Below are positions 1 through 64,000 of a DNA stretch of 64,000 nucleotides, in pieces (positions within the stretch are counted from its first letter, which is position 1; the number at the start of each line of letters is the position of its first letter). The position numbers and the translations under genes were made by a program. Source of the DNA: Protoeuglena noctilucae (lineage: Eukaryota); contig OY253668.1 in the NCBI GenBank assembly GCA_958009085.1, forward strand, positions 868,001 through 932,000, read 5' to 3'. The notes under the pieces were generated by a model that ran no database searches, had not been told where the DNA came from, and saw nothing but the letters and a program-made list of their open reading frames with translations.

Positions 1-2402
1 TCCCTATCGCCTGGCGCGGCAGAACCATCGCGGCCACGGCCTGGGGCAGCGACTGCGGCCCTCACCATGCTGATGCACGTGACGGGTCCCTCGTGCTCCG
101 CCTCCAGCACAAAGTCCGTGAAGTCCATGAGCCACAGGCGGAGGAGGTGGTCGGAGGAGCCCGTGGCGCACACGCCGTCGACCACGGCCAGGGACGTGAC
201 GGGGCCGCCGTGGAGGAGCATGATGCTCTCCACCCGCATCCGCGCCAGGTTGATCTGCACCAGGTGGCCGCTGCACGAAACGGGGGACACGTGCGTTGGA
301 CGGGAATCAGCCGCAGACATCACACACGTGGGGAGCCATTCTGCGCACTTGGCGGCCCACGCATGCGGGCCCTGGCCGCTCGCCTGGCCGCCGCCACGTA
401 CGCGTACTTGGCGTCCGTCTTGAGGCTCGTGAGGTTCACGTCGAAATCCAGGTCGGTGAACTCGTTGCCGCGGAGGACGGCGAGGGCCCCGGGGTCCTCC
501 TCCAGCCCGTCCTCGAGGCGGATGCTGCAGTGCCGGATGCTGCCGTGGCGCACACGGTGCGTGCGCACGCCGCGGCTCCCGCACGACACCAGGGTGAGGG
601 CCTCGAAGGGGCTGAACTTGATCGCCGCCACGGGGTGGTCGAGGAACCCCTTGGCCTCGAGGCTGCGAGCAAGGCACCCGAGGGCTGCCTTGCTGTGCCC
701 AAGGTCTGATACATCCCACATGCCATGCCATGGACCCTGCCGATCCCCTCCCTCCGCCCCGCATCTCCGGCAGCGAGTCCATCACCTGGCCGCGGCCGAC
801 TCGGGCGCCCCAAACAGCCCCTCCAGCTTCCACACCGCCAGCACGTGACGCCCCTGGGCGTTGAGACCCACCGCGGCCACGTGGCACGCGTCCGGGCTCA
901 CGTGCAGGCACGACAGGCCCCCCGCGTGCTCCTGCAGCACCGCGAGGCACGTGCCGCGCCGGTAGTCCCACACACGCACCTGGGTGCCGGGCCCCTCCTC
1001 CGCCGTGGCCATCACTGCGAGGGGAGGTATTCGCACCGCATGCGGCCCTTGCACGCCCCAGCAGCGCCTCGTCGGGAGCTGCAAGCCAGCCGCCCCAGCG
1101 GCGCCTCACCCCGGCCGCAGCTGCTGAAGCTGATGGTGCTGACGGCGGCCGCGTGGCCCCGGAAGAGCCTCCGGGGGGGGTCGGCCCTCTCCTCGTCACT
1201 CCCGCTCAGGTCCAGGGCCAGCACCAGCGACTGGCAGGCGATCACCAGCTCCAGCTTGCCGGGCACAAAGCACATGGTGCGGGGCTGGTCGGACGCATAC
1301 CCCACGAGCTTGTGCTGCGGAGCGTTCACGAGGGGGTCGAGGTCAGTGGCTGCCTGCCGGCGGCTCTGCAAGCATTTCGCGCCGCGCCTCGCCGTGCTTC
1401 CGCACCGTTGCGAAGCGTCCCTCGGCGGGCGCCCTGTCCGGCGGGGGCCCGCTCTCGAGCCGCGACTCTGCCGCCGTCCGGGCGGGCTTGACGAGCCGGA
1501 GGGTGCGCAGGCGCGCCCCGTCGCTGCGGGCCCGGCCGTGGGCAGCGACCCGGACCTGGCCGGGCGAGGTGGGATGGGCCGCGTCGCCCGCTTCGTCCCC
1601 GACGTGCTTCTTCGCCGGCGTTGCGAGCGTCTCCTGCAATCGTGGGGGTTGGGTGGGGCGTGACCGTTCGTCGCCCTGGCTGGGCGCCCGCACCGCTGCC
1701 GTGCCCGGCTCGCCCCCTCGCCTCGACGCTGAGGGGTGCGTGGGGCACCCAGACGGTGCGCACTGCCGCAACGACGTCCGGGCGATGGGAGAGGACCATG
1801 TCCTGGGGCAGGGCCGCAAACGAGTAGCGGTACGGCGACGTGAAGCAGTTGCGGACCACGAGCGACGCGCAGAGCTGGATGCTCCGGAGGGCCCGAAACT
1901 GCACGCCCGCCTGCTCCTGCATCAGCGCCTCGAGGTCCACGCACAGCACGTGCCACCCGGACGCCTCGGGGCGCACAGGGACGCGCACCGAGAGGTCCCC
2001 CGCCGAGGGCCCCGGCGCCTCCTCGGGGCTCCTCGGGGCCTTGATCAGGGAGCCGAGCGACACGCGCACGGGGCGCCCCGCGCGCCCGTCGTTGTCGACC
2101 TCCAGGTTGACGAGGAAGGGCCGGTCCACGTCCACGCGGACTTGGAGGTAGAGGAACCGACCGGTGAGGCCCGCGTTACCTCCCCGGCCCTTGGGAATCA
2201 TGACGTACGCGGACGTGGGCACGGCGCCATTCACCGCGAGCACCCGCTTGGCGATGAGGTCGTCGACAACCACCCGCACGTCCCCTCGCAGCGTGGCCCC
2301 TGCGCCGGATTCCACCTTGAACGCGCGGAACACGTTCACAAAGGGGCTCTGGTTGTCCACCTGCGAGGAATAAACGCAAAGGGCCTTGCTTACGCCGCCC
2401 AT
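1..2402 (-). CDS. WDR90: WD repeat protein 90 (POC16)-like centriolar protein: N-terminal CFAP20-like domain followed by WD40 repeats; spliced, runs off the left edge
   Basis: Exon reads QSPFVNVFRAF...LTGRFLYLQV...RPFLVNLEV...WHVLCVDL...LRSIQLCASLVVRNCFTS (CFA20-type domain). WD40 pieces follow (RLFRGHAAAVSTISFS, QVRVWDYRRGTCLAVLQEH, VAAIKFSPFEALTLVSCG). The start codon is uncertain. Confidence 0.8.
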
Positions 2403-3045
2403 CCACGAAAGGCGGGCTGCGGGGGGCGGTGAGGGCTACGCACCCGGGGCTGGAAGCGCCTCCCTGTCGCCCAGACGGCCTTCCCCGCGCCGGGACGGGG
2501 GGATGCCCCGGTCAAAGGCTCGTCCTCCGTCACGACCATCGCGCAGCCGCTCTCGGGCTCCAGGCCGCGGGCCAGCTGACGGAAGGGCAGGTGCCCAGAC
2601 GCCCAGCGCCGCCCCGAAAGTGCCGAAACGCGGGCACAGCCTGATACTGGCGTTCAAGCCCTAACGCGACGAAACCACTGCCCGTGGCAGAGAACGCGCC
2701 CGCGCCGGCGACTCCCGCCAAAACACTTCAAACGGCGGACGTGTGAGCCATGACGGAACAGCCTCCACACGTCAGCTGCGGGCGTGGGTACCGTTTGCAC
2801 GCGGATGGGACCCAGATGCCATCGCGGCAACGTGTGAGCGCGGCCTGGTCGTCTGAGAAACGTCAGATGCGTTTCCAGTGACCGCGTTGCCTTCTCCCCG
2901 TGCTTGCCAATTCGCAGCCATCGGCAACACGTGGCATATCCACAGGCCTCTACGCCGTGTGAAGGACGAGACACAGCCACAGTTGCAACTCCACTCGCCG
3001 GCGCCGTGGACGGAGGCAATCGCACCGTTCTTCCCGCCGCCGCCA

Positions 3046-5445
3046 TGTCGGGGACGGAGGAAGTCCCTGCCGCGGCAGCTGCTGCGGAGCAGGGCCCGAG
3101 CGAGCACGAGGTGAGCGCAGGCCATGTTTTATTGAAATTCAAACCTGCTTCGCGGCCCGGCCTGCGCTCCTGACGGCGTCCTCGCTCCCGCGAGACCAAT
3201 GGGTCCAATGCAGATTGACGAGCTGTACAAGAAGGGCGTCGCTTGCTTGCAAGGCGACGCAGCCGAGGAGGCAGTCAGCGTGTTCGGTGCTGTGCTCGAG
3301 GCGCGCGTCAAGGCGAGGCGGCCGGCGCGCCCGTCACGTGCAGTGAAGCGAGTATCCATTCCGCGTATCGCCGACCTCTCGGCGGGCGCCGCGCGCAGAT
3401 GTACGGGGATTTGGACCCGCGCACGGCCACCGCGTACTTCCAGTACGGCTCGTCGCTCCTCTTCAACGCCCAAGACACCTCCGACATGCTCGGTGGCCTC
3501 GTGAAGGATGCAGCCATCGCCAGGGCCAAGTCCCTCGTCGGGGCATCGCTGGAGCAAGCCGCGGGAGGTACGTGGTTGGGCCGGGCGAGCGTGCCGCCGC
3601 TCTTGACCGTCTCTTGTTATGCAATGACATCCGCGGATTCCCCTCCTGCATTGCAGGCAGCGCCGCCGGAGAGGACGGGGCTGGGCCTTCCGGGGTCGGC
3701 GCAGAAGCGGCAGAGGTTGGAAGCGTCGTTGTTTTGAACCCCAGGGGGCGCCGTCAGCTTGTCCAACCGCGTCGCGCAAGCTGGTGCCTCCCGCTCTTCG
3801 CAGGAGGAGGGTGGGGCGGCAGGGGAGGCCGACGAGACTGGCGCGGGTGCGTCCGGCCAGGCAGATGAGGGCGAGGGCGAGGGCGAGGGCGAGGGCGAGG
3901 GCGAGGGCGAGGGCGAGGGCGAGGGCGAGGGCGAGGGCGAGGGCGAGGGCGAGGGCGAGGGCGAGGGCGAGGGCGAGGAGGAGGAGGGGGGTGAGGGGGA
4001 GGAGGGCGAGGGAGATGAGGGGGAGGGAGATGAGGGGGAGTCAGAGGAGGGAGAGGGCGGCGAGGATGGCTCTGGGGATGGGTCGATGGAGGGGGCGGAG
4101 GGGGACCTGGATTTGGCGTGGAAGATGCTGGAGGTCGCCCGTGTCATTGCCGAGAAGGACCGGCCAGAGATGCTGGATCTCCTCATTGACACGCGCATGA
4201 GGCGAGGCCGGGGCGGCAAACGGCTTTTTGGTGTGCCGCGTAGCTGGGCGGCTGACATGCCATTGCACGCCCGGTGCTTGCAGGCTCGCGGAGGTGCAGA
4301 TCGAGCGGGAAGACTTGGATCTTTGCACGGAGGACCTGGAGCAGGCCATGGCGCTGCTGAAGGAGGAGCGCCCCCACGACCACAGCCGGGCCTTCAAGGT
4401 CCTGTCGCTCCTCGGCCTCGTCATGCAGGCGAGGCGCTGGTGCTGGGGCCCATGCCGCGGCAGGGGTGGGCCTTCCTCAATCTCGAACCGAGCTGTCCCT
4501 GGGTGTCTGAGTCTGCAGATGAAAGGCGATCTTCCGGGCGCCATCCGCCACATGTCCAGCGGCCTGGAGACTTGCCAGTCGCGCCTGGCTACCGTGCGCG
4601 CCGAGCTAGCGGCCGCCGGCGAGGGGGGCGCCGAGGTGAACCGGAAGGGGACATGGTTGTGACAGCGAGCAGTCCGCCAGCTCACGAATTGAGCAAGCAC
4701 CAAAACAATCTCCCTCCCCTCCCGACGCTCAGCAGGGCAAACTTGCGCGCGAGCTGCCGCACCTCGAGCAGACGGTCAAGGACCTGGAGGAGCGGCTGCA
4801 AGAGCTCAAGGTGACACCAATGTGCAGGCTGGGCGCGAGAGCCAAGGCATGGCGTTCCCCCCGCTGCCGATGAGCGGCCCAGGAATGCTTCTTCTTCCGC
4901 ACGACAGGATGCTGTGGTGGCCAAGGAGGTGGTGGCCGCGCAGGGTGGCTGGGAAGCCAAGATGCGGGCCGCGATGGCAGGGGGTGACGCCGAGCAGAGC
5001 CCCTTTGTGGGCGAGGCGGCCAAGCCGTGCGCACCGGTGACGAACTTGGGAGTTATCCGGAGCTCCAAGCGCGCCGCGGACGCCAACAACGCGGTGAGCG
5101 GCAGCGGACCTGATGGCGTGTCCTGGCCGCGTTGATGGCGATCAGCAGTCATTCAATCCGGGATTCCGTGATCTCAGGACGCGGAGGAGACGGGCGAGGG
5201 GAAGAAAAAGGCGCGCATCGAGCCTGTGGCGCTAAGCAAGGCGAGGAATCAGGGCGCACGCTGCCGATGCTGTGCAAGCTCGCCGCTGCGCTAATTCAGC
5301 GGGGCGTGATTCCCTCCGGCCGCAGAACGTCGTAGATGGCGAGAAGGAGAACCAGGAGCGGCCGATGGTCGTCCCCTCCTTCCTAGCTGCGTTCGGCCGG
5401 CCCGGCGACGCCGAGGCGCCCAGCACTGGGGAAGGGCGCGATTGA
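3046..5445 (+). CDS. NASP: NASP/Sim3/Hif1-like histone chaperone (SHNi-TPR) with acidic insertion; multi-exon
   Basis: Spliced TPR motifs (YGDLDPRTATAYFQYGSSLLFNAQ; GDLDLAWKMLEVARVI; LAEVQIEREDLDLCTEDLEQAMALL) are interrupted by a long E/G/D tract. The C-terminus has PVTNLGVI and a basic KKKARIEP. The last exon ends in TGA at 5443-5445. Confidence 0.85.
3867..3974 (+). repeat. Perfect hexanucleotide microsatellite (GAGGGC)18 encoding (Glu-Gly)18 inside NASP
   Basis: Counted directly in the sequence; followed by a degenerate GAG/GGG-rich acidic tract. Confidence 0.95.
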
Positions 5446-5742
5446 GACTCTCGTCTCGAGCCTCGCTGGCTTTGTGGCAGCCATTCTGTTCAGGGCAGGG
5501 ACCTGGGGACCGCGGGAGGCGCGCGGCCGGTAGGAGTGCTCCTGCAACAGCTTTCTGGCCAGAAAAGTTTGAAGGAGAGGCGCCTTCCTGCCACTGCGGA
5601 GAGAAATCGCCGTCGAGATCACGCGGGGAAGTCCAGCACTGCGTCTGTCGCTGTTTTCTTCGGTGTTTGGGCTGCTCTGGGCGATCCAGCGAGCGGTGGG
5701 GAGCGACGCCGTTCCGGTGCCCTCCTGAAGCTAGAAGCGACC

Positions 5743-7107
5743 ATGGGACCGGGGCGCGTGTGGGTGGGGGGCCTCCCGATGGACGTCCGCGAGAGCGAGG
5801 TGATTTGGGCGTCTCTCGGGTAGCGTCATCGCTATCAGAGACGGAGATGTGGCGATCGGGCAGGAGGTGGCGTCGCGAGGGCGGTCGGGCTCTCCCCGGG
5901 CCGCGGCGCGACTTTCCCGCCGCAGCCGCCCGCCTCGTCGCCCAGCGACGCGCGGGTCTTGTCAAATGCCCAGGCCGCACTCTTGGAGGGGGAGGAGGCT
6001 GAGCGCTCGGGATCCTGGCGGACGGGCCTGGCCTCGTGGGACCTGTGACATCTCCCGGCGGAGGCGGACGGGATTGCTGTCGCTAGGAGCTCCCTGGACA
6101 ATGGAATTTCCGTGTGGTGGAGGATGGGATGCCCCACCGTCGAAGCGGGCGCGTTTGCTGAGCGGTGGAGGAGGGACCGCCGTGAGCTCCCGCGAGCCTC
6201 AGGGGGATCACTCGCTTGCCAGCGGCATGTGCTGGCCGGCCAGAACGCTTGGGTGCGCTGACGGGGTCCGCCTCGCCCTCCCCTGCCCCGCAGCTGGAGG
6301 ACTTCTTCCACAAGTACGGGCGCATCACGGAGATCACCATCCGCAACCGCAAGCCCCCGGCGTTCGCGTACGTGGAGTTTGCGGATCCGAGGGACGCTGA
6401 TGACGCCGTGCGCGGCCGGAACGGGGTCGACTTCGGGGGCGGGTTCCCCGTCAAGTGCGACATCGCCAAAGAGGAGCGCCGCGGCTTCGGCCCGGGCCCG
6501 TACGGGGGCCCGCCCATGGGGGGTCGGTCGGCGTTCCCGCCGTCGCGGAAAACCCGCTACAAGGTCATCGTGGAGGGCCTGCCCGAGTCGGCCTCGTGGC
6601 AGGACCTGAAGGACCACATGCGCGAGGCGGGCGACGTGACGTACGTCCAGGTGTACCGCGACGACAAGGGCACGTACGGCCTCGTCGACTACGCCACGCT
6701 CGACGACATGGAGCGGGCCATCCGCAAGATTGATGACACCAAGGTGAGATTTCAGTGGAGGGGCGGCGGCTTCTCGAGCCGGCGCCCACTGAACCGCTGC
6801 CAGGGATTCACGTGGTCCCGCACCCCCTCACTCCCTGCAGTTCAAGAACCCGTACGACTCGTCCTACATCACGGTGCGGGCGTACGAGGACCCCGCGGAG
6901 GCCCGCCAGGACCGGCCTCGCCGGCGGTCGCGGTCGCGGTCGCCGTCTCGCTCGCGCGCGGACCGCGGCCGCTCTCGCTCGCCCAGGGACCGGTCGCCCC
7001 GTGCCCGCTCGCCCCGGAACCGCTCGCCGAGGGACCCCTCGCCCCGGGACCGCTCGCCGCGGGAGAGGAGCCCGTCCCCGCGCCCCGCCAGCCCCGCGAG
7101 GGATTAG
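5743..7107 (+). CDS. SR splicing factor of the SRSF1/SR30-34 type (RRM + pseudo-RRM + RS domain)
   Basis: RNP2 RVWVGGLP, RNP1 PAFAYVEF, the diagnostic SWQDLKD motif of RRM2 and an RS/SP-repeat tail. Introns at 5800-6293 and 6744-6840. Confidence 0.93.
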
Positions 7108-7323
7108 GCTGGCGTGGGTAGCGCTTGGTTAGCGCTGTCAGCCAGGGGGACTGGCGTTGGCACTGTTTGAATCCAGCAGTGCAGCAGTCAGAACGGCAGG
7201 ATCAGCGCATAAATCCTCAGAGGGTCCAAAGAACGCGACCTGCGTATCATATCTCGAGGGTTGTCCGTTGGCGATTCATGACGCACTCGCACTAACCTGG
7301 GCAGCTCGAGTGAGGCAGCCGCG

Positions 7324-8183
7324 ATGTCGTTGGGACGCGCTTTGCGCGGTTGGCGGCGCTACTTTGTTCAAGCGTCGTGTTCGAGTAGCTCAGGGGCCTT
7401 CTGCGCGAGGTCTGGGCTGGAGGGGGCCGGTTGTGCGTCTGGGACGTGGCACCGGGAAGAGCCTTCGTTTTGTTCGGGGAGGGCGGCGAGGGGAGGCTGG
7501 GGTGCATTCTACAGCTCTCCACGCTTGCTATCCATCGACGCGGATGCCCAGGAATCGCGCAGGACGCCGCAGAGTGTGCTGAACCTCAGCGACGCAGCCA
7601 TCGCGCGCCTCCGCGAGCTTCAAAAGGCGCGAGGCGCGCAGCGCGCGTGTCGTCCTGGATGCGAGGCTGATGCGGCTGCCGTGGCCGCGACGGATTTCCA
7701 CCCTGCGCGCCTTTCCTGCAGGGCTCGGACGAGGTGCTGCGCATTTCTGTCGAAGCCGGGGGGTGCAGCGGTTTCCAATATCACTTCACGTGGGTTGCGT
7801 CGTCCAAGTGAGGCATCGATCCGACGGTGTAGCATGGCGAGTACCGCGGGGAACCTTGCTGGAAAGAAGGAACCTTGCTCCCCTCCCAGGGAGCTGGACC
7901 CTTCAGACATGCGCATGGAGCAGGACGGGGCCAAGGTCGCCGTAGACGCGGTGTCGATGGAGTTTCTTCGCGGGGCGACGGTGGACTTCCAGGTGCCACC
8001 CTGTGCTCACTGCCCGTGCTTGTTTGCGTGCACTTGTTGCCTGGTGGAGTGCCACTAGGTCGCATGACCTCAACCCCACCCCCGCAGGACGACCTCATGC
8101 GTTCTGCCTTCGTCATCACGGCAAATCCACACGCCCAGAGCGCATGCGGCTGCGGGTCTTCGTTTGTGGCCAAGGACGCATGA
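7324..8183 (+). CDS. A-type iron-sulfur cluster assembly protein (IscA/HesB family, ISCA2-like), probably mitochondrial
   Basis: Spliced product contains LRISVEAGGCSGFQY, VAVDAVSMEFLRGATVDF and a terminal CGCGSSF. The N-terminus is R/S-rich like a targeting peptide. Confidence 0.92.
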
Positions 8184-8280
8184 CATCCAGCACCGGTTTG
8201 AGTCAGCAGCGTGCGTGTCTACTGCAAGCGACCTCCTAGGACAGGTGCACGAGGACGGCGCGCAGCCCTCTACAGCTCGC

Positions 8281-11200
8281 TTAAGCAGTCACCGCCTTGG
8301 CCTTCTTCTTTCTCCTGCCGCCAAGCGCGCCCTCCGAGGGGATCGCCAAACCCATTTCATCCATCTGCGTGACGTAACGAGAGCATGCATGCGCGTGGTG
8401 GCGCCCGTGCCCCGCTGCCCTGCCCCCCCACCCCACACGCCTCCCTCGCCCTCACCGCGACCTGGCTGGCAGCCAGCCTGCGCTTCAGGTGCTCCAGGGC
8501 GCTGCAGTTGAAGCCCATGCAGTCCTTCGCGCTCTGCACGCGAGGCCGCAGCCGCCCCTGGAGCGCCAGGAGCACCGTCCGCGTCTCGGGCGACGCAGAC
8601 AGCTGACGGTGGTGTATGCGGAGGAGGAGATTGGTCACCCTGCGCGGGGGAGTCCGCGTGACAGGTCGCCGCACGGTGGCACGTTGGTCATCGCGCGCAC
8701 TCGCGGCCGGGCCCGGGTCTACAGCGTCCGCAGCGCCCGCCTGCGTGCCGACGCACCTGACGCAGAGCTCCAAATGATTCCGCCTGTCCATCCACGACGG
8801 CATCAGGCGCAGGATGCGCACGGCGTCATGGAAGGGTACCACCAGCAGCGCCTGCTCCAGGTCCGCAGCCCGCACCCCCGCGATGCGCCGCAGCACGTAC
8901 TCCCCTGGGGGCAGCCCCAGCAGCAGCGGGTTGGGCTGGAACGGCCCCGCCTGCCCGTCCGAACTGCGCAGAGGGACACGGCGACTGCTCAGCCGGCCGC
9001 ACGGCGCCCCCACACACTGTCGGTGCCGCGCTGCCGAGGGCGTCCCCCCTCACTCGTGCTCTGCGAGCCGTTTCTCCTCCACTGCCGCCATGTCCAGGGC
9101 GTCGATGATGGCGTCTGCGGATGTGACGACTTCGGACGACCGCGTCCCGGCCACGTCAGTCGCCCCCGCCGCACCATCGTCCTGCGTTCGTCAAGCGGGG
9201 CATCGCGCTTCGCCCACGGGGCACCCGCACTTGCCAGGCGCTCGCCCGCTCCCCACGCCAGCCCTCCGCCCACCTTCCTCCTCTCCTCATCTCCCCCCGC
9301 GCCCTCCTCCCACATCGACTCCAGCCGACGCTCCTTCTCCTCCTCGACGAAGAAGGGCTCGTCCGTCCGCTCCCAGCGTCGCAGGGACCGGTCGTGCCCG
9401 CCCGTAACCACCATGTCGCCCCCCCCGCTCACGGCCAGAGCCCAGGCCTCCCCGAAGTGGCCATCCAGCACCAGCAGCTTCTCGAACTTGTCGCAGTCCC
9501 AGTAGCAGAGCGTGCCGTCGCGCCCGCAGGTGAAGGCGAAGTGCGTGCGCGGCACGAACGCCGCCTGCATCACGCTGTCGCGGTGCGCGCGGAGCGTGCG
9601 GTGGCAGTCCCCAAAGTCGAGGCCCCAAACGCGCACGCTCTTGTCGGCGGACCCGGACAGGAGGAGCGTCGAGTCGCTGGAGATGTCCATGCACAGCACG
9701 GGGAGCTTGTGCCCGTACTGCGAGGGCGGGGCGCGCGACCCTTCGAGTCGAAGTCCCCACGGACAGGGGACGCCACGCTGGCCGGTCGCATCGGCACTTC
9801 CTCACCAGCGAGAGGTAGAACTTGAAGGTGTCGAGGAAGAAGACCTTGACCGTGGCGTCCAGGAGAGCGCAGGCCACCAGGCGTCCGTCCGGGGAGCACC
9901 GCACGCACAGCACGTCGTCGGACAGCCGCAGGGTGCGCGTGTGGCGGCACCCGAGCCGCGCCTGCCCGCCCTCCTCCACCACCTCCAGCTCCCACGCCTT
10001 GACGTCCTTGTCCGCGCTCCCCGTCAGGAACCCTGCAGGCCACGCCGCTGCCACAGTTGCACGACCGCTCCCTCCCCTGTGACGGGACCGTACCGACGCG
10101 CGCCCCATCACCTGAGCGGTCCGGCGTCAAGCACACGCTCCACACGGGCCCCTCGTGCGCATCCACTCGGGCCACCACCTCCCCCGCCGCCACATCCACC
10201 AGCTCCACCTGGCCCCCCTTGGTCCCCACGGCCGCGTGGCGCCCTCCCGGCAGGAACATCGCGGAGAGTCCGTAGCCCACTTCATCCACCGAACGCAGAC
10301 ACTTGCCTGCAGGGGCCGCGGCGGACAGGCGATCCTCGCGGCGGCGTCCAGGCTGGCCAGCACAGGCGCCCATCCCACCCCAGGGAAGCGCCACGCCGCT
10401 CACCCGTTCGCGGGTTCCAGACTTTGGCCCCCGCGTTGGACGTGGATAGGAGGAGGCTGTCGTCCGCGCTCAGGGCCAGAGCCCGCACGTCCGACCGGTG
10501 CCCGGGCCCCTGGACCCCGAATCCCCGCTCCGCCCCGTCCTCCGCCACGGCCCAGCATTCGACGCTGTTGTTGGAGTACACGACCGTGACGCGGCCCAGC
10601 TCTCCTTCCCGCGCCTTCCCCTCCTCGGGGGCAAACGCCGCCGCGACCACCTTGCCCTTGGTCCGCACCTCGTGCAGCGGCGCCAGCTCATCGCTGGCAA
10701 CCAAGCCGGCGTCCGGCTCAGCCGCGCCGTCGCCCTCGCCCTCCCGCTTCTTCTGACCCCGCTTCTGCCTCCGCTTCACGTGCAGGTGCACCTCCCGGCG
10801 GTCACGCACGCTGCGAGGGGCACAGGCGGCCACTGCCACAGAGTGCTGGGCCGCTGCCGCAAGCGCCCCCACGGAGGGGACCGCCTCGCACCGGCCACAG
10901 CGGCCCGTGCCGCTCTCACCGGAACACCTCAAACCCCTTGCCAGCGCTCGCCACGCACAGGAGGTCCCCCCGTGAGCTGAACCGCACCGACGCCACTCGG
11001 TCGGGGAGCTTCCGGCGCAGGGAGCCCATGAAGTGCAGCACGTCGGGCAGGTCATCCCTGGGTGCATGGCTGTGCACGGCGGGTGTCAGGCACAACTCGG
11101 TCGCAGTGGCGAGCGAATTGGTGCTTCAAGTCAGGTTGAATCCTGGCCACCTCACCCTGCAGGACCCGGCCCTGCCTCGTTCGCCTCCCGCGTCCGCTTC

Positions 11201-12215
11201 AAAGGTGGCTCCTCCCCTTCCCCCGCCTCCCCCACGCGGTACACCCGCACCTCCGCGTCCGCCGACCCCGTGACCGCCCGCCGCCCGTCGGGGCTCACGT
11301 CCAGCGACCACACCTCCCCGCGGTGCCCTACCACAGACTGGCGGCAGTGCTGCGTGGCCAGGTCCCAAACACGCAGGTAGCTGTCCTTGCTGCAGGAGAG
11401 GGCGGCGAGTTGGCCCTCGGTCGGCGGGTCCTGGAATCTACGGCAGGGCATCCAGGTGCAGGGCAGCTGAGCCGCACCTGCACGACAGCAGCACGCCGTC
11501 GTCACTCGCAAAGGCCAAGTCGGTCACCATGCCTTTGTGCCCGCGGAGTTTGAACAACCCTGCCTCCCTGCAGGCGGGGGGAGCAGGGCCTTTGCTGGGG
11601 CCAAATGGGCACAGCACCTCCCTGACCCCACGTGGGCCCGGCCACCTACCCCGCGACGTCCCACAAGTTGATGTTGGTATCGCGACCCCCCGACGCGAGC
11701 CTGGCTCCGTCTGCCGAGAAGCGGAGGCACGACACGGCGTGCTTGTGGCCCGTGAGGGTGGCCGTGCACTCGCGCCGGGCCAAGTCCCAGAGGCGGATGG
11801 TCCCGTCACTGCGGCGTAGTCAGTGACATCTCCATGAGGGCTCCGTTTCGCTTTGCCGAGGGCCGGCCACTGTTCAAGCCGCACCTGTACCCGGCCGCCA
11901 GCTGCCGCGTGGAGCTCAACGCGAGGCAAGTGACGCGCGGTGCCGCGGCGTCGTTCGCCCCGCGGGGAGCCTCCATCCTCGCGACCTCCTGGCCCTGCCG
12001 CAAGTTCCAGAGGAGGACAGCCTCCGCAGCCCCCGTGGCGACCTGGGCGGCCCCCACGTGCACGACATTGCAGTCTGCGGCGGCAGTCACGGCGCTGTCA
12101 GCGAGCGCAGGTCATCGAAACGCATGCGCGCGCGACGGGGCCTCTTGCGCGACGCACCGGACGCGATGACCCCGAAGGCGGCGGCGTGCTCGTAGCGGAG
12201 GTACGCTTTGACCAT
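8281..12215 (-). CDS. UTP12: WDR3/Dip2/Utp12 small-subunit processome WD40 protein; multi-exon
   Basis: Starts MVKAYLRYEHAAAFGVI and contains GHRSDVRALALS, LYGHKLPVLCMDISSDSTLLLSGSADK, HDRSLRRWERTDEPFFVEEEKERRLE and a Utp12 C-terminal domain (DLEQALLVVPFHDA, KDCMGFN). Confidence 0.92.
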
Positions 12216-12618
12216 CCCGGGCCCCCGCGCCGATGCCGGGCTGCCCCGGAGGAAGCTGAATAGCACGAGGATACAGACTCAAGCGAGGCGCTCCGATATC
12301 CTGAGACGGGACAGTGGGGAACGGGCACGGCTGATGCCCGTGGCTGCGAGGCGCCCGAGCAGCTCTGGGTTTGGAACTGCACCGGCAGAATATGGACACG
12401 ACAACGTAACGACGGGATTGCCGCGAAACAGGCGCATCAGGGCACCCCTGACTTGGTGTGTAGCATGGCACGGCAGTTCCTACAGCCGCGACAGGGACGG
12501 CGCGTTTCTCGAGGCATCAGCGAGTCTTGCCGTCAAGTAAGGAGAAGTGGGAGGCGCGGGCATTGTTGACGTGGAACTCTTCTCGTGCTGCAGAGCAGCG
12601 CATTAGGGTGGAGGTGCT

Positions 12619-15600
12619 ATGTCGGCGGCAACGGAGCAGAAAGTCCCCATCTGGCACGTCCTCGGGCCGGAGGTGATGACTCTGATGCGGGGTGTGCGGA
12701 GGGCCGCCGGGGGCTGTGTCCCGTCGACGCACGGTTCCATCGCCGCAAGGCCCCCCTGAACGCAGGAGCTCGTCGCCAGGGGGTTGTGCCCCGTCAAAAG
12801 GGAGCACGTCAGAGGTGGGGTTGCTGGAGTGTTGACGACTCGCACGCTCATTGCGCGTCGGTATGCTCGTGTCGCCTGGCGAGGCCACTGCAACACGCTC
12901 GCTGCCTTCAGTCCTGCATCGCGTGCTCGTCCCGGCCGGCGGCGAGGGCTCCGAGAACCGCAAGGGAGCGACGGTGCCAAGGAAGGGTCGGGACGACCGT
13001 TCGTCCGAGGTCTGCCACAGGTTTCTGCGGGGGGAGTGCACGTTTGGCGACAAGTGCCGGTACTCGCACGACGTGGACGGGTACTTGACGAAGAAGGAGC
13101 CCGACCTGCCTGGGACCTGCCCTGTCATACACGGTGACATGGCTGGGCTGGCTGGACACCACGCGTCCCCGCAAGACCCACCCACGAATGCAGCGCTCAT
13201 TGGCTGCCTGCAGCGCTGAAGGACCAGGGCTGCCCGTACGGGATTGCGTGCCGGTGGGCCTCCTCACACGCCCAGGAGCACGGCGCGGCGGTCGAGGCAG
13301 CGCCTGCGTGAGGGCGCGTGGCCGAGAGTGCCCGGGCAGAGCAAGCCCGCGTGCGCACCAGCTCATCCCCTGCCCTGTGCAATTGCCGCGCAGGCGCCCC
13401 GAGACGGTCACGGTCTGCGGTGAGATCTTCCCCGATGACGGCAGCATCCCTGTGGGCACGTTGCCGGTGCGGCCGCTGGAGACGGTGGCTGCGGAGGTGA
13501 ACTATCCATCAAAGAATCTGCAGAAGTCCCTTCGCAAGGGCGAATATCCTTTCACGTGAGGGCAAGGGAGGCCATGCAAACAGCTCATCAGCAACAGAGC
13601 AATGGCGACATGACCGCGCTGCGATACCCCCTCTGCAGCGTGGCGAGCCGAGTGCTTGCGGAGATGGGGGTGCGGGACAAGCGGAGCGAGAAGCGGCGCC
13701 GGGACGGCAAGGGCGCGGAGGGCAAGGGCCGCCAGGGGCCAGCAGCAGCCACAGGCCCTGAGGCAGGGGTGGAGACGGGGGCCGCGGTCACAGCTGGGGA
13801 CGCTGACGGCGGGCAAGCGTCGAAGCGCGGTAGAGAGCATGCCAGCGAGGCGGCACAGGCGGCTGGGGATGCGTTGGACGAGCGGTTGGGTGACGACGAC
13901 GCGGGACTCGTGGTGAAGCGACTGCGGGACGCGACGGGGCAGCGGGTGGCTGGCGCGGCACCTGCGGAAGGCAATGGGGAGAATGCGCCTGCCGCAGAGG
14001 AAGTGAAGCTGTTTGACGTCTCGCGGGCGTCGATGCCCCAGAGCGGGGGAGTCGACGTCCCCTTGCGGTGAGGGCGGCAGGGACCCCGGGTGACCCCCAC
14101 AGAGGGCCGAGTCCGTGCCACGTCAGGCATCGACGGCAACTCTCTGTCCCTCGCAGCCCTTCCGAGAAGCGCCGCATCGACTGGAAGGGCAAGACGTACC
14201 TGGCACCGCTGACGACGGTGGGCAACCTGCCCTTCCGCCGCGTGTGCAAGGCGTTTGGGGTGGACATCACCATCGGGTGCGCGTCGCCAGGCGTGGCGTC
14301 GAGGGGCTGGCCATGCGTGTCTGGGCGTCATCGCGATCGCCTGTTCCCGGCCCGCCGCAGGGAGATGGCGTTGGCGACCAACCTGCTCCAGGGCCACGCG
14401 CCCGAATGGGCCCTCCTTCGCCGCCACCCGTCGGAGGATTTGTTTGGTGTTCAGATATGCGGGGGTTTCCCAGACGCTATGTGCAAGGTGAGGGAGCGTG
14501 TCGAAGAATACAGCTGTCGCCAGCGGGGGTTGCATGCCATGGCGCGGGATGTTTCGTGGCATCCCTCGCAGGTGTCGGAAGTGGTGGACGAGGTGTGCAA
14601 CGTGGACTTCGTGGACATCAACATGGGCTGCCCCATCGACCTCATCTGCAACAAGGGCGCGGGCAGTGCCCTCCTGCGCGACAAAGACCTCTCCCGGATG
14701 GAGAAGATCGTGCGGGGCGCATCCCAGGTGCTGTCGTGCCCTCTCACGTTCAAGATCCGGCGGGGTTTCTATGAGAACAAGGACATTGCCCACGAGGTGG
14801 TGCAGAAGGTGGGTGCGATGAGCAAGAGTGGGCAGTGGCGGCGACGGGGCGGGGGCGCATGCCAGGTTTAGTGCCCCCGGCGCCGCTCCGCAGGCGGCGT
14901 CGTGGGGCGCGGAGGCGGTGACGCTGCACGGGCGCACGCGGCAGCAGCGCTACTCTCGCCTGGCCGACTGGGACTACATCAGGCAGTGCGCAGCGGTGTC
15001 CTCGGTGCCGCTCATTGGCAACGGGGACGTTTACAGTTGGAGGGACGCGGAGGAGCACCTCGCGTCGGGCGGCCTGGCCACGGGTGCGGCACATGCGCGA
15101 CGACCGCAGCTGCTGCCGCACCAGCAGCATTGCGCGTGGCGACCGAGCCGCGCCCCGTGCCTGCAGTCATGGTGGCGCGCGGGGGCCTCATCAAGCCGTG
15201 GATCTTCACGGAGATCAAGGAGCGTCGCGACTGGGACATCTCGGGCCCCGAGCGCCTCGACATGCTGAAGGACTTTGTGCGCTTCGGCCTCGAGCACTGG
15301 GGCTCGGACGCCCGGGGCGTCGAGACCACGCGGCGCTTCCTCCTGGAGTGGCTCAGCTTCCTGCACCGCTACGTCCCCGTCGGGCTCCTCGAAGTCCTGC
15401 CCCCCCGTATGCATCTGAGGCCGCCCGCCATCTACGGCCGCAGCCAGCTCGAGACGCTGGTGCGGCCTGGTCGGGGTGTCAACGCAGCGACGATAGCCAA
15501 GGCGCATGTTGGACCTGCCCCTTCGTGACCCGCCCCCCGCAGCTCGCGAGCGACAATGCGTCCGACTGGGTGCGCATCTCGGAGATGCTCCTGGGCCCCG

Positions 15601-15722
15601 TGCCGTCCGGCTTCAGCTTCGCTCCCAAGCACAAGACCAACTCGTACGTGGTGAGCCAGACGGACGTGGAGGCGCTGGGCGGGCAGACGGGCGCCACGGA
15701 GGAAGGGGACGAGAATGGGTAG
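12619..15722 (+). CDS. DUS3L: tRNA-dihydrouridine(47) synthase with N-terminal CCCH zinc fingers
   Basis: [20 protein letters not shown] zinc finger; [60 protein letters not shown]. Confidence 0.93.
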
Positions 15723-15835
15723 CACACGTGCGCAGCGGTGGCGTGCCGGGAGATGTCGCTTGTAGGAGGCGGTCCTGCCACATCATTGAAAAGTCAATGT
15801 CATCAATGCGAACATTCACAGCGAGGCAGCGGCGC

Positions 15836-17239
15836 CTATCCTTGACGCATCAGCCTCTGCGTCTCGGCGCACACCCGGAGCAGCTGCAGCGTCCCGTCGG
15901 CGCCGTCCGTGAGGCACTTGTCCGCCGCCGCCATCGCGAAAGCCAGCCGCGCCTTGACAGTGTCGCGGATGGCCGGGTCGCCCAGGCACGCGCTGGCCAA
16001 CTGCAGCAGCACCTGGTGCGCGGCGTGTCCGTCCGCGATCGTGTCCAACACGGCGCTCTCGAGCACCTCGAAGCTCGACTGCTGGCAGGCCTTGCGCAGG
16101 CGCGACAGGGCCGCGTCCGGCACCACCCCCGCCACGTCCAGCACCGCCGCGCTCCCCACCGTGCCCGCCCCCAGCCTCGCCGCCGACTGCAGCGACGTAA
16201 TCGCCCTCCGCATGTCCCCGCCCGCCACCCGCGCCAGCGTCTCCCCCGCCCCCTCGCCCAGTCGCAGCCCCTCCTCTGCGCAGATGCGCCCCACCCGCTC
16301 CAGCACCGTCTCACGGCCCAGGGGGCGGAAGCGGAACTTGGCGCACCGCGACGCCAGCGGCTGCGGTCACGGGAGGGCTCGCCAGTTGTCTCCCGGCCGC
16401 GCTGAGCCCGTCGCGCCTCATGCAGAGTGCCGCCTTGCGCTCCCACCTCGATGATGCGGGAGACGTAGTTGCAGCAGAAGCAGAAGCGGGTGACCTTGGA
16501 GTGGAGCTCCATGGTGCGCCGCAGAGCGCTCTGGGCGTCCTGGGTCATGGAGTCCGCCTCGTCGAGGATGATGAGCTTGTAGGGCGGGCACGGGTACCCA
16601 GGCACGGGAGGGCCCACCGCCTGTGGGAAGGCCGGCGATTCGCGGTCAAACAGCCACCTGAAGCAGCGTATGTAATGAGAGAATCCCATCTTCCGCCGCG
16701 CCAAGCCACGACGCGCACCTGGGAGGCAAACGCCTTAACTTTGTCCCGCACCACTGCGATGCCCCGCTCGTCCGAAGCGTTCAGTTCCAGCACCCGAGTC
16801 TTCATCAGTTCGGGACCGTACATCTCTCTGGCAATGGCCAGGGCTGCGGGTCGCAATGAGGGGCCCGAGATCGGCGCTTGGCCCCCTCGCACGTGGCAGG
16901 GGGCAGCGGTCCTCGCTCGGGCGGCCGCCGCGGCCCCATCCCCACCTGTTGAGGTCTTTCCCGTTCCAGGAGGACCGTAGAAGAGCAGGTGGGGGAGATT
17001 GTTGGTCTTGAGCGCCTGCGCGGGCGTTGCACCGAGCGGTTGCGATGGGCACGCTGAGGCCCCGCGCCGCTGGGTCCCCGCCTCCAAGGTCTACTGGAAG
17101 ATCCAAACAATGAGCAATTCTGAAACACGTCGCCCACGCAAGCACCCACCCTTTTGAGCGTGGCGACGACATCGTCTTGATACGCCACCTCGCCAACAGC
17201 CCGTGGCCTGTACTTCTCAACCCAGGGCTGTTTGGACAT
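15836..17239 (-). CDS. RFC4: Replication factor C small subunit (human RFC4 / yeast Rfc2 type)
   Basis: [21 protein letters not shown] (Walker A), [39 protein letters not shown] motif and [12 protein letters not shown]. Confidence 0.92.
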
Positions 17240-17526
17240 GGTCGCGGGCTGTGCTAGACAAGTCTGCAGCGACTCCCTCCTCCAGCGGCTGCTGGCGACG
17301 CTCGCAGCAGGGACCGCGGCTCAATCGGCAAACGCGAGGGTTGCGGCCAAAAGCCGGGTCTAGCTAAGTCTTAGAGGAAGTTCAGAGCATTCAAAACGCG
17401 CGGCATAGAGTAATGGCTTGCGCGCGGGGGCTCAATGCTATTTAGCACACCAGTGCCACCGAGAGGGACCTGTTCTTGCACCACACTGTCGACATCATCG
17501 GTTGCGCCGCCTGCAGCCCTGGAACA

Positions 17527-20443
17527 TCAGTTAATAACATGTGAGCGCGACAATGACATGCTCTGCACCGCCGACAGCGACGCGCGCAATTCACGGATCA
17601 TCCCTCGCTGGACCTCCAGCTCGTGCTTCAGCTGGGACGTGTGGGCCAGGCCTTGATTCGCATGCTGCAGGCCCTCCAGCCGCAACTTGAGTTCACGCAC
17701 CTCCTCCTGAAGAGCGGCCGCTCTCTTTTCCGCGTCATCTGGAAGGGGTCGTGGTATGACGTCAGGGTGTGCTGCGCGGGGGTCAGGTCGCAGCAGCTGC
17801 CCTCCTCCCCGCCTTACCTCGGTCTGCCCGGGCCTGCCTCAGCGCTGCCATGACTTCCGCTGCAGACCCCGTCGCAACCCCCGCGCCCCCCGGCAGCCCC
17901 GCTGCCCCCTCTGCCCTCCTCTGCGTGTCAGCCAGGTCGAGCCGCACGTCCGCCGCCTCTGCCGCGTCCGACGCCAGGACGGCACGGCAGTACGCCTGCA
18001 GACACGTGAACGCTCGTCATGCCGACCGGGTGACCCATCAGCTCGCGCGCTCATAGTGGCCTCTGCCGCACCTCGAGACGGCGCCGCGCGACCCGGCCGC
18101 GCCATACGCGCTGCACCTCCGTCGCAGCGCGAGACATGACGGCAAGGTCGTCCAATGAAAAGCCTCTCGAGGTCTCGCCCTCGACATCCCGGCGATGGCC
18201 ACCTGCCCTCGCGTGGGCACCTGGGCCAGCGGTGCTGGCGGCCTGCAAGAAAGGGAGCAGAGCATGGCATCAACTCTCTGGACCTCAGCCTGTGATGTCA
18301 ACCGCAAGCGACGAGGTCGGCGTCCACGCTCACCCCATGACTCGCATGCGAGCTTGGTGCTGCGCTGGACGGGGCATGGTGGGATGAGGGGCCAAGCGTA
18401 CCCCCACGAAGCCGTTCATTCTCCACCTGCAGCGCCGCCGCGAGCGCCCTGGCGTCGTCAAGCTCCTTCAGCGCAATCCGCGCACTCTGCAGGTATGAGC
18501 CGAGACCCCGACCCTTGTTCTTGCCTGCCGTGTTCCAACGAAGAGGCTGTTTCCAGCCGCGCCAAACGCACCCTGAGAGCCGTGCACGCCACGTTTGCTA
18601 GCTGCCGCTTCGACATGCCCCCTCGCCCAGCCGCCAGGAAGGGGAGGGGCGTCTCGGCACCCCTGTCCGACCGGTGCATGGACCGCCCCACGTCCGATCC
18701 CAGATCCTGGGACCGTAATACCCCCGGGCTCGGTGGGTACGGCCGCGTGTCCATGCGAGTGTAACCTGCATTCCAGAGCGGCGATGGGTTCACCAGGCTG
18801 TGCCGCCACGCCCGCCGCCCCGCATGCACGACTTCAGCCACGTACCAGCCTCGCCCTCCTTTGCCGCCTCGGGCGGGTGGCCCGGCCCGACGACCCCGGA
18901 GATCGCAACCCGCCGGACAAACGGTTTCTCCACGACCCCACTGGCAGTGGCGCTGGCAATTTCCCTGCGTCAGAGAACGAGCTCCATGCGTGCACAGGGA
19001 ATATGGTCGCCGTGCCTTGCATGGGCAGAGGTCCGTGCAGGAGCAGGGCAGGCCGCGAAGTCAGTGACACCCCGCGGGCCATGCCCATCACTCGCACTCA
19101 CGAGACGTGCCCCGTGGCTCCCCCCTCCGTGGGGTCCATCGCGACGAGGTGCGCCATGTCATTGACGGCGTTCATGGCCATGGACATCATTTTCACGAAC
19201 TCCGCCCAGTTGATCTCCCCTGCGCAGCGCACGCCAAGGGTGGGGTGTCGCAGCTGCTCGGCAGTGCGGAGGGTGGACAGCACGCAGGCACCACGCACCC
19301 GACCCATCCCTGTCGGCCAGGCGAAAAAACAAAGCCAGCTCCTCTTCAGATAGAGGGTCGCCCATTTCCGTCATGAAGCGCTGGAACTCGGCCTGCAGGG
19401 GCGACGCAGGGGACACCGTCGTGACTTGGCCCTGCGAGCCTCCCCGTACCCTTGCCAGGCGCTCCCGTCACCTTGGAGATGGTCCCGCTTTTGTTGTCAT
19501 CGAGCGCCTCGAACGCTGCCTGGAGGACGTGCAGCTCCTCATCCGCGCGCTTGGCGTAGTGGAACCACAGGACCGTGAACTGCGGGGGGCCGGTGTGGCG
19601 TTCCAGGTTGCCCTTATCGACTTGCAAGAAGGCGCGGCCTGGACAAAGGCCCCTTTGTGACGATTACCTCGATGACGTTGATCGTCCCTGTCTTGCTTGG
19701 GTCGATGCCGTGCTGCTTCATGAGGAGCTCCATTTGCACGCGGCTGCGGGCGACGCAGAGGTAGCTGGAGTGCTGGTACTGCCGCGTGCTTCCGGTCGCT
19801 TAACAACAGGCCAGCTGCGCACCACGGATTATACCCCAGCATGTTCATCGCCTTGATCGCCGCCTCGTGGGAGATGTAGCCCGTGCCCTTGTGGTCCTCC
19901 AAGGAAAAGCAGTGCTGCACCTCCTCCATGACATCGTCGTGAACCATGTACTGCACGACCTCTGCGCAGAACGCTGAGAGCAGCCGGGTTATGCAATCCC
20001 TTCAGCGCACACCGCTGAGAGCAGCCGGGTCATCCCACCCTGCGACCGCCCCTGCGCGCACGGATCTTGGCCGCGCGTCCCCGATAGCACAATTCAGATC
20101 AAATATGATACACTAGCGACGGCACCTGGAAGGACGGTGATGCGAGGCGCGTCGTTGTGGTCCTCGAGCGCCCCGCCTGAGAAACACAGCCTCATCTGCG
20201 CGACCAGGCGGGCGGTCATCTGTACGTGTGCATTTGTCAAAGATCTCTCAATGGCATGCTGCAGGATGACGCATCGGATTGCCCGCGCTCCGCCATGACT
20301 CCCGACATGGGCGCCGCCCATGTGGCAAAGGCCCTCCGACTCACCCGGCCCTTCATGGAGCGCGTCCGTTGCATGCGGCCTGGGGTTTGCCCGGGCGATG
20401 CCGCCGACTGCGGCTGCGGCGTGCTCTTGGGTCCTTGCCCCAT
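17527..20443 (-). CDS. Calmodulin-like EF-hand protein, apparently continuing by splicing into an IQ-motif/coiled-coil C-terminus
   Basis: EF-hand loops DHKGTGYISHE, DPSKTGTINVIE, DDNKSGTISKAE and DRDGSGEINWAEF. IQ motif AATEVQRVWRGRVARRRL near 18075-18130. The apparent stop at 19098-19100 lies inside a GTGAGT donor. Both gene ends are uncertain. Confidence 0.6.
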
Positions 20444-20896
20444 CGCCACGCCCCCCACCCTACACAAATGGAGACAAGGCCCGCCGACTCCAGCGGCGGC
20501 TTGGCCCTGCACAAAAAGGTCTTTATATCAACATAAAGCTGGCGTTCAGGCGGCGTCGGCAATGCCCTCGGCGAGCGGCGCAGCCACGCGGCCAGCTCCC
20601 GCGGCTTTCCCCTTCCAACGCTAAGCTGCGCGGCGCTGCAGATGGGCGCGGGCAGTTCATCACAAAGGGGCACTGTGCATCACGGGACGCGGCGCTGAAG
20701 CGCCAGTGATGCGCCAGTGTTGGATCGTTATCTGACTTGCCGCGCCGCAGCTTCGCCATCTCACCATCTTGCAGACTTTCGCGGCCCGAGAGTGCCATTC
20801 AAAAAGGGCATCAAACAACTACGGCTGCGCGCGGCTGGGCTGCAGCGTGCAAACGGCCGCCGGTCTGGCGGCCATCTCAAAGAGCAACAAGGGGCC

Positions 20897-23800
20897 TCAA
20901 GGCCGCAAAATCCTCGTGACAGTCTTGCTGCTAGTCCCCGGCTCCGTCTGGCCGTGCAGCGCGACGACCGCCCCGCCCGTGAAGAGCCCCCTGTCCCGGG
21001 CGAACTGGACGGCCCGGCCCAGGAGGGCGTCGATGTTGCTGATGTCCCCCAGGTCGTCCACCAGGAGCGCGTACTGCCCGAACGACAGGTTGACTTGCCG
21101 GCTGAGGACGGCGTTGTTGGTGACGATGATGCAGGGCACGCGGGGGCGGTACTTGGACACGAGGCGGGCCGCCTCGCCGTGCTCGTCCACCACCACGGCC
21201 AGGGAGGCGTGCACGTCGACCGTGGCCTCTGCGATGGTGGTCGCGGCCGACTCGAGCGTGCTGAGCGGCCGGGACGTGAAGTCCTCGATGAAGATGCCCA
21301 TGGCGTAGTAGTTGCACGCCCCCTCCGTGTTGCGCACGATGGCCGCCGCCGTCTCCACCACCTCGACGGGGAAGTCGCCCACGGCCGTCTCACTGGCGAG
21401 GAGGATGGAGTCGGCGCCGTCCACAACACAGTTGGCCACGTCCGTCATCTCGGCCCGCGTCGGCCGCGGGTTGCTCGCCATCGAGTGGAGCAACTGCCGC
21501 GCGATCGTCACGGGCTTGCCCGCGACGTTCGCCTTGGTCGTCAGCACCTTGGAGGCGAGCAGCACCTTCTCGGGCGTCACTTCCAGCCCCAGCGCACCGC
21601 GCGCCACGACGATACCGTCCGCCGCAGCCAGGATCTCGTCGATGTGCTTGATGCCGTCGACCGACTCGATCTTGGCGATGACGCGCGCCGAGTCGCACCC
21701 GATCTCGGCCAGCGTCTCGCGCACGTCCTCGATGACGCGTGCCGACCCCACGCGTGACACCTCCACGAAGTCGGGCTGCACGTCGCGCACGAACGTCACG
21801 TCGGAGCTCTCCTTGAAGTTGAAGTACCCCGACTGCGCGATGCGGCCGAGGACGCCGAAGGCCTTCTTGGAGCCCAGCTTGGCCGTGTTGATGGCCTTGC
21901 ACTGGTACTCGGCGTCCGACAGGCGCGCCACCACGCGGAAGGCGATGATGCCGTCGCTGATCATGAGCACGTCGCCCTTGTCGAAGGTCGGCGCGAGCTG
22001 CCACCACGCCACCCCGACGCGCGCGTCCTTGCCGTCGGACCACCCCGTGAAGAGCTCGGGCGCCCGCTGCACCTCGTCGTGCGAGCGGAAGTAGACCGTC
22101 ACGTCCTGGTCGGCCTTGATGTCGATCTTCTTGGCGGGCGAGCCGTCGGCGTTGACCACGTCGCACGTGTACATGCTCGGCGCCGTCAGCGACACGGTCA
22201 GGGGCACCGGGCGCCCCGCGCGCCGCGACGCCTCGGCCAGGGCCGCAGCCAGCTGCCGATTGTCGTCGTGCGACCCGTGCGACAGGTTGATGCGGGCCAC
22301 GTCCATCCCCGCATCGATGGCCCGCTGCAGCACCTCCGGCGTCCGCATGGCCGGCCCCAGGGTCACCACCAGCTTGGTCTTGCGTGCCGGCGCGTCCGGC
22401 TTAATGAGCATGTCCAGGTCGATGTTGACGGCGCGCAACGAGAGCGTCTTGGACACGATCTGCTTGTCCGTGTACTTGGCCGGCTGCGCCACGCCGAGCT
22501 CGTTGAAGTTGAGCCGGCCCGGCGCCATCGTGATGTAGAGCTGCCGCTCTGGGTTGACCTCCGTGTCGGCCGCCGCCTTGTCGAAGCCCAGGACGAGCGT
22601 CGACGTGATGACGATGACCTCCTTGCCCGAGACGCACAGCTTGTCGCGGACGGCCATGTTCATGGCCAGCCACACCTGCTGCTGCACCTCCTTGGCGTTC
22701 TTGGGCAGCGCCGCAATCACGTACGGGTAGACGCCGTAGAGCGTCTGGCACCGGCGCGCCAGGCCCGGGTCCGTGGTCAGCACCATGACCGGGACCGAGG
22801 GGCGGTACTTGGCCAGCATGGACGGCATCTTGCCGGCCTCCGAGAAGACCACGATGAGGCCCGGAACGATCTCCGTCGCCGTCTTGACCGCGCACGACGC
22901 CACGGCCTCCACCGTCCCCACCGGCTTGGCCGTGTACTCGTGGATGAACTCCCAGTTCTGGTAGTGGTTGATGCCGATCTCGGCGGACGTCACGATGCGG
23001 CTCATGACGGCCACGGTGGCGTCCGGGAAGTCGCCATTGGCCGTCTCACCCGACAGCATGACGGCGTCGACGCCGTCGAAGACCGCAGACGCCACGTCCG
23101 TCATCTCGGCGCGCGTCGGGAAGGGGTTGCTGATCATCGACTCGAGCATCTGGGTCGCGCAGATGACGAACTTGCCCGCGATGTTGGCCTTGGTAATCAT
23201 CCACTTCTGCGCCAGGGGGACCTTCTCCACCGGGATCTCCATGCCCAGGTCGCCCCGCGCCACCATAATGCCGTCCGTCTCGGCCAGGATGTCGTCGTAG
23301 TTGCGCAGTCCCTCGAAGTTCTCGATCTTGGAGATGATCTTGATCTTGTGCCCCCCCGCCTCGTCCAGCACGCGCCGGATGAAGCGCACGTCCTCGGCCG
23401 ACTGCACGAACGACGCGGCCACGTAGTCCATCTTGTGCTTGCACGCGAAGTTCTGCAGGTCGTCGATGTCCTTGTCCATCAGCACCGGCAGGTCGACCTT
23501 GACCCCCGGCAGGTTGCAGTTCTTGCGCTGCCCCAGCTCCTTCGTGTTGAGCACGCGCCCCCGGAGCTCCGTCTCGCTCAGGATCTCCACCACCTCGATC
23601 GACACCGTCCCGTCCGCCAGCAGGATCTTGTTCCCCGGCTTGACCGACTGGCACAGCTTGCTGTACGACAGCCCAATGCGCGTCTCCTTGTCCGTCTTGT
23701 ACCCCTCGAACTGCGTGTACCGGTCGCCCACCGCCTCCACCACGATGTCCTGCCCCGCCTCCAGCGTGATGTTCTTGCCCTCGCGCAGCATGGCCGTGCG

Positions 23801-26800
23801 GATCTCCGGCCCCTTCGTGTCCAGCAGCGTCGCGGCGTGGCTGCCCCGGCGCATCGTGGCCTCACGGAAGCGGGCGAGGACCTGCCCGTGACCCTCGTGG
23901 TCCCCGTGGGAGAAGTTGAACCGGGCGACGTTGAGGCCGGCATCGATGAGCTTGCCGAGGTTCTCGCTCGACCAGCACGCGGGGCCGAGCGTGCAGATGA
24001 TCTTGGTCTTGCGGCGGACGAAGGCGAACTTGTTGATGTCCAGGAGCGTGTCGAGGCCGATCTTGGTGGAGCGGTAGAACATGGTGCGCGGGCCGGGGTA
24101 GGCGGACGTGGTGAGCTTGTCCACCACGCCGCCGGGGTGGCCCACCACGATGCAGCGCATGGTGAGGCGCTGGTCCTCGACGCGCTGCTGCCCCGGGCGG
24201 CGGTGGACGACGACGACCTGGTCGCCCTCCTGGAGGGACAGCAGGCCCATGTTGTTGCAATACTGGACGAGGAGGGGCAGGGCGTCGTTGATGCGCTGGA
24301 AGCGCTGCCCGGGCAGGAAGAGGCCGCACTGCCCGAAGCGGGAGCGGCACGACGCCGCCAGGGTCGGGTTGTCCGTCATGACGAAGACGGGCTGCCGGGG
24401 GCGGTACTCGGATACGAGGCCGGCGGCGCGCCCGGACGAGGTGAGGACGAGGATGGCGCGGGCCTTGATGTCGATGGCCGTCTGCACGGCCGAGTTGCAG
24501 ATGGACTCGGCGTCCGACATGGGCTTGGGGGTGCGGTTGCGGATGAACTTGAAGAGCCGCTGCGTCTCCACCAGCTGCTCCGCGTTCTGCATGATGGCCG
24601 CCATCGTCGACACCGCCGCGTCCGGGAAGTCGCCGTTCGCCGTCTCGCCCGACAGCATGACGGCGTCCACCCCGTCCAGCACGGCGTTGGCCACGTCGGT
24701 CATCTCGGCGCGCGTGGGCCGGGGGTTGCCGATCATCGACTCGAGCATCTGGGTCGCGCAGACGACGAACTTGCCCACCAGCTGGCACTTGGTGATCATC
24801 CACTTCTGCGCCAGAGGGACCTTCTCGGGCGAGATCTCCATGCCCAGGTCGCCCCGCGCCACCATGATGCCGTCCGTCTCACGAAGGATGTCATCAAAGT
24901 TCTGCGACGGCGACGGGTGCGATGCGCTCGTCAGCACAGGATCGCAGATGCCGCTGAAGACAGCCTTACCGCCGACAGCACTTCCGCGCCACGCATCGGC
25001 GGGCACGCACCTTGAGGCCCTCCGAGTTCTCGATCTTGGAGATAATGCGGATTTGCTCTCCGCCAGCCTCGTCCAGCACGCGCCGGATGAAGCGCACGTC
25101 CTCGGCCGACTGCACGAACGACGCGGCCACGTAGTCCATCTTGTGCTTGCACGCGAAGTTCTGCAGGTCGTCGATGTCCTTGTCCATCAGCACCGGCAGG
25201 TCGACCTTGACCCCCGGCAGGTTGCAGTTCTTGCGCTGCCCCAGCTCCTTCGTGTTGAGCACGCGCCCCCGGAGCTCCGTCTCGCTCAGGATCTCCACCA
25301 CCTCGATCGACACCGTCCCGTCCGCCAGCAGGATCTTGTTCCCCGGCTTGACCGACTGGCACAGCTTGCTGTACGACAGCCCAATGCGCGTCTCCTTGTC
25401 CGTCTTGTACCCCTCGAACTGCGTGTACCGGTCGCCCACCGCCTCCACCACGATGTCCTGCCCCGCCTCCAGCGTGATGTTCTTGCCCTCGCGCAGCATG
25501 GCCGTGCGGATCTCCGGCCCCTTCGTGTCCAGCAGCGTCGCCCAGGACGGCTTGCACGGCAGCAGCTTGGAGTCCTTGAGCTTCTGTGCCTTGCGCTCGC
25601 TGGCGTTGCGGAAGCGCTCCAGCACCTTGAGGTGCCCGTCGTGGTCCCCGTGGGAGAAGTTGAAGCGCACGATGTCGAGGCCGGCGTCGAGTAACTTCTC
25701 GATCTTGTCCTCGTCCCACGACGCGGGGCCGATGGTGCAGACGATCTTGGTCGCCCGAGGGCGGTGCACGGGCTTGTTGATCAGGTCGAGGTTCGTGCGC
25801 GTCGACCGCAGGGACACGGTGCCCGGGCGAATCACCTGCACGCAGCCACACGGGCACGAGGGGCTCGGCGCTGGCGACGGGGCTGCAACGCGGGGGCGGC
25901 GCTCATATGGGGCCAGGCCCTCGGCAAGGAAGGAACCCACAGCGGCAGCCCTCACCGCTGGTGCGCCGGAGGACATGGTGAGGCGGGCGGCCGACGCCAG
26001 GGCGTTCTGGAGCTTGCCCACTCCGACGACCGTGGTTGACACGACCGGGTCCTCCTCGGCCCACAGCTGGCCGTGCCCCGTCACGACGATCGCCTTGACG
26101 ATGCCCGGCTTGAGGTTGTACATCTTCTGCACGTGCGCCACGGCAGCCTGCGCACGGCGAGACCGGCACCGTCACGCTCGAGGAGTCCGGGGCGCGTGGA
26201 CGTCCCCCTCTACCGCCCTGGAAGTGTCCCTGGCGCCCCCCGCCCTTGCGCCTTACGCTTGCGAGCCCTCACCTCAGCGAGGCCCTCCGCATCGGGGCGG
26301 TCCCACATGAGAGGGAACTGGGCAAAGCAGCCCGAGGTCTGGCGGAAGACGATGTCGCTGTTGGTGGCCACGACGACGGGGCACGGGGGGCGGTACTTGG
26401 ACACCAGCGCGGAGGCGTGGCCGGTGCTCGAGGCCACCACGATGACGGCGCTGAGGGGGCTGGCGGCGTCCGTCATAGCCGCCGTGTCCATGAAGTCGAT
26501 GGCCGTGTTCGAGACGGTAGAGAGCAGGGCTTCCGCCTGCAGGAAGTGGGTGGGCAGCAAGGGCGACCTTCAGGCCCAGGGGCGACCCGCTCGCCTGCCA
26601 GGCCGCGCAGGTGAGAGCCTGCGCCCACTCTCTCCGCCCGCGCGCCGCACCTCAGGCATGGCAAGGGTCCCGCCGAGCGTGTTCCAGAAGCGGAGGAAGC
26701 TGTATTGCTGCTGGACGTCCACGCCGACCTCGGCGTCGCGGACGATGCCGGCCATGGTGGCCACCGCGATGGCGGGGAACTCCCCGTTCGCCGTCTCGCC

Positions 26801-28630
26801 GGAGAGCATGACGGCGTCGACACCATCGTACACAGCGTTGGCCACGTCGGTCATCTCGGCGCGCGTGGGCCGGGGGTTGCCGATCATCGACTCGAGCATC
26901 TGAGTCGCGCAGATTACGAACTTGCCCGCGATGTTGCTCTTGGTGATGATCTGCTTCTGCGCGATGGGCACTTTCTCGGAAGGAATCTCCATGCCCATGT
27001 CACCGCGCGCCACCATGACGCCGTCCGTCTCGGCCAGGATGCCGTCAAAGTTCTGCAACACAAGGTGGGGGCCACTTCACACGCCAGCCACCCTGACAGC
27101 GACGCGGCACCGGCAGCGAGCACAACTCGGGCCACGCACCTTCAGTCCCTCGAAGTTCTCGATCTTGGAGATGATCTTGATCTTGTGCCCCCCCGCCTCG
27201 TCCAGCACGCGCCGGATGAAGCGCACGTCCTCGGCCGACTGCACGAACGACGCGGCCACGTAGTCCATCTTGTGCTTGCACGCGAAGTTCTGCAGGTCGT
27301 CGATGTCCTTGTCCATCAGCACCGGCAGGTCGACCTTGACCCCCGGCAGGTTGCAATTCTTGCGCTGCCCCAGCTCCTTCGTGTTGAGCACGCGCCCCCG
27401 GAGCTCCGTCTCGCTCAGGATCTCCACCACCTCGATCGACACCGTCCCGTCCGCCAGCAGGATCTTGTTCCCCGGCTTGACCGACTGGCACAGCTTGCTG
27501 TACGACAGCCCAATGCGCGTCTCCTTGTCCGTCTTGTACCCCTCGAACTGCGTGTACCGGTCGCCCACCGCCTCCACCACGATGTCCTGCCCCGCCTCCA
27601 GCGTGATGTTCTTGCCCTCGCGCAGCATGGCCGTGCGGATCTCCGGCCCCTTCGTGTCCAGCAGCGTCGCGGCGGACCACCCCCGCTCCTGGCAGACCTT
27701 GCGGAAGCGGGCGAGGACCTGCCCGTGACCCTCGTGGTCCCCGTGGGAGAAGTTGAACCGGGCGATGTTGAGGCCCGCATCCAGGAGCTGCGCCAGCTTG
27801 TCCTCGCTCCAGCAAGCCGGGCCCATCGTGCAGACGATCTTCGTCTTGCGGAAAGTCACGTTCTCGTTCATAATCATGTCGAGATCCACGTACGTGTTGC
27901 GCTCCGTGATGGTGTCATTGGACACGTGGGGCGGCTTGAAGGCCGGCGGCTCGTACTCGGGAGACCACTCATTGGCCAGGCGCTCCTTGAGCACGGTGAT
28001 GGTCGCCGCCTCGATGCTGACGCGGTGCTGCGCACATCGCGAGAAGGCAAGGTCGGGGCCCTCGCGCCGGCGGAGGAGCGGGGAATCAGGCCTCCCAGGG
28101 GTCCCGCTCACCAGGCGCGCAATGTCCCTCAGGGCGGCAGGCGCCGCAGCTCGCTCCGCATCGTCCGCCTCCAGCCCGTCCATGACGGCGGGCTCGTCGG
28201 CAACAGGGACACTGCGGCGGGCCCATGGCAGGGTGCTGTCGGCCCGGCCCGGCACCAACCCAGCCCCCTCCGACGCCCCCTCCCCTCCAGGCACTCACTC
28301 GTCCATCTTGTTCTTCAGGATGCTCCTCTTCGGCGCCAGCGCCTCCTTCCCCGACCGGCTTGCGCGCGATGGCTCGTGCGACCTCTCCCCCCTCTGCGCA
28401 GGGCACACGAGGGAGCTCGTGACGCGGTGAGCAGGATCGCTAAAGCAAGCGAACGCGACTGTCGAGGGGAGTATCGCGGGGGGAGGATCACAGCAGCTGC
28501 TGGGCAGCAGCAGGGCCCAAGGGGGTGGCCGACGCGGACAGCGGCCGCTCCTCTCCGCCCCGCCGGGGAGACCAGGATCAAAATCGCAAAAACCACGCTG
28601 ACGCCATCCCGAGAGCGGCATCGCCGCCAT
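20897..28630 (-). CDS. Pyruvate kinase polyprotein with four tandem PK units (roughly 2,200 aa); 5' end uncertain
   Basis: The unit TKI(V/I)CT.GP...ARFNFSHG...[10 protein letters not shown]...ISKIEN...MVARGD.G.E...ATQMLESM...VMLSGETA plus C-domain occurs three times, then a fourth divergent unit. Introns at about 28212-28297, 28029-28112, 27054-27140, 26538-26650, 26148-26274, 25836-25955 and 24903-25011 keep the frame open. Confidence 0.9.
23358..27670. repeat. Three nearly identical 476-bp dispersed direct repeats within the PK gene (23358-23833, 25066-25541, 27195-27670)
   Basis: Direct comparison shows the same sequence from GCCTCGTCCAGCACG to CAGCAGCGTCGC. The only difference I found is the A/G at 27356 (synonymous Asn codon). 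Confidence 0.92.
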
Positions 28631-29551
28631 CGGGAGCGCCGGGGGCCTCGGAAAAGAGCGGCCCACCACTCCACCCGGCGCAGCTGTCGCCGTAGGAGGT
28701 ATCCGGAGGACGAGGCGAGCCGCTCCGATCAGAAACGATCCCGAAGATGCCGGGGAGCGGGCGCATGCGCGGAGGGGACGCGAACGGCGGGGGCGGCCAG
28801 GGCCCCACACGTCCGGGGGCCTCCCGGCGACGCTGAGCCGCGCGCCAATTGCGCAGGCGCAAAGAGGGCCTCCTCAGATCGCACTCGCGAGGGGAGGGGG
28901 TCGCGTATACCGCCAGCGGCGCCAAGGTCAAGGCCCAACGACTCGAACGCATTCGCGAGCGAAGCGGAGGGGCAGGAAAGAGTCCCGAGGGGCCGTACCC
29001 GACGTCCGCAACGCGAGCGCGGGCACCCACGCGGGGTATGCGGCAGCCGCGAGCGGCGCGGAGGGGGCAGGGGGGGGGAGCACTCACGAGCGCCCCTGGG
29101 GACCAGCGGCGCAGGAAAGGGGCATCCGCATGCAGCAGCGATACCATCGGAGTAATATCGTTACGGGGTGGGGCGCAGGCGGCTCACCGGCGAGCCCTTG
29201 CCCGCGCTGTTGCCCATCCCGCGAGGGCCACGTCGCGCGGTGGGGCTTCCACGACGCCGGGGTCTGGATAGCTCGAAAAGAGACGATATGTGCCCGGACG
29301 AGGGCCATCGGCGGCCCCAAGCGCGGGGATGAGGATGCAGCTCTGGCACCTTTTTCTGGCAAGGGCAAACATGTATTTGGGTCTCCCACTGCGCCGGACG
29401 ACCCGGGCGACGTGGCATATATCGCGTTCCGGAGCCAAGTGTCTTCGTGCAATCGGGGCAATTGTGTTAACGGCATCTCCCCGCTGATCTCTTGGGAATA
29501 GGCTGGCTGTCAAGAGCTCGCCACCCCTGCCCGCGGCGAACCGGCGTGACC

Positions 29552-31641
29552 ATGGAGGCGTTGTGTGTCTCCCGCGGCGTCGCGGCGGCCATCTCGTCGA
29601 AGCGCAGCGTGGCTTGCCGTGCGCCCCTGACCAGAAGGCGAGGCCTCGCTCCGCCTGCCGCGCTCGGCAGCCGCATGGCCTTCTTTGCGACGGCGTCGCG
29701 CTCCCAGCGGGGCGCACGACACGCTGGGGAGGGCCCTCGGGAGCTGTGCGGGTCGTTCCTGCCTTGTGCACGCGTCGCGAGCCTTTGCGGAACTATCCTT
29801 TGCATGACGATGTGGGCATTCTGCGAAGTCGACCGTGGGGCTGTCTGCCTGGGCCAGTCGCGCCAAACCGATCCGAACAGACAGTTCCCCCGATTTCCGC
29901 GGTCGAGCGGTCGGGGCGCCGTACGAGCGCCTGCTGCAGTCGAGTTCGGTCTCGTGCGCGTTGTTGTCGCTGCGGACCGGCCGCGCAGCCCCCGTGTTGT
30001 CAGATTTCACCCGGAATACCTTGCAGCCCCTGGCCCCGCGTCCCGCGCCCTTGCCGAGGGGGACGGCGCCGCCTTCCTGTCGCGATGAAGGCCAGATATC
30101 TACTGATGGCGAGTTTGCCCACTAGCGTGTGCGGAGCGCGTCGGAACACGCCCTGCCTCTCTTGGCCCGCGCAGTCCTGCGGCAGGCCGCGCGCGCGCGT
30201 CCTGTGCCCTGCACCGGTGCAATGTGAGGTGTGACGCGGAGGACGGCGCATCCTCTCTCTCCACGTCGTCGGGCGACAAGACGGAGTTTGTTGCCGAGAC
30301 GCTGCTGCCGACGCGGGCGGGGAAGTTCCGCGTCCGGGCGTACAAGCACACGGTGAGCACATGTCCCGGAGCTGGAATCGCCCTCGTCTGACCGCCGCGC
30401 CCTGTCGTGTCGGCCGGCGCACGCCCCCGATGACGCGCATGTGCTCGTGGGTCGTCCCGGTGCGATCCCCTCGACCGGGGCGTGCATCGGGTCGTCCGCG
30501 AGAACGTGACGGCGCTCGTGCATCGACGTCTGGATCCGCGCCCCGCGCCCGTGCTCGAGACCCTTCTCGGGGCTGCGTTGACCGCGCGCGCTTGCTTGGT
30601 GACCTCGTGCACATCGGTTCCTGCGCGCCTCGCGTGCCGCCGTCCCCTGTTCTGTCGGTTCTGGCCGCGGGCGGCATCGCGTCTTCGCGGCGTCGACCGG
30701 GCGCGCGCGCGTGGCTCGCCACCCGGCATCTGCCGGGGCTGGCCCCCCCGCGCGGCCTGTTCCCCCGGACGGGCGTCCTGCTGCCCCCCGCGCTGCGGAG
30801 AACGGAGTGTCCACATGTTTCGGTGGCCTTGGCTCGGGAGTACCCCCCGAAGGCCGCGGTTCACGTTGATGGCCCCCGCAGGTGGACGGCTTGACGTACA
30901 ACGAGCCCGTCGCCATCATCCACGGAAACATCGAGGGGAAGTCGGCCGTACCAGTGCGGGTGCACGACGCCTGCTTCACGTCCGAGGTGCGCACGGCCAG
31001 GCCTCGCGCGTGTGGCGAGCCTCACGAGCGGCCAGCAGGGAGCCGCGACGCGAGACCTCCGCCTGCCTCGCCGCGCAGGTTCTCGGGTCGATGAAGTGCG
31101 ATTGCGCCGAGCAACTGCAGCAGGCGCTGGAGTACATCAAGCGGTCGCCGGACGGGGGCATGGTCATCTACCTTCAGCAGGAGGGTCGCGGGATCGGGCT
31201 GGCAAACAAGATTGCCGCGTACGCGCTGCAAGAGGAGGGATACGACACGGTGGACGCGAACCGTGCGCTCGGGCTGCCGGACGACTGCCGCGAGTACACG
31301 GCGGTGAAGGTGTGGCGCCTGGGGCGGCGGTTGTTGCACAACCTCCAGGGCCAGAGCTCCGGTCGCGCCAGTCGCTGTGCGGGCGACGTCCCCCCCCGCC
31401 CTCCTCGCAGAACATCATCAAGGACCTGGGCATCGCGTCGATCAAGCTGATGACGAACAACCCGCGCAAGATCCGCGTCCTGGCCTCGCTGGGCGTCCAG
31501 GTCGAGGACCGCATTGCGTGCATCGTCGAGGCCAACGAGGTCAACAAGGGGTACCTGGCTGCCAAAGAAACGCGCATGGAGCACCTGCTCGACCGCTCGT
31601 GGGACGAGACGTACCGCAACGCCGTCCCCGGGCCAGAGTGA
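29552..31641 (+). CDS. RIBA: GTP cyclohydrolase II (monofunctional RibA type) with probable plastid transit peptide
   Basis: [92 protein letters not shown]. The arrangement of the 5' exons is tentative. Confidence 0.92.
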
Positions 31642-31731
31642 GAGTTTGGGCGCCAGGCGTTGCCACTAGCGTCACAGTAGGGTTCAAAGCATAGGTGCCA
31701 CCCATTTGGCGACAGATGTGGACATGTGAAG

Positions 31732-33878
31732 TTAGCGTCGGTCTAGGCCTCCCCCGTCCTGGGCCACGCCCCTAGTGGCCCTCAGACCCCAGAGCGCGAT
31801 GAGCACAGCCTCCGCGCGACCGTGGTGAGCATCTGCAGGGAACGAGACAGCGGGAGGCTGCACAGTGCGAGCGACGGCGGGAGCCCACGGCGGCGCCCCC
31901 TGGCTTGCCCAGCGAACGCACCGCGGTGAATAGCGTGTCGCAACTGGGGCGCCAGCACCCCTGCCAGCCGGATGGATGCATCTTTGCCTCCCCGAAACAG
32001 CCTGCGAGTACGCAGCACGACCTGCCATGCACAGGCAAGACTGGGCGTGGCACGCCTCCCGCGTCTGGCAGCGGCCTCAGCCAAGCGACCCACCGGAGAT
32101 CCCCCTTCCAAGAAGACGGCTTCACGGGAACCACGACGGCATCAACCATCATAAACATCCCCGCGTACATGCCGTGATACATGCCCGACCAGAACCCCGA
32201 GATGGCCCCCGTCATGCGGGGTATGATCTGTGGCTCCTCCACGAACGCGATCAGCTGCGGCCGGGGCGCCCCCGTCGCCCCTGCCCCCTCATCGGCAGGC
32301 GCCGCACTGGCACGGGACAGGGCGCTGATGCGCCGCACGACGTCGACGAGGGCGCCGCCGTCCGGTCGCAGGCGCCGCGTGTTCCCTACTACCGACTCTT
32401 GCACCGGTACGTCATAGAGCGTCACCAGGGCATCCACGCCCGCGACCCTGACTGCGAGGGCAGCGACGGAGAGGGGGGACGTTTGTTGGCAAGGCACCAC
32501 GACACGCTGCAGACGGCCCCAACACGCAGTTGCGCTGCATGCCGCACCCGGTACGTCCTCGACGACCGCCGTCCCGGCAGAGGACGGCCCCCCGACGACG
32601 ACCCCGAGGTCCCAGGCCAGCAGTCGCTTGGCCAGGTCGCCGCGGTTGCCCTTGGCCGGCATGCCACGTGCCGCGGTTCGGAGCAAGAGCTCTTTCTTCG
32701 GCAGCGCCTCGTACCCCGTCAGCTGCAGGCTAGGCGAGGGACCACGCTTCCAAGACCGCAGGCACCAAGCAGCGCAGGCAGTCAACCGCGAGGAGGAGCC
32801 TGAGAGGCGCACGTGCACGCACCCGGGACGATGCCTCGTCCAGCGCGACGGCTCCCTCAGCGTTGGCGGCGGGCAGCAGGCCATCCCTGAGAAACGCGTC
32901 GCGCTTGGCAACGAGCTCTGGGAGCGTCAGCGGGTCCAACTGGCATGCCTCCCGCGGCAGCAGGGGCCAGGGAAGGGCCTTGCCGCGACCGTCCTCCTGA
33001 GCCCCTCCCTCGCCGCCGCCCTCCCAAGGGAGCGGCTCCCGAGCAGGATTGGCCGAGTCCTCCTCCTCTGGCTCCCCCAGCCATGGAGGGTCTTTGCCGT
33101 CGGCCCACAGGGTCGGTCCACTCCTGCAGGGAGCAACAAAAAATCCAGGTGCTCCTCCAGCTCAGGCGACCGGGGTGTCTCTCGCCATGGCAGCGCCGTT
33201 GCGCGGTTCACCTGGTGCCTGTCGCCTCCTCGAGCGCGCGGACTTCTGCGCTCAAGATGGTGGGCTGCACATCTAGCAATGCCTAGTCGCGCACGCAGCC
33301 CCCACGAGAGGCAGGACACGGCCGGGTGCCACTCGCCAGCAGGGACGCGCAGGACGGCAATCGAGCCCCGCACGTCAGGGTCAATGCCCACCACCACCAA
33401 GGCCCCGCATCCGTCGCCTTGACCGGGCTCGCAACCACCCAGTGAATGCTTGCGCACAACGAAGGCGTGGCTGACGTCCAGGCTGGCACGGGGGCGCGGG
33501 TGCAGGCTGGAGAGAAGTCGACACGTCTTCCCCGGGCACCAAGGACTCCGGCGGGCAGGAGGAACCGCCATCCATGAGAGATAGACGCAAAGATCCCGCC
33601 ACGGCAAGGCACGACACGCCCGCATCTCTCAGAGTCAGGCCATTGCTGCGCTCTTGCTCGACCCTCCTGCCGCGGCGGAAGGCGAGAGAGCCAGCGCCTC
33701 CACACGACACTGCCAACGCTGGGCTCCAGCTGCAGAACTTGTGACGAACGGCGCTGGCCCGGACCTGACTGGCGGTGCGCCCCGCAAGATACGGCTGCCA
33801 GCGGCGAAATACGATCCCCGTCGCGTCATCGTCACCCTCCGACTCGTTCCTGCGAGGACTGCAGCCGCGGCTCCCCAT
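31732..33878 (-). CDS. MOC1: Organellar Holliday junction resolvase, MOC1/RuvC-like, with an internal SAP-like motif
   Basis: VVVGIDPDVRGSIAVL, IAFVEEP, PVKPSSWKGDL, KDASIRLA and HHGRAEAVLIALWG match the MOC1 acidic catalytic motifs. The start is uncertain. Confidence 0.8.
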
Positions 33879-34085
33879 GCCTGCACGTTCGTGCTGCACA
33901 ATCGTTTTCAAGCCAAGTGGGAGACCCGCGGCGAGATTGCTGGCAGGCTCGTTTCACAGCGAGCTCACGCGGTCTTTGGTGGCTCGTAGCTAACGCAGGG
34001 TGGTGCCCTGGGAGGGATGGGAGGGCGCATTCGGCGGCGCTGGGAGAGCACATCCCTCCGGCCAGGAGGCGACCACTGAGGGAAG

Positions 34086-37000
34086 ATGGACTTTGCTCGC
34101 CCAGCCTCGTGCACATGGAAGGACTCAGAATACCGAGTTTTGCCCGGGGGATCCCTTCCCCTTCGCGACTTTGGCCAGGTCAGAGCCCAGTGGAGCTGCG
34201 TGCGTCCGACCCGAGGACCTGGGACCCTATGCGGCTCGGGACGACGGAAGGGTCTTTGCGTGCGGGGTGGCATGACCGGCGCGGCCATACGGCGCGTCAG
34301 CAAGCATGGGTGGGGGAGGGCACAATACTGTGTTTTTGCGTTGCAGGCCGACAGCCGCGCAGATGGAGGGCTGGCATGTCAATGCTGCGCGTTTCATCCC
34401 TCCGAGCCTGTCCTGGCGCTGGGCATCGACAACACAGGTAATGGGCTTCATGGCTTGCCGAATCGCGTCAGCAGCGTGCAGCGCCAGGCAAGGGCGCTGG
34501 TCGATCGCGATGCCGCTGTTTGGCTGTTTCTTCTCTCAGTCGTGGAGATTGACTCGACAGGCGGAGCGGTCCTGCGCCGGCACGACTTCCCCACCCAGCC
34601 CACGTGGGTGGGCTACATCCACCGCACTTCGTCGGGGTGGACTCCCCATCCGTCGCTGCTGGTCGCGTTCGTCGACTGGTCGTTCAGGCGCGCCGCGTGC
34701 AGCGGCCGTGGCACCCGTGTCCCCCGCTCCTGCGCCCACCGCACCCCCCTCTGCCGGCGCAGGCTCGTGGACGCGTCGACGGGCCCGCATGAGCTCGTGT
34801 GCTCGCCTCGTCGCGACTGGTCCTCAAAGCCCTTCTCCGACCCTCTCGTGTCCGTCTCCGAGACCGCCCCGTTCCTCGTGTACGCCCTCCATGGCCACAC
34901 CGTCCCACGGCTCAAGCGGCTGGTGCCCCTCAGGTCAGCCACCCTGCAAGGGCCCGCTCCACGTGTCGGCTGGGCTCGTTGCTCGCCTAACGTCGCCCGC
35001 ACCCACTCCTCCTCCCACGCCCGACGCAGTGCCCTGGAATTGGAGGCCCGTACGGACTCTCGCCGGGCCCAGCGGCTGATGGCCGAGACGAAGCTGCGCG
35101 TCCCCGCCAAGCGTCCTATTCTTGTGAGCGGCGCTCGTGTGGCCATGGCTGAATCCGTCGCGCCTGCCGTGCGGCGTTGCCCTCCGCGCAACCCCGGTTC
35201 AACGTCCGATTCCCCGCATCCCGTCCAGGGCCTCGCCATCCACCCGGGCACTGGGCGCCACCTCCTCCTCCTGACAACCGACGGCGCCCTCCGCGCCTAC
35301 GACCTCGCGGCCAAGACTTTGGAGCCTGTCGCTTCCCTGGACTTGCCCCCCTCGCCACCTGCTGGAGACGGCGACCCCGCAACCACGCCATGCAACTGCC
35401 TCGCCTTCTGCCCTGTGCCCCTTGGACCGGAAGGGACTTACGTCGCTGCGTGCTGCGTCCCCGGGGCCGCGGTCCTCCTCCTCGCGATCCCCACCCCGGC
35501 CCTGGACGCGCCCGCGACGCCCGCCTCCGCACCATCGGCCCCTCGCGTGCGAGAGATCTCCCAAGTCCAGACCGTGGGGGCCGCCCTTGCTGGGGTCGGG
35601 TTCGCCATGGGGCACACGGGTGCCGTCTGCACCGTGGCCCTCCGCAGCGCGACCTCCTCCCAAGCCGCACTCCTGTCCCTGCCGCTGCGATTCGATAACA
35701 TTGACGGCGTCAACACCGTCCGCGATGTAAGTCAGCGCCTGGTCCCGTTCCCCACCCGTATTGGCCCCCACGACGCCGTGGTCTTCGCTACCGACCCCAA
35801 GCGCCTGGCCGTGGCGCTCGTGGCCTGCCCTCCCCGCGAGAACTGCGTCGGATCACCAGCTGCAATGTTTGGTAAGTGTCGGGAAGGGCCCGCTCGCAGC
35901 CAACATGACAGATTGGAGCTGTCACGGCTAATGGTCCACACCCGGTGCCTTCCAGGGAAGTACGGTCGTCCCCTTGTTCGTGCCAACGGACCCGGGCGCT
36001 GTGATGCGCTGGGTTCCGCCCCGCACGTCGGCCCTATGCTTTGGACCTTCGACCTTATTCCGGCCTGGCGCGCACACTGCGGGTCCCTCTCGGCACTGGT
36101 GGGCAGCCTTCCTAGAACGCTTGCGGCATGGACCTCATCTGAAGCTGGTGAGGGTGCCGCTCGACGGCACAGATTTGTTGGCCCCCCTGGTCGCCATGCC
36201 ATGCCCCACCGGCCCTCTGCACCTGCAGTGGACGTCGGCCACGTCGGAGTGTTTGCTTCTGAGCACACTCTCCTGCAGCACAACCCTGCCACGAGCCATC
36301 CTGACGTTCTGTGCCAGCTGCCCGACAGCAACAGCCAAGGACGGATGCACACGATGGCCCAGGTGGTCGTGTCGCCGCGGTCCCGCGCTGCCCTCGTGTT
36401 CACGGAGCCGTGCGCTGCCCAGGCGAGTGTCAGAGCTGGAGGTGCAAGCCGCCGCGCGCGCAGCATTTACTGTTTTATTTACCGGAGCCGAACGGTGTCT
36501 TACGCACGCAGTCCCTCGCCTCTGCGGGCCAGCTCACGATGGAGTTTTGTGCGCTGCCTTTGTCTGACATGTCCACCCCGAGCTGGTTTGCCCCCGGCGC
36601 ATCGGGGTGTTTCCTCCCGCCCGACGACAACTGGGCGGCCGTCCTGGACGCGTCCCTCGTGCGCGTGTCGCTTCACCGCCGGTCGGACCCCGCCGGTCCC
36701 TTCGCACCCGCTCCGCTCGCGCATTTCTCGCTTCAACAATGCGCCAGCCCGGGGGCCCTGGCGTTCCCTGAGCCGCCCCTGCTGCAGCCGGACCTCATGT
36801 CGGGGCCGCGGTCACGTGGCTCGCGGCTCATGTGGGTGTCGCGGGGGCGGTTTCTCGCGCTGAGCACGGACTTGGCAGACGAGCTGGCGCAGGTGCGGGG
36901 CTGGGAGGAGGGCGCCCCGGAGTACGTGAGCACACGGCTCGGGGTGGATGCAGCGCTGTCGCTGGGCCCTGGAGAGTGGGTGGTGCAGGTTGTGTGGCAG

Positions 37001-39970
37001 GAGCTTGGTTTAGAGAAGGACGACGAGCTATACGCGGAGATCGACGCTCTCCGACGAACAAGTGGGTCCGACAGCGAAGGGGGCAGGGGTGGGGCAGGCG
37101 GCGAGGGCGACAAGGCAGCCGCCCTTCTGGAACCTGACGAGCAAAAGGGCGCAGCACGGGAGGTCGCATGTGTGGCGGCTGTGCTCACGAACGAGGTGAA
37201 CTCATTCTGTCAGCGGATGGGACACTGGCCCGCACCCGATGCAAGTTGGAATTTCAATGCATTCTCAACGTTCACCTCTTCCGCAGCGCGTCGTCATTGT
37301 GGATGACCACCTCCGCCCGCTCTGCAACGTTGCCTTGCAAAGGCACCAAGTTCTCTCCTGCGCTGCCTTGTCTGCGCTTCCCATCTCATCGATCGCGTGG
37401 GCCGGCCCGGTCCTCCTCGCGTCCACTGCAGACGGGCGCGTCCTTCAAATAACCTGGACCGGCCATGTCGTCTCCCTGTGTGGGGCAGCTCGAGCCTCGG
37501 CGGCTCCTGTTCTCCTCGGCGCGACACCCGACCGTTTGCTGCTCATCCGCCACGTCCTACCAATCGCACCAGGCTCGACAAGCGTCGGCCTCGCGGAAAC
37601 TTCCACCGCAGAGTTCGTTTTGGGCACCCCGAGGGGGCACAAAATGCCAAGTGCAGCTTCGCACAATGGTAGGGTAGAGCGAGCAGAGCGGCTGAGCGTC
37701 TGCTTGCCTGGCGTGGCTCGAACGGCTGGACACCAGCGCCACGTGAGGCTGGGTCCGGCGCTTGTGATGGGACTCGCCAGCATGGGACAAGCCTGTGTGG
37801 TGCCAGTGGCACGTGCGAACGTCAGGTGTGTTGCGCAGCCATGCATGCAGCAATAGTGGTCTGCCCACAGCATTTGCTGGGGAGGGCAACCAGGTCTTCA
37901 ATGGAGGCCTCCCTTTTCGTTGCAGGCCCGTGCTCAGGGCTGTCGCCAGTGCGTGGGATGCTGCGTCCGGTGCGACTCCAGACCTGTTGTGGGCTCTGTC
38001 GGACTCTGGTTGCGCTGACCTGGGAGCAAGCATCGCAGGCGCTGCCTTCGATGCCCTTGGGCCTCACGAAAGGCAAGTACTCAGTACTCAACGCATAAGT
38101 GAGGGTGCCGGGGTCCCACGTGACATGGAACTTGAAAAGGTCCTTTTTTTGTTCATCCAGGGCCGTCGCAGGAGCACTCGGCGGCTTGTGGGAGGATGCC
38201 ACGAATGCAGTCCTCGAAGCGCATGCCCGGGCCTTGTCTGCACTTTGCGGTGTGCAAGGGTCGTTGCTCCCCACTCTTCACTACCGGCTGCTCCGTTCTG
38301 CTGGCCTTGGTGCTCTCGGATCATGCAAGTTCCGCCTCGCGCACCAATGTTTCCTGTCGGCAGGGGACCTTGTGGCGGCCGCTGCAGTTGCCGCTTTGCG
38401 GGACGACCGTGCAGGCGTCGCTGCCGCGTTGTCGGACGCACAAGACGTATTCTCGCCGCGAGCCATGTCGGTCGGGGCAGGGCGCGAGCTCCGTGTGGCC
38501 CGCACTGGGCTGCTTGCCGCGCTGTCGGTGGCAAACAAGCGCCGCTTGTCGGTTTCCTCCGCGCCTGGTTCTGGGCTTTTGGATGCCCCCGCTGCGCTTG
38601 CTGAGGACGACGCTGAGCCGCTGGGATCAATGGTAGACTGGGACGCAGTGGTGGTGGATCCCCACCGTGGCCCAACTCCTGCAGGCCTGGCCTCCTTGTG
38701 GGATCTCGCAGCTGCGGGCGCTGTTCCTCAGGCGAGGTGTCTGTCCGCGCGGGACGTGCCGTTGACCGTCATCGGCATGGACGCGGCAGAAATGTCATCA
38801 TATGTTGCTGCAAACCCGGAGTCGGTTTTCGTTTTGGAGGCTGCAACCGCCCCATGCGTCCCTGCACCCTCAAGCCCCCGCTTGCTTTCCGGCAGCCCAC
38901 TCGCGCTAGCGTCCCAAAGACGCTCTTTTCTTCCTGCGCTTTCCACTGCGCGCTCTGGATCCTCAGCGGGCCAAGCGTCCTCTGACACTGGTGATCGGCT
39001 TGATCGCTCCAGGTCCCTTGCTCAAGAGAAGGTGATGCCTTCCATTCAGATGCCAGGCAGGCCTCCGTCGGGTTCTTTTGATCCGTTGCCTTTTGGGATG
39101 GTGGCAAGACCCAGGGGGCCCAACCTTGCAGAGCGACAGTCATGGGAGGGTAGCGAAACAACTGGTGATGAATCCGTGCCAGGGGGGGGCGGGCGCGGTA
39201 GCCTCGTTGCTCGGCAGGGCCAAAGCTGGTCGCAGGTGCCGGGTTCTGCTGCGAAGGGCGCCAGGCTGCCCCTGCCAGACGCGTCCCGCCCACCGCTGCA
39301 TCCGCCACCAGGGGAGTCGGGTGCAGCTCGTCGCACCACAGCTCCGGCGGCTGTCGCGACGCCGGATATTTTGTCGCTCGTGGATGACATTCTGGGGGAC
39401 GCCTCCACCACCATTCGGCCGGCAAATGCACAGCCGCGGCATCCCCTGGGGGCCAGCCAATCCTCTGAGGGTCTGTTCAGCGTTGGATCTGACAGTCTGT
39501 TCGGGCCAGAAGCAAGTGAGAGCCCGCGCGTTCGAGAGATGGCGCTCAGGGGCCGCCAAGCCAAGGGCTTTGGTTTCGCCCAGACTTCCGTGGGCAGCAC
39601 TGCAGACGCTCGCCAGACGACGGGGGCAGCAAGGCAGGGTCCTGCACGCAGCATCAGTGGGATCACGCATCCGGACGCTGCAGCCGCGCAATTCAAGCCG
39701 CAGACGGAGGGCAGCGGCTCTGACAGTGACAGCGATGATGCTGGCAACCGAGGCATTTCGGGGAAACGCATTCAGGCGAGTTTGCGGATGCAAAGGGCGT
39801 GGGTGGGGGCGCAATGTGCTGGACGACAACTTACCTGGCCCCCTATCTGCCGCTTCTCGCAGGTGCGTATCCGGGCACCGGGGGATTCGAGCACCCGCAC
39901 AGACGAGGTAGCACGGAGCCGGCAGCTTCGGTCTATGGTTTCAGTTCTTTCCCCGCCCCCCCCTTCTTGA
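34086..39970 (+). CDS. TWD40-1-like beta-propeller/solenoid subunit of the TSET/TPLATE endocytic adaptor complex; multi-exon, 3' end uncertain
   Basis: From recalled family motifs: AFHPSEPVLAL..VVEID, KRPILGLAIHP...DGALRAYDL, EWVVQVVWQE...AAVLTNERVVIV, ISSIAWAGPVLL...LLGATPDRLLL and a C-terminal KRIQVRIR resemble plant TWD40-1 in the same order. Confidence 0.7.
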
Positions 39971-40373
39971 ACACCAAGCGCCGTGCTACATCAAGCCGGT
40001 CAGACTTTTCAGCTAAGTTCTCTGGCCTCCACCCTTCTCTTGTGCTGTCCGCAAGCGCTCCTCACGCACGCCCCGCACCATGCCTGCAATGCCGCGGACG
40101 AGGTCATGCACCTCTCCAAAGCTAGCCTGAGCTTGTCGGGCAGAATCATCGTAACTCCCACTGCCAAGAGCGGGGCGCTGAGGACGAGGACTCCAGAAGC
40201 TCTGGTCATCCTCAATAACTTTGTCAGGGTAAATCGCGCCGTCATGTGCTCCTTGCGAGGTAGAAGCGCCGCCCTCAGAGCTGGACTCAGCTGCTGCAAA
40301 GCCAAAGAGTTCATCGACTACCTGCAAGCATGAGCCTCCACAACGTGTCTCAGAATGGCAAAGAGCTGCCGAT

Positions 40374-43300
40374 TTAGTGTGGACCGACAGCCCACACACC
40401 ACAACACACCTCTTTCTCCAGCCCGGCGCTGTCAATTACACCTTCCTCCATGGCAAACCTGAGCGGAGACGTGTCCTGAAAAGGGAAGCCTGCCGTTGCC
40501 TCCAGGCCAAGAAGACTCGCTCTCAGCCTGTCGGCCCCTACTGCCCCAGCAACTCCCCGCGCCACGTCAATGTCCTCTGCTGACAAGACGGCGTCGGCTT
40601 CTTCTTCTTCCCCAGTTTTCTCTGAGGGCGGTACGGATCTTGGAGAGCCCATGCCGCGACCAGTGAATGACTCGAACAACCGTGAGACGCGACCCAGCTC
40701 CTCCTCGGTCAAGTCCGCCAGGGGCTCGTTGCCCCCCCTATCGGGCATGGATTCCACATCTCCGCCCCCGTCGCCAGCGACCTCTCGCGCCTGAATCCTC
40801 TCGACCACCTCCCTCAGCCCGTCGACAGCAGCCACAAGACCCTGCAGGTCCTCTGCTACAACGCCTCCTTCCTTCACAGCGCTGCTGGCGCCCTCCCTCT
40901 CCGTCTCAGCTTCGTCTCTGCCGCCCATAGGCCCAGACTTGGGTTCTTCCTCGTCCCACTTGCTTTGCACAGAGTCAATAGCAACGTGCGGGACCACCAT
41001 CACTTGGCAAGCCGCACGTGCCAGAAGGTGCCTTCCAGCGCGTGTCAGCTCGCTGTCCAGGCCGGTGAGCTGCTGTGCAAGCACGTGGAGCGGGTCCTCC
41101 GCCGCGAAAGCTCGGAAGCTCCCACTTGCAGTGAGGTCCTCCACCTCCGCGAGAAAGTCCTCCCACGTCACGAGGAGGGTGTTCATGGCCTGCAGGTGAA
41201 GGACGCAAACAGTTTGCGTATTGTCGTAACCTGGCTCTGTGCGCAATCCCAGAAGATCTTCTCTCGCCTGCTCAAGCAACAGGTCATCTGCTTCCTCGAC
41301 GCCCATCCGTGCGGCACGGCAAAGCACGTCCCAACGGTCCTCGAAGACGGACACGCACACGTGCCCAAGGAAGTCGCGGAGGCGGCCTGCAAGGGTGGCG
41401 TGACGGCCGTGCAACTGTGGACGTTCGAAGAACAGCGACGATGGGCCGGGGAGTGGAAGGACCTCGTCCTTTGAACCTCGTGGGGCGCGCATGAGGCGCG
41501 CCAGGATATGGAGAGGTGCCTTGGGGGTGTGACGCGCGTGGTCGTGACGGGAAGCAAAGAGTTCGGCGTTTGCGATCTGCATGGGAAGGCCAATGCGCGT
41601 GTGACCCAACTCCCTCCGCAAGGCTGCTGGCATGCACCTATGACTGAGATAGCCTACCGTGCGCGTGAAGAACGTGCCCATGGGAAGACTTGGCTCGGAA
41701 CCCCTGCGCTCCAGCGTCTTCAAAATCTTGCGGAGGCCGTCCACGTGCAGCTGGGGAACCATCGATACAATGCCCATCATGTCGCGGTTCCCTCCGTAGC
41801 CATCTCCATCCGGGACCGCAGCACGAACCACTGCTCATGGGACAGGCCGAGAAACACCGATAAGTCGCACACGTTTGATGGCGCGTCATTTGCAGCTGCC
41901 GGCTGCGCGTCATACCTGTATGTAGCCAGCCTTCTGGACCCCACGCATCGCAAGCTCCGAGAACAAGGACATCCGCGGCCCCGTCTCTGTAAGCACCCTC
42001 GTCTCGCGTGCAGCGCCCTTCTTGAAGCCTCCGGCACACCTCCGGGCTGGACACCATCTCCAGCTCGCGCAACACGGTGGAGAGCGTCGGCAAATCCCAT
42101 GAAGATGGTGACTTGTTGGGAGGGCAGCAGCGAGAAACGGCATCGTCCACGTATGACTGGGGTCACAGAACAGAGAACATAACCCATAGCAACGCGCTCA
42201 TGGCCCAGCGCTCCTGATGTGTGTGCTGTGCATGCGGCGCACCTGAATGCAGGCATGAATGTATGCCCGGACCTGCTCCGGCCCGCCATCGTTCCCCGCA
42301 GCGCCCTGCAACGCTGCCGCAAGCGCGTAATGCTTGTCTCGAAACACCTCGAGCACTGCATCTTCGGCCAGGTTCTTCGCACGGACCTGCCTGGCCATGG
42401 CACCGGCCGTCTCGCGGAAACCCGCCAAGGTGTTGTTCAGGGCCTCGACAACCGCCGGGTCCACGAGACCAGTGGCGTCACTCCCCGTAAACCACGCCAG
42501 CGCCCCACGGTCGAGCTGGGCAAACTCCCGCAAGAAGGGGTCGTCGATGGCCAGGGCTCGCACTGTGTCGCCGGGATCACCCTGCCGCCCAGCACGGCCC
42601 AGTAGCTGCAACTCGACGCGGCGGCTGCGCTCCACGTTGGCCGAGATGACTAGCAGACCTCCCAAGGCCCGCACCCTCTCCCCATCATCGGTGCATGCCA
42701 CTTCGTACAGAATCTGCGCGTCACGGCCAGCACATTTCTCTGGGTCAAACTGAACGTCCGAAAGGATCCAACCCTCCGCACTGCGGTGATCCCTGGCTTG
42801 CCTGCAAGCAAAGGGATGCCCGCGCCATGGACTCCACCAAAGTTCGCTCTGTCCGGGTCAGACGCTGCTCTTGGAGCGCTTTCGAGACGCGGCGCAGAAT
42901 TTCCCAAGGAGTCGCCATCCTCTTAGTCTCTTCGTCTCTCTCGACCTCGACGTCAAACGCATCCGCCCCCTCGACCCCAGCAGCACCCGTCCCCGTCACT
43001 CTCGCGGCCACGCGCCCCCAGATTTCCGGCCAACACTCGGGCACCAAAAAAGCTTCCAACTCCGAGAGCACATGCACGCCGGGAACGCGGCGTCTCATGC
43101 GCAGGCGCTGCTCCCTCTCCGCCATCACCTGCGCAACACCGCCGGAAAGCCGTGTTGGACCTGTGTGGCATGTCTGGCCTGATGCCCACCGAAAGTGCTT
43201 TCACCGGATACACTCACCTCCCTGCGGACCTCAGCAGCCACGCGAAGAGCCATTTCGTGTAGGCGGCCTACTTCCTCGGCGGTCGGAACCCCGGCGCCCA

Positions 43301-46300
43301 GCGTTGCCGGGACATCGAGCTGGTGCAGCATCGCCTCTATGGCCTCACGTGCTTCCACGTCCACCGCACGCACCCAGGCAATGTCCCCGACTCCTGCAGT
43401 GGGCTCCCTTCCAGGGGCAAACGTGTGCATCAACAGCTCCTCGGTTGCTGCACGGGACACTGTGCGATGCATCTCCTCCCTCGCGCCTCCAAGCGAGGAC
43501 TTGACGGCCTTGAGATACGCCTCCCGGTCCATCAAACCCAAAATTTTCTGCGAGATACCCAAGAACTTCCAGAGTAAAAGAGTAAGAGACGCGTGGTACA
43601 CGCGCTAGCTGATGCACTGCCTAAGGCGCACTTGCAGCACGCTTCACCTCGCCCGCGTGGCCCAGGACGCCCTTCACCAGGGAAGTAATTGCGAGAGCTG
43701 ATAGAAGCGCTGGGTTGCCCCCGAGCAGGATGTCCGTGCCCCGGCCAGCCATGTTCGTGGCGATAGTGACGGAGCCCGGCCGCCCAGCCTGCGCCACCAC
43801 TGAGGCCTCCACGGCAGCGAGCTCGGGGCGCGCGTTGAGCACCTTGTGATCAATGCCACGCTGGAGCAACACATGGCTGAGAGCCTCGCTCTGCTCTATC
43901 GAGCCTGTGCCGATCTGCAGAAAGGGGAGCGCGGCTGGCATAGCTCAGCCAACGGCCAACAATACACCGTGCGGGGCGGCAAGCAGCCGGCGCCCCACCA
44001 GGATGGGCCGGCGCGCATGGTTCGCGTCTCCCTCGCCCACGTCCTCCTCCCACACGCGCCAAATCAAATCGGCCTGCAGAGAAAACATGCCCCTCGTGCC
44101 CCGTCGCTTCAATCACCTACCGGTCCCCTCCAGCTGCCATCTCCTCAAGCACTTACCACAAACATGTTGCGCGCATCCTGATTGACGAACCAAAAGGGCG
44201 TGAGGTCCCCGCGCCTGCTCTGCTTGTTCGGGGGCACCGCCACCACGGGGAGGCGGTAGACGTCCCAGAACTCCTCTTGCTCCGTCATCGCTGTCCCTGT
44301 CATGCCCGCCAGGCGATCGTAATATCGGAAGAGCGTCTGGTAGGTGCACGTCGCGATCGTGGCGTACTCGGCCTGGCGATCGAGACCCTCCACCGCCTGC
44401 AAGCGGCGCCAGCCGTCGAATCGTCCGTCTCGTATCAGCCAAACATGAAAACATAGTCACGCTGGCAATAAGTCGCATGTTTCTTCCAGGAACGCACCTC
44501 GATTGCCGTGTGCAGACTCTGGCGTAGCCGCGTCTGTTCCTGGCGCCGACCTGTCAGCTGGTCCACCAGCACCACCTTCCCGTCCATCACCGTGTAGTCC
44601 ACGTCTGCGGTTCGCCACGGTGGCCAGGAAGATTGCGAGCGAATGCATCAGGGTCAGATCCTCACCCCCGGATGAACAGCCTCTGCTCTGCGGCAAGCAT
44701 GGCTGGAGATCCCACCTCGACGGTAGGCGTGGAGGGCAGTGAGCACTGCCACGATGTAGGGCCCGAGAATAACGTCAGAGGCCTCTGGGGTGTCGATGCC
44801 CTCCCAAATCTTGACCCCGAGCTCACGCTCGCACGCAAGCGTCCCCATCTCCGTCAGACTGTGGGTAGGGAAGGCTAACCATCGAAGTTCAGAAGTGAGG
44901 GGCACATCGGCTCCGTCCCTCCATGCCATCCCTCACAGCTCGGCCTGCCTCGCACCATGCGGACTTGAACAGCTCCTCCACGACAAAGTGCAGGCCGGGC
45001 TGCAGCTCTCGCGCGGCACGTAAAGCCATGTCGAACGCCGCGTTGTTGGGCACCGGGGATCTGCACGCAATATTCGCCGGTGGTGTCGGGCCGTTGAACA
45101 CAGGACGCTGCGGGCCGGCTCATACGGGGCTAGTGGCGCATTTGCCCAGCGCCGCACCTGGGGCTGCTGATGATGAGTGGCTGGGAAGCAAGATCGATGA
45201 GCACCGAGTCCACCTCGTCGATGATGGCGAAGTGGGGACTTCGCGAGTTGACGTTGCCAAAGCGATTGACGGCGATGCGGGATCGCAGGAAGTCAAAGGC
45301 AAGGCCTTGCGCTGCGACCAGGCAGGACGGATCGGTCTCGCGAAACACAAGGCAAGGGAACGGCGAGCTGGCGAACGCTGGGTTCCGACCCCGACCGACC
45401 TGTGGCGTAAACGACGTCTCGCCCGTACACCTCCTGCTTCTCCGCGCTGGTCATGCTCTCCGTGACACACCCGACCGTCAGTCCGAGAAACTTGAATATC
45501 TTGCCCATCGTGTGAGCGTCTCGCTCCGCCAGGTACTCGTTCACTGCAGCCGCGGACATGGGCCCCGTCAGTGCCGGTGCCGCGGCCGGCAGCCATGGGC
45601 CCTGGGCCCGGCGAGGGTGCGCGCCACCCACCCGTGACGACATGCACACCGCGGCCTGACAGGGCGTTGAGATAGGCAGGACAGGTCGCCAACAGGGTTT
45701 TGCCCTCCCCCGTGCCCATCTCGACCACCAAGCCCCGGTGGAGTGCGACCCCGCCGGCGAGCTGCACGCGATAATGGGACATGCCAAGAATCCTGCGAGA
45801 CACCTGCGACGGACAAGGACAAAGAGGGGCCCTCTTCCTTGGGGCTGACGCAGGCAAATGGCGCGCATTTAGAGCCATGTACGCAGTGGCTGGCACGAGG
45901 CTAAGGCACGTGCTTGGCCGACTGCGGGCGAGCAACACATCATTCGCAACATGTCCGTCACCTCTCGCACCACCGCAAACGCCTCCACGAGGACCCGGTC
46001 GAGCTCCCATCCGTCCCGGAGGCGCTGCCGAAACATGTCCGTTTTCGCGCGAAGCTCCGCGTCGCTCAGCACCTGCACCTGCTGCTCCAGCTCCAGCACA
46101 TCGTCTGCCGTCGCAAGGCACTCGCGGATGGTCCTCTCGTACTCCTGCAGGTTGGGGAGGCTCAGACACTGAGCAGGTCCAGGCCCGCAAAAGCGCATCT
46201 GGACGCGCGGCATCCCGCGGCGTACTGGCACCGCACCCGAGGCCTTTCGCAGAGTTTCCTCTTGTCCGCGATCCACTGCTCGACCCAGGGCTCTTCACGT

Positions 46301-46542
46301 TTGCGCCGCGGCCGTCCCGGATGATGTCGCGCAGAGGCGTGCAACGCCAGCGACGGTGTCCCGTCCAGCGTGGAGTCGCCAGGGACCGACGTAGCGCCAC
46401 GACGGGCGCAATGGCCCGCGCGCCACCTCCACGACCCTGCCGGCCTCGGCGCACGTTCCAGCAGCCGGCAGCCGGGCCGATGGGCGGGGCCGATGCCAGC
46501 ACGATGTGGCCATTGAGGAGCCCAGACTCGCGCTGCGGACAT
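40374..46542 (-). CDS. SECA: Plastid preprotein translocase ATPase SecA, divergent and long (SECA2-like); multi-exon
   Basis: [92 protein letters not shown] and [13 protein letters not shown], followed by a long non-SecA C-terminal exon (40374-41831). Assignment to the SECA2 paralogue is an inference. Confidence 0.88.
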
Positions 46543-46849
46543 GGCTGTGGGGAAACAGCTGCGCGTGGCCCGAGGAGGCCTCAGAAGGCGGGGGGTGCCC
46601 GGCGCAGCGTTGCCATGCAGCGGGTGTCGACGCTTGTGCACAAGGGCAGGTACGAGAAGTCAGCGCTGATTCCGAAAGGCCTGGAGGAAGAGGCGCCTCG
46701 AAATGCCAGGAGGGCACGGCCGTCAGACAATGGGCAGCCGTGCAAGGCACCGCCTGGCTCGATTCGCACATGTACAGATCAGGTCAACGACCTGGAGGGA
46801 CCATCGCATCGCATCGCATCGCCCGATCCTAGCTACACGTCTGGGCGTC

Positions 46850-49245
46850 ATGCCTGCCCTCATCGTCCACACGGCAGGATGTCTGTTGTCCCCTCCTCGC
46901 GCGAGCTTTGACTCACATGTGCGCACCTGGGGAGGCCTGAGGCCCCATCCGCCTCGGTCGCCGATTGTGCGCCGAGCACGGCCCTGCGCTCAGCGCGCAG
47001 TCCGGGCAGTCCGGGCACACGCGGTCGCGAGCACGCAAGAAGGCTTCGCCGCCCTGCCAGAGGGCCCCGTCGTGTTGTGGTTCAAACGTGATTTGCGGAC
47101 GGGCGACCACCTGGGCCTTGTGGGGGCCACAGCGGGGCGGGATCGCTCGGTTGTGTGCGTGTATGTCGTCGACGACACGCTGCTTGCGCTGGAGGGCCAG
47201 TCGCTGGGACTGACGATCGCCTGCGTTGCGGCATTGAGGAGCCAGTGTCGGGCGCTTGGCGGGGATCTGGTGGTTCGGAGAGGAGAGAGCGTGGCGGAGG
47301 TGCTGGCCATTGCTCGGTCCATCGGGGCGTCGTGCGTCGTGACGGAGGATGACGTCGATGCGTGGGTGCGCTCCGCGTGTTGCTCCGCGTTGCGCCTTGA
47401 TCCCCAATAGTGGCGGCCGTGCAGCGCGCCTCCTGCTCACGTGCGCAGCCCCCTCTCCGTTGCAGCGTGACGCTGTTGAGCGCATGGAGGCGACCGGGAT
47501 GCATGTGGTACGCTGGAAGTCGGTCGCATACAAGGATCATCTCTACGGGCAAAACTACCCGGAGTTTGTGCGACGGAGGGGGACGCCGTTGACCCCTTTG
47601 GACCCGCCCTCGTCTCTGCCACCACTCCCGCCTGGTTTGGTCGTGGGAGAGCTACCCTCGAGGCCCTGGGACTCCCCCGAGGCGGTGGTCCCGTTGGGCA
47701 CGCATCATTTTCCCTACGTTCTGCCCGAGTTTGTGGGCTCCATGACGGCACAGGAGGCCTGGGAGCGCATTGCGTCGCTGGTTGGGGAGGGCGAGGGTCG
47801 CGTCCTTGAGACCTTGCGTGAGATCGCTGCAGGGCGAGCCGGGGCGGAGGTGCGGCCCCTGCTGCGGAGCCTCGCTGTCACCGCCGCACCAGGACAGGCT
47901 GTGGCGGCCCTCCTGGCCCCAGCCGTGGCTCTTGGGGTCGTGTCACCCCGCCAAGTCCTTGCTGAGGCACGGAGGGGTCCCGTCTGGCACAGTGACAGCT
48001 ACGCATCCTCCATGGCTAAGGTGCCTGGCGGTGCCGTGGAGCGTCTGGCAAGGCGAATCGCTGCCCAGCATGACAATTCGACGCGCGAAGCTCTCCTGTC
48101 CCCGCAGGTGGCCGAGTTGTGGGACTGGCACGCGCAGCTGGCGCGGGTGGGGGAGACCGGCTCGAAGTTACGTCACTGGCGGTGGGCGGGGCAGCTCCTC
48201 ACCAACTACGTTGTGTGCTCGCCGCCGGGGTCCTCGCCTGACCCAGCGCGCCCCGCTGTGCTTCTAGTGCACGGTTTCGGCGCGTTCGCTGAGCACTGGA
48301 GGGACAACATGCAGCCCCTCGCGGCTCGCGGCTTCGACGTCTTCGCCGTCACCCTGGTGAGAAAACAGCGGGCTCGGGCGCGTCAGTTGCTTTGTGGGGT
48401 CCCAATTCTCCCAACAGCATCGCCCCCTCCCCTGACCGCAGCCGGGATTCGGACGAAGCGAGAAGCCGCCGCTGCAGTACTCACAGTACCTGTGGCGTGA
48501 CACTCTCGTCGACTTTGTGCGCACTGTTGTGTGTCGGCCAGTCATCGTCGTCGGCAACTCCATCGGGGGCTATGTGTCGGCGCTGTTTGCAGGTGCTACC
48601 TGCGAAGCGTGCACATGCCATGCCATGGCAGGGTCCTCAGGCTGAGCTAGGGACGCCCCATTGCAGTCACGCCCTTGCTGCACGTCTGCCGCAGGGACGC
48701 ACCCGGACATGGTTGAAGGCCTCGTCCTCCTCAACACTGCGGGGAAGATTGATCCCGGCTACGTGCACTCCCCGGACGACAAGTGCGAGCCAGCACGGCC
48801 CGCACGTGCGCTTGTCGACGTTGTGTCGCAGCTGCTGTTCCTGTACCTCCAGCTGGGCATCCAATCGACCCTTCGGAGGCTGTACCCCACGAATCCCGAC
48901 CGGGCTGACAAGTGGCTGGCGGACGAGATCGAGCGGGCGTCGTCGGACCCGGGGGCTCTCGGGGGGGTGTTCAAGGCGGGTGCTTACCTTCCTCGGCCCG
49001 TCCCTCTCAACTATCTCGTGGATGCGCTTGGCAAGCCGACGCTCGTCCTGCAGGGCGCATTGGACCCGCTCAACGACGCGCCAGGACGGGCCAGGGACCT
49101 CGCGCGTTGCTGCCCGAACGTGGAGGTGGTCATGCTGCAAGCGGGGCACTGCCCTCACGACGAGGTTCCGGACGAGGTGAACGACCACCTCGCCGCGTTT
49201 GCCACCCGGTGCTGCAAGCTGAGCGGCTTGGTCATTGGCGCCTGA
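46850..49245 (+). CDS. Photolyase/cryptochrome N-terminal-like domain fused to an alpha/beta hydrolase, with probable transit peptide
   Basis: VVLWFKRDLRTGDHLGL...LRSQCRALGGDLVVRRG (photolyase alpha/beta domain), then VLLVHGFGAFAEHW, GFGRSEKP, the GNSIGG nucleophile elbow, QGALDPL and AGHCPHDEVPDEVN. Confidence 0.85.
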
Positions 49246-49417
49246 GACGCATGCCTCTGGCGTCCGTGCACTCCCCTTCTGACATGCATTGGAGCTGTGC
49301 CCGTCCCTATCCTTTTCAAGCTTTTGGGTTCGCCTCGCATGGCATAAGGCCTCTCGACCCTTGCGGCCAGACACTGAGACCAGAGCACGCAGTGTGAACA
49401 TACAACATGCATGTGCT

Positions 49418-51078
49418 ATGCTCGCCAGCTGCCGTAGTCTGTTCTTGGCGTACAAATCCATCACCCATACGTTGCGGCGCGAGAAGGCAGCCCCGACCCG
49501 GCGTTTCGAGAGGGTGGGGGCCGAGGAGGCCCTACGCTGCCCAGCACACCCGGGCGGCCGTCTCTGCGGCGCCGGCTGGCGCCGTCAGCAGTGGCGATGG
49601 CATCATTGGTGAGCCCACTACGTGAACTTGCGGGGCCTTCGGTACAAATGCCCTTGGAGGTGGGATCCTGCCTGCTTCTCTCCTGCGCCCCCCACGCGTG
49701 CATCTCTGCGCCCGAATGCCATGCCATCCATCACATCGTTTGCATCACGCGAAAATTGCCAATTCCCCTTCCGCACCGGAAGATGAGACGGGACGGGCAC
49801 GTCTGCCCCCGGACGGCAAAGTGGAGGCGCAGGCGTGCGGCAAGAGGGTCGTAGTGTTTGGCGTCGACCATCGCTCCCGTGGCACGGACATTGCCGACTT
49901 CATCCGGGAGCACACCCCCAGCCACGTTGTCATGGAGACGAGCATAGGGCACAACCACGGGTCCGCGTGGTGCGGCCGCCTTCAAGTCAACAGCCTCACA
50001 GACCCGGAGGTGGCGCAGGGCGACTACTGGGTCCAGTCCATCGCGAGTTTGGGGCTTCGTATCCGGTGAGGCATGCACGGGCTAGGCGAGCCGCCCAGCG
50101 ACGACAACCCGGCCCGACGTAGTGGTCGGCCATGGCATGCCTGGGCGGAGGCGGAGGAGCGGCGTGACCAACCAGGGCTTGGGCTGTCCCGCCAAAGCAA
50201 GGAAAACGACAGCGCTGCCTTCCGTGCAGGGAGGACATGGGAAACGCAGCCGCGGTCGGTGTGCTGGCGGATCAGATGCTCTCAGGTGTGCGCAGCGACC
50301 ACCTAAGAGGCGGCCGCTGCCCCCCCTTCTGCGAACGCGGACACTCACTCGCTGCCCCATGCGGGCACCACCCGCGAGCTCGCCGCGCGCGCAGAGCAGC
50401 TCGGGGCCGTGATGGGCATCGCTGTCGGGGCGACGCTCGTGTTCGGCGACCGTCCGAAGGACGAGACATATCGGAGGCTCCTGTCCGAGTGCACGGTCGA
50501 GGACCTGGACGAGGCGTTTGCTCGGCAGAGCGCCCACAACTACCTGGAGACGCTGACGAAGGACACGTGGGCCAAGCAGGCGCACGGGCCTGCCGAGCGG
50601 GTGCTGCTCGACGAGAGGGACCTCTGCCTCGCCGGCGAGTCTGAGCAGCTGCGCGCTGCAGCCACTGGGCAACGCGCCCCCGCCTAGCCCATGCCCCCCT
50701 CGCTCGCGTCGCAGCCGCCCTGGCCAAGGCCGCGGAGGAAGCGTCCAGTGACGTCGTGGTCGGCATCATGGGCACGTCACATCTGCCAGGTGAGACGAAT
50801 CTGGCCGCCGTCTGGCCACCAGGGGCCACTCAGCGCGGTTTGTGGCAGAGGCGCCAGGCACCACGCCGTTTTCAGTGCCCCCACGACCGCGCTGACACTG
50901 ACGTTTCGCGACACCTCCTCCCCCACCCGTTTTCCGTGGTGGCACGCGCTTTGCTGCGACACTTTGAGCGTGCACAGGCGCCAGCCAGCGCCTCGCCGCG
51001 GCCTCCGGAGTGCTCGAAACGGCGCCCAGAGGACGCTGCGTCTTTTCGGGGGCGCAGCGCCGACGCTGTCGAGGATAA
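49418..51078 (+). CDS. TraB/PrgY/GumN family protein; start and last exon uncertain
   Basis: RVVVFGVDH...FIREHTPSHVVME, LVFGDRPKDETYRRL, VLLDERDLCLA, VVVGIMGTSHLPG. Confidence 0.75.
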
Positions 51079-51325
51079 TTTCATCGCTTTTATCGGATCG
51101 ATCTCTGTCGGCTGGTTGTGCTGTCTCGCGACGCGCCACGGCAGTGCCAGCCTGTCCAGAGCGTTTGTCACCTTCGCGCCGACGCCCTCGGCTCTCCGCT
51201 GGCACGAAAGCCTCACCTCGATCCGCATCGGGCTTCCGGGGCGCGAGCACGCGCTAGGCCCTCGGGACGGGCAGGGGGAGCGCGTGCAGGGCCCGCACGG
51301 GCGGGGAGACCTTGCCTGGCCGGCC

Positions 51326-53817
51326 ATGGGTCCTGCGAGGTCCGAGGGCCCTCCCGAGCCGAGCGGATCCGACCATGACTGCCAGAGCACCCATGTAGCG
51401 GACGTCCGGCCGCGCACCACAGGTGAGGACGCAAAGGGCCCCGGTGCTGGGCACAAGCTGGGCTGCCGCGCTACCTGCGCTGCACGCGCCACGGGTCTGG
51501 GGTCCTGCGGCAATTTGTTTGGCTGTCGTTTCGATTGGTGACGGCTGAGCTGATGCAGGAAGCAAACGGCGACTGAGAAGTCCCTTTCTTGAATTCCCGC
51601 AGGCATATGCCGTGTCCGCCGCGGCTTGCTGGGCTTCTACCGGGAGCAGCTTGTCGTGCTGAAGGGGGGGGACTTGCAGCTGTTCCCCCTCGGAGCGGAC
51701 CCGCACGAGGTGCAGGCGGAGGCCGTCGTCCAGCTTTCGGGCGCATACATCAAGTGAGACTTGCTGGGCAGAGATGCCACGGTGACGGAAGTCCCGCGCC
51801 TCCGGCCTTCGCCACTGAAGTGACCCGGCCATCGCCGCTGAAGTGACCCGTTGGATCCCCTCGTGCCGCAGGCCGGGAGGGCCCGGGTCGTTTGTCATCC
51901 GCGAGGGCGTTTCCAAGCGGGTGTCGTTCCGGTGCCCGCCTCACGAGCGCGACGAGTGGCTCGTGGCCCTGATGCACGTCGGGGGCCTCACCCGCCGCAT
52001 CGCCGACTTCTACACGCTGGGCAACGCCCTGGGGGAGGGCGCCACCTGCCGCGTCTTTGAGGCCACGTGCAAGGTACGTCCGGCCTCGCGCAACGCCGGC
52101 GTCAGCGGCGTGGGACGCTTTCAAGCCGCTTGCGTGCGAGTTGCGGCGCTGGACCCACACGACTGCTCCTGCCACCGCAGATCACGGGCAGGCGCGTGGC
52201 GATCAAGACGCGCCTCGACCCGTCCAGCTTCGACGCCCTCAAGGCGCTCCACAATGAGGTCAAGATGCTGGAGCTGTGCAACCGCTACCCGCACCCCGCC
52301 ATCCCCAAGGCCCTGGACTTCTTCTACGACCCCCAGGGGGGCCTCCACCTCGTCACCGAGCTCATGGACGGCGGGGAGCTCTTCACGCGCATCGTGCAGA
52401 GGGACCACCTGAGCGAGGCCGAGGCCCGCAGCGTCTTCCGCCAGGTGGTGGAGGGCGTGGCGCACCTCCACAGCCTCTCCATCGCGCACCGGGACCTCAA
52501 GCCGGAGAACCTCATGTTCGCGCACGACCCGGAGACGGGGGAGGAGGTCCTGAAGATCGTCGACTTCGACCTCGCGCGCCTCGACACGTCGGCAGCGTGG
52601 ACGGGCGACACGCCCTGCGGCACCCTGTCCTATATGGCGCCCGAGATCGTGTCCCGGCGCCGGTACTCCCAGGCGGTGGACATGTGGTCCCTGGGCTGCA
52701 TCCTGTACATCCTCCTCAGCGGGCGGAAGCCCTTCGGGGGTGCCACGGAGGAGGCGCGCAAGGAGAACATCAAGCGCGCCAAGGTCTGCCTGGCCCCGCA
52801 GCTGTTCGAGGGCGTCTCGGAGAGCGCCAAGGACCTCATCAAGGCTTTGCTCGTTAAGAACCCCGCTGACCGGCTTACGGCCAAGGTGACCCGCGCAGCG
52901 ACGCGTCTCAGGGCTCGCCAAGGCCGGGCGTTCCATTGGTTCGTTCGGCAGCGAGGCCCTGCTGGTTTCTCACCGCCTTTCCGCCTCCCGTGGCCCCAGG
53001 AGGTGCTCCGGCATCGGTGGCTGCAAGAGGGCCACGGGGCCATGTCGCGGTGGCTGCCCACGCCCCACATGCTCAAGGACGCGCTGTCCCCGGCGGCCCT
53101 TTTGGCGCTTCAGGACCGCAAGAACGGGGAGCACCACGCGGCCCGCAAGGATCTGTACAGGCGAGTGGCTGAGGAGCTGCGTGACTGGGGCGAACCGGGC
53201 GGTGAAACGCGTCGCCCTGGACAGCCGCCCACCGTCCGTTCGCCGCTATCCGCAGCAACCGCGGCACCGGGAATATCGGCACGGACGCGGTGCGCCAGGC
53301 CGACGATCCGCACCCGGACGACCACCGGGTGGGGCCGGGTGGCTCCCCCGCCACGCTGCTCAACCTCTTCGGCCTCGTCCCCCTCGTGACGGGCTACATG
53401 GGCACGACGGACAACGGCGCGGCGGCGCACCTGACAGCGGGCCAGGAGGCGGGCCACGTGGCCCCGCGGGCCTCGGCGTCGGGCAGCGACGGCGCCAGCA
53501 GCTCGGGGTCGGGGCAGGCGGGCGGGCGCAGCCGGCGCCGCTTCCACCTCCACGCGCTGTTCAGCAAGGGCCGCAGCAGCACCGACTCGGGGCATGCGTC
53601 CAAAGCCGCGTCGCCCAAGGCGGACGGGGACGCGCCGGGCCACCGCTATGTGGTCGAGGGCAGGCAGCACCAGCTGGACGCCTTCAAGATGCGCTGCGAG
53701 CTGGGCGCCGGGCCCCCCGTCGTGACGTCGCACCGGATGTCGGTGGACAGGGGGGGCCCGGCCATGTCACCCAGCCCCTCGACGCATGCCCTCATGGCCA
53801 TGGCCTGCGTCCTGTGA
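51326..53817 (+). CDS. PH-like domain plus CAMK-group Ser/Thr protein kinase with a DFD motif
   Basis: PH-like GICRVRRGLLGFYREQLVVLKGG...VSFRCPPHERDEWLVAL, then kinase motifs LGEGATCRV, VAIK, HRDLKPEN, DFD, CGTLSYMAPE and DMWSLG. Confidence 0.88.
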
Positions 53818-54169
53818 TGCGGCGGCGTGCTGCGCCGGCGCCGGACGGGCCGCCCAACGCATGCGTTCCGCCCCAAGGCCGCTCCGGTCGTCCCCTTGAC
53901 GGCCTCACCGCGCCATTTTACCAGCGGAGGGAGGCAATGACAGCGCGCATCTCCTACGCTCAATGCACGGGCGCTAGTCTCGCCACCTCCCCTCCATCTG
54001 ATGCGTGACCTACTTGGACTCGCTCCCGCTTGGCGTTGGCCCTCGGATCACGTGTGGGGTGCAATCAGCATGCGCTCAGGCATGTCACGTGTCCTCGATC
54101 GCGTGCAAATCTGTCATGCGCGCGCCAAGGTCCCCCTCTTACCCACTCTTTAGGGCGTCTGCTGCGCAG

Positions 54170-55072
54170 AACGCAGGTCGCTGACATGTGCATGGCCACC
54201 ATCTTCCAACATGTAGTGCCTTGGCAGGCAGAGCATGTGATGTGTTTCTCATGTCCCCGCACTTGCAGACCGGACCGTCTCTCTAATACTGCCTTTCCTT
54301 TTCGAGCGTTTGAGCAGCTCCCCCGTTTCGCAGCCGCGTACGCCAGCGCTGCTCGCACGGTGCCGTGTTGAAGAGCGGAGCGCACAACCCGCCAGCCCCC
54401 GTCACTGCCAGGGTTAGGCATGTGCCATGCCGAGTTTCATCTGATGCCGCTCGCCCGCTTCCCGGACTCCTCCACCCCAGCGCACCCGCAGGTGTGGCGG
54501 ACTGGCTGAGCCGTCTCGGGGGCTGCCCGGGGGAGCTCGTGGGGATGGCGGAGAGCGTGCTGCGTCCGTCGCGGTGGCGGGACCTGGCATTCACGCCCAT
54601 GTTCCGCGACGGTCGCAGCGTGGGCGAGGGCGACGCGGCGGGGGTCAAGCGCGGCCTGGCGGAGGCCCTCCTCCTCCTCAACGCCGGGCAGGACGTCGTT
54701 GCCGACTTCAACCGGGTGAGGCTCGCGATAGCGCAGCGTCCGCGCGCTCTCACATCCGCGCCCTTCCTCCGCGCCCACGGACACCGCCGGCCCCTACGGC
54801 CGCAGATGGTCGGGGAGGTCGGCGAGGACGACCCCGCGTGGGCGCCCTACTGCTTCTCGAGCGAGCTGTACGGCAGCACGAGCATGCTCCTCGCCTGCCT
54901 GGACAAGGAGAGCCTCGCCCGCGTGTGCGTGGGGTACAAGTGCGACCTCTACGAGCGCCTTGGGACGGTGCGTGCCGCCCGGCCGTGCAGGGGGGGCTCG
55001 GGCTGCGACCCGCGCGCTGTGGCGGATGTCCGGTCGCTGGAGATACGCCTCGCCGACAATCCGGGCCCGTGA
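54170..55072 (+). CDS. Hypothetical spliced protein of unknown family
   Basis: Exons about 54492-54715 and 54806-54968 have the high-GC3 codon bias of the neighbouring genes and canonical GT..AG borders. No motif recognised; both ends unclear. Confidence 0.45.
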
Positions 55073-55107
55073 GTCCCCGTTGAATGCTCCTGCCCTCGAA
55101 ACCTCAG

Positions 55108-55245
55108 TCAGGCAGTGTCTGGCGGCTGGCCTTGCCGGCGCAGCATGCACGCACAGCCTCCTCGGCGCCGCTCATTCAACTCTACGGCACCTGGTAGTGC
55201 CCGCTGGCCACCTCGAGGCTGGAACCTCGCCAAGATGCTAATATT
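55108..55245 (+). repeat. Diverged copy of the YaaA promoter/5'UTR/start region (partner copy at 60387-60500)
   Basis: Collinear shared blocks: TCAGGCAGTGTCTGGC (16/16; 55108-55123 and 60387-60402), ATTCAACT and TCGCCAAGATGCTRAT. Both ORFs begin MLIL. Confidence 0.8.
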
Positions 55246-58200
55246 GAACGATGAACATTCGCTGGCCGCCAGCGCGGAGGCTGCCTGCTTCTCGCGGCCA
55301 GGCTCTGTGCGCTCTAGTGGCTCGGCCGGATTTGTCGCTGAGCCGCGCTCCCCAGCGCTGGACCCTGCGGCCGGCGGAGGCGGGTTTGGCGCTGGAGCTG
55401 GCCTTAACGGGTTTGGCAGCGGGCTGGAATTCCCTGCGCTGGGCGATGGTCCTGGCTTCTCCGAGTCCACCCTCCCCGACAAGGTGACGCGGGGGTGGTT
55501 CAGTTGGTTAGATGGGAGCGGTGGGATTGCGTTGTGCGTCACGCGAGGGGCACGGTCGCTGTCATGGCGCGATGTCTTCCGTGTGGGGGTACCTGGCGGG
55601 CGACTTTGCAACTTCGCCCTGATGACCCTCACTCCACGCCCTAATGAGCATGCAGGCCGCTGGCGCCCGCCACAACCTGTCTTTCAAGCGCGAAGCACAG
55701 AATCCAGAGAGGGGGCAACTGTGGGGACGGGACAAGTGAGGGTTGGCTTTTGGAGAGGCGGCAAGTTGGGCTTCAAGTGTGGCATGTTCCTAGAAAACGG
55801 GGTGCCAGCACAGCGCGGCAGCCATCTACCGTGCACGCGGGCGCGTGAGGAGGAGCGTCTATAACCCCAACTTGCTCCTGATGCTGACTGTGTGCAGTGT
55901 GGCAAGTCGGCGGATCTATTTGGGTTTGTATTCCACCGAGGACGCAGCAGATGACGGCATTCGCCTGTTTAACAAGGGTGAGTGCCATGTCGGGCTGGGT
56001 GCGGCGCGGCGTGGTGTGGCACAGCGTCATAACCTGACCGACCTTGGTGTGCGACAACCACCATCCCCTGAGAGTAGGCCTCCTACTCTCATCCCACACA
56101 GTGCTGGTTGTGGGGGAGGCGGGCGGGGATCAGCAAGCGGAGGTGAGTGCCGCGTTTGCCAACGTGTTCTCAAGGGCCTGCCCGGAGCTGCGGGGGGCTG
56201 GGCCGTTGGGGATGCATGCCGGTGTTGCTTCGCTAGGCTCATGCTCTTGGCTCGGTAGTATGACGCCCATGTTGGGCGGAGCGGGAGCGGTCGCTGAAGG
56301 AGGTGGGGTTGGGCAAGATGGCCATCGAGCAGGAGAAAAGCAGGTTCATGGAGAATGCGGTGTTCGACGTCTTCCACCCGACTTCCGTTCGCCGGAGGAA
56401 GGTAAGGCGGTATTGTGCTGTGGGAAGCAGGCCGAGCTAAATGTGGGGATGGGCGGTATGGGCTGTGACGCTGCATTGCATATAACTTGTGGACTGTTGC
56501 CTGCAATGTTTGGGGCACGGGAGGTAAGCGATGACGGTAATAAGCAGAAAATTGTAATATTTTTGGGATTTGCAATAATAGGTGACTATGTAGGTTCTAC
56601 AATTTTGTGATGAAAAAAGCCAGCTTTATAGCTTCAAAACCAAACATCGCACCCTATTTCCTATTATTTAATATCTCTATAATTGTTCTATTATCCTTGA
56701 AAATCAAGCAAATCTAGCACATGACTCGAGGTGCCTCCGAGCTCTACCTGTATCCTCGAGTTGGTCTTCGCAGAATGAGCTGACTCTTGACGGCGAGATC
56801 TTTGGGGACGACGACTGCATATACGGGAATGAATACGGGATTTTTGATGGCCAAGGCGGGATCTTGGGGGGCGACGACGAGAGTGACCCCGAGTACGTGC
56901 CAGATGAACCTGGGGATCTTTGTTTTGATCTTCAGAACCCCCACTGCGAGCGCTTCTGGGACCCCGACGGGAAGCAGGTCAGGACCCCCGAAAGAACGCA
57001 TCTCACCAACGCCAACAACATGATCGACGTATGGGAGGCAAGTGCACGGCCATGCCATGTCACTATGGCATGGTATTTGACCTCGCTTGATAATCTGTGG
57101 GCACCCTGCATATTCATGCTTGGCAATACCCGTACTGAGCAGTAATTTCTGCCCCTCGTTATGTCGTTACTGATGATAATCTGTCGCCCTTGCGCCGCCA
57201 CTTCACACCCCTGTCCATGTCCCAACCCTTCCACCCATCCACCCGACGTGTTCAGCGCTGGGCCAGCGCGTCCTGACATGCTTACCTTTGTGTCCTTGAT
57301 TGCAGAGCAACGGGGGAGTTCTGCCCGGGCAGAAAGTCAGATTCTTTGGCGCGGCTGCGGGCCTCTTCCACACTCTGTGCGTTGAGGCTCACGGAAACAC
57401 GCAGCTCCAGAACCAGCTTATTACAGCTATCCCAAGGAGTCCGCCTTTCACAGACATCAAGGTCTTCGAGGATCTACGCGACATCCTCCACAAGCACGGC
57501 ACCTCCCCCCTCGTCTAGGCCATACTGGTTACCCACATGGTCCTGCCGGTCCTTGCTCACGAGTTGGACCGGGCCAGGTACTACAAGGGTGAGCCTGATG
57601 AAGGGGAGGACGGAAACTATTTCTGTTTCATGGAGAGGCCGAATGAGGCTACATTTGTGCTTCGGAAGAGCAAGACTGGTGACGAAGGCGTGTACCACCT
57701 CACGGAGGCAGCGCGTCTGATCGTTGTTCGCTGCCATGCCAAGCTTAAGGGGGACCGGCACTATGTGTTCGGCAAGTGCTCCTTGGGGGATGCTCTCGCC
57801 GCCGTCAACGTGGCATTCGACCGCATTCGGCATGCCATCGTGACGTTCCTCTTGCCACTTTGCCCCACCTACGACGTGATGCTCCACGTCTGCCAATATA
57901 TGCGCCACTTCTACACGGCGCTGCTGTACTACTGCCACACGGACGTGCAGCTGACGGGGCATGGGTTCGGCGGTGGGTTCCGCAACGGTGTCCGGTTGTT
58001 GTCGATGGAGGACAATGTCGGGGCACGGCTTATGGAGGACCTGGGCCTGGGCACGCTGGGTAGGGAAGGGGATGAGCGGAGGGTGGGGGTGAAGGTCGGG
58101 GAGAGGGCGACGGATGGGACAGTCGGGCTGGGACGATGCAGGCGCGAGGGGCCGACCAAGAGGGATCTGCAGCGGCACGCAAAGAACGGTCGGCAGTGCT

Positions 58201-59027
58201 ACCGTCGGATAAAGCAAATCAAGGCCCTTGACGCAGAGAATAAGGAGCTTCGACTCCACGTGCAGGTGGGGCCAAGCTCTCTTTGGCGCGCCGCGCGGCG
58301 CCATTTGGGACAATCGCTGCTTGTGCGTCGGCGCGGCGAGCATGGCTCTGCGGGGGGTCACTTTGCCGGTAAATTGTGCACGATTGCAGGAGCTGCAGCA
58401 ACAGCTGGCGATGCAGGAGGCCAGGCTGAAGGAGGTGGTACCGCTAGGGGAGGATGAGGAGGGGGTGGGGGGATGTGGGACCACATGTTGTTGCGTGACG
58501 GGGAGCCGGATGGTGATATGCTGTTGGGGAAGAGCTGGCCGGGGCAGGTGAGGGACATGGATGAAGATATGGTGATGGAGAGGAGCGTCAACTGGCGTGA
58601 TGGAGAGGATGATTATGACATGCTGTGGGAGGGGAGCGTGCCGTGGGTGGATAGGGGTAGCGTGCTGTTGCAGGATGGGGAGGGTGTGGAGGGAGAGGGG
58701 GATGGGGAGGGGCAGCATGGGGCAGCGGGGGCCGCAGTGGGGACGGGGGCGGATGGGGCTGTGGGCAACACATGGATGGGCAACGCTGTGTCTTGGGGCA
58801 CCCTCGACATGCCCCCCGCGCATCCCGTCACCTCGGCGTTGCTGCAACGCATGGCCGCGTTGCAGCAGCAACCCTCGGCCTTCTCCCGGCCCGCATCGCT
58901 GCTGCGGTCCCCCGCGGCGCCGTCCCCGCGCCCCAACCTGGGGGTGGAGGATGGGGCAGGGGCTGCGGTGGGGACGGGGCCGGATGGCGGTGCGGGGATG
59001 CCCGCGGGCCTCAGGCGGCTGCGGTGA
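55235..59027 (+). pseudogene. Multi-exon orphan gene or pseudogene with an AP2-like motif and an in-frame TAG
   Basis: Exons bounded by splice signals (55235-55483, about 55898-55977 RRIYLGLYSTEDAA, 56774-57038, 57306 onward). An in-frame TAG at 57516-57518 is followed by the same open frame (57537-58457). GC content and codon bias are lower than in the flanking genes. Confidence 0.5.
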
Positions 59028-60017
59028 GGGGCGAGGATTTGTGGTTGGCGGGGATGGTAGTGGCTGTTACTTGGCGGAGTGCAGGCACCCCTCCAATGCC
59101 ATGCCACCCGTGGCGTGCTTTGCCATCGATGCCGCCGTAAGCTGCCAGCTGATGGCTGGCTTCGCTGCTACCTCTCATTCAGACAAATGTCTTGCTCTCA
59201 GGAAGCGCGACCTCCCTGTGGACTTGATACAGCGCCGCATCTGGGTGCTGCAACCGGCGGACCGCACGTGGTACGAGGCTTGAAGAGTGGGTTCGAATGG
59301 CGATGGCAGTGGCGCGTAGCCTCACCAATGAACTCAGGACAAACTCCTTTCCCTTTCTCGTTTTATGTCTCTTGACAGCGACCCGTCTCCTTCACGCTAT
59401 ACACGTACCTTCCCTCCTCTCCCTTCAGTGGCACCAGGGACCTCACCTCGGCCGTTGGCAAAGGTGGTGTGGCTGTCTCCACCGTGCCACCCAGCGCCGA
59501 CCCCCCCCGGGGCCACGTATGGCACCCGGGGCGGCCAAAGGAGCAGCGCGGGGGACGCGGGCAAGCCAATAGAGGTGATTGGCACACCCATGCACCCGCA
59601 CCCCATGCCTGCTACCCAAGCACGAAACCCGCGTTTTTATTGCTCAGCTGTCTGAATGCTGATCCCGTTTGTGCCTCTTTTCCTGCAGAGAGGGCGGTGG
59701 GGCAGGATGGGGAGGTGGGTGAGGGTGGGGAGGGGGAGGGCAGGCTTTGTTGGGGCACGAAACGGAGACGAACGGGGTTGGCGGATGGGGCAGTGGGGGC
59801 TGCGGTGGGGAAGGGTGGGGCTGTGGTGGCTGCGGTGGGGGCGGATGTGGCAGTGGACAATGCATTGATGGGCAACGCTGTCCCCTGTTGCACCCACGTC
59901 GCACCCCCCGCGCGCCTCGACACCTCGGCACTGCTGGCCGCAGCCCAGCATCGAGTCTTGGCCTTTCCCCAGCCAGCGCCTTTGCTGCAGCCGCCCGCGG
60001 TGCCGTCCCCGCGCCCC
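58668..60017 (+). repeat. Diverged direct duplication of a G-rich segment of about 270-320 bp (about 58668-58935 and 59700-60017)
   Basis: Both copies carry, in order, GCAGGATGGGGAGG, ATGGGCAACGCTGT, CACCTCGGC..TGCTG and GCCGTCCCCGCGCCCC. Confidence 0.75.
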
Positions 60018-60487
60018 CTCTTCCTGTGAGAGGGCCGACATTTCAGGGCAGTGACGGTGCCAACACGCTCTTGGGGGGTAGGCAGGGTGGGGCGGTGGGC
60101 GCGACTCGGCGCGCCGGCCGGCGGGGGGATAGCGCCCGGGCTGCCGGTGCTGACTGAGTGGGTTGATGGGTGAGGCTGCACATCTATGCAAGGGGGCACC
60201 CTTTGCTGCTCTGACGCTGCCCCATGCGCCCCGCTGTCCCATCCTCTCGCGCACCCTCACCCCTTGCTCCCAGGCGCCCTTGTACAACGTTGCACATGGC
60301 AAGGACCCCTGGCGTCGAGAGCTTGCTGGGGGTTCCTGGTGCTTGGTCCGGGGTGGAGGTGGGGTGCTGGGGGTGGCTTTCTTGACTCAGGCAGTGTCTG
60401 GCAGGTGGTGCCGGCCGCATTCACGCGCGACCGACTCGTCGACGTCTCTGATTCAACTTTTGGGCTATTCGAGTCCACGTCGCCAAG

Positions 60488-63227
60488 ATGCTGATTCTTT
60501 TGGGCCAGTCGTGGGCGACCGACGAGTCGTCGCCCTCGGAGATCTCCCCCGATGCTTGGACGGATCCCATATTCGGTGGGTCAGCTGCGCGCGCGCGTGG
60601 GGGTCGGTCTGGGGACGACCGCGACCGGCAGCATTTTAACCGTCGGCCGGTCGGCCGCACCCTCTGCGAGCGCAGAAGACCGCGCCATGGAGCTGCTGTC
60701 GCTGCTCAAATCAAAGTCGACCGACGAGCTGGGAGAGGCGATGCGCCTCGGCCCCCGAGAGAGCCAAACTGAGTTCGAGTACTACCAGAGCGGTTTTGAC
60801 AAGGCTCCGCACGTCCCCGCCATCCACCTCTTCTCGGGCGACGGCATGAAGGCCAACAAGGCCTACCGGGGCCTGCGGTGAGGCCTGCGGGGACGGGGTG
60901 AGTGACATCGACAGGCACAGACCTTGCTGCCAGCCTCACGCCCGCTCTGGCGCCCGCAGGGCCGACGAGCTGGACATGGAGGACATCGAGTGGGCCCAGG
61001 ACCACCTGTGCATCATGTCTGGCATGTACGGGCTGCTCCGCCCGCTCGACACCGCCAAGCGCCACAAGCTGACGATGGACATGAAGGCGAGCTCGAGGCC
61101 TGGGACATGGACCTCAGAGCCCGTCGACGCGTGCGCTCCTCGCACGATCTCCTCGCACGCGCCTCCGCCCCGCGCAGGTCTCGGGCCCGGCTGGCGAGAG
61201 CCTTCCCCAGTTCTGGGGCCAGGCCATTGCCCAGGAGATGAACGAGATGCTGGAGGCCCACGACCCGGACTCGCAGTTCATCGTCAACTGCCTGGAAGAG
61301 CGCGACACGGAGGCCCTCGATATGGAGGCCCTGCGCTTCCCAGGTGGGCCTGGCGGGCGGCGGCCGCGGCTTGCCCGGGACGCAAGTGCAGGTTTGCCGT
61401 TTGGCTTCGCTGCGCCGCGACGCTGCTCTCTTGTGCTGCCCTCGCGCAGTCGTGGACATGGACTTCCCGGGCTCCCTTGGCCAGCAGCAGCTCTACAAGG
61501 GCGAGCTCGCGCGCTTCGCCATTGAGAACCAGGCGAGGACCCTCGGGGCGGCACCACCTGCTTGCCTGCCTGCGGGGGCGGCTTTGCGATCCCCGCGTTT
61601 GCAGCGTCCGTTTGCGGTTTCCACCGTGCTGGCCCCGCTGTGGGGCAGCCTGACTTACATGTGCCACCCCTCCCTGCTTGGCTGTGCTGTTGGGTCGCCA
61701 TCTCGTCAACCTCTGGCACCCACGGCCCTGACGTGATGCAGTGCGAGACGTACGACGATCTCTCTGGCTTCTTCCGGGAGGGCACGTTCGAGTTCGACCC
61801 GGACCTGTCAGACGAGAGCACCCTCGTCTTCGTGCCGCCCCACCAGCACGCAGGTGAGACGGTGCATGGCACGGGCATTTCGCCTCGCGCCTCTGCCCCT
61901 GCACTGAACCAGTTGCGCTGCTCATCTTCGTGGGAGGTGTGACTGGGCATCCCGCGCCCTCGCCCCGCGCGCAGGCGGCCGCTCCAGGCGCCGTGCGGCC
62001 CCCCGCAAGCTGTCGGAGGACGCGATGCTCACGGAGGAGACGGAGCACCCCGACGAGGGGGAGGAGTACGCGACGCACCCGCGCTTCCGGGGCACGGACC
62101 CGCGCCTGCATGCCGCTGGCAAGAAGGGCGCTGCGCGCAGCAGCCAGTCGCGTGGTGCCGTGACCCCGGAGCGGCGGGAGCAGCTGCGGGCGGCAGGCCG
62201 CAAGGGCGCCGCGACGCGCAAGCGCCAGGCGGCTGAGCGTCGCGAGGCGGAGCGGCACAAGAGGATGCGCGGGGGGGAGGAGTTCGGCGAGGAGGGGGCC
62301 TACGAGGACGAGGAGGAGGGGGAGCCTGGGGACGAGGAGGAGCTCGGGGAGGAGGCGTACGAGGAGCCTCAGCGGGGGCGCACCACGCACGAGAAACTGC
62401 ACCTGGCCGGCAAGAAGGGCGCGGCGCGCAGCAGCCAGTCGCAGGGCCGCATCCCGGCCGAGCGCATGGAGGTCTTCCGCCAGGCTGGGCGCAAGGGCGG
62501 CCACCGCGTGCAGGAGCTCGCGCATGCCGGGCGCGCGGGCGCAGGCGGGCAGGCCGCCGACACCTACGAGCGGCTACGCCAGGCCGGCAAGAAGGGCGCG
62601 GCGCGCAGCAGCCAGTCGCAGGGCCGCATCCCGCCCGAGCGCATGGAGGTCTTCCGCCAGGCTGGGCGCAAGGGCGGCCACCGCGTGCAGGAGCTCGCGC
62701 ATGCCGTGCGCGCGGGCGCAGGCGGACAGGCCGCCGACACCTATGAGCGGCTGCGCCTAGCTGGCAAGAGGGGTGCGGAGCTCAGCAGCCAGTCGCAGGG
62801 CCGCATCCCGCCCGAGCGCATGGAGGTCTTCCGCCAGGCCGGGCGGAAGGGCGGCCTGACGACCCAGCGCCGCGCCCACCTGGGCCGGGACGCGGCGGAG
62901 GGCGAGGACGTGGGCGACGTGCCGCAGGAGGAGCTGGAGCGCGCGCAGGAGACCTACCGCCGCGTGCAGCAGGGCCAGCGAAAGGGTGGGCTTGCCCGGG
63001 GCGGCCGGGGCTCCTCGGGTGCTCGGGCGTTGACCGGTGCTCGCACGCGGCGCGACGAGGACACGCGGCTGGTGGACGAGGAGCTGCGGATCGAGCAGGA
63101 GGACTACGAGTACGAGCCGGAGGAGGAGGACGAGGACGAGGAGGAGGAGGACATGGAGGGCCTGGAGGAGGGCATGCACACCCGCAGTGGCGCACACTTC
63201 GGGGGGCGCGAGGTGGCAGCCCACTGA
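60488..63227 (+). CDS. yaaA: YaaA (UPF0246) peroxide-stress protein homologue fused to a KGG-repeat hydrophilic tail
   Basis: MLILL..., PAIHLFSG...AYRGL, WAQDHLCIMSGMYGLLRPLD, FWG, FIVNC, KGELARFAIEN and FEFDPDLSDESTLVFV follow the YaaA order. Intron 61854-61974 joins in frame to the 62025-63227 ORF. Confidence 0.85.
62405..62860 (+). repeat. Coding tandem repeat with a 177-nt (59-aa) period, about 2.5 copies, carrying AGKKGA / AGRKGG motifs
   Basis: Units start at 62405, 62582 and 62759; a more diverged partial unit lies near 62113-62215. Confidence 0.9.
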
Positions 63228-64000
63228 GCATGGGAAGCAACGCGCCCAGGGCGCCCAGGGCAGCTCGCCGCTGCCTGTAAGCGAACCTTTTCAGCGGACC
63301 TTTTCTAGACCTCCCCGTCTTGCGCTGCGCGCATTTCACCTGCCTGCACCTCACGCACCCTGAACTGTCACGTTGCAGCTTCTGCCTGCCACGCCCGCCG
63401 CCGCTCGCTGCCGCGTCTAGCGCGCTCTCAGCAGTTGAAGGGCACGCGTTGTAGTCATTCCGGTTCAAGCCAACCGGACATGCCCAGCGAGGGACCACGA
63501 CTCCCGGCTGTGATACGGGCCACGAGGCGGAGCCTCTCGTGAAACATGCCAACCAGCATCGAGGCAGGCTGCGGCGGAAACCCCAGCCATCCAGGAAACG
63601 CATGCGAGGGCCGGAACCGGCGAACGGGGATGTCATGTCAGGGCTGCCATATATAGGCGGTGGTGGCAGCCCAGGCATTCAGCAGTCCAAAACACTGACG
63701 CGAGTCAGCAGGAGGCAGGCACGGCCTCAGGACAAATACGAGCCCGGCCACGGAACAAGGGAGGGAGTTGACACCCAGCGGGAGTGAAGCGGCCGAGGTG
63801 TCCGTGGGAAAGAGCGCGGTCTGAACCAAGACCAACGGCAAAAGGGGCAACGCTAGGTGCTCTACCGGAGGCAATGAGGCGCTAAGCTAAGGAGATGGCT
63901 AGAAGGTCAGGATGAGGGGATGGGCAAAGGATAGACCGGATGCGGATCAGTCCTGCGCAGGATGGAGGGGATTCTAATGCACACCTGTGCTGAAAGGGGT

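Follow-up and report, generated by a model that had tools for sequence, protein, structure and literature searches.

A spliced gene of the green alga Protoeuglena noctilucae predicted to encode four tandem pyruvate kinase units in one chain

Introduction

The activity and the allostery of pyruvate kinase (PK) depend on the tetramer and, in the case of human PKM2, on how tetramer and dimer are balanced. In ordinary homotetrameric PKs, such as those of Toxoplasma gondii (3eoe) and human PKM2, four separate chains of ~470–590 aa assemble. The minus strand of a 64,000-nt stretch of the genome of Protoeuglena noctilucae (contig OY253668.1, positions 868,001–932,000; hereafter the window) raises the question of whether all four protomers can be supplied as a single chain and, if so, how such a chain would be arranged. 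A sequence-only reading of this locus had proposed one polypeptide made of four complete PK units, which could fold as a pseudo-tetramer of 3+1 make-up and whose diverged C-domains might provide several allosteric inputs. The analysis reported here indicates that the window holds a real spliced gene, predicted to encode one chain of four PK units, of which three are intact and one is catalytically dead. The four-unit layout as such is already known, being annotated in Chlamydomonas (PYK1 and PYK3) and in many other green algae, so the novelty implied by the sequence-only reading is not supported; gene models of four-unit PKs have long been public, to which the window adds a further orthologue that is well supported by RNA.

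One transcript and one reading frame

The RNA evidence consists of metatranscriptome contigs from three runs (X8, X9, and X12), all belonging to one study, and the DNA evidence comes from an independent metagenome run (X5), which contains the same gene pieces. As far as the RNA contigs extend, and judging from their ends and joints, the whole gene occupies 20790..29278 on the minus strand, with its 3′ end near 20787–20806, where RNA contigs end; in the adjacent gene, contigs end at 20629–20638. The extent first proposed, 20897..28400, encloses the preferred coding sequence, but the gene goes on to a 5′ exon that RNA contigs place at 29188 to at least 29278.

Eight GT..AG introns are confirmed by RNA contig joints, and the DNA run has no such joint. 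The most upstream of them (794 nt, 28394..29187; joint in X8 and X9, not in X5) is either a 5′ UTR intron or, if an ATG at 29217 is used, the first coding intron. Two start codons are candidates, the ATG at 28306 of the preferred model and the in-frame ATG at 29217. Joints in X8 and X9 likewise support introns at 28212..28298 (87 nt), 28028..28111 (84 nt), and 27053..27139 (87 nt, phase 0); the last of these lies in the barrel of unit 1, is also backed by translations and exon lengths, and was placed at the end of the GLK succeeding the KIEN motif. Four introns have joints in X8, X12, and X9: one of 114 nt within unit 1 (26537..26650) and a frame-shifting one, 125 nt long, in the C-domain of unit 1 (26148..26272), the cut being shifted by 1 in both, one of 120 nt in the linker between units 1 and 2 (25836..25955, cut shifted by 4), and one of 109 nt, phase 0, in the barrel of unit 2 (24902..25010). 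The two phase 0 introns, in the barrels of units 1 and 2, occupy homologous sites. Two other joints, 21731/22214 in the DNA run (side 23) and 27181/27639 in X12 (side 25), were rejected and taken as repeats or other organisms because their ends are non-canonical and their sides short.

Unspliced, the genomic frame is interrupted: five introns in units 1 and 2 (87, 114, 125, 120, and 109 nt), two of which are frame-shifting, have to be spliced out. The earlier statement that no stop separates the units is therefore right for the spliced ORF, which is open across 2327 codons, and wrong for the genomic frame, which is not open end to end. The preferred coding sequence, drawn from the RNA joints, the spliced ORF, exon lengths, and the profile, runs over 20897..28306 on the minus strand and encodes 2227 aa (242.6 kDa) in exons 28306–28299, 28211–28112, 28027–27140, 27052–26650, 26535–26272, 26146–25952, 25831–25011, and 24901–20897, the last of which includes the stop codon. 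This model matches the 2210-aa protein P0002 with 75% identity and 7 gaps. An uninterrupted ORF of 1369 aa, already reported in the sequence-only reading, is real (P0003). The junction between units 1 and 2 had been said to be open with or without its 120-nt intron, and so it is: the intron is spliced in 3/3 RNA runs, and it is in frame and stop-free, since ORF 24966–26171 reads through it.

RNA contigs from all three runs cross each of the unit junctions, at 25512–26535 (1/2, spliced), 23899–24713 (2/3), and 20806–23161 (3/4). These contigs break at repeats, and the four-unit span is pieced together from several of them, all from the one study. The four PK units share one transcript and one reading frame. 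Gaps in RNA cover (e.g., the bin 27207–27573) fall in a repeated tract and carry no weight, because contigs collapse there.

The four units and their linkers

On the minus strand, Pfam detects four PK barrels and as many PK_C domains, as the sequence-only reading had claimed, and the profile borders lie close to the coordinates it had assigned to the units. In ORF 20897–25186, PF00224 matches over three stretches (E 2.1e-251; 832.7 bits against a cut-off of 30), and so does PF02887 (E 5.6e-55; 184.8 bits against a cut-off of 28). Unit 1 is distributed over the ORF pieces 27077–28294 (PK positions 2–231), 26570–27076 (PK 230–328), and 26210–26569 (PK_C), which score 231.5, 175.9, and 35.6 bits, respectively, and the first half of unit 2 is found in ORF 24966–26171 (PK 2–231). 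With unit borders set by a profile built from single-unit PKs, unit 1 covers aa 75–584 (26058..27913), unit 2 aa 623–1146 (24143..25823), unit 3 aa 1165–1673 (22562..24088), and unit 4 aa 1710–2226 (20903..22453). Among the best 60 sequence matches to solved structures, the closest to unit 3 is the Toxoplasma PK 3eoe (E 2e-128).

The linkers measure 38 aa (1/2), 18 aa (2/3), and 36 aa (3/4). The 3/4 linker bears the conserved motif ERQ...T.APG.L (alignment consensus), and its AF2 model has mean pLDDT values of 83 over residues 531–540 and 57 over residues 541–550, with low-confidence flanks at 511–528 and 549–559. Unit 1 is preceded by an N-terminal segment of 74 aa (28306–27914) that contains a W-PEY-P motif conserved in orthologues; no Pfam family was found in the 59 aa from 27850–28027, i.e., the stretch of the N-terminal segment that directly precedes the match of unit 1 to the profile.

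Three canonical active sites and a degenerate fourth unit

The active sites were scored at 16 positions that we take to be the canonical substrate, K+ and Mg2+ residues of PK, namely R73, N75, S77, D113, T114, K115, R120, K207, N210, K270, E272, G295, D296, T328, S362, and E364, given as human PKM equivalents with the offset verified for R73, N75, and S77 only (531-aa PKM chain). Each unit of the window gene has the fold of ordinary PK, and units 1, 2, and 3 each have all 16 canonical residues in common with it. Unit 4 has 8/16, which bears out the 3+1 make-up proposed earlier: it retains R73, N75, S77, K207, K270, E272, G295, and E364 and carries the changes D113S, T114L, K115T, R120Y, N210G, D296A (codon 21595–21593), T328R (codon 21499–21497), and S362A. 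To our knowledge, no ordinary PK with a built-in dead protomer has been reported.

The loss is shared by relatives. Among the ten proteins of the PYK3 type, i.e., those with a weak fourth unit, T328R is found in all ten, whereas D296 is lost in nine and T114L occurs in nine. Because T328R recurs in 10/10 of these relatives, unit 4 is regarded as a conserved, putatively inactive pseudo-enzyme unit. Though dead, it would preserve the interface. It may also bind a phosphorylated ligand and thereby serve as a built-in regulatory protomer, since R73, K270, and E272 are kept and a conserved Arg stands in place of T328.

A near-identical lid tract in the three intact units

A stretch of ~450–500 nt that spans the lid (B) domain together with the barrel portion next to it is nearly identical among units 1–3. 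Its copies lie at 27145..27643 in unit 1 (recognized by sequence identity and a block tree), 25067..25514 in unit 2 (sequence identity and DNA contig depth), and 23308..23806 in unit 3 (sequence identity), all on the minus strand. The three copies are 100% identical except in one 30-codon window of the unit 1 copy (98.9%); elsewhere, identity is 40–88%. In the DNA run X5, contig 25066–25541 has a depth of 40.2 vs. ~15–17 in adjacent contigs, as expected for three collapsed copies of the tract. In a tree built from this block only, units cluster by species; the lid tract evolves in concert within species. Repeated gene conversion inside the gene would hold the lid stretch of the three active units near-identical. 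Compared with Chlamydomonas PYK3, in which the lid blocks of units 1–3 are 79–83% identical, the 100% identity in the window would make it an extreme case of intragenic gene conversion.

Relationship to other multi-unit pyruvate kinases

Four PK units are present, by our own count, in 26 of the best 120 database relatives, among them Chlamydomonas PYK3 (Cre05.g234700) and PYK1 and proteins of Volvox, Haematococcus, Ulva, and Mesostigma, in line with the earlier suspicion that other chlorophytes have similar long PK models. The 120 listed also include relatives with two or three units. In a tree of 27 rows from six species, from which the converted block was dropped, units 1–4 form one clade each (support 100/98 to 100/99). 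Based on this phylogeny, the window gene can be assigned, unit by unit, as an orthologue of the PYK3 type, and the fusion is old, because every unit has its orthologue at the same position of the chain in Ulva, Haematococcus, Sanguina, and Chlamydomonas. PYK3 of C. reinhardtii (CHLRE_05g234700v5, 2306 aa, P0010), which has orthologues in Volvox, Pleodorina, Haematococcus, Sanguina, and Ulva, consists of four colinear units orthologous to the same-numbered units of the window gene and is 53% identical to the window protein across units 2–4. Both share the dead fourth unit with T328R and the loss of D296, and the N-terminal W-PEY-P segment is common to the window protein and the PYK3 type.

Two other kinds of multi-unit chain invite comparison. 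On the one hand, a second four-unit type is represented by XP_001695738.1 (2430 aa, P0019), which is presumably PYK1, with relatives in Gonium, Raphidocelis, Tetradesmus, and Monoraphidium. Like the window protein, it has four PK units per chain, three intact and one degenerate; in contrast, the degenerate unit is the second rather than the fourth in 6/6 proteins, and its units fall in clades apart from those of the PYK3 type. On the other hand, the chains of Symbiodiniaceae (P0044–P0062, ~2000–2400 aa) also contain several PK barrels each, but have 5–6 repeats that cover only profile positions ~17–362, without a C-domain; the database lists other Pfam families in them, and only ~25% of the query is matched.

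In the literature searched, no description was found of the four-unit architecture, of a conserved dead unit, or of a lid evolving in concert. The primary source is likely Mitchell et al. 2005 (Mol Biol Cell 16:4509); this paper or later reviews reportedly mention the multi-domain build. Chlamydomonas PYK1 corresponds to Cre12.g533550 (PMC8910624). Passages of PMC8175508 and PMC7729029 deal with other organisms, and in PMC4106842 matches occur in the reference list only.

Packing of the units

A single nuclear gene of this marine green alga would thus encode a ~243 kDa protein of four tandem PK units, and the question becomes how these units associate. We infer that they would pack within the chain as subunits do in an ordinary PK tetramer, with the barrel (A) domains making the contact between units 3 and 4. 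The packing predictions cover this one pair. An AF2 model of units 3 and 4 (1076 aa, 16-row alignment) reached a mean pLDDT of 84.3 and a pTM of 0.83, and its best Foldseek match, 3eoe_B, has a target TM of 0.94 and covers half of the two-unit model. A complex prediction of unit 3 against unit 4, made without the 16-row alignment, scored 0.69, compared with 0.00 for the best of three controls; this mark is attained by 51/78 solved complexes vs. 2/108 mismatched pairs, and the runs had a contact agreement of at least 92% and a partner pLDDT of at least 83. The predicted interface is formed by homologous barrel segments from both units, including the PTRAEMTD stretch, of which P889–M894 and D896 of unit 4 are invariant over the 16 rows of alignment A1; in PK tetramers, the barrel domain provides the A-A interface. 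Both predictions may go back to the models' memory of PK tetramers with known structures, and the pass in the complex test may come from such memory because similar complexes have already been solved. No solved chain with two units was found among the best 60 sequence matches (at most 587 aa) or the listed fold matches (at most 524 aa). Packing of units 3 and 4 like PK subunits, as the pseudo-tetramer of the sequence-only reading would require, has only these predictions in its favor.

The same results can be read in other ways. If the chain stays whole and its units pair between two or more chains, particles of eight or more units would form; the predicted 3/4 interface and both packing predictions fit equally well between chains, and the 2/3 linker, only 18 aa long, could hinder some pairings within one chain. 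However, AF2 docked units 3 and 4 against each other within the same chain, with the pTM given above, and four units, conserved in 26 proteins, are the number for one PK tetramer, although the latter argument is not strict, because two-unit and three-unit relatives exist. We consider such pairing between chains unlikely, albeit worth keeping in mind. Cutting of the chain at its linkers into PK monomers of ~55–60 kDa, which would assemble as ordinary tetramers, seems improbable. Dinoflagellates make polyproteins, and Symbiodiniaceae have the multi-copy chains of barrel-only repeats described above, but cutting draws no support from any result in the window, the linkers are short, and the one between units 3 and 4 has a conserved motif and central blocks modeled at pLDDT 83 and 57. 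Moreover, the identity and position of each unit are kept in six species, which would be unnecessary for free monomers, and the dead unit is kept in 10/10 relatives of the PYK3 type.

A third alternative is an artefact of assembly, or four adjacent but separate PK genes misread as one. The near-identical tracts of ~450–500 nt exceed short reads, and every short-read contig breaks there, so the order of the unit halves is unprovable from such contigs alone. Yet all unique flanks are present in the independent metagenome DNA run, the excess depth of the collapsed tract contig fits three copies, RNA contigs cross every unit junction without encountering a stop codon, P0002, like 25 further proteins, is colinear with the four units, and the unit-wise orthology agrees with the given order. 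We therefore find an artefact hardly credible.

The reading that we prefer, and judge to be probable, is that of a PYK3-type gene whose ~243 kDa four-unit chain packs as an intra-chain tetramer with three active sites and whose lid tract undergoes gene conversion. The product would be a covalently locked tetramer, and its assembly would be independent of protein concentration. More tentatively, unit 4 could be a conserved rather than decaying pseudo-enzyme protomer that completes an intra-chain hetero-tetramer in a regulatory or ligand-sensing role, the lids of the active units being held identical by selection or by frequent conversion. If this were true, the protein would be a naturally tetramer-locked PK of intrinsic asymmetry. 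A natural four-unit chain with one dead unit offers a ready system to probe covalent locking and the part of a silent protomer in cooperativity.

The four-unit chain may also show how an enzyme reaches a compartment whole, e.g., the cilium, which is the site of the Chlamydomonas orthologue. Ciliary location is known for Chlamydomonas PYK3 only. PYK3 was detected in cilia with R2261 methylated (PMC11244166), and a review assigns “an unusual pyruvate kinase” to the membrane and matrix fraction of flagella (PMC3499766).

One Gene Encoding Four Pyruvate Kinase Units

The window has a G+C content of about 67% throughout, so that long open frames arise by chance on both strands, yet the pyruvate kinase (PK) signal is far beyond chance despite such G+C-rich frames. 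On the minus strand, a 1429-codon open frame (20897-25186) holds three stretches matching the Pfam PK family (PF00224, E 2.1e-251) and three matching PK_C (PF02887, E 5.6e-55); the 1369-aa ORF described in the sequence-only reading is correct and corresponds to database entry P0003. Upstream ORF pieces on the same strand complete the set by Pfam: 27077-28294, 26570-27076, and 26210-26569 hold one more barrel and one more C-domain, and ORF 24966-26171 holds the first half of the unit 2 barrel. A PK profile built from eight single-unit stramenopile PKs was used to set the unit boundaries and placed four full-length minus-strand units: unit 1 (aa 75-584; 27913-26058), unit 2 (aa 623-1146; 25823-24143), unit 3 (aa 1165-1673; 24088-22562), and unit 4 (aa 1710-2226; 22453-20903), in agreement with the approximate positions proposed from sequence. 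Each unit is a PK by domain and fold, and units 1-3 also by active site.

Contigs of three metatranscriptome runs from one study (X8, X9, and X12) and of a metagenome DNA run from another (X5) were aligned to positions 19500-30500. The RNA contigs contain eight minus-strand joints with GT..AG ends, which skip 28394-29187, 28212-28298, 28028-28111, 27053-27139, 26537-26650, 26148-26272, 25836-25955, and 24902-25010; none of the eight is present in the DNA run X5. The stretch skipped at 25836-25955 is the 120-nt in-frame intron that had been suggested between units 1 and 2. All three unit junctions are bridged by RNA contigs: junction 1/2 by a spliced 994-nt contig (25512-26535) that both X8 and X9 contain, and in X12 by one of 648 nt, junction 2/3 by contigs over 23899-24713, and junction 3/4 by contigs over 20806-23161, 20865-23261, and 21414-23163. 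The RNA contigs of the PK gene break only at a tract repeated nearly identically in the B (lid) domain of units 1-3, where short-read contigs necessarily stop, and hence no single record spans all four units. Once the introns are removed, the frame is open over 2327 codons, and the protein starting at the ATG at 28306 (2227 aa, 242.6 kDa) aligns end-to-end with the 2210-aa four-unit relative P0002, with 1665 of 2210 residues identical and 7 gaps. Contigs of the downstream neighbor reach 20629-20638, and PK contigs start at 20787-20865, a gap that marks the PK gene as a transcription unit of its own. There is one gene and one transcript, and the proposal of four PK units in a single polypeptide is upheld by the bridged junctions together with the spliced open frame.

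Misassembly of the array is very unlikely. All unique flanks of the repeat were found as separate contigs in X5, the tract contig of that run (25066-25541) has a depth of 40.2 against about 15-17 in neighboring contigs, as expected from three collapsed copies, and the orthologues are colinear.

Several further features were observed around the gene. An in-frame ATG at 29215-29217 (minus strand), in a 5′ exon extending from 29188 to at least 29278, is a candidate upstream start that would add 39 residues, the frame being stop-free from there to the ATG at 28306; the resulting N-terminus, MGNSAGK, resembles an N-myristoylation start. The start of P0002 matches the position of the downstream ATG, not 29217. 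At 25765-26251, RNA contigs of X8 and X9 match over this stretch only, which takes in intron sequence, with 100-255 unlike letters at both ends; possible sources are a different strain, a paralogue and an unusual transcript. The neighbor directly downstream is a separate spliced minus-strand gene (19579-20638) with four GT..AG introns in RNA contigs (19580-19667, 19744-19822, 19962-20125, and 20196-20344). Upstream of the PK gene, at 29635-30173, RNA contigs of X8 and X9 skip 537 nt at a joint whose ends are non-canonical (AG..GC on the plus strand).

Three Intact Active Sites and a Degenerate One

The profile served to align every unit of 21 four-unit proteins, together with five single-unit PKs, and 16 active-site positions were read, which, with their human PKM numbers, we take to be those of the PK family; the numbering offset fits the 531-aa PKM chain at R73, N75, and S77. 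Units 1-3 of the window protein are canonical at 16 of 16 positions, as are all five outgroups. Unit 4 is changed at eight (D113S, T114L, K115T, R120Y, N210G, D296A, T328R, and S362A), D296 being a Mg2+ ligand, and keeps R73, N75, S77, K207, K270, E272, G295, and E364. The 3+1 make-up foreseen for the chain is thereby borne out at these positions, and, judged by these residues, the chain combines three catalytically complete units with one incomplete unit.

A low-scoring fourth unit occurs in 10 of these proteins (those of the window, P0002, Sanguina, Haematococcus, P0013, Chlamydomonas PYK3, Pleodorina, Volvox P0012, Ulva, and Mesostigma). All 10 have Arg at the T328 position, and nine have both lost D296 and acquired Leu for T114, Mesostigma being the exception to both. 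In a second type, the degenerate unit is in second place in six of six proteins: P0019 (XP_001695738.1), which we take to be Chlamydomonas PYK1, and those of Gonium, Edaphochlamys, Raphidocelis, Monoraphidium, and Tetradesmus. At the 16 positions, all four units of P0004, P0007, P0008, and P0009 are intact. Unit 2 of P0012 (Volvox africanus) carries N75C, T114I, R120S, and S362L, unlike unit 2 of other PYK3-type proteins.

Distribution and Age of the Four-Unit Architecture

The supposition that similar long PK gene models exist in other chlorophytes proved right. Units 2b-4, used as the query against proteins 785-2501 aa long, had 264 matches, and the PK profile, run on the best 120, identified at least 26 four-unit proteins among them (P0002, P0004-P0027, and P0032). 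Their sources include Chlamydomonas reinhardtii (two genes), Volvox, Pleodorina, Gonium, Astrephomene, Edaphochlamys, Haematococcus, Sanguina, Raphidocelis, Monoraphidium, Scenedesmus, Tetradesmus, Ostreobium, and Cymbomonas, and two entries coded “Ulvmu1” and “Mesvir1” that were taken as Ulva and Mesostigma. The 120 matches listed also contain relatives with three or two units, and some of these shorter chains are probably truncated models. The window gene is a four-unit PK of the PYK3 type of green algae; what sets its product apart from a textbook PK is the covalent joining of the units into an array, one protomer of which is dead, and no chain holding two PK units was found among the solved structures matched by sequence and fold.

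Other multi-unit relatives depart from this plan. Proteins of about 2000-2400 aa from Symbiodiniaceae and marine sources (P0044-P0062 and others) contain five or six tandem PK barrels, the repeats being barrel-only (profile positions ~17-362) and without C-domain. Some multi-unit relatives are fused to an RIIa docking domain (P0094, E 6.5e-06), to adenylate kinase (P0037, E 5.1e-49; P0150) or to a PH domain (P0075); of these, RIIa and adenylate kinase occur commonly in proteins of flagella. Each of the four units of P0032 (Cymbomonas tetramitiformis, 2294 aa) is non-canonical at several of the 16 positions, and either the whole chain would be non-catalytic or the gene model is poor.

In a careful tree of 27 rows built without the lid block, each of the four units forms a clade of its own across six species (support 100/98 to 100/99). 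A quicker tree of 49 rows agrees, with the units of the second type (P0019 and relatives) remaining separate. These unit-wise clades imply that the fusion, the unit order and the death of unit 4 are older than the split between the window lineage, Ulva and Chlorophyceae. Unit 4 is 55% identical to its counterpart in P0002, vs. 80-84% for units 1-3; it evolves faster than the others, yet is clearly maintained.

Novelty is limited, since annotations of this gene type exist for many genomes and work on flagella has at least taken note of it. Cre05.g234700 is named PYK3 and listed in the cilia methylome with a methylated R2261 (PMC11244166), a residue number that requires a protein exceeding 2260 aa; a mutant screen also has PYK3 among its hits for heat tolerance (bioRxiv 10.1101/2022.07.13.499508), and Cre12.g533550 is named PYK1 (PMC8910624). 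The flagellar proteome includes PK among the glycolytic enzymes detected (PMC2171396), and a review mentions “an unusual pyruvate kinase” in the membrane and matrix fraction of Chlamydomonas flagella (PMC3499766). Within the literature searched, no text describing the four units as such was found, a primary paper likely lying outside that search, nor was any printed account of the conserved T328R pseudo-unit, of the alternative type whose second unit is dead or of the concerted evolution of the lid block.

Concerted Evolution of the Lid Block

The tract repeated in units 1-3 (minus strand, 27643 to 27145, 25514 to 25067, and 23806 to 23308, respectively) is nucleotide-identical over 150 codons, the single exception being 30 codons of the unit 1 copy at 98.9%, and is flanked on either side by sequence of 40-88% identity. 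It begins at a 10-residue motif, takes in the B (lid) domain and reaches as far as the FIRRVL stretch of the barrel. At the protein level, the lid block is 100% identical among these units, vs. 53-62% for the remainder, and only 79-81% identical to that of P0002. Haematococcus and Sanguina show the same contrast (94-99% vs. 53-61%), which is weaker in P0002 and PYK3 (lid block 79-89% among units). When the tree is built from the block alone, units cluster by species (the three of the window identical, Sanguina with support 100, Haematococcus with 98), whereas a tree of the remaining columns groups them by unit. This pattern is the hallmark of gene conversion that has recurred inside the gene. 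The copies of the tract in units 1 and 2 end 5 to ~55 nt before a phase-0 intron (27053-27139 and 24902-25010), which lies at the same codon in both, after the GLK following KIEN; units 3 and 4 have none at that site.

Predicted Packing of the Units

The chain probably folds back on itself, its four units being arranged like the separate subunits of a PK tetramer. If so, assembly of the locked tetramer would be independent of concentration and the enzyme could travel as one particle, for instance into a cilium, which for this organism is speculation. The pseudo-tetramer fold put forward in the sequence-only reading stands as reasonable but unproven. An AF2 model of units 3 and 4 (1076 aa; A1, an alignment of 16 rows) has a mean pLDDT of 84.3 and a pTM of 0.83, higher than would be expected for independently placed halves. 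A complex test of unit 3 against unit 4, the sole pair covered, gave 0.69, vs. 0.00 for the best of three controls; 51 of 78 solved complexes attain the mark of this test, as do 2 of 108 mismatched pairs. Its runs, made without alignment A1, had at least 92% contact agreement and a partner pLDDT of at least 83. Since solved PK tetramers are numerous, both predictions may echo these structures rather than provide evidence, and both would equally fit pairing within one chain or between chains.

The predicted contacts link segment residues 291-308, 325-350, and 366-385 with 843-859, 877-899, and 926-937. The same three barrel segments, which we take to be the A-A interface of PK tetramers, are used in both units, which would make the unit 3/4 pair pseudo-symmetric. 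The center of the interface in unit 4 is PTRAEMTD, of which P889-M894 and D896 are invariant in 16 of 16 rows of A1, suggesting that unit 4 kept its interface while losing its chemistry.

What the first reader, a model, noticed from the sequence alone, without database searches (positions are those of the whole stretch)
20897..22390. Fourth PK unit looks like a catalytically dead pseudo-enzyme
Seen: compared with units 1-3, unit 4 changes [10 protein letters not shown] to [16 protein letters not shown] to [14 protein letters not shown] to ARQLLHSM and MLSGET to LLASET. It keeps [11 protein letters not shown] and [14 protein letters not shown], an intact frame and strong codon bias. Known: the Asp of ARGD binds the divalent metal, the Thr of ATQ contacts PEP, and D/K/R in LDTKGPEIR serve K+ and nucleotide binding. 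Inference: a retained regulatory, scaffold or metabolite-sensing subunit built into the enzyme.
Basis: partly seen in the sequence, partly recalled or inferred. Interest (0 to 1): 0.78.

Follow-up and report, generated by a model that had tools for sequence, protein, structure and literature searches.

The report
Dead unit in four-part pyruvate kinase
A marine green alga makes one giant protein of four pyruvate kinase copies joined head to tail, and the last copy has lost the residues needed for catalysis yet has been kept, folded and conserved, across green algae, so it most likely works as a non-catalytic partner for the active copies.

Summary
Window 20897-28306 (minus strand) is a spliced green-algal gene. 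RNA contigs support seven GT-AG introns. It encodes a 2227-aa chain of four complete pyruvate kinase (PK) units.

Units 1-3 are canonical. Unit 4 (22450-20900) differs at 11 of 25 active-site or interface positions that are invariant in 49 of 49 canonical units. The changes include the Mg ligand Asp296 to Ala, Thr328 to Arg, Asp113 to Ser and Arg120 to Tyr (PKM2 numbering).

Unit 4 is not decaying:
- It folds as a full PK (pLDDT 93.5).
- It has the same GC3 as units 1-3.
- It is co-transcribed with unit 3.
- It has orthologues in 13 sequences from Chlorophyceae, Ulvophyceae, Pedinophyceae and Mesostigma, including Chlamydomonas PYK3. Of these, 12 lack Asp296 and 12 carry Arg at position 328.

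The residues kept in every dead unit are the signature contacts of the AA' subunit interface.

Best reading: a conserved pseudo-enzyme subunit that pairs with an active unit inside a built-in PK "tetramer". Whether it also senses a metabolite is open.

A second algal family has unit 2 dead instead.

I found no paper describing this. I rate it a new variant of a known kind (compare hexokinase I and PFK).

The parts
20897..28306 (-). Whole coding region of the four-unit pyruvate kinase gene. It has 8 exons: 28306-28299, 28211-28112, 28027-27140, 27052-26651, 26536-26273, 26147-25956, 25835-25011 and 24901-20897. The stop codon is 20897-20899. The protein is 2227 aa.
   Evidence: Seven GT..AG joints appear in RNA contigs of runs X2 and X3 and are absent from run X8, whose library type is not on record. 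Splice ends were checked. The joined frame is open. The start codon is the first ATG consistent with the 5' joint and was not otherwise tested.
25956..27913 (-). PK unit 1 (canonical), interrupted by three introns.
   Evidence: tblastn of unit 3 against the window; all 25 checked sites are canonical.
24080..25835 (-). PK unit 2 (canonical), with one intron at 25010-24902.
22451..24079 (-). PK unit 3 (canonical).
   Evidence: Pfam PK 422.7 bits and TIGR01064 503.2 bits.
20900..22450 (-). PK unit 4, the degenerate (pseudo-enzyme) unit, aa 1711-2227. It has complete A, B and C domains.
   Evidence: Pfam PK 251.6 bits and PK_C 58 bits. PDB best hit E 2.7e-76 over residues 22-508. AlphaFold2 pLDDT 93.5 and pTM 0.92. 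TM 0.87/0.90 to PKM2 4fxf_A.
22166..22198 (-). [11 protein letters not shown], the eroded K+/nucleotide loop. It replaces [11 protein letters not shown] (Asp113 to Ser, Thr114 to Leu, Lys115 to Thr, Arg120 to Tyr).
21662..21676 (-). AKIES. Lys270 and Glu272 are retained in the window. They read N-I-S in the close relative P0002.
21587..21604 (-). ARGALG. The Mg ligand Asp296 is replaced by Ala (codon 21595-21593). Arg294 and Gly295 are kept.
21479..21505 (-). IARQLLHSM. Thr328 is replaced by Arg (codon 21499-21497) and Glu332 by His. Gln329 is kept.
   Evidence: Arg at this site in 12 of 13 family-A dead units.
21431..21466 (-). [12 protein letters not shown]. Arg342 and Asp347 of the AA' interface helix are invariant in all dead units.
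   Evidence: 13 of 13 and 14 of 14. Their role is taken from PMC11957543. They lie in the predicted interface.
21383..21403 (-). LLASETA. Ser362 is replaced by Ala and Gly363 by Ser. Glu364 is kept.
23351..23833 (-). A 483-nt block (lid domain and flanks) that is identical in units 1, 2 and 3. The other copies are at 27670-27188 and 25541-25059. Unit 4 is excluded.
   Evidence: One synonymous difference among the three copies. In run X8 the contig for the block has depth 190 against about 65 beside it.

Best explanation
Unit 4 is a conserved pseudo-enzyme. It is a full-length, well-folded pyruvate kinase unit that can no longer transfer phosphate from PEP to ADP. It is kept as the fourth 'subunit' of a single-chain PK.

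Ordinary PKs are homotetramers. Each active site lies next to the AA' interface, and residues of the neighbouring subunit tune it. In this gene the four subunits are fused into one 2227-aa chain.

Unit 4 has lost the following:
- the metal ligand (Asp296 to Ala);
- Thr328 (now Arg);
- the K+/nucleotide loop;
- most sequence constraint on the lid (B) domain.

Unit 4 keeps the barrel, the C domain and exactly the residues that make the AA' 'rock and lock' contacts: Arg294, Gly295, Gln329, Arg342 and Asp347.

I therefore propose that it pairs through an AA'-type interface with a catalytic unit, unit 3 being the adjacent candidate. In that role it completes the pseudo-tetramer and takes part in its allosteric transitions without turning over substrate. 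The enzyme would then have three active sites per chain.

Shown here: the residue losses, the retained fold, co-transcription, orthologous conservation and relaxed but real purifying selection.

Inferred: loss of activity, the intramolecular tetramer, the pairing partner and the allosteric role.
For: (1) Catalytic erosion. At 25 sites that are invariant in 49 of 49 canonical units, unit 4 differs at 11. In 13 family-A dead units, Asp296 is replaced in 12, Thr328 is Arg in 12, and Thr114 and Lys115 are replaced in 11 of 12 and 12 of 12.

(2) Some dead units go further. The close relative P0002 (51% identical) has also lost Lys270 and Glu272 (N-I-S). Family-B dead units have lost Lys270, Glu272, Asp296 and Thr328 in 14 of 14.

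(3) The fold is retained:
- Pfam PK and PK_C both match.
- PDB best hit has E 2.7e-76 over the whole unit.
- AlphaFold2 gives pLDDT 93.5 and pTM 0.92.
- TM is 0.87/0.90 to PKM2.

(4) It is part of the same protein. One open frame runs from unit 2 to the stop. RNA contigs of three runs from one study bridge the unit 3/unit 4 boundary without a joint.

(5) It is old and orthologous. Units 1, 2 and 3 of family A each form an orthologous clade. The dead last units form a clade with SH-aLRT 97 (10 rows), which includes Ostreobium and a pedinophyte.

(6) There is constraint:
- Between the window and two metagenomic orthologues, unit 4 has p1 0.33-0.37 and p2 0.27-0.33 against p3 0.43-0.48, with only 2-9 gap columns.
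- dN is 0.30-0.41 against 0.08-0.14 for units 1-3.
- GC3 is 0.964.
- Of 155 columns that are at least 90% conserved in 24 canonical units, 81 are kept in the dead-unit clade.

(7) What is kept is the interface. Arg294, Gly295, Arg342, Asp347 and Glu364 are kept in 13 of 13 and Gln329 in 12 of 13. The same set except Gly295 (1 of 14) is kept in 14 of 14 family-B dead units. Passages of PMC11957543 name the equivalent Arg263, Gly264, Gln298, Arg311 and Asp316 as the signature AA' interactions of the allosteric switch.

(8) A two-chain prediction of unit 3 with unit 4 scored ipSAE 0.72 against a best control of 0.00. That mark was reached by 51 of 78 solved complexes and 2 of 108 mismatched pairs. 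The runs agree in at least 90% of contacts, and the partner pLDDT is at least 84. The interface is the AA' one, for example unit-3 Arg263 and Gln298 against unit-4 Arg334, the Arg342 equivalent. PK tetramers are solved, so this pass shows likeness and may come from memory.
Against: - No activity was measured.
- The window's unit 4 still has Arg73, Lys270, Glu272 and Glu364, so some ligand binding or residual chemistry cannot be excluded.
- dS is saturated: the ML method gives dS of 7-55. NG86 omega is 0.48-0.63 for unit 4. No reliable dN/dS can therefore be quoted.
- The complex prediction is expected to pass from likeness to solved PK tetramers. It does not model the linkers or tell which unit is the real partner.
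- One four-unit PK (P0158) has four canonical units, so a dead unit is not required by the architecture.
- The lid domain is kept and confidently folded although its catalytic residues are gone. A pure scaffold would not obviously need it.
- Whether the four units form an intramolecular tetramer at all is untested.
Confidence: 0.7

Rival explanations
1. The former active site of unit 4 has become a metal-free ligand-sensing (allosteric) site. The conserved Arg at position 328, together with the retained Arg73, Lys270, Glu272 and Glu364 and a lid domain that can still close, would bind an anionic metabolite such as PEP, a sugar phosphate or phosphate. The signal would pass across the AA' interface. 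This would parallel the way the duplicated halves of eukaryotic phosphofructokinase and hexokinase I became regulatory.
For: - Thr328 to Arg is the only conserved residue switch inside the pocket, present in 12 of 13.
- Arg73 is kept in 12 of 12, Lys270 in 11 of 13, Glu272 in 10 of 13 and Glu364 in 13 of 13.
- The B domain is retained with high pLDDT.
- The PFK and hexokinase precedents are recalled, not checked here.
Against: - P0002 and all 14 family-B dead units have lost Lys270 and Glu272, so the pocket is not uniformly kept.
- The new Arg could simply pair with Glu272 and fill the empty metal site.
- Of 155 canonical conserved columns, 69 are lost, and these lie mostly in the loop and lid.
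- No ligand was tested.
Confidence: 0.2
2. Unit 4 is still a working kinase with unusual cation or substrate requirements. Other residues would compensate for the missing Asp296, Thr328 and Arg120.
For: - Lys270, Glu272, Arg73, Gln329 and Glu364 are present in the window's copy.
- The unit still scores above the cut-off of the NCBIfam pyruvate kinase equivalog model: 330.9 bits against a cut-off of 306.4.
Against: - All 49 canonical units keep all 25 checked sites, so these sites are under absolute constraint wherever the enzyme works.
- The replacements at 296 vary (A, S, N, K, V). That is the pattern of a released site, not of a new catalytic solution.
- Relatives have additionally lost Lys270 and Glu272.
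- The nucleotide and K+ loop is unrecognisable.
Confidence: 0.04
3. Unit 4 is a decaying relic, or a separate pseudogene, that happens to remain in frame. It has no function of its own.
For: - It evolves about three times faster than units 1-3 at non-synonymous sites.
- Long open frames are common by chance in this 67% G+C DNA: 34 frames of at least 330 codons in the window.
Against: - It is intact and alignable, with 2-9 gap columns, in three DNA lineages whose third positions are near saturation.
- It is present in 13 sequences across several green-algal classes.
- Six sites are kept in every dead unit where they can be read.
- It has high-confidence fold.
- It has the same codon bias as the active units.
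- It lies in the same RNA contigs as unit 3.
Confidence: 0.03

Closest known systems
Chlamydomonas reinhardtii PYK3 (Cre05.g234700 / CHLRE_05g234700v5, 2306 aa) and its orthologues in Volvox, Sanguina, Ostreobium and Mesostigma
   Same: - Four tandem PK units in one chain.
- Each unit is orthologous to the window's unit of the same rank.
- The last unit is degenerate in the same way: ARGKLG, ISRQ and MLCSET, with [11 protein letters not shown] kept.
- The Chlamydomonas protein is a real, detected protein. It appears in a cilia methylome table as PYK3 (PMC11244166, passage seen) and in a heat-tolerance screen (bioRxiv 10.1101/2022.07.13.499508, passage seen).
   Different: - Its last unit is only about 40% identical to the window's unit 4.
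- Chlamydomonas and Volvox put Lys at 296 and keep Asp113 and Arg120, whereas the window's lineage has Ala/Ser/Asn at 296 and has lost both.
- Neither paper passage that I saw mentions the four units or a dead unit.
Second green-algal four-unit PK family (for example C. reinhardtii XP_001695738, Gonium, Tetradesmus, Raphidocelis)
   Same: Four fused PK units, one of which is degenerate. That unit keeps Arg73, Arg294, Gln329, Arg342, Asp347 and Glu364 in 14 of 14.
   Different: - The dead unit is the second, not the fourth.
- It has also lost Lys270 and Glu272.
- It has Ala or Gly, not Arg, at position 328.
- Whether the two dead units share one origin is unresolved. They sit on one side of a branch with support 33. 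A separate origin inside family B is not rejected (AU p 0.215).
Canonical homotetrameric pyruvate kinase (human PKM2, trypanosomatid PYK)
   Same: - The same A, B and C domains.
- The same AA' interface residues.
- A predicted AA'-type pairing of unit 3 with unit 4.
   Different: The four subunits are separate, identical and all catalytic. Here they are one chain, and one of them lacks the catalytic set.
Duplicated-and-fused glycolytic enzymes with one regulatory half: mammalian hexokinase I and eukaryotic ATP-phosphofructokinase; also the non-catalytic alpha subunit of plant PPi-phosphofructokinase
   Same: Internal duplication of a glycolytic kinase, followed by loss of catalysis in one copy. 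That copy is kept for regulation or assembly.
   Different: A different enzyme family, two units rather than four, and biochemical proof of the regulatory role in those cases.

Membership tests
Pyruvate kinase family (Pfam PF00224 barrel + PF02887 C-terminal domain) | Sequence match to both domain models above the curated cut-offs | tested here: met
   For unit 4, PF00224 scores 251.6 bits (cut-off 30) and PF02887 scores 58 bits (cut-off 28). TIGR01064 equivalog scores 330.9 bits (cut-off 306.4), against 503.2 for unit 3.
Pyruvate kinase family (Pfam PF00224 barrel + PF02887 C-terminal domain) | Three-domain PK fold (TIM barrel A, lid B, alpha/beta C) | tested here: met
   AlphaFold2 pLDDT 93.5 and pTM 0.92. 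Foldseek gives TM 0.87/0.90 to PKM2 4fxf_A over 518 columns.
Catalytically competent pyruvate kinase | Divalent-metal ligands Glu272 and Asp296 (roles recalled from the PK structural literature) | tested here: not met
   Glu272 is present. Asp296 is Ala in the window and is replaced in 12 of 13 orthologous dead units. It is Asp in 49 of 49 canonical units.
Catalytically competent pyruvate kinase | Lys270 and Thr328 at the phosphoryl and proton transfer site (roles recalled) | tested here: not met
   Lys270 is present. Thr328 is Arg in the window and in 12 of 13 dead units.
Catalytically competent pyruvate kinase | K+/nucleotide loop Asp113-Thr114-Lys115...Arg120 with Asn75 and Ser77 (roles recalled) | tested here: not met
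   Asn75 and Ser77 are present. Asp113 is Ser, Thr114 is Leu, Lys115 is Thr and Arg120 is Tyr.
Catalytically competent pyruvate kinase | Measured PEP + ADP to pyruvate + ATP activity | not testable with these tools
   This needs a recombinant protein assay.
Pseudo-enzyme (non-catalytic homologue retained by selection) | Homologous to an active enzyme, lacks catalytic residues, and is conserved among species | tested here: met
   Homology; residue losses; clade of orthologous dead units with SH-aLRT 97; p1 and p2 below p3 and few indels in three DNA lineages.
Pseudo-enzyme (non-catalytic homologue retained by selection) | Formal dN/dS below 1 on unsaturated branches | tested here: inconclusive
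   dS is saturated between the only DNA orthologues found. NG86 omega is 0.48-0.63 and ML omega is 0.007-0.049.
PYK3-type four-unit green-algal PK | Four tandem PK units in one reading frame or mRNA, each orthologous to the unit of the same rank, with the last unit degenerate and Arg at position 328 | tested here: met
PK-like tetramer formed within one chain | Physical contact of unit 4 with a catalytic unit through an AA' or CC' interface | tested here: inconclusive
   The prediction scored 0.72 against a best control of 0.00, with an AA' interface. It can pass from likeness to solved PK tetramers. There is no structure of the real chain.

The most novel reading that the evidence does not exclude
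The dead unit is not merely a scaffold. Its former catalytic pocket, rebuilt around a conserved Arg at the Thr328 position and covered by a still-mobile lid, would be a new metal-free allosteric site. Through it a metabolite would control the three live active sites across the AA' interface. This would be an independent re-run, within pyruvate kinase, of the catalytic-site-to-regulatory-site conversion known from PFK and hexokinase. It would have been fixed before the green-algal classes diverged, and it would have been repeated with a different unit in a second gene family.
Probability: 0.2. Interest if true: 0.75.

Novelty: new variant of a known kind. Interest (0 to 1): 0.55.

Why it matters
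Pyruvate kinase is a textbook homotetramer and a model for allostery.

A natural single-chain version, with three live sites and one conserved dead site, is a ready-made asymmetric tetramer. It could show how much one subunit contributes to its neighbour's catalysis and regulation through the interface alone.

It also matters for annotation and for metabolic modelling of green algae. The dead unit still passes the Pfam and NCBIfam pyruvate kinase thresholds, so these 2100-2550-aa proteins are read as four catalytic domains.

The Chlamydomonas orthologue (PYK3) is detected in cilia and came up in a heat-tolerance screen, and Chlamydomonas is an established laboratory model alga.

Tried and rejected
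- **Bacterial operon reading.** Rejected. The gene has GT-AG introns, seen as joints in RNA contigs.
- **My first gene model (2283 aa).** It read through two introns, 28111-28028 and 25955-25836, and missed a 5' intron. It was replaced.
- **Formal dN/dS.** Tried with three methods. YN00 failed with a math error. ML gave saturated dS (7-55). NG86 is biased by 96% GC3. I use codon-position distances instead.
- **Single origin of all dead units.** This is neither shown (support 33) nor is the alternative rejected (AU p 0.215).
- **Whole-genome look for other PK genes.** No genome is held for this window.
- **Earlier notes of the scan.** There are none for this genome, and the word search gave only unrelated bacterial pyk repeats.
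- **Literature.** Searches found no paper describing four-unit algal PKs or a dead PK unit. Mitchell et al. 2005 on flagellar glycolysis (PMC1237060) is not held and may bear on the protein's size. Gene-page annotation comments could not be searched.
- **Joints 24683|26835, 22813|26790, 24874|27157 and 24876|27157 in run X1**. They have no GT-AG ends. The first lies in 68 shared letters, and the others have only 20-21 letters on one side. I take them as assembly joins between the near-identical units, not as splicing.
- **Neighbouring frames** (GTP cyclohydrolase II, SecA, protein kinase). They show no functional link.
Full report
**What is there**

The window is 61-72% G+C. On the minus strand a frame is open from 25006 to 20897, 1369 codons. 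It carries three stretches each of the Pfam pyruvate kinase barrel and C-terminal domains.

A tblastn search of the third unit against the window finds four PK units in a row:
- 27913-26306;
- 25826-25011 plus 24904-24332;
- 24106-22478;
- 22450-21059, which is only 36% identical.

The gaps between pieces have GT...AG ends, so this is a spliced eukaryotic gene.

Marine metatranscriptome contigs (runs X2 and X3, one study) show seven such joints:
- 28298-28212
- 28111-28028
- 27139-27053
- 26650-26537
- 26272-26148
- 25955-25836
- 25010-24902

Run X8, whose library type is not on record, shows none of them.

With these introns the gene has 8 exons between 28306 and 20897 and encodes 2227 residues. 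My first model had read through two of the introns. RNA contigs of three runs cover the boundary between units 3 and 4 without a break, for example 20818-24683 in X1. Unit 4 is therefore part of the same message and the same frame.

**The observation**

Units 1-3 are 66-67% identical to each other, and unit 4 is 35-36% identical to each of them. GC3 is 0.964 in unit 4 and 0.947-0.975 in the others.

I numbered residues as in human PKM2. To do this I counted the spacing between motifs. The spacing reproduces the residue names listed for the PKM2 active site in PMC10943388 (passages seen). It also reproduces the trypanosomatid numbers in PMC11957543 (passages seen; see also the invariant columns).

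In unit 4:
- Lost: Asp113 to Ser, Thr114 to Leu, Lys115 to Thr, Glu118 to Ser, Arg120 to Tyr, Asn210 to Gly, Asp296 to Ala, Thr328 to Arg, Glu332 to His, Ser362 to Ala, Gly363 to Ser.
- Kept: Arg73, Asn75, Ser77, His78, Lys207, Ser243, Lys270, Glu272, Arg294, Gly295, Gln329, Arg342, Asp347, Glu364.

**Is this more than chance?**

A search for longer relatives returned 29 proteins. Most are 2100-2550-aa proteins from green algae: Chlamydomonas, Volvox, Gonium, Edaphochlamys, Tetradesmus, Raphidocelis, Monoraphidium, Sanguina, Ostreobium and Mesostigma. A pedinophyte has a two-unit form.

I cut these proteins into units with a profile and tabulated the motifs.

In 49 canonical units from 17 proteins, all 25 sites are invariant. 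From that canonical set I left out P0157_u2 and P0154_u2, because they themselves carry replacements.

The proteins fall into two families.
- **The window's family**, which includes C. reinhardtii CHLRE_05g234700v5. The last unit is degenerate. Among 13 such units, Asp296 is replaced in 12 (A5, K3, N2, S1, V1) and Thr328 is Arg in 12.
- **A second family**, which includes C. reinhardtii XP_001695738. The second unit is degenerate, and Lys270, Glu272, Asp296 and Thr328 are gone in 14 of 14.

One protein of unknown origin (P0158) has four canonical units.

**Age and orthology**

I built a tree of 70 units (quick IQ-TREE with a site-heterogeneous model).
- Units 1, 2 and 3 of the window's family each fall in their own clade across species (SH-aLRT 97-100).
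- The dead last units fall in one clade (97, 10 rows). It contains Ostreobium and the pedinophyte.
- The window's unit 4 groups with P0153 and P0002 (99).

All dead units of both families lie on one side of a branch, but with support of only 33. A tree that keeps the second family's units together is not rejected (AU p 0.215). One origin or two therefore stays open.

**Selection**

A metagenome scan gave two DNA orthologues.
- L001 is an intronless full-length four-unit gene, 73% identical overall and 57% identical in unit 4.
- L002 holds the end of unit 3 plus unit 4, and is 55% identical in unit 4.

Third positions are close to saturation: p3 is 0.32-0.48 with about 96% G+C at third positions. 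For this reason dN/dS is unreliable. The ML method gives dS of 7-55, and NG86 omega is 0.48-0.63 for unit 4 against 0.18-0.24 for units 1-3.

The codon-position pattern is clear, however. Unit 4 has p1 0.33-0.37 and p2 0.27-0.33, both below p3 at 0.43-0.48. Only 2-9 gap columns occur in about 495 codons.

Unit 4 thus changes about three times faster than the live units at the protein level (dN 0.30-0.41 against 0.08-0.14), but it is not drifting. Of 155 columns that are at least 90% conserved in 24 canonical units, the dead-unit clade (13 sequences) keeps 81, switches 5 and has lost 69. The losses lie mainly in the [10 protein letters not shown] loop and the lid domain.

**Fold**

- Unit 4 matches solved PKs over its whole length. 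The best hit is 6du6_A with E 2.7e-76, covering residues 22-508 of 519.
- An AlphaFold2 model from a 62-row alignment has mean pLDDT 93.5 and pTM 0.92.
- The model superposes on PKM2 with TM 0.87/0.90.

**What is kept, and the mechanism I propose**

Six sites are kept in every dead unit of both families wherever they can be read: Arg73, Arg294, Gln329, Arg342, Asp347 and Glu364. Gly295 is also kept in the window's family.

PMC11957543 describes PKs as homotetramers with AA' and CC' interfaces. It names Arg263, Gly264, Gln298, Arg311 and Asp316 as the signature AA' interactions of the 'rock and lock' allosteric switch (passages seen). These are exactly Arg294, Gly295, Gln329, Arg342 and Asp347.

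So the dead unit has given up catalysis but has kept the apparatus by which one PK subunit talks to its AA' neighbour. Four fused units equal the subunit number of a PK tetramer.

My best reading is that the chain folds into a built-in pseudo-tetramer. In it, unit 4 is a non-catalytic AA' partner, probably of the adjacent unit 3.

Two further observations fit this reading.
- The pedinophyte protein consists of just a unit-3-type and a unit-4-type unit. This fits such a pair, though it may be a partial gene model.
- A two-chain prediction of unit 3 with unit 4 scored 0.72 against a best control of 0.00. That mark was reached by 51 of 78 solved complexes and 2 of 108 mismatched pairs. The runs agree in at least 90% of contacts and the partner pLDDT is at least 84. 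The prediction used the AA' surface.

Because PK tetramers are solved, this pass shows likeness. It does not show that this copy binds.

**Open points**

- Loss of activity is inferred, not measured.
- The window's copy keeps Lys270, Glu272 and Arg73.
- The lid domain is retained.
- Arg at position 328 is the one conserved switch in the pocket.

Together these points leave room for a ligand-sensing role, as in the regulatory halves of PFK and hexokinase I (recalled). On the other side, P0002 and the whole second family have lost Lys270 and Glu272, which argues that the pocket itself is dispensable.

**What is known**

The Chlamydomonas orthologue is named PYK3 (Cre05.g234700). It appears in a table of methylated ciliary proteins (PMC11244166) and among heat-tolerance genes (bioRxiv 10.1101/2022.07.13.499508). 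Neither passage mentions its architecture.

Seven searches found no paper on four-unit PKs or on a dead PK unit. Mitchell et al. 2005 was not available.

The dead unit still passes the Pfam and NCBIfam pyruvate kinase thresholds, so routine annotation cannot flag it.

**Verdict**

The thing is an old, conserved pseudo-enzyme unit inside a fused four-unit pyruvate kinase. It is a new variant of the known theme of duplicated enzymes with a non-catalytic copy. It is of moderate interest, and there is a clear experimental path in Chlamydomonas.

Noticed in passing
window 27670-27188, 25541-25059, 23833-23351 (minus strand): A 483-nt block (161 aa, the lid domain and its flanks) is identical in units 1, 2 and 3 apart from one synonymous base, while the flanks are only about 51-55% identical at the protein level. 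In run X8 the contig for this block has about three times the depth of its neighbours (190 against about 65), so the three copies look real. The same block is 75-95% identical between paralogous units in most other species of this family (67-73% in Ostreobium), against 49-60% for the rest of the units. This suggests recurrent gene conversion among the live units, with the dead unit excluded.
   Followed up: partly
proteins P0160-P0175 (second four-unit PK family; no window coordinates): A second green-algal four-unit PK family, including C. reinhardtii XP_001695738, has the second unit dead instead of the fourth. Lys270, Glu272, Asp296 and Thr328 are lost in 14 of 14, while the same interface residues are kept. 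Whether this is a shared or an independent origin is unresolved.
   Followed up: partly
protein P0158 (2176 aa, unnamed source): This is a four-unit PK in which all four units are canonical, and the four units cluster together in the tree (99). It may be an independent quadruplication, or the units may have been homogenised.
   Followed up: no
proteins P0003, P0008, P0010, P0011 and about ten proteins of single-PK length among P0055-P0141: Among the 150 best representatives for unit 4, 21 of 154 PK units lack the Lys-Glu-Asp-Thr set. They include multi-unit proteins with several degenerate units, and proteins of ordinary PK length such as P0055, P0058, P0099, P0113, P0127, P0128 and P0131. Dead PK homologues may be more widespread than this gene family. 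The query was itself a dead unit, which enriches for such hits.
   Followed up: no
L001 (metagenome contig), 940-7557: The closest full-length orthologue is intronless across all four units, whereas the window's gene has seven short introns (84-125 nt).
   Followed up: partly
window 24683|26835 and three similar joints in run X1: RNA contigs of one run join unit 2 to unit 1 sequences without GT-AG ends, within or beside shared sequence. These are most likely assembly chimeras between near-identical units, not alternative splicing.
   Followed up: partly
window 30434-31447 (+), 45123-46580 (-), 52061-53386 (+): Fragments of other nuclear genes lie in the window: GTP cyclohydrolase II, a SecA DEAD-like domain and a protein kinase domain. 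They have no evident link to the PK gene.
   Followed up: no

Follow-up and report, generated by a model that had tools for sequence, protein, structure and literature searches.

A divergent YaaA domain spliced to a lineage-specific repetitive tail in a marine alga

A locus of Protoeuglena noctilucae, lying in a 64,000-nucleotide stretch of DNA that we analysed as a whole (the window), raises the question of whether a YaaA domain of bacterial type can continue, through splicing, into a long repetitive tail, and of what that tail might be. In E. coli, YaaA is an OxyR-regulated DNA-binding peroxide-stress protein, and its structure was reportedly described by Prahlad et al. in 2020 in J Biol Chem. 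The YaaA/DUF328 family is widespread in bacteria and rare in eukaryotes, and its molecular function is called still unclear in PMC4834066. A sequence-only reading of the window had proposed an in-frame fusion of YaaA to a KGG/LEA-type stress module. We found that a GC-rich marine alga expresses this locus as a single nuclear gene, whose mRNA unites a derived full-length YaaA with a lineage-specific tail, and we hold the gene anatomy and the fusion with high confidence.

The gene, as modelled from the DNA, has seven exons at 60488-63227 on the + strand, and its spliced coding sequence of 2031 nt encodes 676 amino acids and a stop: a 259-aa YaaA/DUF328 domain (aa 1-259), then a 417-aa tail encoded by a single exon (Table 1). 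Exon 6 ends ...CAC GCA G at 61853 and is followed by GTGAGA; the 121-nt intron at 61854-61974 ends in CGCGCAG, and exon 7 resumes in phase at 61975 and stays open up to the TGA at 63225-63227, with ATG 62025 internal to it. The coordinates given for the gene in the sequence-only reading were all correct. Two of the six introns (3 and 5) are of the GC-AG type and their donors would be missed by predictors that recognise GT only; the GC content, the GC-AG introns and the marine origin of the RNA runs fit GC-rich algae of the kind treated in PMC4028052 and bioRxiv 10.1101/2024.10.30.620910. Repeated introner-like elements were ruled out as the source of the introns, each of the six matching itself alone in the window.

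Table 1. Features of the gene, by position in the window
Feature	Position	Strand	Description and basis
Exon 1	60488..60575	+	ATG 60488, 29 codons and 1 nt; MLILL, then GQSW at the family SPAK site; homology to YaaA N-terminus and GTGGGT donor
Intron 1	60576..60675	+	100 nt, GT..AG; homology and splice consensus only, as for exon 1
Exon 2	60676..60877	+	YaaA profile positions 30-84, 23.4 bits; helix-hairpin-helix region, conserved residues substituted; X1 contig 60675-60876
Intron 2	60878..60959	+	82 nt, GT..AG; X1 joint
Exon 3	60960..61086	+	Best-kept YaaA core (WAQDH...SGMYGLLRPLD), 44.5 bits; NCBIfam YaaA models; PDB 5caj E 5e-6
Intron 3	61087..61177	+	91 nt, GC..AG, donor AAG/GCGAGC; joints in X1 and X2
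Exon 4	61178..61343	+	YaaA profile positions 136-173
Intron 4	61344..61449	+	106 nt, GT..AG; X1 joint
Exon 5	61450..61532	+	Expected AKxARG cleft region; reads LY--KGE, residues missing
Intron 5	61533..61741	+	209 nt, GC..AG, donor CAG/GCGAGG; X1 joint
Exon 6	61742..61853	+	C-terminal end of YaaA domain; profile reaches position 256 of 258
Intron 6	61854..61974	+	121 nt, GT..AG, phase 1, separates YaaA domain and tail; X1 contig 2 joint, 110 nt on the shorter side
Exon 7	61975..63227	+	417-aa tail including junction Gly, stop TGA 63225-63227; RNA contigs over most of it
First, diverged repeat module (AGKKGAARSSQS...AGRKGA)	62094..62207	+	tblastn of unit C against the window: 68% identity, 38 aa, E 2e-10
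Basic stretch, putative bipartite nuclear-localisation pattern (KR, 10 residues, HKRMR)	62217..62270	+	Regex only
Acidic tract 1	62274..62366	+	Net -13 per 30-aa window; TRF short periods
Three tandem 59-aa units, two AG(K/R)(K/R)G(G/A) motifs apiece	62379..62909	+	TRF; units B and C differ at 15/177 nt; P0002 has one unit fewer
Half module ending GQRKGG, then RGG-like stretch	62934..63005	+	
Acidic tract 2	63057..63173	+	Net -16 to -17 per 30-aa window
3' untranslated region	63228..63480, at least	+	RNA contigs X1 63160-63480, X2 63160-63441

The joint between YaaA and the tail is carried by one assembled metatranscriptome contig of 697 nt, from one run (X1) of one study, which connects exons 4, 5, 6 and 7. 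Its segments (61176-61340, 61739-61848 and 61970-62257) meet at joints that fit introns 4, 5 and 6, and the 121 nt of intron 6, bounded by GT..AG, are removed, as the sequence-only reading had predicted for an in-frame splice. Five of the six introns (2-6) were seen spliced in RNA, all five joints agreeing with the model to the base; each comes from X1, and that of intron 3 from run X2 as well. Exon 1 and intron 1, to which the X1 and X2 contigs do not reach, were placed by homology and splice consensus only, and the first X1 contig begins at base 60675, the intron 1 acceptor. A further, DNA-like run (X5) is continuous and unspliced across 60200-62434.

The first 259 residues belong to the YaaA family over their full length. 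Exon 3 alone exceeds the cut-off of Pfam H2O2_YaaD (PF03883; 44.5 against 29.6 bits), and the family profile is colinear on exons 2, 3 and 4 (positions 30-84, 90-131 and 136-173). Against a 258-position profile that we built locally from 22 bacterial YaaA proteins, the spliced part scores 143.5 bits, residues 20-257 falling colinearly on positions 17-256, the full length of a family domain being about 255 aa; NCBIfam YaaA models also match exon 3, a single exon being too short for their whole-protein cut-offs. Compared with E. coli YaaA (DUF328/UPF0246, PF03883, PDB 5CAJ), the algal domain is colinear over the same span and of nearly the same length (259 versus 258 aa), begins with the same MLIL, matches 5caj through exon 3 (E 5e-6), and has in common with it GD.Y.GL, AQ.H, SG.YG.LRPLD, FWG and N169. 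Retention of the core motifs GD.Y.GL, WAQDH, SG.YG.LRPLD and FWG makes it probable that the YaaA fold, known as the 'cantaloupe' fold in PDB 5CAJ, is kept. When exon 3 was used to search the longer proteins of a sequence collection, all 24 candidates passed, one being the window's own unspliced open reading frame (P0003) and 23 being bacterial-type in length; the spliced protein was absent from this set, and JGI metagenome scans with exon 4 returned no relative.

The domain is also extremely divergent. Aligned in 14 rows with, among others, E. coli YaaA and three eukaryote-type forms (P0046, P0047 and P0049), it preserves 32 of the 59 near-invariant columns and loses 27, and it keeps 46 of the 84 columns that are at least 90% conserved in 22 bacterial YaaA proteins. 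All 20 aligned bacterial members share an unchanged SPAK motif (E. coli S6-K9), whereas residues 6-9 of the algal domain read GQSW; the absence of the motif had already been remarked on from the sequence, and the + frames of 56000-60700 contain neither SP[ASTG]K nor any alternative stretch resembling YaaA. Also lost are the helix-hairpin-helix residues (L56E, A57S, N60E, R63Y), YRLEMG, which reads HKLTMD (Y127H, R128K, E130T, G132D), and the basic AKxAR cleft (AK.AR at E. coli 208-212), where A208, K209 and A211 are missing and R212 has become K; further changes relative to E. coli YaaA are R109C, R254P and AS.EY to LE.RD. The domain carries a net charge of -30; the values for 44 other YaaA domains lie between -9 and +8, with a median of 0. 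In a tree of 45 of 52 scanned proteins, the alga included, from which rows with fewer than 200 profile positions had been dropped, the algal row has the longest branch (terminal length 6.19 versus a median of 0.25). A phylogeny, which the sequence-only reading had envisaged, documented the divergence, but because the algal row combines this branch with a deviant composition, its position names no donor lineage. In E. coli YaaA, dsDNA co-purifies with the protein and the apical depression is basic (PMC4834066), and the helix-hairpin-helix motif and cleft lie at residues 35-66 and 209-213 (PMC8843374). From the loss of K9, R63, R109, K209 and R254 together with the net charge of -30, we infer that the ancestral basic nucleic-acid-binding surface was given up, and the charge itself would argue against the ancestral dsDNA-binding mode.

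Unlike the E. coli protein, the algal one is encoded by a eukaryotic gene with six introns and carries a 417-aa tail, an arrangement with partial parallels among other long YaaA proteins. P0046 and P0047 (557-566 aa) and P0049 (701 aa, with YaaA, a Lys/Glu-rich linker and two zf-PARP fingers) likewise have YaaA at the N-terminus and continue into a long C-terminal extension that is charged and of low complexity. However, all three retain the motifs lost in the algal domain (SP(A/T)K, helix-hairpin-helix, YRL.MG, AK.ARG) and have a net charge of 0 to +3, their extensions have no sequence kinship to the algal tail, and the algal protein lacks zf-PARP. Other long YaaA forms bear domains of DNA transactions (zf-PARP in P0049, HRDC/RecQ, EEP nuclease), an argument that is weakened because some of them may be gene-calling fusions of neighbours, for example of the E. 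coli yaaJ-yaaA type.

In the tail, a module with AG(K/R)KG(G/A) occurs in 4.5 copies between two poly-acidic tracts; eight AG[KR][KR]G[GA] motifs and one GQRKGG are present. The roughly 400-aa in-frame extension with acidic tracts and repeated motifs that had been read from the sequence is real, at 417 aa. TRF detects a 177-nt tandem unit in 2.6 copies with 94% identity at 62405-62856. At codon positions 1/2/3, GC amounts to 0.81/0.53/0.92 in the tail and 0.65/0.38/0.89 in the YaaA exons, a likeness that supports the reading frame. Neither frameshift nor stop interrupts any of the three alleles of the tail (that of the window, P0001 and P0002), and their sole indel is exactly one 59-aa unit, absent from P0002, so that repeat number is variable. 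AlphaFold2, run on the tail as a single sequence, gave no confident fold (mean pLDDT 54.6, pTM 0.23). When 1.84 billion representatives were searched exhaustively with phmmer, the tail had one match, an allele that appears to come from the same organism or from a strain nearly identical to it, and no relative beyond that; among 8000 scored candidates, two matched, both alleles. Nor was any match at threshold found in Pfam, NCBIfam (where the matches were noise) or PDB sequences, or any relative in JGI metagenome scans. Pfam VG15 (PF25310) reached 18.6 bits on the repeat region, under its cut-off of 26.

We favour, with moderate confidence, a repurposed acidic YaaA-fold module joined to a polyampholyte tail as the best overall explanation. 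In this, the most likely working model, the YaaA fold would have been repurposed as an acidic module and tethered to a disordered polyampholyte. The basic repeats, aided by the nuclear-localisation-like stretch (a regex match), may bind nucleic acid, chromatin or other polyanions, and the acidic blocks may modulate that binding intramolecularly or bind basic partners or cations; alternatively, the tail might scaffold other molecules. This polyanion-binding or scaffolding mechanism is tentative, a function that we infer. As a natural YaaA variant with the core kept and the SPAK, helix-hairpin-helix and cleft residues lost, the domain could help to map the residues of the ancestral activity and other uses of the fold. 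The tail is a clean case of a variable-copy orphan repeat placed on an old domain via a phase-matched intron, and it bears on the origin of new disordered regions in GC-rich algal genomes.

It is unlikely that the tail is instead a true KGG or group 1 LEA hydrophilin, with YaaA dealing with peroxide or iron stress and the tail protecting macromolecules under water-deficit, osmotic or cold stress. B. subtilis GsiB is a KGG-repeat small stress protein, and the GRKGGL core of the tail resembles the plant group 1 LEA 20-mer. Like the KGG small stress proteins (PF10685; E. coli YciG and YmdF), the tail repeats an AG(K/R)KGG hexapeptide and is Gly-rich, hydrophilic and probably disordered; with group 1 LEA/Em proteins (PF00477, LEA_5) it shares the GRKGGL core and a hydrophilin-like composition, and the nearest ESM Atlas cluster is a LEA_5/KGG family, at a score of 0.77 that falls under the tool's own reliability line. 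The profiles do not follow. Pfam KGG scored 7.3 and 8.0 bits on two of six tail pieces, covering only positions 11-20 of 22, against a cut-off of 20.4, whereas E. coli YciG scored 64.8 bits and single E. coli repeats 35-38 bits each; LEA_5 matched neither the whole tail (E <= 1) nor any of the six pieces (E <= 10), and BLASTP of the tail against YciG gave a best E of 0.16. The 59-aa unit compares with about 22 aa in KGG proteins, and the tail is not a small stand-alone protein. hhalign of nine tail motif segments against four E. coli KGG repeats reached 82% probability and a score of 20.4, which no trial of 100 equalled when all columns were shuffled; when the flanks were shuffled and the hexapeptide kept, the mean was 19.2 and the observed score was attained in 30 trials of 100. 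Because flank shuffling leaves the score unchanged, the KGG likeness lies in the hexapeptide core AG(K/R)KG(G/A) alone, the flanks being unrelated, and since all tail motifs stem from one duplicated module, it amounts to one coincidence, not eight.

PMC4190154 gives three hydrophilin criteria, including Gly > 6% and GRAVY < -1. The tail fits two of the three (Gly 13.9%, GRAVY -1.37), its Hopp-Woods mean of 0.83 lying below 1 on a scale that may differ from that of PMC4190154; the whole protein has Gly 11.1%, GRAVY -1.03 and Hopp-Woods mean 0.58. With two of the three fitting, the tail may still have a hydrophilin-like role. Hydrophilins are defined by physico-chemical properties and do not form a homology family. 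The exhaustive phmmer search returned no KGG or LEA protein. Metatranscriptomes of marine plankton contain the organism, and drying is no obvious stress in that setting; the residues that mark the family are missing from the YaaA module. The identification of the tail as a KGG/LEA-type stress module was not supported, and the 'composite oxidative and desiccation protectant' also presumes a working YaaA, where about half of the near-invariant residues are lost and the domain is strongly acidic. The sequence-only reading was right to treat the architecture as unfamiliar: KGG or LEA_5 occurs on none of 28 long YaaA-containing proteins, and no YaaA-KGG or YaaA-LEA protein was met among the best-ranked literature listings, which is weak evidence for absence from print.

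Relaxed constraint is also a doubtful account: a bacterial-derived YaaA would be decaying, and the tail would be a GC-driven low-complexity expansion with no specific function, neutral or nearly so. Of the tail residues, 57% are E, R, G or A, in line with GC-rich codons, and because only 15 of 177 nt distinguish tandem units B and C and repeat number varies between alleles, the expansion is recent; the orphan status of the tail, the 27 lost near-invariant residues and the long branch also agree with such decay. However, 676 codons have stayed open, whereas introns in this genome are not, all five testable introns are precisely spliced, and the three tail alleles are intact apart from a gain or loss of one whole unit. 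The losses in YaaA cluster in surface and cleft motifs with the core motifs kept, and the shift in charge is directional, not random.

Less probable still is a reading in which the alga rebuilt the bacterial YaaA fold as an acidic, non-DNA-binding module with a convergent KGG-like hydrophilin tail, making one stress-induced protectant or cation/polyanion buffer; the tail would then have arisen independently, from GC-rich sequence by repeated duplication, and a eukaryote would have invented the (A)G(K/R)KGG stress motif convergently and linked it physically to a peroxide-stress fold. The spliced gene itself is a lineage-specific curiosity and not a demonstrated stress-protein fusion; found in one lineage, it is of modest general importance.

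Very improbable is a division into two products, with YaaA ending at an in-frame stop near 61940 in a retained intron 6, the tail made separately from ATG 62025 by an internal start or its own transcript, and the spliced form minor. The sequence-only reading had itself named this arrangement as the contrary case; in RNA, the spliced joint lies on the main X1 contig, and X1 depth in the intron 6 bin (61865-61975) is 0.55, compared with 8.8-10.3 in the adjoining exons. A piece from run X3 (61910-62178) does start within intron 6, ORF callers place the start of the tail at ATG 62025 (P0001 and P0002), and intron retention is reported to be frequent in one GC-rich alga, Emiliania huxleyi (PMC4028052). 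However, X3 also holds part of intron 1 (60627-60786) and upstream sequence (60200-70), so its unspliced pieces look like pre-mRNA or DNA carry-over, and we rejected them as signs of an internal start. The approximately 85 nt from the intron stop to ATG 62025 leave no space for a promoter and untranslated regions, and the intron is in phase, with the open frame of exon 7 starting upstream of the ATG. Public ORF-based calls nonetheless divide the gene into unrelated pieces (P0001 and P0003), a caution for users of such calls. Rfam and tRNA scans of the window gave zero matches each, and the same window carries genes for flagellar CFA20 and for SecA.

Translation of the three forward frames of 60400-63300, with exons joined at consensus splice sites, gave a seven-exon gene with a spliced coding sequence of 2031 nt (676 amino acids followed by TGA). 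Introns begin with GT in four of six cases and GC in two, and all six end in CAG. An earlier sequence-only reading had given the same coordinates, together with a G|GTGAGA donor, a CGCGCAG| acceptor and an internal ATG at 62025, all of which were correct when re-read from the sequence. GT-only gene predictors would get this gene wrong, as two of its introns have GCGAG donors. GC donors and intron retention are reported to be common in some GC-rich marine algae (PMC4028052; bioRxiv 10.1101/2024.10.30.620910): in Emiliania huxleyi GC-AG accounts for 56% of 241 curated junctions (PMC4028052), and in two pelagophytes for 14-17% (bioRxiv 10.1101/2024.10.30.620910). The window is eukaryotic DNA with a GC content of 0.56-0.72 in 2-kb steps, dipping locally to 0.557 at 56001-58000 versus 0.61-0.72 in the rest; a low-complexity G-rich stretch (GGTGGGG-type) lies at 59800-59860, about 600 nt 5' of the gene's ATG.

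Exons, GC-donor introns and tail features of the YaaA-tail gene (window coordinates)
Feature	Position	Strand	Remarks
Exon 1	60488-60575	+	
Exon 2	60676-60877	+	
Exon 3	60960-61086	+	
Exon 4	61178-61343	+	
Exon 5	61450-61532	+	
Exon 6	61742-61853	+	
Exon 7	61975-63227	+	
GC-donor intron 3	61087-61177	+	Donor AAG|GCGAGC; splicing confirmed in RNA contigs
GC-donor intron 5	61533-61741	+	Donor CAG|GCGAGG; splicing confirmed in RNA contigs
Diverged earlier repeat copy	62094-62207	+	E 2e-10
Putative bipartite nuclear-localisation-like stretch	62217-62270	+	Regex match only
Tandem 177-nt unit	62405-62856	+	TRF, 2.6 copies, 94% identity
Half module	62934-63005	+	

Four RNA runs, marine metatranscriptomes from one study, contained 30-53% of the stretch's sampled words, and four runs of 'organism A' contained 97%. 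We compared contigs from the RNA runs X1, X2 and X3 and the DNA-like run X5 with 60200-63500. One 697-nt X1 contig matched 61176-61340, 61739-61848 and 61970-62257, its joints corresponding to introns 4 (106 nt), 5 (209 nt, GC..AG) and 6 (121 nt, GT..AG), exact within the slack allowed. Intron 2 (82 nt) was spliced out in a different X1 contig and intron 3 (91 nt, GC..AG) in X1 and X2, bringing the introns seen spliced to five of six; exon 1 and intron 1 had no RNA support in the X1-X3 contigs. The intron 6 joint, seen in one contig of one run, bears out the proposed in-frame splice of the YaaA exons to the tail, and X1 depth was 0.55 in the intron 6 bin versus 8.8-10.3 in adjoining bins. A 27.7-kb X5 contig was unspliced through 60200-62434, so in X5 the joined form does not stem from a DNA variant. 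X3 yielded unspliced pieces at 60627-60786 and 61910-62178, plus one upstream, which we read as pre-mRNA or DNA carry-over. What is shown for the YaaA-tail gene is a single transcript in a single frame, whose YaaA domain is complete but derived and whose repeat tail is an orphan.

The Pfam family H2O2_YaaD matched exons 2, 3 and 4 colinearly (23.4 bits, profile positions 30-84; 44.5 bits, 90-131; 13.3 bits, 136-173), exon 3 also matched PDB 5caj (E 5e-6), and exons 5 and 6 searched singly with Pfam gave no match. A local 258-position profile built from 22 bacterial YaaA proteins matched the spliced protein with 143.5 bits (positions 17-256 on residues 20-257), indicating that the domain is complete; its end coincides exactly with the exon 6 boundary.

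Judged by its sequence, the algal domain is highly derived. Of the 84 columns with at least 90% conservation among the 22 bacterial proteins it keeps 46; in an alignment of 14 rows, to which YaaA of E. coli and three forms of eukaryote type were added, it keeps 32 of 59 near-invariant columns. The losses fall in clusters. E. coli S6-P7-A8-K9 is replaced by GQSW, and no SP[ASTG]K or further YaaA-like piece occurs in the forward frames of 56000-60700, in agreement with the SPAK loss noted earlier. The helix-hairpin-helix region has lost L56, A57, N60 and R63, and Y144, A171, S172, E174 and Y175 are gone as well; YRLEMG reads HKLTMD (Y127, R128, E130 and G132 lost), R109 is C and R254 is P. In the cleft, placed at residues 209-213 by PMC8843374, A208, K209 and A211 are missing and R212 is K. 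In contrast, the long eukaryote-type proteins P0046, P0047 and P0049 retain the motifs lost here. The algal domain has a net charge of -30 (pI 4.33) versus -9 to +8 (median 0) in 44 other YaaA domains. In a 45-domain maximum-likelihood tree its terminal branch is 6.19 versus a median of 0.25, and its placement is not firm.

The 417-residue exon 7 product is rich in E (15.6%), R (15.1%), G (13.9%) and A (12.7%), with a GRAVY of -1.37 and pI of 6.6; its charge falls into blocks, with basic repeat regions (+2 to +7 per 30 residues) and two acidic tracts (-13 and -17). Each 59-residue unit contains two related half-units ending AGKKGA and AGRKGG, and the tail holds eight such motifs plus one GQRKGG. 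GC at codon positions 1/2/3 (0.81/0.53/0.92) supports the reading frame. Of two public ORF-called alleles, P0001 (400 aa) has five residue differences, every one inside the repeats, and P0002 (341 aa) lacks exactly one 59-residue unit with otherwise no mismatches. Single-sequence AlphaFold2 gave low-confidence helices (mean pLDDT 54.6, pTM 0.23).

The sequence-only reading had taken the tail for a KGG/LEA module and the protein for a hydrophilin-type protectant, which we consider unlikely. The tail does contain the AG(K/R)KGG hexapeptide that forms the core of the repeats in YciG and YmdF of E. coli, its nearest ESM Atlas cluster carries LEA_5 and KGG (0.77, a lead only by the tool's own grading), hhalign of nine motif-centred segments against four E. 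coli repeats gave 82% probability, and its composition agrees with two of three hydrophilin criteria (from PMC4190154). However, Pfam KGG scored 7.3 and 8.0 bits on two of six pieces, below the 20.4 cut-off, compared to 64.8 bits for YciG and 35-38 for single genuine repeats, and LEA_5 matched nowhere on the whole tail or its pieces. BLASTP against YciG reached a best E of 0.16, NCBIfam and PDB searches of the tail returned nothing, and exhaustive phmmer with 222 residues of the repeat region against 1.84 billion representatives found one protein, allele P0002. The decisive control fixed the six core columns and shuffled the flanks over 100 trials: this left the hhalign score unchanged, with an average of 19.2 (sd 2.2) versus 20.4 observed, which 30 trials reached, compared to none of 100 when every column was shuffled. 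The resemblance therefore goes no further than the hexapeptide and, as all copies stem from a single module that was duplicated, amounts to one coincidence or one convergence. These results do not support the tail as a KGG/LEA module.

Searching with a profile for YaaA proteins of greater length (488-2000 aa) retrieved 28 with E <= 0.001 out of 8000 candidates scored, which were chosen by shared words, a selection that fused forms can escape; none of the 28 carried PF10685 or PF00477, consistent with the sequence-only reading, which knew of no such architecture elsewhere. The top literature search results likewise described no YaaA-KGG or YaaA-LEA protein. Partners were transporter domains (PF01235, E. 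coli yaaJ-yaaA type), probably gene-calling fusions with adjoining genes; DNA-transaction domains (HRDC and RecQ parts, EEP nuclease, zf-PARP); and NicO in Aphanomyces and SH3 in Hondaea. The DNA-transaction partners share one protein with YaaA in P0027, P0028, P0037, P0039 and P0049 and, if not gene-calling artefacts, point to a DNA-repair role for the family. P0049 is the closest analogue, with YaaA, a Lys/Glu-rich linker and two zf-PARP fingers.

The E. coli YaaA protein co-purifies with dsDNA and bears a basic depression at its apex (PMC4834066). In the algal protein the fold would be retained without this ancestral basic surface, and the basic residues would now lie in the tail repeats. 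Because of this, and of the nuclear-localisation-like stretch in the tail, we tentatively favor a model in which an acidic module with the YaaA fold has been put to a new use and is carried on a polyampholyte tail; the basic repeats may bind nucleic acid, chromatin or similar polyanions, and the acidic blocks may tune this binding or interact with basic partners or cations. Relaxed constraint or decay of the gene is unlikely, on a par with the protectant, and two separate products would be very surprising beside the spliced X1 contig. The gene and fusion noticed in the sequence-only reading are confirmed, and its interpretation finds partial support: this is a YaaA-family member whose hallmark motifs are degenerate and whose tail is specific to its lineage, and a fusion of two stress modules is not demonstrated.

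Elsewhere in the window, one 1369-residue open frame (20900-25006, reverse strand) matches the pyruvate kinase barrel (833 bits) and C-terminal domain in three stretches each; it looks like an intronless gene, either for a tandem pyruvate kinase of several domains or for a fusion of several copies. A reverse-strand open frame at 45123-46502 encodes part of a SecA DEAD-like domain (83 bits) and is probably a single exon of a nuclear gene for SecA. The reverse-strand ORF at 1329-2402 carries a CFA20 (cilia/flagella-associated) domain, suggesting a flagellate organism, and a protein kinase ORF lies at 52067-53386 on the forward strand.
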